Positions 1-32,000 of a stretch of 32,000 bases of DNA are shown one piece after another. The DNA comes from Methylophaga frappieri. GTDB taxonomy: Bacteria > Pseudomonadota > Gammaproteobacteria > Nitrosococcales > Methylophagaceae. The stretch spans positions 480,001 through 512,000 of the forward strand of contig NC_017856.1 of the NCBI RefSeq assembly GCF_000260965.1, given 5' to 3'. Below the pieces are notes generated by a model. The model had not been told where the DNA came from. It made no database searches and was given only the letters and a program-made list of their open reading frames with translations. Both the position numbers and the translations under genes were made by a program. Positions within the stretch are counted from its first letter, which is position 1. Each line of letters opens with the position of its first letter.

Positions 1-386
1 CCAACCCGAGCTAAATCAGGTCCAGTCCGTTTTGAGCCCCACTGGAAAGGATGGTCATACTTGGACTCTACCGCGAGTGAGTAATGACCGTAGCGATCTT
101 TCTCGTCTCGGAATGGTCGCACCATTTGCGAATGGCACAAATAGCAGCCTTCTCGCTGATAGATATCACGGCCAGCCAATTCCAAAGCGGTATAAGGTCG
201 AACACCTTTTAACTCTTCATACTCTGGAAACACATCATCCTCAAATGTAGTATCCAGATAAAACAACGGCACAATCTCAACAATGCCGCCGACAGACACA
301 ACTAGGGCTGTAGCCAAGACCAGCCCCCAGACATTTTGTTCAACCCATTCCTGAAAGCTGACACGTTTATTTAATTTTTTAGCCAT
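1..386 (-). CDS. ccoO: cbb3-type cytochrome c oxidase subunit II (CcoO), N-terminal part; 3' end runs off the window
   Basis: Manual minus-strand translation from ATG at 386-384 gives [42 protein letters not shown]...[19 protein letters not shown]. It has an N-terminal TM anchor and a CxxCH heme-c motif (CYLCH). It lies 10 bp downstream of ccoN, as in ccoNOQP operons. Confidence 0.85.
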
Positions 387-396
387 TCCAGTTCCC

Positions 397-1830
397 TCAG
401 ATATTCGCAGCCGTTGCCATTTCTGCAGACGGTTTTCTAATCGCCTGACGAATGGTCACAGTGACATTGAACAGCATGATCACGGCTCCTGAGAAGAAGA
501 TGAAACCACCTACAGCACGCATCGCGTAGTAAGGATGCATCTGGGCTACTGATTCAACGAAGGTATAAGCGAGATTGCCGTATTCATCATAAGCACGCCA
601 CATTAGCCCCTGCATAATACCGGCTACCCACATCGCCGTTATGTACACTGCGGTGCCGATTGTTGCCATCCAAAAATGCAGATTGACAAGACGTACAGAA
701 TACATGCGTGTGCCCCACATACGCTCCACCATATGGTACAAAGCGCCAATAGAAACCATTGCCACCCAGCCAAGCGCACCAGAATGGACGTGACCAATGG
801 TCCAGTCGGTGTAATGAGACAGTGCATTGACTGTTTTCGAGGCCATAACAGGCCCTTCGAAAGTAGACATCGCATAGAAAGCCAGTGACACAATCAGAAA
901 ACGCAAAATATAGTCCGTACGCAATTTATCCCAAGCACCACTCAAGGTGAACATGCCATTCAGGGCGCCGCCCCAGGAAGGGATAATCATTGCCAGCGAA
1001 ATTGCGGCCCCCAATGAGCCAGTCCAGTCCGGTAGTGCGGTGTATTGCAAATGGTGAGCACCCAGCCAGACGTAGCCAAATACCAAGGCCCAGAAGTGAA
1101 TTACAGACAGACGGTAGGAATAGATAGGACGATTCGCTTGTTTCGGAACAAAGTAATACATAATTCCCAAAAAGCCCGCCGTTAACAAGAAGCCTACTGC
1201 GTTATGCCCCCACCACCATTGAATCATGGCATCCTGAACACCAGAGAAAATTGAATAAGATTTCCACATGCTGACTGGAATAGAGAGGTTATTCACCACA
1301 TGCAGGTAGGTGATCATGATCATCATTGCCAGGAAAAACCAGTTGGCAACATAGATATGAGAGTTTTTGCGAATTGACATGGTCATAATGAAATTGAACA
1401 TGTACGCAATCCAGACCGCCGCTAACAAAATATCAAGTGGCCATTCCAACTCCGCATATTCTTTAGATTGGGTGATACCTAATGGCAAGGTAATCAAGGC
1501 ACCTATCCACAACAGGTTTAAACCCCAAAAACTAAACCAGGCAAGTTTATCGCTCCACAGCCTGACACCACAGGTTCTTTGCACCACATAAAACGCTGTT
1601 GCCATCAATGTGCTGCCACAGAAGGCAAAAATAACGGTATTTGTATGCAGAGGTCTTAGCCGACCAAAGGAAATGTATGGATTATCAAAATTAAGCACTG
1701 GCCAAGCCAGTTCAGAGGCTATCCAGACGCCGATACCGGTCCCAATTACCAGATAGACGCAGGCCATATAGGCAAACCACTTGACGATGTCGTAGTTATA
1801 TTGCTGTTGTTCCGCTTGCATGGCGATCAC
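397..1830 (-). CDS. ccoN: cbb3-type cytochrome c oxidase subunit I (CcoN)
   Basis: 477-aa polytopic membrane ORF with heme-copper oxidase His-rich helices ([31 protein letters not shown]). It is followed by ccoO. Confidence 0.93.
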
Positions 1831-1950
1831 ACCTTATATTTTTAGATTACTCTCTCGACGCAAGTCGTATGTCCTGAATGGCAACATGCCAACTAATCAG
1901 AGACTATGAAATTTTACATGAAAATTACCTGAACGGGTTTCCCCAGAATG

Positions 1951-1964
1951 CTGATCCATATCAA
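1951..1964 (-). promoter_or_regulatory. Candidate FNR/ANR box upstream of ccoN
   Basis: The minus strand reads TTGATATGGATCAG, matching TTGAT-N4-ATCAA at 9/10 positions. It sits about 120 bp upstream of the ccoN start. cbb3 oxidase operons are classically FNR/ANR-activated. Confidence 0.45.
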
Positions 1965-2139
1965 ATTTTGGTCACATCGCCCATGTAAAGCCAGGTCAAA
2001 ATCGACCGAGATTTTCCTAAGTTCGGATTGAGGGGTCAAGAAATTTACGGCGTCACTATTTTAAATAATGACTAAAAACAAATAAAATCAATTACTTGAA
2101 TGTAAACTCTAATCTTATTTAGAATTTGCTAGTTAAGAA

Positions 2140-2544
2140 TCATTCTAAATTAGGCCGCAAGCCGTTGTTTAATTCAGCCCACAACAAGGGCGCACGCCCT
2201 TCGCTTTGAATTAAATTAAAGGTTCGACAAGCCGGACCCATCGGCATAAACTCTGCGACGATACCCGCACTGGCAAACACGGTTTGCAATTGCCAGTTTT
2301 GTTCGCTGGCACCAGTTGGCGTGACAACAATCAAGACATCAAAAACGTGTTGGGAAAGCAACGACGTAACGCCCATTCTATTGGGCGCTTTCAAGCTAGG
2401 TGCAGACTGGATGCCTGCGTTGGAAAGTAAAACAGAACCGGTCAGTTTTTCGCTGCGACCTTCAGCGGTCTGAATCATCAGAAAACCATCACCATAATCA
2501 CGAATTTGCAATAAACCGGTGAGGGTTTCCTGACTTATTTTCAT
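2140..2544 (-). CDS. Mth938-like / DUF498 family protein (hypothetical)
   Basis: 134-aa ORF starting 4 bp after the ihfB stop. The C-terminal pattern GIVAEFMPMGPACRTFNLIQSEGRAPLL resembles the conserved G-I-x-V-E-x-M-x-T-x-x-A-C-R-T-(Y/F)-N core of Mth938/NDUFAF3-like proteins. Assigned from recalled motifs only. Confidence 0.6.
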   Translation of the reverse strand: MKISQETLTGLLQIRDYGDGFLMIQTAEGRSEKLTGSVLLSNAGIQSAPSLKAPNRMGVTSLLSQHVFDVLIVVTPTGASEQNWQLQTVFASAGIVAEFMPMGPACRTFNLIQSEGRAPLLWAELNNGLRPNLE

Positions 2545-2547
2545 CTA

Positions 2548-2841
2548 TTAATCGAAACCCGCGGCAACATTAACGCGATCACGGAGTTCTTTGCCCGGCT
2601 TGAAGTGTGGTACAAATTTTTCGTCAAGCGAGACAGATTCACCACTTTTGGGATTGCGTCCCATCCGCGGTGGCCGGTGATGCAGGGTAAAGCTACCAAA
2701 ACCACGAATTTCGATTCGGTCACCTTGAGATAAACTGTCGCTCATTTGTTCCAAAATCAATTTTACGGCCAGCTCTACATCGCGGTAATTTAATAGAGAT
2801 TGTTTTTCGGATAGGATTTCTATCAAATCAGACTTGGTCAT
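2548..2841 (-). CDS. ihfB: Integration host factor subunit beta
   Basis: 97 aa: MTKSDLIE...[50 protein letters not shown]. This is a canonical HU/IHF fold signature. The position downstream of rpsA is conserved. Confidence 0.95.
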
Positions 2842-2913
2842 GTGTCTCTTTTATCCCGGCAAAATAAAAACCATCAAATGGCTTATCGTTCATTGCAGCA
2901 ATTTCGGTACTGC

Positions 2914-2945
2914 AAAAAAAACAGGCATCCGAATTCGGATGCCTG
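2914..2945 (-). terminator. Rho-independent terminator after rpsA
   Basis: On the minus strand: 10-bp stem CAGGCATCCG, AATT loop, CGGATGCCTG, then T8 (plus-strand A-run 2914-2921). It lies 15 bp downstream of the rpsA stop. Confidence 0.8.
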
Positions 2946-2959
2946 TCCCTGTGACAGTT

Positions 2960-4633
2960 TTAGCTGTCTTTTTGATCCATTTGCTCTTTAAGCAAATCAC
3001 CCAGCGTCGTATTGCCAGATGACACGTTGCTGTATTCTTTCACCGCGTCAGACTCTTCTTGATCGTCTTTCGCTTTGATTGACAAGTTCAACGTGCGATC
3101 TTTCCGTGACATACCGGTAAATTTCGCTTCAACATCATCGCCGATGCTTAGCAGTTTACTCGCATCTTCAACACGTTCACGCGCAATATCTGCTGCACGG
3201 ATATAACCTTCAACCCCTTCTGCCAGTTCCACTGTTGCGCCTTTGGCATCAACGGCGGTAACTTTACCGGTGACAATTGCGCCACGTGGATTTTCTGACA
3301 AGTAAGCCGAGAATGGATCATCCTGCAATTGCTTGATACCCAATGAAATCCGCTCACGTTCTGGATCAATGGCCAGCACAACCGCTTCAACATCATCGCC
3401 TTTCTTGAAGTCACGAATCAGTTCTTCGTTATCTTCTTCCCAAGAGATGTCAGACAGGTGGATCAGACCATCAATGCCGCCATCCAGTCCGATGAAGATA
3501 CCAAAATCAGTAATTGACTTAATGGCACCACTGACTTTGTCACCTTTGTTGTGTGACATGGCGAATTCTTCCCAAGGATTTTGCTGGCACTGCTTAATAC
3601 CCAGTGAAATTCGACGACGTTCTGCGTCAATATCCAGCACCATCACTTCGACTTCATCACCCAAAGTCACCAATTTAGAAGGATGAATATTTTTGTTGGT
3701 CCAATCCATTTCAGACATGTGAACCAAACCTTCAACGCCATCTTCGATTTCAACAAAGCAACCGTAGTCTGCAATGTTAGTGACTTTACCGTGGATACGG
3801 GTGCTGTTTGGATAACGACGTGCAATGTCTTTCCAAGGATCGTCACCCATTTGTTTCAGACCCAGCGAGACACGCTCACGTTCTTTATCAAATTTCAGCA
3901 CCTGAACTTCAATTTCATCGCCAATAGCCACGACTTCAGAAGGATGCTTAACACGTTTCCATGCCATATCTGTGATATGCAACAAACCATCAATGCCACC
4001 CAGATCAACAAAGGCACCGTAGTCAGTCAGGTTCTTAACGATACCCTTAACTGTTTTGCCCTCTTCCAGGGTTTCCAGCAGTGCCTCACGTTCAGCACTG
4101 TTTTCTTTCTCAAGAATGGCGCGACGTGAAACAACAATATTATTACGTGGACGATCCAGTTTAATGAGCTTGAATTCCAGCTCTTTATTTTCAAGGTGGG
4201 CAGTATCCCGAATAGGTCGAACATCGACCAGTGAACCTGGTAAGAAAGCACGAATGTTTTCCAAGTCGACAGTGAAGCCACCTTTTACCTTGCCAGAAAT
4301 ATGGCCGGTAACCGTTTCGTTTGCTTCATAGGCGTGTTCAAGTCGAACCCAAGCCTCGGCAGCTTTCGCTTTTTCACGAGAAAGTTGGGTTGCACCAAAA
4401 CCGTCTTCCAGTGATTCCAGTGATACATCGACCAAGTCACCGACTGAAACGGCCACTTCGCCTTTTTCATTCAAAAACTCAGAAACTGGAATTGCCCCTT
4501 CGGACTTAAGACCTGCGTTTACCATGACGACATCAGGGCCAACATTGACGACCGTACCGGTGACGATCTTGCCTGGTTGCATTGGTGTTGCGTTTAGACT
4601 CTCTTCAAAGAGTTCTGCAAAGCTTTCGCTCAT
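2960..4633 (-). CDS. rpsA: 30S ribosomal protein S1
   Basis: Six S1 (OB) repeats. The N-terminus [13 protein letters not shown] is typical of S1. I place the start at the internal ATG 4633 (AAGGA Shine-Dalgarno upstream) rather than the ORF-track start at 4693. Confidence 0.95.
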
Positions 4634-4710
4634 TATAATGACATCCTTGACCCCATCATTAAATGTGATGGAATCACCCGTTGTTCCTGTCAAACTTAGA
4701 CAGGAATATT

Positions 4711-4738
4711 AAAAAAACTTAACTGTGACTCAGTTAAG
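4711..4738 (-). terminator. Rho-independent terminator after cmk (upstream of rpsA)
   Basis: Minus strand: CTTAACTG-AGTCA-CAGTTAAG (8-bp stem) followed by T7. It starts 14 bp downstream of the cmk stop. A second 8-bp hairpin (TTCCTGTC/GACAGGAA, 4684-4706) lies in the rpsA leader. Confidence 0.65.
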
Positions 4739-4751
4739 CACCTAAAATAAA

Positions 4752-5417
4752 TCAGCTAATGAAAGCACTGATTTGTTTAAATACAGCATCTGCACCAAGC
4801 TGGGTTGAATCGAGAACCAACGCATCTTCAGCTGCCTTGAGTGGCGCTATCTGCCGTCGCTGGTCTCGCTCATCACGCTCGGTGATTTCTACTATCAGAT
4901 CGGCAAGGTTACTATCAATTCCTTTTTCTTTCAACTGCTTATGACGCCGCTCCGCACGCACTTCGGCACTGGCGGTCAAATAAACCTTGTACGTCGCATC
5001 GGGAAAAACCACCGTGCCCATATCCCGACCATCGGTTACCAGTCCCGGCAATTGGCGAAAATCACGTTGACGTTGCAACAATGCCTGACGAACACTGGCT
5101 AAGGCAGCAACTTTAGAGGCTGCGTTCCCAACTTGCTCGCTACGAATGATGTCTGAAACATCCAGCGCATCCAACCAGACGCGCAAGCCGTCTTCCGCAA
5201 CCGAAAACCACACTGGTAACGTTAACGCCAAGTCAGCTAAAGCCTTTTCTGAGTTTAAATCCAGGTCTTTTTGTAATGCTGCCTGGGCCAAAACTCGATA
5301 TAAGGCGCCACTGTCAAGATAGTGCCATCCCAGCGTTTTAGCTATGCGTTGCGCTAATGTGCCTTTGCCAGAACCACTTGGCCCATCAATAGTGAGAACT
5401 GGAATCAACTCAGCCAT
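4752..5417 (-). CDS. cmk: Cytidylate kinase
   Basis: MAELIPVLTIDGPSGSGKGT P-loop and overall CMP-kinase pattern. Start chosen at ATG 5417. The ORF track extends to 5438, and either start overlaps the aroA stop. Confidence 0.92.
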   Translation of the reverse strand: MAELIPVLTIDGPSGSGKGTLAQRIAKTLGWHYLDSGALYRVLAQAALQKDLDLNSEKALADLALTLPVWFSVAEDGLRVWLDALDVSDIIRSEQVGNAASKVAALASVRQALLQRQRDFRQLPGLVTDGRDMGTVVFPDATYKVYLTASAEVRAERRHKQLKEKGIDSNLADLIVEITERDERDQRRQIAPLKAAEDALVLDSTQLGADAVFKQISAFIS

Positions 5418-6729
5418 TCGTGGACTCAATACGGACACCCGCAGCTTTTGCCAGCGTCACAAAACCAGGAAATGACGTTGCCACATTAGCGCAGTCGTTA
5501 ATTATAATTGTGTCATTGGCAATCAAGGCCGCCATGGCAAAAGACATGGCAATACGATGATCACCGTGACTATCGACTACTCCGCCAGCAAACTTGCCGC
5601 CATGGATTTTCATGCCGTCTGCCGTTGGTATCGCTGTGATACCCAAGGCTTGTAATCCATCGGCCATGACCTGAATCCGATCACTTTCTTTAACCCGTAA
5701 CTCTTCGGCACCTGTTAATACTGTCTCGCCATCCGCCGATGCTGCCGCAATAAACAATGCCGGAAATTCGTCGATAGCCAACGGCACCTGATCTTCTGGA
5801 ATATGGATGCCTGTTAAAGGTTGATAGCGAACCCGGATATCGGCTACCGGTTCCCCCCCCGTGAGACGTTCATTTTGTATCGTAATCTCCGCGCCCATTT
5901 GTTGCAGAATCGTAATCACGCCGGTACGTGTCGGATTCATACCCACATGTTCAAGTGTCACATCTGAACCAGGGGTGATGGCAGCGCCCACCATGAAAAA
6001 GGTGGCTGAAGATATATCGGCTGGCACATCGATGTTAATTGCATACAACTTGCCGCCACCCTGAATACGAATCTGGTTTGCCTCAACACTGACAGGGTAG
6101 CCCATGCCATTCAGCATCCGCTCTGTATGGTCACGCGTTGGTGCCGGTTCGGTAATACAGGTTTCACCGCTGGCATACATACCCGCCAGTAACAAGCAGG
6201 ATTTCACCTGCGCACTCGCCATTGGCAATGTGTAATTTATCCCGTTCAGCTGATGGCCACCATGAATCGTCAACGGTGGTTTACCCTCTTTTGACTGAAT
6301 ACGGGCCCCCATCGCCATCAGCGGTTCTGTTACCCGCTGCATCGGCCGTTTTGCTAAAGAAGCGTCGCCTTCCATCGTGACTGTAAAAGACTGTCCCGAC
6401 AGTAAACCACTTAGTAACCGAATAGATGTGCCGGAGTTGCCCACATTGAGTGTTTTTTCAGGCGCCTTGAGGCCATGCATGCCAACACCGTGGATAATAA
6501 GATTGCCATTATTCGGTCCGTCAATGGTCACGCCCATCGCACGAAACACCGCTAAGGTTGCCAATGCATCCTCACCTTCCAGAAAACCTGAAACCGTGGT
6601 TACCCCCTCGGCCAATGAGCCGAGCATAATCGTTCGATGTGAAATCGATTTATCTCCAGGCACACGAATATTGCCACTCAACCGACCACCTGGTTGAACA
6701 ACATAGGTCAAATTTTCTTGATTACTCAC
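5410..6729 (-). CDS. aroA: 3-phosphoshikimate 1-carboxyvinyltransferase (EPSP synthase)
   Basis: 439 aa with PGDKSISHR, LNVGNSGTSIRLLSG and DHRIAMSFA motifs characteristic of AroA. Confidence 0.95.
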   Translation of the reverse strand: MSNQENLTYVVQPGGRLSGNIRVPGDKSISHRTIMLGSLAEGVTTVSGFLEGEDALATLAVFRAMGVTIDGPNNGNLIIHGVGMHGLKAPEKTLNVGNSGTSIRLLSGLLSGQSFTVTMEGDASLAKRPMQRVTEPLMAMGARIQSKEGKPPLTIHGGHQLNGINYTLPMASAQVKSCLLLAGMYASGETCITEPAPTRDHTERMLNGMGYPVSVEANQIRIQGGGKLYAINIDVPADISSATFFMVGAAITPGSDVTLEHVGMNPTRTGVITILQQMGAEITIQNERLTGGEPVADIRVRYQPLTGIHIPEDQVPLAIDEFPALFIAAASADGETVLTGAEELRVKESDRIQVMADGLQALGITAIPTADGMKIHGGKFAGGVVDSHGDHRIAMSFAMAALIANDTIIINDCANVATSFPGFVTLAKAAGVRIESTNG

Positions 6730-6746
6730 AGTGCGCTATGACTCCA

Positions 6747-7634
6747 CTAGACTTCGCTGTTATCGGTCAAGCCAGGTTCTGCAAACCGGCTGTCTCGGGC
6801 CTGCTTGGCCTGATTAAAAAAAGTGCTCAAATAATCGCCATCACCAGTACGAATCGCAGCTTCAATCTGTGCCAGTCCTGCTCGATATTGTTGCAAAAGA
6901 TCCAACACCGCTTCACGATTTCCCAAACAGATGTCGCGCCACATGATGGCATCGCTGGAAGCGATTCTGGAAAAATCCCTAAAGCCCCCCGCTGCATAAC
7001 GCAATACCGCTTCGCAATCATCACGTTGCGCCAGCATGCCCACCAAGTTAAATGCGAGAACATGTGGTAAATGACTGGTTGCTGCTAAAACCACATCATG
7101 CTGCTCAGCGTCCATAACAAACACATCCGCACCAACTTGTTGCCACATCTGCTGAACCTGTTCCAACGCATCATGACGTGTTTCGCTCGTTGGGGTCAGG
7201 ACAACTCGGTGTGCTTCATATAACTCGGCAAACGCGGCAGATGGCCCACTTTTTTCAGTGCCGGCAATCGGGTGGCCAGGTACGAAGTTCGGAAACAATG
7301 ACCCCAGACTCGCTTTTGCCGCCTCAATCACTTGCTGCTTGGCGCTGCCGCCATCAGTAATAATGGTCTTTTCATTGACATACGGAGCAAGTTCAGCCAA
7401 GACAGCAGCCATGGCGCCCATGGGCACGGCGACGAAGACCATATCTGCTTGCTGCACGGCATCTGCAATGCTTGCAGCCGCTTCATCAATAATGCCTAAT
7501 TGCAAGGCTTCATGCCGGACAGCTTCAGATCGCGCATAACCAATCACCTGCGCTACCTGACCGTTTTTTTTCAACGCCAGTGCCAGTGAACCGCCAATCA
7601 AGCCTACGCCAATCACCGCCAACCGCTTAATCAT
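6747..7634 (-). CDS. tyrA: Prephenate/arogenate dehydrogenase
   Basis: Rossmann motif IAVIGVGLIGGSLALAL directly after MIKRL, plus the PGHPIAGTEKSG motif. Start chosen at ATG 7634, giving an 8-nt overlap with the hisC stop. The ORF track extends to 7691. Confidence 0.88.
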   Translation of the reverse strand: MIKRLAVIGVGLIGGSLALALKKNGQVAQVIGYARSEAVRHEALQLGIIDEAAASIADAVQQADMVFVAVPMGAMAAVLAELAPYVNEKTIITDGGSAKQQVIEAAKASLGSLFPNFVPGHPIAGTEKSGPSAAFAELYEAHRVVLTPTSETRHDALEQVQQMWQQVGADVFVMDAEQHDVVLAATSHLPHVLAFNLVGMLAQRDDCEAVLRYAAGGFRDFSRIASSDAIMWRDICLGNREAVLDLLQQYRAGLAQIEAAIRTGDGDYLSTFFNQAKQARDSRFAEPGLTDNSEV

Positions 7635-8721
7635 CTGCAAGCACCTTTGCCAAACCAGACAGACAGTATGCATTGTCCTGTTCAAGGCCAATACTTATTC
7701 TGAGATGATTTGGTAAGCCATAACCAGCCACCGGACGAACAATGATGCCCTCTTTTAGCAAGCCCTCATAGACTGGCCCGGCCGCTCTGCCGACATCAAC
7801 ACAAATAAAATTACCTTTGGATGGAATAAAAGCCAACCCCATTTCTCGCAAGCCTTGCTCATACTGCTGCATACCTGCTTTATTCACCGATCTGGCCCGT
7901 GTTAAATAGTCTTCATCGCCCAATGCCGCAACGGCTGCCGCCAAGGCCAGGCTATTGACATTAAAGGGTTGGCGCAGTCGATTTAATAAATCAGCAACCT
8001 CGGGATGGGATATGGCATAGCCGACACGTAAGCCAGCTAATCCATACGCTTTAGAAAAAGTGCGACAGATAATAAGATTTGGAAAATCTGCCAGCCAAGT
8101 TAACGTGTTTTCAGGATTATCATGATACTCAAGATAGGCCTCATCCAATACAACCATAACTTGAGAAGGCAAAGCCATTAGAAAGGCCTTAAGTGCTGCG
8201 TGAGACACAACAGTGCCAGTTGGATTATTGGGGTTGGCAATAAAAATCAGCTTGGTCTTGTCCGTCACCGCATCACGCATCGCGGATAGATCATGACCAT
8301 AGGCTTGTGCAGGCACTTCGATGGCAGTGGCACCAATTGCTTTTGTGGCGATCGGGTAAACGGCAAAGGCATGCTCAGAAAACATGACGGCGTCTTCGGG
8401 ACCAGCAAAACACCGTGCAATCAATTCAAGCACATCATTACTACCGTTTCCCAACGTAATCTGATCCGGTGCGAGATCAAACCTTTCCGACAAGGCCTGT
8501 TTAAGCAGATAACCATTGCCATCGGGATACAGTGTTGAGTCTTGAACTGCCATCGCAATGGCCGCTTGCACTGCGGTTGATGGCCCGAGCGGACTCTCGT
8601 TGGAGGCCAGTTTGATAATCTGCTTTAACCCATATTGTCTTTGTAATTCGGCAATGGGCTTACCGGGCACATAAGGCTGCAAGTCGGCTAGATTTGGATT
8701 CGCCAAGTCATGAAAATTCAT
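7627..8721 (-). CDS. hisC: Histidinol-phosphate / aromatic aminotransferase (class II PLP enzyme)
   Basis: 364 aa with KLASNESPLGPS, NPNNPTG and TFSKAYGLAGLRVGY (PLP-Lys) motifs. Clustered with tyrA and aroA. Confidence 0.9.
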   Translation of the reverse strand: MNFHDLANPNLADLQPYVPGKPIAELQRQYGLKQIIKLASNESPLGPSTAVQAAIAMAVQDSTLYPDGNGYLLKQALSERFDLAPDQITLGNGSNDVLELIARCFAGPEDAVMFSEHAFAVYPIATKAIGATAIEVPAQAYGHDLSAMRDAVTDKTKLIFIANPNNPTGTVVSHAALKAFLMALPSQVMVVLDEAYLEYHDNPENTLTWLADFPNLIICRTFSKAYGLAGLRVGYAISHPEVADLLNRLRQPFNVNSLALAAAVAALGDEDYLTRARSVNKAGMQQYEQGLREMGLAFIPSKGNFICVDVGRAAGPVYEGLLKEGIIVRPVAGYGLPNHLRISIGLEQDNAYCLSGLAKVLADD

Positions 8722-9185
8722 CGCTTAACCGCCGGTTTACGAAAACTGTCCATGATTAAGAGTATCGCCCCAATGCAAATTGCCGAATCCGCGATATTAA
8801 ATGCTGGCCAATGATAGGTACCAACGTATACATCAAGAAAATCAACCACGTAGCCATAAACAAGACGATCCATGACATTACCAATCGCGCCACCAATAAT
8901 TAAAGCCAAAGATATTGCTTCGACTTTATCGGCTGATGACAAGCGCCGCATCCACACTGCCAATACCAGCGAAACCAATACCGCCAGCACAACAAAAAAC
9001 CAGCGCTGCCAGCCGCCTGCCCCAGCCAGAAAGCTAAAGGCTGCACCGGTATTATGGGCTAGCGTCAAGTTAAAAAACGGCATTACTGGAACTGTTTCAT
9101 ACAACGAAAGCCAATTAACCATCACTGTCTTACTGATTTGGTCAATAATGAAGACTGTTAAGCTTAACCAGAGATATTTCAACAT
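8718..9185 (-). CDS. lspA: Lipoprotein signal peptidase (signal peptidase II)
   Basis: 155-aa four-TM protein with NTGAAFSF and FNIADSAI motifs. It lies immediately downstream of ileS, as is conserved. Confidence 0.93.
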   Translation of the reverse strand: MLKYLWLSLTVFIIDQISKTVMVNWLSLYETVPVMPFFNLTLAHNTGAAFSFLAGAGGWQRWFFVVLAVLVSLVLAVWMRRLSSADKVEAISLALIIGGAIGNVMDRLVYGYVVDFLDVYVGTYHWPAFNIADSAICIGAILLIMDSFRKPAVKR

Positions 9186-9191
9186 AATCGA

Positions 9192-11978
9192 TCAGGCAAA
9201 CTGTCGCTTTTCACCAGCGCCATAAGCATTACTGACACAGCGATCACAAAGATCCGGATAACTCGCATGACTACCGACATCCGACGTTTGGTGCCAGCAA
9301 CGTTCGCATCGCGCATGCGGTGAGGGCTTCACAACAACAGAAAACGGTGTTTCTGCTGGCATAGCATGCAACGTTACTTTAGAACTGATTAAAAGAAATT
9401 TTAACTCTTCCCCCGCAGCCGCCATTGCGTGATAAATTTCAGTCGTTTCATCTGCCTGAATTTCCAGCTCAGCCGTCAAGCCACCTTTGATTAGACCGTC
9501 ATTTCTTGCAGCCTCGACCTCTCGCGCAATGGTGTCACGATAGCGGAAAAGCGTTGCCCAGTGACTTCTCGTCATTGTTGCTGCAGCATCAAGCTCTATT
9601 AGCCCGTCATACCATACATTTAGCAATACAGAATCATTCCGCTTACCCGGAATAAACGACCATAATTCATCCGCGGTAAAAGTCAGAATCGGCGCAATCC
9701 AGCGAACTAACGCTTCCAAAACATGATACATCGCCGTTTGCGATGAGCGTCGACCAAGGCTGTTGGCCGGCATGGTGTATTGCCTATCCTTGGTGATATC
9801 CAGATAGGCACTACCCAATTCATTGGCACAGAAATTATGAACTTTCTGATAGATCTGGTGGAACTGATAGTTTTCGTAAGCCGTTTTCACTTCCGTTTGT
9901 ACCTGATAGGCCCGGTCCAGAATCCATCGATCTAAAGGCAACAGCTCTGTCGCCTGAACCAAATTGGTCTCCGGATCAAAATCATTCAGATTTGATAGCA
10001 GATAGCGGGCTGTATTACGAATTCGCCGATACGAATCGGCTGTCCGTTTCAGGATTTCGTCAGACACCGTCATTTCTGCACTGTAGTCGGTCGCCGCCAC
10101 CCAAAGACGAATAATATCTGCGCCTAAATTATTCACCACCTGCTGCGGTGCCACGACATTGCCTTTAGACTTCGACATTTTTTTGCCGTGCGCATCCACG
10201 GTAAAGCCATGCGTCAATACCGATTTGTATGGTGCCTTACCTGTTGCGGCAACAGAAGTCAGCAACGAAGATTGAAACCAGCCACGATGTTGATCACTGC
10301 CTTCAAGATACAAATCTGCTGGTCGCGTTAACTGTTCTCGTCTATCCAAGACACAGGCATGAGTGACGCCTGAATCGAACCAGACATCAAGCGTATCAGT
10401 GACTTTGTCGTAATCATTTGCATCATCGCCAATCAAACTTTCGGCAGACAACTCAAACCAAGCATCAATACCTTTTTGCTCAACCGCAACTGCCACCTGC
10501 TCAATTAATGCCGCCGTATTTGGGTGTAATTCTCCTGTTTGTTGATGGACAAATAAGGGAATCGGTACCCCCCAGGTTCGTTGCCGGGAAATACACCAGT
10601 CCGGCCGTCCAGAGACCATATTTTCAATACGTTTCTGACCCCAGTCCGGTAACCAATCTGTTTGTTCAATTTCCTGCATCGCAGCTTGGCGCAGACCATT
10701 CTGATCCATGCTAATAAACCATTGTGGCGTCGCGCGAAAAATAATCGGGGTTTTATGGCGCCAGCAATGTGGATAGCTGTGCTCGATCTCAACGTGACAT
10801 AACAACGCGTCATGCTGTTGCAACGTTTCAATCACCTGTGGATTGGCTTTAAACACGGATTGCCCCGCGAACAAAGGCGTATCAGGCAAAAAGACCCCAT
10901 TGCCACCGACAGGGTTGTCAACTTTTAAGCCATATTTGATACCGACAATGTAGTCATCCTGACCGTGTCCTGGTGCGGTATGCACGGCTCCGGTACCGGC
11001 CTCTGTGGTGACATGGTCTCCTAAAATCACCGGCACTTGGCGTGAGTAAAATGGATGATTTAATGTCAGGCCTTCTAACGCAGCCCCTTTCACGCGAGCA
11101 ATAATTTCGCCACTCAGTTGATAACGTTGCAATGCGGTTTCATAAAGCGCTTCGGCAAGCAGTAACCTTTCTTGACCACACTGTAGCAACACGTAGTCCA
11201 GTTCAGGATGCAAACAGACAGCCTGATTGGCCGGTAAGGTCCAAGGCGTTGTGGTCCAGATAACGAGACTGGTCTCCCCAGCCCCCTCATTAGCACAAAC
11301 GGCATCAAATGCAGCTTGATCAGCCACCTTAAAACGCACATCAATAGCAGAAGAACGTTTATCTTCATATTCGACTTCCGCTTCTGCCAACGCAGAACCA
11401 CAATCGACACACCAGTGAACGGGCTTGACGCCTTTATGTAAGTGGTCATTAGCAATGATATTGCCCAAAGTCCGAATAATATCGGCCTCAAAAGCAAAGT
11501 CCATCGTGAGATACGGATTATCCCAATCGGCCAATACACCGAGACGTTTAAAGTCTTCTCGCTGACCGTTGACTTGTTTCGCCGCATAATCACGACATGC
11601 CTGACGAAACTCAGCCGGTGTCACTTTTACGCCGGGTTTGCCAACTTTTTTCTCAACGTTGAGCTCAATCGGCAAACCATGACAATCCCAGCCTGGTACA
11701 TAAGGCGTGTCATAACCACTCAAGGTTTTTGACTTGAGAATCATATCCTTGAGAATTTTATTGACGGCATGACCAATGTGGATATCCCCATTTGCGTAGG
11801 GCGGTCCATCATGCAGAATAAATTTACCATTCGGCGCTGACTTACCCTTTTCTCGTAGTTGTTGATAGAGGTTTTGATCCTGCCAGCGCTGCAAAATTTG
11901 CGGTTCACGATTAGGTAATCCCGCTTTCATCGGGAAATCGGTTGCTGGAAGATTTAAAGTCTGTTTGTAGTCAGCCAC
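9192..11978 (-). CDS. ileS: Isoleucine--tRNA ligase
   Basis: 928 aa with HIGH-type motif ([12 protein letters not shown]), KMSKS, and a C-terminal Cys cluster (CERCW...CDRC). Confidence 0.97.
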
Positions 11979-12150
11979 AAAAAAGCTCGTATGATAAATA
12001 CATAAAGGAGGCGATTATACGGGTTTTTGCTCCCGACCTGAAAGCGATTGACGGCTTTTCTTCGCAGGATTTTTTTGGATTTGCTTCATTAACTTGCAGT
12101 AGAATATGACTAAAACAAACTCCTCAAAGAAGTGAAAGAGCCAAGTTGCA

Positions 12151-12444
12151 ATGACCGCAACCGAAAAAGTCTTGATCAAAGGTCTTACCGAAGATGGCAG
12201 TAAATTTCGCCCAAGCGATTGGGCAGAGCGCCTGTGTGGCGCTGTTGCCAGTTATGGACCGGGAAGACGCATTATTTTTCACCCTCACGTCAGAATGGCC
12301 AACCTGGAAGGCGTTAAATGTGTTGTCATCGACGCCTTGCTCGAGCAAAAAGATGAAATGTTGTTCGAGTTTTTACTGGACTTTGCCAAAGAAAATCAGT
12401 TGCAAACAGAGCGCGTTAATTGGCAAACAACCCCACCACAATAA
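12151..12444 (+). CDS. DUF3579-like small protein
   Basis: 97 aa. GSKFRPSDWAERLCG...FHPHV resembles the DUF3579 family as I recall it. Two overlapping ORFs (12124-12348 minus, 12194-12484 plus) look spurious. Confidence 0.6.
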   Translation: MTATEKVLIKGLTEDGSKFRPSDWAERLCGAVASYGPGRRIIFHPHVRMANLEGVKCVVIDALLEQKDEMLFEFLLDFAKENQLQTERVNWQTTPPQ

Positions 12445-12447
12445 CTT

Positions 12448-12900
12448 TCAGTTATCTTGGTGTTCGGCATCCGGCCAGTTTTGAATGTAGTTTTTCAAGA
12501 GTTTATTCTCAAACTTGGCTTTCTTTAGCAGCTCTTCAACAATATCCGTGATGGAGAGCATGCCTTCCAGGCGGCCTTGATACACCACAGGCAAATGGCG
12601 AATATTGTGTTCGACCATCAGATTCATACAGGCTTCAAGCGTATCATCTGGTTCACAGGTATACGGATCCGGTGTCATCGCATCTTTGGCGGTGAGTGGT
12701 TGCCACATTGCATGTTTTTGATGCAACACCCGTAACAAATCTCGTTCCGACAAAATACCGACCAAAGCACCATTATGGGTCACAACCAAAGAACCAATTC
12801 GGTGCTCCATCATAAGGTTGACGGCTTTGTCTAACGAGTCAGTGGGTAACAAGCCAATCACTGGCTTGCCTTTATTTTTGGTAATGGATCTGACTTTCAT
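12448..12900 (-). CDS. CBS domain-containing protein
   Basis: 150 aa with two CBS-like repeats (HRIGSLVV...GILSERDLL and HNIRHLPVV...GMLSITDIV). Confidence 0.8.
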   Translation of the reverse strand: MKVRSITKNKGKPVIGLLPTDSLDKAVNLMMEHRIGSLVVTHNGALVGILSERDLLRVLHQKHAMWQPLTAKDAMTPDPYTCEPDDTLEACMNLMVEHNIRHLPVVYQGRLEGMLSITDIVEELLKKAKFENKLLKNYIQNWPDAEHQDN

Positions 12901-13008
12901 GCTGTCTCTCCGCTGACCTGCGTCAATGCTATTTTGCTTGACTACGTGCAGGCCTGCAAGTGATTTGCAAAACCATTATCGGCAGGTTATTTCACCTGTT
13001 GTCCATTA

Positions 13009-15342
13009 TTATGCCGCCGTTTGTGCCGTCCTTTTTTCCAGTCGTATCGCTACAAATTTTGAGGTGGGTGTAAAGGTCCTGTCACCATAGCTTTCTAGTG
13101 GTACCAACGGATTTGTTTCAGGGTAGTATGCTGCCGCCTGACCTGCAGGCACATCAAAACTTAACGCGGTAAATCCTGATACACGGCGCGTTTTGCCATC
13201 ATGCCACAGCGACACAATGTCTACTTTTTCGCCATGCTCAATACCCAAACGTTTTAGATCAGCTTCGTTAATAAAAATGACATCACGCATACCATAAACG
13301 CCTCGGTAGCGGTCATTCAGACTATAAACCGTCGTGTTGTACTGATCATGAGAGCGCATGGTTTGCAAGATGAGATCTGGCTGTTGGTCCGCCGCAGTCA
13401 ATTCAGGATGAATCAGGGATTCCGGCAACGCATGTTTCATAAACTGCGCTTTACCTGATTCAGTAAGCCATTGACGCTCTGCCGCCGGATTACCCAGATA
13501 AAATCCGCCAGGGTTTGCAATCTTATTATTAAAATCGGTAAAGCCCGGAATCGTTTCGGCAATTAATTGACGAATACGATCATAATCCGCAATCAGCCAT
13601 TGCCAGTCGACGGGATGGTTACCCAGCGTAGCGTGTGCGATTCCAGCAATAATGGCCGACTCGGATTTCAGTAAAGGCGAGAAAGGTTTCAATTGACCGT
13701 AGGAAATATGCACCATACTGAAAGTATCTTCGACGGTAACACCTTGTTTGCCGGACTGCTGGGCATCCATTTCAGTGCGACCAAGGCAAGGCAAAATCAA
13801 TGCGTCTTTGCCGGTAATCAGATGACTGCGATTTAGCTTGGTGGAAATTTGGACGGTTAAATCACAATTTTGCATTGCCGCATGGGTGCGTGGCGTGTCC
13901 GGTGCGGCTTGCACAAAGTTGCCCCCTAAACCAACAAAGACTTTGGTTTTGCCATGCTCCATTGCCTCGATGGCTTTAACGGTCGTATGGCCATGGGCAC
14001 GCGGCACATTAAACTTAAATCGTGCCTCAAGCGCATCAAGTAATTGTTTGGGCGGTTGTTCATCAATGCCCATGGTGCGGTCACCTTGCACATTACTATG
14101 ACCACGTACCGGAGACAAACCAGCACCGGGTTTACCGACATTGCCTCGCAATAATTGCAAACTGATAATTTCCTGAATGGTCGCAACAGAATGCACATGC
14201 TGTGTCACCCCCATTGCCCAGCACATGATGACGCTATCTGCCTTGCGATACATGTTTGCCGCCATTTCAATCTCGGCCAGACTTAAACCAGACTGTGATT
14301 CGATGTGTTGCCAAGACGTGTTATCCAATTGTTCCAGATAATCATCTATACCATGGGTATGGGTAGCGATGAATTCGCGGTCAAATACCGCCGGCGTATT
14401 ATTTTTAAGCGAAGCCTGCTCCCATTGCCATAGAAACTTGGCCATGCCTCGAATTGCCGCCATATCGCCGCCCAGGGCCGGCCTAAAATAGGCTGTATTG
14501 GTTGGTTCGGAATCATTTTTTAACATTTCCAGCGGGCTTTGCGGATGCTGAAATCGTTCCAGACCACGTTCTTTCAACGGGTTAAAACAAATCACCTGCG
14601 CCCCACGATGCACCGCTTCTCGCAATGGTTCGAGCATGCGTGGATGATTGGTACCCGGGTTTTGTCCAATAACAAAAATAGCATCAGCTTTGGCGAAGTC
14701 TTCAAACCGGACTGTGCCTTTACCAACACCGATCGACTCCGACATCCCAATACCACTGGCTTCATGGCACATATTAGAACAGTCAGGGAAATTGTTCGTA
14801 CCCAGGGCGCGAACAAACAGCTGGTACAAAAAAGCCGCTTCATTACTTGCCCGGCCAGAGGTATAGAACTCAGCCTCATCAGGTGAATTCATTGCCTTTA
14901 AATGCGATGCGACTATTTCAAACGCGGCCGGCCAAGTAATGGGTTTATATCGATCAGATTTTGCGTCATAGCGCATTGGGTGGGTAATTCTACCCTGCGA
15001 CTCAAGCCAATAATCATCATGCGTCAATAATTCAGCAACGGCATGTTTTTCAAAAAAAGCCGGATCGACGCGACGACCGGTCGCTTCCCAATTAACGGCT
15101 TTGGCACCATTTTCGCAAAACTTAATCATGCCTTTTTCAGGGGTTTCACCCCACGCACAGCCGGGACAGTCCAGACCGTGATCCTGATTGGTTTTGAGCA
15201 TGGCCTTGATATTGGCAACCGCATTGCGGCTACCTAACCAGCTTTTGGTCACACTGACCAATGCTCCCCAGCCTGCGGCTGGCCCGGTATAAGGCTTGTA
15301 ATGACTCAAGAAATGTCTCCACGACGATGAAATCAATATCAA
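13009..15342 (-). CDS. FdhF/YdeP-family molybdopterin oxidoreductase
   Basis: 777 aa. The N-terminal AAGWGALVSV...LDCPGCAW matches the YdeP-type signature, followed by a molybdopterin oxidoreductase core. The start is uncertain: an in-frame TTG at 15309 with an upstream GGAG is an alternative. Confidence 0.85.
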   Translation of the reverse strand: MILISSSWRHFLSHYKPYTGPAAGWGALVSVTKSWLGSRNAVANIKAMLKTNQDHGLDCPGCAWGETPEKGMIKFCENGAKAVNWEATGRRVDPAFFEKHAVAELLTHDDYWLESQGRITHPMRYDAKSDRYKPITWPAAFEIVASHLKAMNSPDEAEFYTSGRASNEAAFLYQLFVRALGTNNFPDCSNMCHEASGIGMSESIGVGKGTVRFEDFAKADAIFVIGQNPGTNHPRMLEPLREAVHRGAQVICFNPLKERGLERFQHPQSPLEMLKNDSEPTNTAYFRPALGGDMAAIRGMAKFLWQWEQASLKNNTPAVFDREFIATHTHGIDDYLEQLDNTSWQHIESQSGLSLAEIEMAANMYRKADSVIMCWAMGVTQHVHSVATIQEIISLQLLRGNVGKPGAGLSPVRGHSNVQGDRTMGIDEQPPKQLLDALEARFKFNVPRAHGHTTVKAIEAMEHGKTKVFVGLGGNFVQAAPDTPRTHAAMQNCDLTVQISTKLNRSHLITGKDALILPCLGRTEMDAQQSGKQGVTVEDTFSMVHISYGQLKPFSPLLKSESAIIAGIAHATLGNHPVDWQWLIADYDRIRQLIAETIPGFTDFNNKIANPGGFYLGNPAAERQWLTESGKAQFMKHALPESLIHPELTAADQQPDLILQTMRSHDQYNTTVYSLNDRYRGVYGMRDVIFINEADLKRLGIEHGEKVDIVSLWHDGKTRRVSGFTALSFDVPAGQAAAYYPETNPLVPLESYGDRTFTPTSKFVAIRLEKRTAQTAA

Positions 15343-15595
15343 CCAGCTTTACGAAAAAGCGGCAGCAACCCAAGTTGCTGTATTTTAAAGCTGGATTCTC
15401 TCGCTGACAGTCAGTGAGATCAGAACGGCGGTTGTGCATGATGAAAAAATGCCGCGACTCGCATTTTTAACATCCTTCTGATCGTTGCGATCTAGGACAA
15501 ATTATATATTTTCCAGTTAGTTGCATTCAAGCCCAGTTTTATTTCATTGTTAAAGCAGTTAGCGCAAAACTTGTCTTCAAGCATAGGCCAAGTTG

Positions 15596-17176
15596 CTATA
15601 AGTGCTCACGCGTTGCACGAAATTCAATATCCGGCCAACGTTCCATCGTTAAATCCAAATTAACCCGCGTTGGCGCAATGTAAGTGAGATTTTCGGCACC
15701 ATCCCAAGCCAGGTTTTGAGAAGCTTTACGTTTAAACTCCTCTAATTTTTTTACATCATCACAGTACACCCAGCGCGCGGTATGCACTTGCACTGGCTCG
15801 TAGGCACACTCGACGTTGTATTCTCCCTTGAGTCGATGCACGACCACATCGAACTGCAAGACACCAACGGCACCTAATATCAAATCATTATTATCTAATG
15901 GTCGGAATAGTTGCGTCGCCCCTTCTTCGCTAAGCTGTTGCAAGCCTTTTAACAAGGCTTTGTTTTTGAGGGGATCTTTCAATCTGACACGACGAAACAG
16001 CTCAGGCGCAAAGTAAGGAATACCGGTAAATTGCAGATCTTCACCCTGAGTAAAAGTATCACCAATTTGAATTGTGCCGTGATTATGCAGGCCTAAAATA
16101 TCGCCTGGCCAAGCCACTTCAGCTTGTTCCCGTTCAGCCGCCATAAACGTCACGGCATTGGCAATGGTTACCTCTTTACTCGTTCGGGATTGAAATAGTT
16201 TCATCCCTTTACTGTACTGGCCGCTACAGACCCGTAAAAAAGCGATCCGATCACGGTGTTTCGGATCCATATTGGCTTGAATCTTAAACACAAAACCACT
16301 GAATTTTTCTTCCTGTGCGCTGACTTCACGCGTTTTAGTTTCGCGGGGCTGAGGCGCTGGTGCGTACTCAACAAATGAGTCCATCAACTCGGTAATACCG
16401 AAGTTATTCATCGCAGAACCGAAAAAAACCGGCGTCAGTTTGCCCGCCAAAAATTCATCCAAATCAAACTCATGGCTGGCACCACGCACCAGTTCAATTT
16501 CTTCGCGCAAATCGCCAGCCATTGGGCCAAACAATTCGTCGAGACGCGGATTATCTAGGCCCTGAATAATCTCACCCGCTTCTTTCGTATGCGGCTGAAA
16601 CAAATGCACGCTGTCATTCAACAGATGGAAAATACCTTTAAATCCTTTGCCCATACCAATCGGCCAAGTGATTGGTGCACATTGAATATTAAGAATGGTT
16701 TCAACTTCATCGAGTAGTTCAATTGGCTCACGACCTTCACGGTCGAGCTTATTGATGAAGGTCAGAATCGGGGTATCACGAAGACGGCAGACCTCCATCA
16801 GTTTGATGGTGCGTTCCTCAACGCCCTTGGCACTGTCGATAACCATTAACGCCGAATCGACGGCCGTTAAAGTACGGTAGGTATCTTCCGAGAAGTCGGC
16901 GTGACCCGGTGTATCAAGCAGGTTGACGATACGGTCTCGATAAGGGAACTGCATCACCGAGGAGGTCACCGAAATGCCGCGCTCCTTCTCCATTTCCATC
17001 CAGTCAGAGGTCGCATGCTTGTCGGTTTTGCGTGACTTAACGCTACCCGCCATCTGAATCGCGCCACCAAAATACAGCAGTTTTTCGGTCAGGGTCGTTT
17101 TACCCGCATCCGGGTGCGAGATGATAGCAAAGGTCCTTCGCTTATTGATTTCATTGAGAAAATCTTGGTTTGCCAT
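15596..17176 (-). CDS. prfC: Peptide chain release factor 3 (GTPase)
   Basis: 526 aa with G-domain motifs [17 protein letters not shown] and NKLD. The first ~17-22 codons and the promoter probably come from the ICE (see attR). Confidence 0.96.
17109..17125. other. Probable attR core of the SXT/R391-type ICE inside prfC
   Basis: In prfC sense the sequence is ATCATCTCGCACCCGGA, encoding the IISHPD part of the P-loop. This matches, to within 1-2 nt, my recollection of the 17-bp attP/attB core used by SXT Int in prfC. It was recalled, not aligned. Confidence 0.5.
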
Positions 17177-17432
17177 GTATAAATTCTTTTAGTTTGTACA
17201 CGGATTTGTACACACTTTTGGAAGTACTCTCTTTTCAGTTCTTCGCTTGTCAAATCCGTCGTGTTAATCGTAATTGGCCGCTATTTTCGCTGATCTTGAC
17301 TTTATAAACAATCAATGGTTATCTAATCGGTTACCATTTGCTCTCAGCGTGCGCCAATGCTCAGTTGTAGCTGTTTGCAATCGTTGCTTCTTCAGCTCAT
17401 GAACAACTGTGGCTAAACCACAAATTCCTTCG

Positions 17433-18080
17433 CTACCAGAAATCGATGATAGCTTGTCGTACTACACCGATGATGGTGCAGTTGCCGTTGATCGGTATTG
17501 CAGGGTATTGCGGGTTCAAAGGTTTTAGATACTTCTGTTCACCATCAATAACCAACTGCTTAAAGGTTGCTTCTTTCGAATCATCCAAACGCGCAACAAC
17601 CAATGAACCTGAAGAGTAAGGTAACTCAGGATCAACAACGATCACTGCCCCCTCAGGTATGGATTTTTTTCCGCTTGGATTTTCCATACTGTCGCCTTTT
17701 ACGCGAAGTGCGAAACAACCCTCATGTGCTTTCCCAGTGACTTCACGCCACTCCTCAGCATCTTCATGGGCAAATCCCTCCGCTATTTCAGTCCAATCAC
17801 CGGCCTGAACCCAGTTAATGAGAGGAATTCTTCCCTTAATATCAGGCCCGACTTCTACATTACCGACCCCCAAGCCAATCTCGCCATCACCTGTGGCGAG
17901 CCAATGAGCATTCACGCGAAGCGCCTCCGCGATCTGCATGGTGTAACGAGACCTAGCCGATTTACCAGAGCAAATCTGGCTGATCGACTGCTGTTTGATA
18001 CCAATGCGACGAGCCAACTCAGACTGAGTTACCCCAGTAAGCTGCAAGGCATGGTTTAGTCGTTCGGATAAAGTTTTCAT
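17433..18080 (-). CDS. setR: Lambda CI-like repressor SetR (HTH-XRE + S24 peptidase)
   Basis: 215 aa with an N-terminal HTH (VTQSELARRIGIKQQSISQI). The C-terminus parallels lambda CI closely: VQAG cleavage site (A93-G94), GDSM Ser131, FKQL Lys174, and LKPLNPQYPAIP against lambda LQPLNPQYPMIP. Confidence 0.92.
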   Translation of the reverse strand: MKTLSERLNHALQLTGVTQSELARRIGIKQQSISQICSGKSARSRYTMQIAEALRVNAHWLATGDGEIGLGVGNVEVGPDIKGRIPLINWVQAGDWTEIAEGFAHEDAEEWREVTGKAHEGCFALRVKGDSMENPSGKKSIPEGAVIVVDPELPYSSGSLVVARLDDSKEATFKQLVIDGEQKYLKPLNPQYPAIPINGNCTIIGVVRQAIIDFW

Positions 18081-18139
18081 AAGCCCGCATTCTACAAATA
18101 AAACTGTAGTCTTTCAACAATTTTAACTGTTGACTTATC

Positions 18140-18155
18140 TACAGTTTAAACTGTA
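18140..18155. repeat. Perfect 16-bp palindrome TACAGTTTAAACTGTA (candidate SetR/CroS operator)
   Basis: Read directly from the sequence. It lies in the spacer and overlaps the -10 of the candidate croS promoter. Confidence 0.6.
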
Positions 18156-18165
18156 ACATTCAATC

Positions 18166-18189
18166 TTGTAACAGTTATTATTGTAACAG
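18166..18189 (+). repeat. Direct repeat TTGTAACAG x2 (18166-18174 and 18181-18189)
   Basis: Read directly from the sequence. Each copy contains an ACAG/CTGT half-site related to the palindrome arms. Confidence 0.55.
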
Positions 18190-18197
18190 GAGACGGT

Positions 18198-18449
18198 ATG
18201 GAAGTGTTCAACACGACACAAAAACATCTCCGCCGTGCCATTGACTTGGTCGGCGGGCAATCAGCATTAGCAAGAGCCATCAACTCAAAACAGCAAAACG
18301 TCTGGTTTTGGTTGAATAAATCAGGGCGTGTTCCCGCTGAATTCGTTTTACCCATCGAACAAGCTACGCAAGGACAGGTAACCCGATCTCAGTTAAGACC
18401 GGACATCTATCCCGAATGCCCAAGCGAGCTGAAAGCCAGTAACCAGTAG
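18198..18449 (+). CDS. croS: Cro-like / YdaS-type HTH regulator (CroS-like)
   Basis: 83 aa. GGQSALARAINSKQQNVWFWLNKSGRVPAEFVLPIEQAT is the YdaS/Cro-type HTH pattern. It is divergent from setR and has an AGGAG RBS. Confidence 0.8.
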   Translation: MEVFNTTQKHLRRAIDLVGGQSALARAINSKQQNVWFWLNKSGRVPAEFVLPIEQATQGQVTRSQLRPDIYPECPSELKASNQ

Positions 18450-18504
18450 GATTAAGGGCAAATAATGGTCAGCATTTTACGTAAACACAAAAGCGAGTTC
18501 CTCC

Positions 18505-19125
18505 ATGCGTGATTATGGCAAGGTCTATACCCGCTTTTGGCTAAAGCAAAATGTTTTGTCCTGGAGTGACTCAGCGAAGTTGCTAGGACTGTATTTGCTT
18601 ACATGCCCACATTGTAATTTGCTTGGCTGCTTTCGACTGCCGATTGGTTACGTTGCTTCTGACTTGAACTGGGATGAGCAACAGGTTGCCAAGACGTTAA
18701 GTGAGTTAGAACAAGATCAGTTCCTGATTCGTTGCGAGGCATCTGGTTGGACTTTGATTCGAAGCTTTCTGAAGCACAACCCAATCGAAAACCCAAACCA
18801 AGGTAAGGCAGCCTTTCGGTTGCTTAAAGATGTACCTGCCGACTTCATTGGTATGGCATCGCTTTTGAAATCTCTTGCCGCTTTTCAAGCTCGGCTACCA
18901 GAAGAATTTTCATCATTGTTTATGCCTGATGGCAACCCGGTAAGGGACTCTCAACGGTCGGATGACTCTGAGAGAAGCAATAAACCAACAGTTAAAACTG
19001 TTGACCACATACAGTTTGAAGACTTCTGGGATGTACAAATACGCAAAGAAAAAAAGCGAAAGCCAAAGAAGAATGGCTACGCATGGGCCTCAATGAAGAC
19101 CATGAACTCGCCTTGGAAGTGCTAA
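18505..19125 (+). CDS. Hypothetical ICE protein (phage replication-protein-like N-terminus); zero-frame product of a possible frameshift gene
   Basis: 206-aa ORF. It contains an in-frame A_AAA_AAG heptamer at 19050-19056. The zero frame ends 22 codons later in a low-complexity tail. Confidence 0.7.
   Translation: MRDYGKVYTRFWLKQNVLSWSDSAKLLGLYLLTCPHCNLLGCFRLPIGYVASDLNWDEQQVAKTLSELEQDQFLIRCEASGWTLIRSFLKHNPIENPNQGKAAFRLLKDVPADFIGMASLLKSLAAFQARLPEEFSSLFMPDGNPVRDSQRSDDSERSNKPTVKTVDHIQFEDFWDVQIRKEKKRKPKKNGYAWASMKTMNSPWKC
19050..19056 (+). other. Candidate -1 programmed ribosomal frameshift heptamer A_AAA_AAG
   Basis: Codon phase checked: (19051-18505) is divisible by 3, so AAA and AAG are zero-frame codons preceded by A. 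This is the same heptamer and phasing as in dnaX and IS911. The -1 frame continues open to 19373. Confidence 0.4.
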
Positions 19126-19373
19126 CACGCTGGAAAGAGCAACGAGACAACCGATTACAGTATCAAGATCGGACTAAGACCCCTATGCCACATAACTGGC
19201 TTTTAAACCGGCAATGGGAAGACGAGTACGTTCGCATTGATGAAGTACAGCAATCATCGACGAGCCTAAAGGGCAGCAATCACCAATTGAATATTGAAGA
19301 AAGCAATCGCCGCATTGCTGAAAGCTGGGCCGGACCAGGTATTCGGGAGGTTCGTTCAAGTGCAGGAGGTTGA
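19083..19373 (+). CDS. ORF in the -1 frame relative to 18505-19125; probably the C-terminal part of the same protein
   Basis: The frame is open from 19056 and the first ATG is at 19083. Reading across the heptamer gives FEDFWDVQIRKEKKAKAKEEWLRMGLNEDHELALEVL. This restores the common phage/ICE motif FWxxYPxKxxKxxAxxxW with correct spacing. Confidence 0.55.
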   Translation: MGLNEDHELALEVLTRWKEQRDNRLQYQDRTKTPMPHNWLLNRQWEDEYVRIDEVQQSSTSLKGSNHQLNIEESNRRIAESWAGPGIREVRSSAGG

Positions 19374-20022
19374 TAAACGCGAGTTTGCTGAAGTTTGGGG
19401 AGCAGCTTGGGCCATGTATGGCAAAAGCGTATCACCACAATTGCTATCCATCGCATTTGAAGCCCTTCGTGCTTATAGCATTGAAGAAGTGCGAATCGGT
19501 CTGACTCGGCATATTCAATCACCGGATACTGGGCAATTTTTTCCAAAGCCCGCTGACGTCATCAAGCATATCGACGGCAACTCAGGTTCAAGAGCCATGG
19601 TTGCTTGGAACAAAGTTGACAAGGCTGTTCGTCAGGTTGGCGCTTGGACATCCGTGATGTTTGACGATGCGCTTATCCACCGCGTGATTTCAGACATGGG
19701 TGGATGGGTTGAACTCTGCAAGGTTGATGACAGGGAATACCCCTTTAAGCAAAAAGAGTTTTTAACACGCTACCAGGCTTACTTGCTACGGGACGAAGTG
19801 GGTGAATACCCAAGGCTATTACAGGGTATTGCAGACCATCAGAACCAGCAAAAAGGATTTGATATGCAAGCGCCTGTTGCCGTAGGCGACTGGTCAAAAG
19901 CGGCACAAGTTTATACGAGAGGCATCGCCGACTTTAGCGCAGTGCCATTAAAAAGAATAAGCCCGAAAGCCATTCAGGCGCTTCTCGGAAATCAATTAGA
20001 GGACAAAAATGAAAACGATTAA
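19360..20022 (+). CDS. Hypothetical ICE protein
   Basis: I prefer the GTG start at 19360, which has a GGGAGG RBS at 19345-19350 and overlaps the stop of the preceding ORF. The ORF-track ATG at 19294 would overlap that ORF by 80 nt. No function recognised. Confidence 0.65.
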   Translation: MQEVDKREFAEVWGAAWAMYGKSVSPQLLSIAFEALRAYSIEEVRIGLTRHIQSPDTGQFFPKPADVIKHIDGNSGSRAMVAWNKVDKAVRQVGAWTSVMFDDALIHRVISDMGGWVELCKVDDREYPFKQKEFLTRYQAYLLRDEVGEYPRLLQGIADHQNQQKGFDMQAPVAVGDWSKAAQVYTRGIADFSAVPLKRISPKAIQALLGNQLEDKNEND

Positions 20023-20557
20023 AGCAAAAACCATTGCCCTAGTGATAGCCATGTCCGCAAGCACTTCAGTCTATGCGTTTCCGGGCTATCAGTGGGAAAA
20101 AGCAGCACAAAGCGTTGGTATTGATCCAGTCATGCTCTACGCCGTTGCCTTGGCTGAGTCGGCCTCACATCGTGGTCTCAACATGACCAGTCCATGGCCA
20201 TACGCAATTCGCAATGGTTCAAACGCAACCTACGCCAAATCTAAGACAGAAGCAGAGCAACTGTTAAACCAGGCACTGCAAGAGACTGAAAAATATCAGC
20301 TCGATATTGGCCTTATGCAAATCAATTTGCATTGGCATGGGCATCGGGTGAGCTCAGCAGCGGAACTGCTAGACCCCATCACCAACCTTACGGTCGGCTC
20401 AAGTATTTTGGCCGAAGCAATCAAGTCTTCACCAAATGATTTAGAGCTTGGCATAGGCCGCTATCACAGTTGGAACGAAGAGCGTGCACGCTGGTATGGG
20501 CAGAGAGTGCTTTCTATCTATCGCAATATTTTACATGAACTGGAGGTCCGTCAATGA
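20009..20557 (+). CDS. Lytic transglycosylase (SLT domain), secreted
   Basis: 182 aa with a signal peptide (ALVIAMSASTSVYA). Catalytic AESA Glu and DIGLMQIN motifs are typical of SLT/VirB1-like enzymes in conjugation loci. Confidence 0.85.
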   Translation: MKTIKAKTIALVIAMSASTSVYAFPGYQWEKAAQSVGIDPVMLYAVALAESASHRGLNMTSPWPYAIRNGSNATYAKSKTEAEQLLNQALQETEKYQLDIGLMQINLHWHGHRVSSAAELLDPITNLTVGSSILAEAIKSSPNDLELGIGRYHSWNEERARWYGQRVLSIYRNILHELEVRQ

Positions 20558-20853
20558 CAACCAATCAACAAGACTTCTATCAATTAAATTTGGCGTACCT
20601 ACACGCAGCACGAGAATTGGCGCGAATTGATCCGCAAGAGGCCGTCTTGCGCTTTGGACTTACACGCGACGTAGTTGATGCTCTGATTAATGCTGGTGTT
20701 GACGACCTGCAACGAGTGGCGACCTCATCATTCATGCTGTTTCAACCAAGGGGTAACCAAAGCCAACTGATTGAGATGGTGAAGAGCAAAGGCACAGGTA
20801 TCCCAAGAATCGCTTATTTATTATCAACCCTAAACAACAAGGGGGATTCATGA
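20554..20853 (+). CDS. setD: FlhD-like transcriptional activator subunit SetD
   Basis: 99 aa. FYQLNLAYLHAARELARIDPQEAVLRFGL parallels E. coli FlhD [29 protein letters not shown]. It overlaps setC by 4 nt. Confidence 0.85.
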   Translation: MTTNQQDFYQLNLAYLHAARELARIDPQEAVLRFGLTRDVVDALINAGVDDLQRVATSSFMLFQPRGNQSQLIEMVKSKGTGIPRIAYLLSTLNNKGDS

Positions 20854-21383
20854 TTGATAACCTGTCCAAAAGTGAGCTATTTACCCGAGCCTCGCTGCTT
20901 ATTAAATACGGATTTCGAACAACCATCATCGCGCTCGATACAGGTTTGCCAATCCACATTATCAGAAGGCTCCACAAAGAAGTGACTGGCAAGTCACCTT
21001 GTCCTGGTCAATTGCCAGAATCTGATGCCATCGTTAAAAGTAGAAGAGCCTTAGTTGAAGGCTCTCTGCTGATGGCGCTTTATGTCAATATTGGTGGTGA
21101 CAATGTCTACAAGCAATTAAATATTGATGCTTTGATGAAGGCTTACGATGCGTACTTGGTTGCAAGAGAAGAAGCAGATCTTCCAGCTGAGATCCCATGG
21201 AAAAAACTGACCATCAATGAAGGTTGGGTTCTAGCTCGTGATTTAAGGTCACAGCTTGCATCCTTACACCGTTGTCGATGCGGTAGTCTGTATTTGACGG
21301 TATCTCAACAGCGCATTCAGCTTAAATGTCCTGTGTGTGAGATTATGGCCGAGCAAACCACTAGAGCACTTTTTGAGAACTAA
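20850..21383 (+). CDS. setC: FlhC-like transcriptional activator subunit SetC
   Basis: 177 aa. RRLHKEVTGKSPCPGQLP parallels FlhC KLYKELRGSPPPKGMLP. The C-terminal four-Cys cluster (CRCGS...CPVC) resembles the FlhC zinc site. Confidence 0.85.
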   Translation: MIDNLSKSELFTRASLLIKYGFRTTIIALDTGLPIHIIRRLHKEVTGKSPCPGQLPESDAIVKSRRALVEGSLLMALYVNIGGDNVYKQLNIDALMKAYDAYLVAREEADLPAEIPWKKLTINEGWVLARDLRSQLASLHRCRCGSLYLTVSQQRIQLKCPVCEIMAEQTTRALFEN

Positions 21384-21440
21384 CATGCTGATGCATGATT
21401 TGATTGTGCACCTCCCGTGCACTTTGAGAGTACTAAGAAG

Positions 21441-21872
21441 ATGACAAACTTACTTAAATCTTTACCAGCACGCTGCTGGTTTATATCACTGGGACTTTTT
21501 CTGGCGACTTTGGCTGCGGCTCATTTTTTTCCATCAGAAATATTAACGGCATCTGCCAAGTTAGCGGCTTTGCCATTTCTGATCTGCACCATCGTTTTTT
21601 TCGGCTACTTGGGATTCAAAGCGACCTGTAACCCCATCGGCCTAATAGCCATCATCACGATGCTTTTAGCAATCGCATATTGGCAAGCGAGTTGGACAAT
21701 TGTTGGTTTGGGACTCTTTTTCATAGCTATTTGTACTGGAATTAGATTCTTGAGTAGCCAAGTTAAAGATTCGGGTAGAACTTTGAGCATTGAAGAAAAA
21801 TGGTATTGGTATAAGCTCCATTCGTTTTTTGATGGCTTTTATCCAAGGTATCCCAAAAAGCCAAAAAAATAG
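21441..21872 (+). CDS. eex: Inner-membrane protein, candidate entry-exclusion protein Eex
   Basis: Starting at ATG 21441 gives 143 aa with about 4 TM segments, positioned between setC and the 3' end of traG as in SXT/R391. The ORF-track GTG at 21417 lies inside a GTGCAC-CTCCC-GTGCAC hairpin (21406-21422), so I disfavour it. Confidence 0.65.
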   Translation: MTNLLKSLPARCWFISLGLFLATLAAAHFFPSEILTASAKLAALPFLICTIVFFGYLGFKATCNPIGLIAIITMLLAIAYWQASWTIVGLGLFFIAICTGIRFLSSQVKDSGRTLSIEEKWYWYKLHSFFDGFYPRYPKKPKK

Positions 21873-21893
21873 CCAGCCCACCACAAGCTGGCT
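21871..21893. terminator. Bidirectional hairpin between convergent eex and traG
   Basis: AGCCAGC-CCACCACAA-GCTGGCT (7-bp stem), flanked by an A-run upstream and T-rich sequence downstream. It sits in the 32-bp gap between the two stop codons. Confidence 0.55.
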
Positions 21894-21904
21894 ACCTTCT
21901 ATTT

Positions 21905-24900
21905 TCAGTTCCTTCCTGATGCCTGGTTATAAGCCCTAATATCGATCAAGTTGTTCTGAGCATAATCTCCCGCAAGCGATGCATTTGAGATCACCGCTAT
22001 CTGCTTATCCACAAATGCTTTATCTTCTTCGGACACACTGTCAGGAATGTAAGCGCCACTCTCATCCTTTTGACGATACTCATTTAGCATTTGCTCCCTT
22101 AGACCTAGCATTTCAGGCGCCCAACTCGATGAGTCTTCAGAGTTGAATACGCGTCCCGCCAAACCTTCATTGAAAGCTTGAGCGAACACTTGACTTTGAA
22201 TCGGGGTCAATCCCATTCTCTGCCCTTCGCTGTATGCTTCCTGTTTGAAATCATCGGCATACTGTTCTAAGAACTCACCATATCGATTGTTAACTGCCGC
22301 ACCAAATGCCCCCGCCAACATGGCTTCAGACTTAGTGCCCCAGTTTACTTCGGAGGCATACTGCGAACTCGATCCACTGTATGCATCATTAAACGCCGTC
22401 AATGGATTTTCCAAAGAGGTTCCGGCATCAACGGCGGCTTTTAACCCATCCCAGGTTGATTTGCTGGCCACCGTTGCGTTGTGCAAGAAACCTCGTGAGC
22501 CAGGATCTTCAAGCGCTTGTTCTTTGTAACTCTCATAGTCTTCGCCAAAGTGATTCAAGGTATGCAGAGCTGCATCAGTATGCTTGCCACTGAAATCACC
22601 AATAGCACTGGCGCTGTTGAAGAACATTTCAGCACCAGAAACTCCGCTATCATCAGCCATAATGCGTGATCGCCACTGAGATCCAGCTTCACTGTTTAGT
22701 CCAGATTGATAGGTACTTGTGTCAGTAGCTACGGCCTGCTGAGCTTGCTGCTGATGCGCATTCAACTGTCCATCTATACCAGACAGATTGGTTTGGTAAG
22801 CCGATTGAGCTGCGTTGAACTGAGTTTGAACTGTTGCAGCATCCTCGTAGCCGCCCAATACACCCGATTCAACTTGGCTTTGAGTACCACCAAAAGTAGG
22901 TGCAGCTGATGACAAGCCTTCATTAGAGCGCGGTTGAATTGATCGTAAATCGGCTCCGGTAGCCATGGCCATAACAGTCATTGCTGCTTGATAATCATTG
23001 TCTCGTTCAGCGGGCGTTGAGGAGTTGCTATAGGTTAAAGACTCCATAGCTGCGGCCACATACGCCTGATTATCATCAGGTAGCAAGCGCTGATACATTG
23101 GAAGGTTTTCACGTAATCGGTTACCTGCTTCAACATGCTGGTTCATATAGCGACCTAAATAATCCATGACTTCAGGATTATCCGCTGCTAATCGAGTTAA
23201 CGTCGCACCATCCGTGTTCCTTTGTCCTGATAGACTGTAGCTGGCCTGATCAAGCTCACTAAAACGGTTTGATGCCGTGATAACGTCTTGTGCTGAACTC
23301 TGAAGTGACTGATAGTCTTGGTTAGACAACGACATTTCAACGCCAGAACGTCTTGAATCTGAAAGGTCCTTAACCATCGCATCGCGATACTCAGCACGTC
23401 GTGAATCACTTGATGCCAAGCTATGCATCTCCCCAGTGAGCGTATTTGCGGTCGTAGATCGAGAACTGCCTTCTGACGACTCAACTTGGCCACTAAAGTT
23501 ACCACCTAAATCCAGCCCTGCTCGTACCCTTGATAGTTTTGGTACACGAGATGAGTCTGGCTTATCGACTCCTGGCAAGTTGCCCTGTGGAGAATCATTG
23601 CCGCCAGTACCAAGAAGCCTTCCAAGAAAGCCCTTATCAGCAACTTCTTTCTCACCGGGATTAGTAATGGTTCCATCGCCACCGACCCTTAGGCCTCCCG
23701 ATAGCACGCCCGATACCAAGCCACGTACAGCATCTTTTTTATCGTCTCCAAAACCATACCGAGTTTGCAGGTCATCAGTAACCTGATTAACAACGGCGCT
23801 AGATGCGGAGTTAGAAGAACCAATCTGACGTCCAACCGAAGAAAGGTTGTCGTAACTTAGCTTTTCACCAAAGGTTCGACTCATGGTATTGCCAACCTGA
23901 CGGCTAAAGGCTTGAGTTGCCTGAGTCATGGATTCTTTTGCAGAGCCGACCATTGAACCCACTGCGTTTCCGACAGAGAAACTGCTTAGTAGGTTTGACG
24001 CGCCGGTCATAGCAGAACCAGTGAGGGCTGAATTTTGGAACATTGACTGTGATTGCATTACCGGGGCATTTTTCGCGACATCTGGACTTGCCAGCTTTTC
24101 ATCAATGGCATCACCGTTTTGTAGACGCCCAGCCAAGTGGGTAGCGGTTATTGCTGAGCCATAAACGAGCATGAGCGAAATCGCCGGAACACTCGACGCC
24201 AACATGCCGCCAGTAGCTATCCAGGTTTGCAGCACTGAATCCATCTGCATCATCCCAGCAAAAGATGGCACTTCTGTACCTGCAAAGGCATCAAGAGCAG
24301 ACATTTTCCCTGCAACGGTTAAATGAATATACAGGTTAATGATGGCCATGACAGGCATCCAAAGTTGAATCCAAAGCAGGATTAACAAGTACTTCCCAGC
24401 CATTCGCATCCCTATTTGGCCAAGGGCTATCACAAAGGCCATCAATGGGGTGATGGCGTAAATGAACCCCTCAAAAAACGTCATCATCGGACGAACGATA
24501 CTCTGGAACAGGGTCTGCTCCGCCGCCCATTGCGTATTACGCTGCTCAATCGCTTGGTTAACCATAACGGCTGCGGTGAAAGCTTGATCATCCATATACT
24601 TTCCCGTCACGCTTTGCTCATAAATAGGCAAAAGCACTGACGCGGTCATATACTCTTGGGTGTTAACCGAAGCCAAACCAAGGTTATTCAGTGCATTTCG
24701 GATCACGTCATCAGTGTCCGTTGCTGACGAAGTCCCCAATGAGGCTGACAGAACCTGTTTAAGCCTTGGAATGAAGGTTGATTCTGTCATGAGTTTCAGT
24801 TGGCTATAGGCATCGGTGCAGTCCAGATCGCTACTGCTACCACTGAGCATGATTCGAGTGCCATAAATGCGCGAATCAAACCTAATCGCTGTCATCGGGT

Positions 24901-25474
24901 TAGGATCACTCAGCACCTGATCGAGGTTCTTTTGGCCGATGTCGATACCAATCAAGGTGCACTCTTTGATGTAGTAAAACCACGATTGCTCGATATCCGA
25001 GCCGCCGACACGATTTGCATCACCCAACCCAGAGCGATCCATCACCTGTTTTCTCACTTTAATCAGTGACTGTAAACTGGATGCAAAGCCGTATTCCGTC
25101 ATGGCGGGAGTTGAGAACGCCGTTTCAAACAATCGCGTGATTTGAAAGCCAACAGTCGAAATCGTACTGCCTGCGGCAGCAACACCGATGGGCACATTAT
25201 CAACCACTCGAACTTGTCCCGTGTACGCATCCTCAATGCTCACTCGGGTACTGGGCCCAAACATGGTTGCAAAGACTAGCCATGAGACTAAAACGTGTTG
25301 AAAGTTAATCCCTCGACCACCTTGCATTAAGGCCTGAACAGAGACCATCAATACCCCAATGAGCAAGCCAATGCGAACCATTGAAGTAAAGTCGCCTGTA
25401 CCAGTAATCATCGCGACAGCGTTCAAGACCTGCTCTAAAAAAGCCGAATCCCCGATGGAATAGATTTCCCACAT
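21905..25474 (-). CDS. traG: F-type conjugative transfer protein TraG (mating-pair stabilisation / entry exclusion target)
   Basis: 1189 aa with a polytopic TraG_N-like N-terminal half and a long Ser/Gly/Gln-rich C-terminal half. Located downstream of traH and traF. PGE at residues 606-608. Confidence 0.9.
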   Translation of the reverse strand: MWEIYSIGDSAFLEQVLNAVAMITGTGDFTSMVRIGLLIGVLMVSVQALMQGGRGINFQHVLVSWLVFATMFGPSTRVSIEDAYTGQVRVVDNVPIGVAAAGSTISTVGFQITRLFETAFSTPAMTEYGFASSLQSLIKVRKQVMDRSGLGDANRVGGSDIEQSWFYYIKECTLIGIDIGQKNLDQVLSDPNPMTAIRFDSRIYGTRIMLSGSSSDLDCTDAYSQLKLMTESTFIPRLKQVLSASLGTSSATDTDDVIRNALNNLGLASVNTQEYMTASVLLPIYEQSVTGKYMDDQAFTAAVMVNQAIEQRNTQWAAEQTLFQSIVRPMMTFFEGFIYAITPLMAFVIALGQIGMRMAGKYLLILLWIQLWMPVMAIINLYIHLTVAGKMSALDAFAGTEVPSFAGMMQMDSVLQTWIATGGMLASSVPAISLMLVYGSAITATHLAGRLQNGDAIDEKLASPDVAKNAPVMQSQSMFQNSALTGSAMTGASNLLSSFSVGNAVGSMVGSAKESMTQATQAFSRQVGNTMSRTFGEKLSYDNLSSVGRQIGSSNSASSAVVNQVTDDLQTRYGFGDDKKDAVRGLVSGVLSGGLRVGGDGTITNPGEKEVADKGFLGRLLGTGGNDSPQGNLPGVDKPDSSRVPKLSRVRAGLDLGGNFSGQVESSEGSSRSTTANTLTGEMHSLASSDSRRAEYRDAMVKDLSDSRRSGVEMSLSNQDYQSLQSSAQDVITASNRFSELDQASYSLSGQRNTDGATLTRLAADNPEVMDYLGRYMNQHVEAGNRLRENLPMYQRLLPDDNQAYVAAAMESLTYSNSSTPAERDNDYQAAMTVMAMATGADLRSIQPRSNEGLSSAAPTFGGTQSQVESGVLGGYEDAATVQTQFNAAQSAYQTNLSGIDGQLNAHQQQAQQAVATDTSTYQSGLNSEAGSQWRSRIMADDSGVSGAEMFFNSASAIGDFSGKHTDAALHTLNHFGEDYESYKEQALEDPGSRGFLHNATVASKSTWDGLKAAVDAGTSLENPLTAFNDAYSGSSSQYASEVNWGTKSEAMLAGAFGAAVNNRYGEFLEQYADDFKQEAYSEGQRMGLTPIQSQVFAQAFNEGLAGRVFNSEDSSSWAPEMLGLREQMLNEYRQKDESGAYIPDSVSEEDKAFVDKQIAVISNASLAGDYAQNNLIDIRAYNQASGRN

Positions 25475-25477
25475 TAT

Positions 25478-26866
25478 CTATTCCCCCAGCGCCGTAGATT
25501 TAACGGTGTAATAACGCTGTTTGCGAATGGTCTGAATCACCTGGTTAAAATGCGCCAGCAACTCTTGCTCTGAGCCGTATCTTCGCTGCAACGCAGCGTA
25601 CTCCTCATTGATTTGGCGACGTGCACGTTCAAGGTCTTCCGTTAACAACTTCGCATAGGCATGATCTTCCACACTGGAGGTACTTCTAGCTGCATTGAGC
25701 ATGTCTTCAACCAATGCTCGGGCCATCTCAACAGCAATAAATGGTGCCGCTCTTGAAGCAAACGACCTAGCGGCCCCTTCATTTAATGCAGAAAGTGTTC
25801 GAATCATGCCGCCAATGCTCGCGGGAGCCGAGGTCATAAAAGCCTTTTCGGTGGTGCTAGCAGCCCCTGTATTTCGAGCAAATTTAAAAATAATGCCGTT
25901 ACTAGAACCTGTACCTAGAAGTAAATTTTCGACCTGAGTTGATAACCCGGTTAGGGTCACGTTAGCGATTGTCGGATTTAGACAGCCGTCTTGTGTCACT
26001 GTGTCACATCGGTACATAGCGACGTTACCGCCATGAATTAGATGCTCAATAGTCACTTTATTGCCATTCAGCCTGGTCAGTTTTGGGGCTTTACCTTGGC
26101 CATCAGCGGCATTAGCAAGATCACCAACAATGATCGAACCAGTCACCGACATAACCGCTTCAAGAAAACGGTCATCCCCCGATGCAAACCAGCTTGATGC
26201 CGAGTGACGTTTCAAGGCCCGCCAAACCAAATTACCTTTAATCGTTTTGTTCACATCAGATGCCGCGACACTCGAAGCGTTCTCATATGGGTTCTTACCA
26301 TTGGATTCACTCCAACTGGTAAAAACGTCTCCAGCCCCTTTAAGTGAGCTCAACATGCTGGCTTCTGTTTGCCCCTTTTTACCAAAAGCAGCCAGGGTAT
26401 CGTTCACAACTCCCTGAGCCATTTGACAGGAATTGCCAAAATATTCGTTCAACTGCTGGATTTTCTTTTGCAGTGTCTCCATGTGCTGAGAGCATTTCTC
26501 ACACATAGCACTGAGCGCTAATTGGAATGCGTATCCCTTGGCGTTTGCAGCAACAGAACGAAGTAATTGAACAAACTGATCTGCATTAACAAATGACAAA
26601 CTTCCAGCGAACATATCAATGCCGCCACAACCGGCTTGAAATGACGGAGGCACCATAGAGACGAGGTTCTCGTTCATGATCCTGTTACGAACAACAACAC
26701 TTCCGCCAGATATAACTCCACGCCGCTGACTCTCGAATACACCAGGCGCAGTGGTGTTGGTCATTGAACCAAACAACTGATTCATCTCCTGTTGCAAGCT
26801 TGCTTGGCTCATAGATGAAAAACCAATCGCAAAGGCGATTAGCGATACTCGTAATACTTTTTTCAT
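25478..26866 (-). CDS. traH: F-type conjugal pilus assembly protein TraH
   Basis: 462 aa with a signal peptide. The AGCGGIDMFAGSLSFVNADQ motif is typical of TraH. Its position between traF and traG also fits. Confidence 0.88.
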   Translation of the reverse strand: MKKVLRVSLIAFAIGFSSMSQASLQQEMNQLFGSMTNTTAPGVFESQRRGVISGGSVVVRNRIMNENLVSMVPPSFQAGCGGIDMFAGSLSFVNADQFVQLLRSVAANAKGYAFQLALSAMCEKCSQHMETLQKKIQQLNEYFGNSCQMAQGVVNDTLAAFGKKGQTEASMLSSLKGAGDVFTSWSESNGKNPYENASSVAASDVNKTIKGNLVWRALKRHSASSWFASGDDRFLEAVMSVTGSIIVGDLANAADGQGKAPKLTRLNGNKVTIEHLIHGGNVAMYRCDTVTQDGCLNPTIANVTLTGLSTQVENLLLGTGSSNGIIFKFARNTGAASTTEKAFMTSAPASIGGMIRTLSALNEGAARSFASRAAPFIAVEMARALVEDMLNAARSTSSVEDHAYAKLLTEDLERARRQINEEYAALQRRYGSEQELLAHFNQVIQTIRKQRYYTVKSTALGE

Positions 26867-26868
26867 CG

Positions 26869-27834
26869 TTATAACCCTCCTTGTGCACGCAGATAGCGAA
26901 CAAGGAACTCAGGATCCTGTAATATCTTCTCGTTAAGCTCTTGGGCTGACATCGCAAGTGACACGCCGGGCTGAACAGGTCTAGTGGCATAGTAAGTTTG
27001 ATCGTCAATCCAACCAGCTTGATGGGCTGCAAGAATGATTCGATTATTGAGCTCATCAAGGCTCATTGCGCCTTGGCCAATCGAAGTGATGACGTTAGGC
27101 GGATCAACTAAGAACACGGCAGGGACAGTCGTAACGGACAATGATTGAGCTTGTCCTGAATCGACTTTGTAATTGGGAAACTCTCCACCGGGTAAAGGCA
27201 AGCCATCGACAGCAATAGCAAACACCTCGAACCCATAGTTCAAGGCTATAGATTCGATGATAGGCGCTTGAGCATGGCAATAAGGGCAATCCGAACGATA
27301 GAAAAAGAACAAGCCTGCTCGCTTCGCTACTTCACCTAAAGCAACATCACGCTGAGCGCCAGCTTCTCGATCCATCCGATTGGCGGCATAAGTCGCCAAG
27401 GGTCTGCGACTGATTTCATCCAAAACTGGATCGCCAATTACCACCTGCTGACTTACATCAGCAAATAGTGAGCTCTTATCCATCATGACGCGCTGGAGAT
27501 ACAGATAGGCTCTGACGTTCTCATTCGTCGGCTCATCAATTGCCTTGTCCATAAACGATTGCATATGCTCTCGGAACCATGCGGCACTGAAGGGCTTTAG
27601 TTCGCTCTGACTGGACTCCACGACACCAGCTTCCGGCTCTATCAGCTCATCAGGCAGTTCAGGTTCAGGAATGACCTGATACCAAAACCAGCCTTCCTGA
27701 CCACGCTGATAGAATGGCCCATCACTGGCATGGGCGGGCAAAATGAATAGAAAGAAAATAATGATTGGGATGGTCACCCATAGGATGAACCAAGGTAACA
27801 AGGGGGTTCTCATTGTCAGCTCCAGAAATTTCAC
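26869..27834 (-). CDS. traF: F-type conjugal transfer protein TraF (thioredoxin-fold, with CPYC motif)
   Basis: 321 aa. GWFWYQ and FFFYRSDCPYCHAQAPI motifs indicate a TraF/TrbB thioredoxin-like family protein. It is the first gene of traF-traH-traG. Confidence 0.85.
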   Translation of the reverse strand: MKFLELTMRTPLLPWFILWVTIPIIIFFLFILPAHASDGPFYQRGQEGWFWYQVIPEPELPDELIEPEAGVVESSQSELKPFSAAWFREHMQSFMDKAIDEPTNENVRAYLYLQRVMMDKSSLFADVSQQVVIGDPVLDEISRRPLATYAANRMDREAGAQRDVALGEVAKRAGLFFFYRSDCPYCHAQAPIIESIALNYGFEVFAIAVDGLPLPGGEFPNYKVDSGQAQSLSVTTVPAVFLVDPPNVITSIGQGAMSLDELNNRIILAAHQAGWIDDQTYYATRPVQPGVSLAMSAQELNEKILQDPEFLVRYLRAQGGL

Positions 27835-27936
27835 AGAGCTAACATGCTAAAGATCCCCGTTAGAGCGATTGGCCAGATAGATGAAGGAATCGTGTGTGTT
27901 TCTGACTATCAATTATTTATTAGATACTGACTTCAC

Positions 27937-29847
27937 CTAATCAGAGTTACTTTTCACTTCAAGTATGCTAATTGCCTTCCAGCCCCATTCTGACCTTTTC
28001 TTATTGTAATTTAGAACTGCATAGCCAGTTACAAAGTCGCCATCAATAATGCTATTTTCTCTTATCAAAGGCGGTGGAATGAATATTCCATCATCGGTGA
28101 ACCCCATACCATTTTCTTCTCGAATATCGTCGCTAAAAGGCTTCAAGATGCTGCTTGGAATCGGGTTTGTTGTTTTGGAAGATGTAAGTACCCTGTAACG
28201 GGTTCCTTGCCTGCTCGTGTACTTGGCTAAACGTAATGAAATTGCATCGCCTTCTTTGAACCTTTCAGACAGATCTGAAAAATGAATTACGCCATCAATT
28301 GTTCTACTAATCATAAAGTGTATTAGCTTTTTGCTTGTATTGACGTGATCTACAATTCCAATTTGCTGCTCGAAAATATCCCAGTGATCATTTGATGATC
28401 GATGCTCAATTGCATACACTTGGAAGCGGTTTTCTCTATCAAGCTCGCCCTTGATTTTTAACGCGGCCCCTGGTTTACCAGCATCAAAAGTTAGTTTTGA
28501 TTCAGGAATTGTGACTTCCATCGGTAATGAACTTGATTGAACGTAAAGTTTGCGTTTAGCTTTATCTTTTTTTCCTTCGATAAAAAATTTGTCGCCTAGC
28601 ACTGCATTTATCCATGGTAAATCACTGTATAAAAGCTCCTCTGCATGGGTGGCTTTATCTAAGTAGAGCTGATGATTCGATTTACTGCTGATAGCGCCTT
28701 GATACCAAGTACTGCGCATGAGTATCTCTGCTGATTCAGGGATTTTTTGATTGTTCTCTGATCGATAGTTGACAAGTTTATCAATTTCCAATTTGGCTTC
28801 TGAAGCTAGGCCGATTTTTGAAAGGAGTTCCGCAAGCTTGATTTTAACTTTGCCAACAAAATTAATATCTTTTGAGCAAAGTAATGCCTTGCAGTAACAA
28901 GAAATTGCCAGATCGAGAGAGTTTGATTGATGAATATCTCCGAGAAGCTCCCATGCCCAGTAGTCGTTGATCTTATTTTTGACAACTTCTAGACCATAGG
29001 AAAAAGCTTCATTACTTTGCTTTGTTGCCATCAATGCTCTGGCCTTGCTCAGTTTCAGCCAGATATTATCTGGGTATCTATTAATACAATCATTGATATA
29101 GGGGAGTAGATAGATTAATTCTTCGTATGCGTCATTCGTGAAGGAATCTTTACTGGCGTGTTGAATAACACGTTCTGCTAGAGACGGGTATGAATTTCCG
29201 TCATCGGAAATATATGGGTCATAGTCCTCAGGACGAAGATTTTCTAAACCCCATATGCGAGCAAAAGCTCCCATATTTAACTTGCCTTCTTTAGCTATTT
29301 TGTCTGCTAGTTGAAGAATGCAAGTGTGCAACAAAGATGGTTTTTCCGTGTTTAGTTTGAGGTAGTCATTAATGAACCTTTTCGCGCCATTGAAATTGAC
29401 CTGCGTTTGTTCTGTCATGGCTTTTGCGACACGGTATAGCTCCCATGCTAAACCGGTTTGAACATCAATAGATTGATCTCCATTATTGTATATCCGTTTA
29501 TAAAGATTTAACGCTCCATGATGATCGCCTTGCTTGCTTAATGATTTTGCTTTGAGAATTTCTTGGCCATTGGGGTTGCTGAGCCTGAGTGCATACTCTC
29601 TTTGATCCGTTAGTATTTTGTCTGATGCATCAATATTCAAGTTTCGAAGTTGATCAGAGTAGTGGTGAATGTTTTCACTTTTTCCAGATTGTGCGTCTCT
29701 TTTAATTAAATCGATTACGCACCAAGCAAAAGCCTTTATATCCCATTCATCATTATCTGGCTTATTAATTAGCTCAATCGCCATTTTGTAGGCTTCATCA
29801 AGCTTGCCTTCCTTGCGAGTAGAAAAAACGTCCCTGCTAGTAATCAC
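27937..29847 (-). CDS. Uncharacterised 636-aa protein: TPR-like alpha-solenoid (about 1-405) plus three OB/S1/cold-shock-like beta modules (about 411-630)
   Basis: The GTG start overlaps the helicase TGA stop (GTGA), with an AAGGA RBS 8 nt upstream. TPR-like pairs include GDHHGALNLYKRIY and YWAWELLGDIHQSNSLDLAISCYCKALL. The last module, GMGFTDDGIFIPPPLIRENSIIDGDFVTGYAVLNYNKKRSEWGWKAISI, follows the cold-shock-domain pattern. Confidence 0.75.
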   Translation of the reverse strand: MITSRDVFSTRKEGKLDEAYKMAIELINKPDNDEWDIKAFAWCVIDLIKRDAQSGKSENIHHYSDQLRNLNIDASDKILTDQREYALRLSNPNGQEILKAKSLSKQGDHHGALNLYKRIYNNGDQSIDVQTGLAWELYRVAKAMTEQTQVNFNGAKRFINDYLKLNTEKPSLLHTCILQLADKIAKEGKLNMGAFARIWGLENLRPEDYDPYISDDGNSYPSLAERVIQHASKDSFTNDAYEELIYLLPYINDCINRYPDNIWLKLSKARALMATKQSNEAFSYGLEVVKNKINDYWAWELLGDIHQSNSLDLAISCYCKALLCSKDINFVGKVKIKLAELLSKIGLASEAKLEIDKLVNYRSENNQKIPESAEILMRSTWYQGAISSKSNHQLYLDKATHAEELLYSDLPWINAVLGDKFFIEGKKDKAKRKLYVQSSSLPMEVTIPESKLTFDAGKPGAALKIKGELDRENRFQVYAIEHRSSNDHWDIFEQQIGIVDHVNTSKKLIHFMISRTIDGVIHFSDLSERFKEGDAISLRLAKYTSRQGTRYRVLTSSKTTNPIPSSILKPFSDDIREENGMGFTDDGIFIPPPLIRENSIIDGDFVTGYAVLNYNKKRSEWGWKAISILEVKSNSD

Positions 29848-31658
29848 GAGCTAAGTCCTTCAGTTATAACAGTCTGAATTTCAGAAACTAACGTATCTGA
29901 TGTGCAGGAATTATTAACGGGTGCGTACTTGGTGAATTGATTTTTCCCGTTATAAAAAATGTCAATCACAGCACACTCTCCAGATTGAATAAATGTGTAG
30001 CGCTGTTTCCAATCCATTGACTCAACATTGTTGATCTTGATTCCTAGCGCACTCACAAGAGGTGTAATCCTTGAGTGAAATTCGTTCAGAAACTCTTCGT
30101 TGAACGTGAAGTCAGAGTCCGAATCTGAGGTCTCTGGAACAATGAGTATTCCATTAATAGGAGAAAGTATGTCTAGTAACCTAAGGCCAAGGTCTGATTG
30201 TGTGGGGGCGGTAATTCTCGTAATTTTTCCCTTACCGTTATAGCCGATATCTATTCGCGTGATCTCATTATTTACTTCAAAAAAATAAACTTCTAGGTAC
30301 TGACCTTGGCTAACATCTTGGATCTTTACGTCGGATCCCTTTAATAGCCTTCGAACTCGTCCTAATACCTCAAGTGAAAAGTTTGCATGGGGTGGAATGC
30401 CGAAGTTATTGTCTTCTTCTGTGTCAATGGGGTTGTCGCTAGCGTTTATATGTTGATGGTTTGACTTGGGAGTATTCTGGCTGCTTACCTTAGAGCTTAA
30501 TATATTTGGAGAGTTAACAGCTTTGATGCCAGCACCAATCTTTATATTTGGCGGGTCTAAAAGGTATAGGTTTTTTGATGTTCTGGTGATTGCCGTATAG
30601 AGCCAGCGAAAATAATCAGCGGATAGCTGACTCTGATGTGTTTTACATTTTACAAACACGTGATTCCATTCGCTGCCCTGTGCTTTATGGCAAGTAATGG
30701 CGTAGCCAAACTTAAGCCTCAAAGCATTAAAATATGAATCTGATCGAAGGGTCTCTTTGAATTCCAAACTTCCGCGCTTTAAATGTGGATGACGGATACA
30801 AAAATCCAAATACAAGGCCTTGCTCTCGTCTGAAGTAAGACCTGGATGTTCGCTGTAAAGTAAGTCTTCTAGAATTTTTGCGTTGAAGAAATGTGGAGTT
30901 CCTTCTAAGTCTTTAAAGCCAATAATGACGTCTTTAAAAGCTAGCGAAACTGAAATCTCTTCAACTTCGTTCGTTTCTGAGTTCTTTCTGCGCAAGGTTA
31001 TTTGTCTGCGTTCGGTTGGGCTTAAAATCTCTCTGACCAGGCCGAAGTCACCATTTGATATAAAGAACCCATAAGCATTACTGTTGCTTACAGCCATCAC
31101 TTTATCGCCCGCAGAAACCTCTGGGTTATCTGGGAAAAAATGCTGTCTTATTTTTCGATTGTAAGCAGCGACATCAGAATTAGAATGCGCAAGGACTATA
31201 GACTCTGCATTAATTTTTCTATTGCAGGATTCAAGATATACATCTAACAAGTCTGCATGGCTTACGTTGATGATGTCTGGGAAGCTTGAGTCTATTGATA
31301 GCTGGTTAAATACCCCGTTCTTTAAAGATTTACGAAGGTTTATGGAGTTTAGCATGACTCCGCTACCTGACTTTTGACGAACAACTTCAGTCAATTCAAA
31401 CAGAGTGCTTTTGATATTGTGCTCTCTAGATAGATACTTCTGGTCAAGAGCAGGAGAGAAATTCATCCCGACAGGTGGGAGCTGAGCATCATCGCCAATA
31501 AAGATTACTTTTTTTCTGTGGTCATTATGGTCTAGATTTACAAACTTGAAAAAGTCTCTGAGCAAGTAGCCAGTACCGAATCTAAAGAATTCTTCCTCAT
31601 GATATACATCTGCAATCATTGACGATTCATCAACAATGTAGACAGTATCAGCAGACAT
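29844..31658 (-). CDS. SF1 Dda/RecD-like DNA helicase, 5'-truncated, with tandem C-terminal accessory domains
   Basis: Motifs present: II (YIVDESSM), III (FIGDDAQLPPV), V/VI (GYAITCHKAQGSEWNHVFV, LYTAITRTSKNLYLL). The frame stays open upstream to 31860 and encodes motif Ia (VLAAPTGKASKV...TIHK). No Walker A and no start codon are present there. The frame enters the IS terminus at 31861 and hits a stop at 31884-31886. Confidence 0.8.
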   Translation of the reverse strand: MSADTVYIVDESSMIADVYHEEEFFRFGTGYLLRDFFKFVNLDHNDHRKKVIFIGDDAQLPPVGMNFSPALDQKYLSREHNIKSTLFELTEVVRQKSGSGVMLNSINLRKSLKNGVFNQLSIDSSFPDIINVSHADLLDVYLESCNRKINAESIVLAHSNSDVAAYNRKIRQHFFPDNPEVSAGDKVMAVSNSNAYGFFISNGDFGLVREILSPTERRQITLRRKNSETNEVEEISVSLAFKDVIIGFKDLEGTPHFFNAKILEDLLYSEHPGLTSDESKALYLDFCIRHPHLKRGSLEFKETLRSDSYFNALRLKFGYAITCHKAQGSEWNHVFVKCKTHQSQLSADYFRWLYTAITRTSKNLYLLDPPNIKIGAGIKAVNSPNILSSKVSSQNTPKSNHQHINASDNPIDTEEDNNFGIPPHANFSLEVLGRVRRLLKGSDVKIQDVSQGQYLEVYFFEVNNEITRIDIGYNGKGKITRITAPTQSDLGLRLLDILSPINGILIVPETSDSDSDFTFNEEFLNEFHSRITPLVSALGIKINNVESMDWKQRYTFIQSGECAVIDIFYNGKNQFTKYAPVNNSCTSDTLVSEIQTVITEGLSS

Positions 31659-31860
31659 TTCATTGACAGCCAGTTGAGCATAGAACTTAAATGTCTCAGA
31701 CCCATCAAGGTTGTCTTCTTTATACTCAGAAATATCTTTGAATGAATAGATTGTCTTGTGAATCGTGTAAGCGGGAGATTGTGTTTTTTTAGCAATTACT
31801 TTTGATGCCTTTCCAGTAGGCGCGGCTAGGACATAGTTTCTTCCAATAGCCCTAAAGTAC

Positions 31861-32000
31861 GTAAGCGATCTATAAACACCATTCTAGCCTGAGCCAGCAC
31901 GGCCTGTCATAGTCGCCCCTCCATTTATCGAGGGCATTCCCATGAAAAAACAGCAATGGCAAACTCATGTTAAGGCGTACAATAGCAGCGGCCTATCTAA
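31861..32000 (+). mobile_element. IS66-family insertion sequence, left end (continues beyond the window)
   Basis: The terminus begins GTAAGCG at 31861, the hallmark of IS66-family inverted repeats as I recall them. Helicase reading-frame continuity breaks exactly there. A small ORF starts 81 bp inside the end. Confidence 0.6.
31942..32000 (+). CDS. tnpA: IS66-family accessory protein TnpA (orf1), N-terminal 19 codons only
   Basis: MKKQQWQTHVKAYNSSGLS resembles the N-termini of IS66 orf1 proteins (W..H..A...SGLS pattern). The fragment is very short, so the call is weak. Confidence 0.45.
   Translation, partial: MKKQQWQTHVKAYNSSGLS

Follow-up and report, generated by a model that had tools for sequence, protein, structure and literature searches.

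A very probable remnant of the candidate TOTE/PDC-M16 conflict system, disrupted by IS66, in hotspot 3 of an SXT/R391-type ICE

Gene content and edges of the insert

The window (the whole stretch of 32,000 nucleotides analysed here) belongs to an SXT/R391-type ICE, which is integrated at prfC. Beginning 81 nt upstream of traF, it contains an AT-rich block (~39% GC) with two genes on the minus strand, termed gene A and gene B (Table 1). GC content was 0.38 to 0.42 throughout the 500-nt bins between 28001 and 32000, versus 0.46 to 0.49 in traG/traH/traF (22001-27500), consistent with the compositional shift that a sequence-only reading had noted directly upstream of traF. That reading had also placed the insert in hotspot 3 of an SXT/R391-type ICE, between s073 and traF, and this position could be mapped to the nucleotide. 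By megablast, similarity to other SXT/R391 elements ended at window positions 27908-27915. Alignment of an intact allele from another sample (L002) with an Escherichia coli ICE whose site is empty (L089) broke at L002:11932/11933, corresponding to 27916/27915 of the window, which put the hotspot boundary at 27915/27916, 21 nt past the stop codon of gene B. The gene pair is cargo at the traF side of hotspot 3.

Table 1. Features of the insert and its edges, in window coordinates
Feature	Position	Strand	Evidence
Right (traF-side) edge of hotspot 3 insert; SXT/R391 backbone resumes at 27915	27916..27936	.	megablast ends and L002/L089 alignment
Gene B, intact, 636 aa, TOTE TPR/OB protein, PADLOC PDC-M16B	27937-29847	-	PDLC04488, Pfam, AF2
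Gene B residues 413-628, three successive small beta-barrels	27964..28611	-	AF2 strand pattern, Pfam
Gene B residues 1-407, alpha-solenoid of TPR-like repeats	28627..29847	-	AF2, Foldseek, Pfam
Gene A remnant, codons 270-940 of 940-aa HEPN-helicase-TBP protein, PADLOC PDC-M16A, pseudogene	29844..31860	-	L002 identity, PDLC04472
Two TBP-like (TATA-binding-protein-fold) repeats, gene A C terminus, ~residues 760-934 of intact protein	29865..30389	-	Pfam, AF2
SF1B (RecD/Dda/Pif1-like) helicase core remnant, AAPTGKASK to UvrD_C_2	30558..31860	-	AAA_30, AAA_19, UvrD_C_2
IS66-family IS end, runs off window	31861..32000	+	terminal GTAAGCG from 31861; first ORF (101 aa) from 31942
Sigma-70-like site in IS end, facing gene A remnant and gene B	31881..31910	-	ATGACA-18-TAGAAT, 10/12, consensus match only

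Genes A and B form a translationally coupled pair. At their junction, gAAGGActtagctcGTGAtt, the GTG start codon of gene B overlaps the TGA stop codon of gene A, and AAGGA lies 7 nt 5' of the GTG, just as the GTGA overlap and AAGGA ribosome-binding site had been described before. Gene B matched the PADLOC profile PDLC04488 (PDC-M16B) over its full length (E=2.1e-281), and its Pfam matches were DUF7017, S1CSD-TOTE-1, and S1CSD-TOTE-2. TPR repeats and three barrels, the latter of the S1/cold-shock-like OB type, were modelled confidently by AF2 (mean pLDDT 91.4). Residues 4-407 were all-helical in the model, with DUF7017 (PF22860) at residues 262-402 (E=8.6e-45), and the best Foldseek matches in the PDB were TPR proteins only, including Ski3, APC/C subunits, OGT, and IFIT1. 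For the first barrel (413-482) there was no Pfam model; the second and third corresponded to S1CSD-TOTE-1 (PF22708, residues 489-553, E=1.7e-24) and S1CSD-TOTE-2 (PF22707, residues 569-628, E=2e-22), respectively. Model and Pfam agree with the earlier description of a 636-aa TPR-like protein ending in barrels.

The block is cut at exactly 31860/31861 by the end of an IS66 element, so that the copy is IS-disrupted, as had been recognized. From 31861, the plus strand reads GTAAGCGATC; its terminal GTAAGCG is an IS66-type end. In metagenome contig L087, with which the window is 100% identical, the IS continues with TnpB_IS66 and DDE_Tnp_IS66. Further partner genes had been suspected beyond the IS. 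The 7.9 kb past the window end contained IS66, a transposase of IS91/ISCR-like type, and unrelated cargo; the 5' part of the helicase gene was absent from them, and the conserved core consists of two genes. Gene B, the sole intact gene of the pair in the window, may be expressed. Across the whole region, sigma-70-like sites were fewer than in shuffled controls.

The intact allele and the remnant in the window

In L002, which is identical to the window over the shared DNA, gene A encodes a 940-aa protein comprising, in this order, an N-terminal DUF4145/HEPN domain (DUF4145 at residues 23-109), a coiled coil, an SF1B helicase, and two TBP-like domains. The remnant in the window (longest ATG-initiated ORF of 604 aa, 29844-31658) is 100% identical to L002:7988-10004, and the match stops exactly at 31860, leaving this copy without codons 1-269. 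Accordingly, the L002 protein matched PDLC04472 (PDC-M16A) end to end (profile positions 1-928, 1383 bits), whereas the window copy (E=0) covered positions 262-928 of 930 only. The real Walker A motif, GYAGTGKT, occupies residues 254-261 of the intact protein, upstream of the break. AAPTGKASK was rejected as Walker A: it is the second conserved core motif, 20 residues past Walker A, and we take it to be motif Ia of SF1B helicases. With codons 1-269 missing, the window gene A lacks both HEPN and Walker A; the IS66 insertion, at codon 269, removed these two together with the coiled coil. Since the insertion removed the RNase effector domain and the ATP-binding loop, the module in the window cannot function, and its gene A copy is a pseudogene remnant.

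At the C terminus of gene A, Pfam TBP-TOTE (PF22721) matched in two stretches (E=6.5e-48), and AF2 modelled two helix/four-strand/helix units (residues 762-837 and 858-939, pLDDT ~80). The same region gave a weak match, below the Pfam threshold, to RnlA_toxin_N (PF19417). The nearest PDB sequences to the helicase were 9kwf_B, RecD2 (3e1s), and Dda (3upu). Hence, the SF1 Dda/RecD-like helicase with extra C-terminal domains proposed earlier is borne out, the extra domains being the two TBP-TOTE domains. Because the AF2 model of the helicase protein was mediocre (pLDDT 69.7, pTM 0.40), it does not fix the arrangement of the domains.

DUF4145 has been placed in the HEPN superfamily, and that it occurs fused to UvrD/RecD-type helicases was pointed out in 2013. 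In gene A, residues H85, G91, N92, A94, and H96 were invariant in 25 homologues and R88 was at least 90% conserved. This DUF4145-type HEPN domain, with its conserved R88-x7-H96 pair, is predicted to be the RNase effector, although the spacing falls outside the canonical HEPN Rx4-6H. In distant helicase homologues, its place was taken by another HEPN family, HEPN_Swt1, which points to RNase as the selected function. The absence of an obvious effector motif in the sequence-only reading was a truncation artefact, because the window copy has lost its HEPN domain.

The definition of TOTE (TPR, OB, TBP, Effector) goes back to Aravind, Iyer and Burroughs (2022); its Pfam families are PF22721, PF22708, PF22707, and PF22860, and PADLOC lists it as candidate PDC-M16. 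As far as a citing paper and the Pfam names convey this definition, all four name-giving modules, TPR, OB (S1/CSD), TBP, and an effector, are present in the intact allele. The intact pair matched both PADLOC profiles full-length with its genes adjacent and coupled; in the window copy, the IS66 insertion has eliminated effector and ATP-binding loop. We are nearly certain that the gene pair is a TOTE/PDC-M16 remnant. The earlier label "undescribed" could not be kept: Pfam TOTE families and PADLOC PDC-M16 (PDC-M16A, E=0; PDC-M16B, 2e-281) matched both genes, and existing catalogues list the pair as a candidate TOTE/PDC-M16 conflict system, i.e., a known candidate family. A literature search retrieved no experiments on TOTE/PDC-M16, and no solved structure was found.

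Distribution and genomic context of the pair

The synteny set comprised 81 loci (80 genome loci and L002), of which 75 were assessable; in five of the other six the helicase reaches, or is cut by, the contig end, and L011 has only ~970 nt after it, not enough for the gene to be called. A gene B homologue directly followed the helicase in 75/75 assessable loci from many phyla, and the two genes usually overlapped, by 4 nt in 31 loci and by 1 nt in 14. The pair was also found on 18 plasmids. Its neighbours, surveyed without a background control, included BrxL/PglZ, DndD/H, ZacB, LeoA/BC, MADS, Shedu, DRT2, type I S subunits, McrBC, and GmrSD, as well as integrases and transposases. This strict synteny across phyla, with defence and mobile-element genes nearby, supports the conflict or defence character suggested for the module from the outset.

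Gene A might instead be an accessory helicase for DNA processing by the ICE (transfer, replication, or recombination housekeeping), with gene B as an ssDNA-binding cofactor: it shows RecD/TraA-like similarity and adjoins tra genes, and ICE recombination and replication genes lie upstream. However, the block occupies a variable hotspot, which other ICEs leave empty, differs from the backbone in GC, and is dispensable, being broken in several samples. Non-ICE homologues from many phyla always have TBP/TPR/OB modules, and often HEPN. We consider this scarcely credible reading already largely refuted.

Among alleles with 100% identical gene B, all inactivating lesions were in gene A: L001 has the nonsense mutation S199*, the copies of the window, L003, L087, and L088 are interrupted by IS66, and L004 carries a different IS. 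A toxic A with a protective B would be expected to produce such a bias, as in an addiction or TA-like stabilization of the ICE with HEPN-bearing A as the toxin and B as the inhibitor. HEPN domains are common TA-system toxins, and hotspot 2 of SXT/R391 carries the mosAT TA pair, whose role is ICE maintenance, the function that would then replace phage defence here. On the other hand, three lesions all in A have P ~0.21 by target size alone, because A makes up 60% of the operon. A 940-aa helicase and a 636-aa sensor-like protein also far exceed typical TA pairs in size, and many chromosomal loci lie next to defence systems, not in mobile elements only. We regard addiction as rather unlikely, and it can coexist with a defence function.

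About 38 of the 81 helicases (~560-770 aa, some cut at contig ends) were without the N-terminal HEPN-bearing region, e.g., ~710-aa proteins of Bacteroidota, and no Pfam effector was visible in their partners. Either these systems have their effector at another place, or their core works with no RNase. The latter would mean that helicase, TBP, and OB modules act on DNA and block invader replication or transcription, with HEPN as an optional add-on. Against this, the HEPN residues are invariant in the clade of the present allele and a second HEPN family substitutes for DUF4145 in other clades, both of which argue for selection on the RNase; moreover, effectors of the short forms may simply be unrecognised. 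An RNase-free core seems to us quite improbable.

Proposed mechanism and relation to known systems

Given the domain content, truncation, synteny, and genomic context observed, we infer complex formation, ligand, RNase activity, and phenotype as follows. A and B would form a complex on the TPR scaffold, in which OB barrels and TBP saddle may recognise invader-made nucleic acid that is single-stranded or unusual, candidate signals being phage replication or transcription intermediates and incoming conjugative ssDNA. ATP-driven translocation by the helicase could check or amplify this signal, which would license two HEPN domains to juxtapose, probably via the coiled coil, into an active RNase. 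Cleavage of cellular and invader RNA would then halt the infection, as the infected cell stops growing or dies. Taken alone, this route from nucleic-acid sensing via a HEPN RNase to abortive infection is tentative, with our confidence somewhat short of even; identity as a TOTE remnant and mechanism as stated, taken jointly, we hold to be somewhat better supported than not.

SF1B helicases such as RecD2 and Dda load on ssDNA. An SF1B helicase with ssNA-binding OB domains could accordingly sense conjugative ssDNA, so that the pair would provide anti-plasmid or anti-conjugation immunity in place of phage defence and serve the ICE against competing elements; it is carried on the ICE and on large plasmids. 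DUF4145/DUF3644 HEPN proteins (Ishtar) are reported to block plasmid conjugation (2026 preprint). However, the ICE itself transfers as ssDNA and would risk targeting itself, and the same architecture is widespread in chromosomal settings resembling defence islands. We consider this specialization unlikely, if still worth weighing.

The defence cargo of SXT/R391 hotspots in the same ICE family (e.g., BREX and other systems in hotspot 5) is likewise variable, AT-shifted, and placed at a fixed junction of the backbone. The present pair differs in residing in hotspot 3, in being a candidate rather than a validated system, and in being inactivated here. With RecD2/Dda/Pif1 SF1B helicases, gene A shares the core (AAA_30, AAA_19, SH3_13, UvrD_C_2), but it scored far under the equivalog cutoff for RecD2 (TIGR01448, 103.8 versus 500 bits) and has the N-terminal HEPN and C-terminal TBP domains in addition. 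RnlA/LsoA (RNase LS) toxins contain both TBP-fold domains and a HEPN RNase domain. Their likeness to gene A is at the fold level, with the weak RnlA_toxin_N matches on the TBP-TOTE region; they lack a helicase or TPR/OB partner, and a small antitoxin (RnlB, or phage Dmd) keeps them in check.

RAZR (PD-T7-4), an abortive-infection RNase, shares with gene A the Pfam HEPN family (DUF4145) and the catalytic R-x7-H spacing; its DUF4145 domain, with R146/H154, is needed for defence and cleaves ssRNA, and rings of phage protein activate it. RAZR is a small zinc-finger and HEPN protein that senses phage proteins, whereas gene A has no zinc finger and fuses HEPN to helicase and TBP domains. This fusion and the TPR/OB partner suggest nucleic-acid sensing, unlike RAZR. 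Finally, TALON consists of a YprA helicase, a NERD nuclease, a TPR-CSD protein, and TBP. A TPR-CSD fusion protein and TBP proteins are common to TALON and TOTE, but the TALON helicase is of the SF2 YprA type and its nuclease is a PD-(D/E)xK enzyme, where the TOTE pair described here has an SF1B helicase and a HEPN effector.

Gene pair, family, and distribution

Positions 27937 to 31860 of the window are occupied by two long minus-strand ORFs, a helicase gene (gene A) and its TPR/OB partner (gene B), and the open frame upstream of gene B extends to a stop codon at 31884 to 31886. At the A/B junction, gAAGGActtagctcGTGAtt, the GTG start codon of gene B overlaps the TGA stop codon of gene A, and AAGGA lies 7 nt upstream of this GTG, so that the sequence-only reading had been accurate in describing two co-directional genes with a GTGA overlap and an AAGGA ribosome-binding site. 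Pfam searches of gene A identified AAA_30, AAA_19, UvrD_C_2, and, at the C terminus, two copies of PF22721 (E=6.5e-48), which Pfam describes as a TATA-binding-like protein domain of TOTE conflict systems. Gene B matched DUF7017 (E=8.6e-45), S1CSD-TOTE-1 (PF22708, E=1.7e-24), and S1CSD-TOTE-2 (PF22707, E=2e-22). Identification of gene A as RecD2 was rejected, since it reached 103.8 bits against a curated cutoff of 500 for the equivalog TIGR01448; it is SF1B-like only. In sequence searches of the PDB, only generic SF1B helicases matched gene A, and no relative of gene B was found.

Coordinates of genes, domains, and allele states
Feature	Sequence	Position	Strand	Remarks
Chromosomal genes past prfC	Window	within 1-18080		ydeP-like oxidoreductase, ileS, hisC, tyrA, aroA, rpsA, ccoN
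prfC	Window	15596-17176		directly after repressor, then chromosomal genes
LexA/CI-like (SetR-like) repressor	Window	17433-18080		adjoins prfC
TraF	Window	26869-27834		TraH and TraG_N proteins also present
Gene B	Window	27937-29847	-	636 aa
Gene A remnant	Window	29844-31658	-	longest ATG-initiated ORF, 604 aa
DUF4145	Intact A	residues 23-109		E=6.6e-11
Long helical segment	Intact A	residues about 150-203		probably coiled coil
Walker A	Intact A	residues 254-261		GYAGTGKT
DE	Intact A	residues 346-347
UvrD_C_2	Intact A	residues 654-703
TBP-TOTE repeats	Intact A	residues about 760-934
Allele: intact	L002	7182-10004
Allele: nonsense S199*	L001	7777		single C-to-A change
Allele: IS66	Window, L003, L087, L088	codon 269		probably also L005, L006
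Allele: different IS	L004	1-1161		DDE_Tnp_1, at about codon 586

AlphaFold2 modeling of gene B from a 30-sequence alignment (mean pLDDT, 91.4) revealed a helical solenoid at residues 4 to 407 (pLDDT of about 93 over residues 1 to 407) and three small barrels (residues 413 to 482, 494 to 558, and 568 to 632). Foldseek searches of the PDB returned TPR proteins only, including Ski3, APC/C subunits, OGT, and IFIT1, in agreement with the earlier description of a TPR-like protein ending in barrels. The first barrel (window positions 28402 to 28611, minus strand) is five-stranded and has no Pfam model. The model of gene A was weaker (pLDDT, 69.7), with low confidence in the helicase core; it contained a helical N-terminal domain (residues 14 to 124; pLDDT of about 80) and two C-terminal helix/four-strand/helix units. 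Together with the Pfam matches, it confirmed that the helicase carries extra C-terminal domains, namely, the two TBP-TOTE copies.

Among PADLOC profiles, gene A matched PDC-M16A (PDLC04472, E=0) over profile positions 262 to 928 in the window and 1 to 928 in the intact allele, and the adjacent gene B matched PDC-M16B (PDLC04488, E=2.1e-281) over its full length, so that both components of the candidate system PDC-M16 were recovered. Further PADLOC matches were to PDC-S68, PDC-S53, generic RecD entries, and, on the HEPN N terminus, type I REase models; those to AbiO/Nhi were very weak (E of 1e-4 or worse, residues 162 to 278). The pair has the parts of a TOTE system: a TPR protein, OB (S1/cold-shock-like) domains fused to it, and TBP-like domains, with an effector (DUF4145/HEPN) in the intact allele of L002, a contig from another sample, and none in the window copy. 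We regard the window pair as almost certainly a TOTE/PDC-M16 remnant. The name TOTE (TPR, OB, TBP, Effector) is credited to Aravind, Iyer and Burroughs 2022 in a 2025 preprint. Given the Pfam TOTE domains, the PADLOC profiles, and the 2022 definition, the pair is already catalogued, as a computational candidate only. The earlier statement that it matches no named anti-phage system holds for the validated helicase-containing systems among the PADLOC profiles (Hachiman, Gabija, Zorya, Druantia, Mokosh, Shango, Nhi, and others), but the pair is not undescribed. No experimental study of TOTE/PDC-M16, DUF7017, or TBP-TOTE/PF22721 was found in the literature searched, and the published tests of PDC candidates found there did not include M16.

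Scanning the helicase alignment against one genome per species yielded at least 492 confirmed relatives, from which 80 loci were kept; ORFs called in these loci and in L002 were searched with an iterated profile of gene B. In 75 of the 81 loci, the gene directly following the helicase was a homologue of gene B. The remaining 6 were not assessable, as the contig ended at or within the helicase in 5 and about 970 nt followed it in locus L011. Co-occurrence of the two genes, proposed with the sequence-only reading as a check, was therefore complete (75/75 assessable loci). Genes A and B were spaced by -4 nt in 31 of the loci and by -1 nt in 14 others, and the partners carried DUF7017 (71 of 74 scanned) and S1CSD-TOTE domains (50 to 55 of 74). 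Organisms named for the loci, which represent many bacterial phyla, included Gamma-, Beta-, and Alphaproteobacteria, Myxococcus and other Deltaproteobacteria, Campylobacterota, Bacteroidota, Clostridia/Bacilli, Verrucomicrobia, Ignavibacteriales/Melioribacteraceae, and Cloacimonadota. The family is thus widespread; among the matches listed, more than 2,200 helicase clusters reached E<=1e-5. Of the PLSDB plasmids, 18 also carry the pair, including nine from Acinetobacter that are about 330 kb in size; it was essentially absent from the phage genomes searched. Among 130 flanking ORFs were genes for BrxL, PglZ, DndD, DndH, ZacB, LeoA, LeoBC, MADS components, SduA, Drt2, SoFic, type I specificity subunits (S), McrBC, GmrSD, integrases, and transposases, a neighborhood that, in a qualitative survey with no matched background, is consistent with residence in defence islands or on mobile elements.

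Between s073 and the intact operon, L002 (6713 to 7120) and the near-identical locus L007 (6532 to 6939) carry an HTH_17 (excisionase-like) gene of 135 aa with a weak MADS mad1-like match. It was rejected as a third component because it accompanies the pair only in these two loci, the ICE-borne alleles; the system thus consists of two genes. The HTH_17 gene probably represents separate cargo or acts as a regulator locally.

The hotspot 3 setting

Pfam and NCBIfam searches of the genes of the window, L002, and L001 (a contig with an identical gene B) revealed an ICE backbone in the window, comprising traF/H/G, an ORF in the eex position, FlhD/FlhC-type (SetC/D-like) regulators, and a SetR-like repressor, in a gene order matching that of an annotated E. 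coli SXT/R391-type ICE with an empty hotspot 3 (L089). Since the repressor is followed by prfC and chromosomal genes, the integration site of the ICE is prfC, where SXT/R391 elements usually insert, and attR is expected around 17177 to 17432. Window positions 1 to 18080 cover the right end of the ICE and chromosomal sequence.

Hotspot 3 of the SXT/R391 family is the interval between s073 and traF (PMC2791158). The insert is bounded on one side by traF: megablast similarity to other ICEs ended at 27908 to 27915, and comparison of the intact allele with the ICE whose hotspot 3 is empty placed the junction at 27915/27916, 21 nt past the gene B stop codon, with the backbone resuming at 27915. For the traF side, the hotspot 3 location had therefore been given correctly. 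When positions 27500 to 32000 were compared by megablast with E. coli genomes and PLSDB plasmids, the traF flank alone matched and the TOTE module itself did not, so that this search served solely to place the boundary. The claimed shift in composition upstream of traF was borne out, with a GC content of 0.38 to 0.42 in each 500-nt bin from 28001 to 32000 versus 0.46 to 0.49 in traG/traH/traF. In L002, the insert begins near position 6513 and the s073 homologue (5889 to 6623) shares 85% identity with the protein of the E. coli ICE. On the left side, neither the window nor the adjoining 7.9 kb showed s073, and IS66 and other cargo lie there instead; in the window copy, this side of hotspot 3 is rearranged or replaced by other cargo.

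That gene A serves the ICE as a housekeeping helicase is essentially excluded, being contradicted by its position in a variable hotspot, its dispensability, and its distribution outside ICEs. Immune-type cargo can thus reside in hotspot 3 of SXT/R391 elements as it does in hotspot 5. Because antibiotic resistance is spread by these elements among Vibrio, Proteus, and their relatives, what they carry can shape phage susceptibility.

Intact allele and recurrent lesions in gene A

A lookup of the exact gene B protein among public assemblies yielded several contigs, including L002, in which an uninterrupted gene A of 940 aa is followed by an identical gene B, traF, traH, and traG. Homology of the window to this intact allele starts at 31860, and from there downward the two are 100% identical. 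From 31861, the plus strand of the window reads GTAAGCGATC..., with an ORF starting at 31942; we take the GTAAGCG at 31861 to be a typical IS66 family end. Because megablast of the IS end (positions 1 to 260 of L003) gave no match among plasmids, the element was identified from L087, a metagenome contig that matches the final 7552 nt of the window at 100% identity. There it contains a 101-aa ORF followed by TnpB_IS66 (116 aa) and DDE_Tnp_IS66 (526 aa), and this three-ORF organization and the GTAAGCG terminus assign it to the IS66 family. The disruption by an IS that had been read from the window is thus explained by an IS66 terminus at 31861. An inverted-repeat search of L087:5100-8100 located neither the second IS66 end nor a target-site duplication. 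L087:1-7869 represents the sequence past window position 32000; beyond IS66, it holds genes for a Y2_Tnp (IS91/ISCR-like) transposase, a Mur-ligase-like protein, and an M50 peptidase, as well as an 88-aa ORF. Partner genes had been suspected beyond the IS; the system has two genes, and the 7.9 kb there contain only IS66, a transposase, and unrelated genes.

The break falls in codon 269, and codons 1 to 269 are missing from the window copy, which has therefore lost its HEPN domain, coiled coil, and Walker A motif; the 5' part of gene A is absent from the window and from the 7.9 kb beyond. The next conserved core motif after Walker A, 'AAPTGKASK' (presumably motif Ia of SF1B helicases), is retained. 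The apparent lack of an effector motif was accordingly a product of the damage: DUF4145/HEPN is present in the intact allele and was removed here by IS66. As the remnant differs from the intact allele at no position, the insertion is recent. Within the IS66 end, a sigma-70-like site at 31881 to 31910 (minus strand; ATGACA-18-TAGAAT, 10/12, a consensus match only) points into the A remnant and gene B and could keep the orphan gene B transcribed. In the window, the module is therefore what is left of a pseudogene, and counting it as a functioning defence system would be wrong. Of the proposal of a candidate undescribed defence module, the observation was sound and the defence-type reading reasonable, but the family is already catalogued and this copy is a remnant.

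Comparison of the contigs with 100% identical gene B revealed four allele states, and all lesions (three events) fall in gene A and none in gene B. Gene A makes up 60% of the operon, so that three hits in A would arise by chance with P ~0.21, which is not significant; the lesions were on this ground rejected as proof of toxicity. They may reflect a fitness cost of the effector-bearing gene A. We consider improbable the fuller reading of a functional abortive-infection/anti-conjugation system, in which an OB/TBP-sensing helicase would license the fused HEPN RNase and a self-targeting cost on an ssDNA-transferring ICE would explain at least three independent gene A knockouts with gene B intact. 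An addiction-type module is a rival to defence as a reading of the pair. The intact allele and three natural knockouts, otherwise identical, supply a test case in a clinically relevant ICE family. The significance is modest: a natural intact allele and knockouts for a family for which the literature searched held no experimental test.

Predicted effector and comparison with known systems

An Arg...His pair in the helical N-terminal domain (R88 and H96, x7 spacing) is present in the intact allele only. Across 25 homologues (59 to 87% identity), H85, G91, N92, A94, and H96 were invariant and R88 was conserved in at least 90%. Fusions of DUF4145 HEPN domains to UvrD/RecD-type helicases were already listed in a 2013 HEPN survey. 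Pfam scanning of the helicases covered ten representatives of the 80, and in distant members (L082, L084, and L085) HEPN_Swt1 takes the place of DUF4145 at the N terminus. Conflict-system effectors typically show such exchange of one HEPN family for another at a set position, and the exchange points to an RNase as the predicted output in the HEPN-bearing clade. A DNA-level block independent of any RNase is a rival reading; Bacteroidota helicases of ~710 aa (L045 and others) have no N-terminal domain. The latter pair with longer TPR proteins (about 850 to 890 aa), and Pfam matched nothing in the additional region of these partners. Residues 1 to 140 of intact A (L002:7182-7601) match the N termini of two PADLOC HsdR profiles (E=1.9e-17 and 1.4e-12), which indicates that the DUF4145 module is common to gene A and some type I R-M enzymes.

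For the RNase reading, we tentatively advance one possible mechanism. Genes A and B, whose coupled translation suggests a complex, would assemble with the TPR solenoid as scaffold. Invader nucleic acid that is single-stranded or unusual would be bound by the OB barrels and the TBP saddle, and the SF1B motor would translocate along it; two HEPN domains might then pair, probably via the coiled coil, to form an active RNase and so arrest the infected cell. Anti-conjugation immunity is a rival account of what the module would act against, for which the Ishtar HEPN proteins offer a comparison.

A parallel to the predicted effector is the DUF4145 protein RAZR (PD-T7-4), which needs R146 and H154 for defence and cleaves ssRNA. 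The spacing of these two residues equals that of R88-x7-H96 in intact gene A. The TBP region of gene A gave weak RnlA_toxin_N matches, a likeness to RNase LS (RnlA), which also combines TBP-fold domains with a HEPN RNase.
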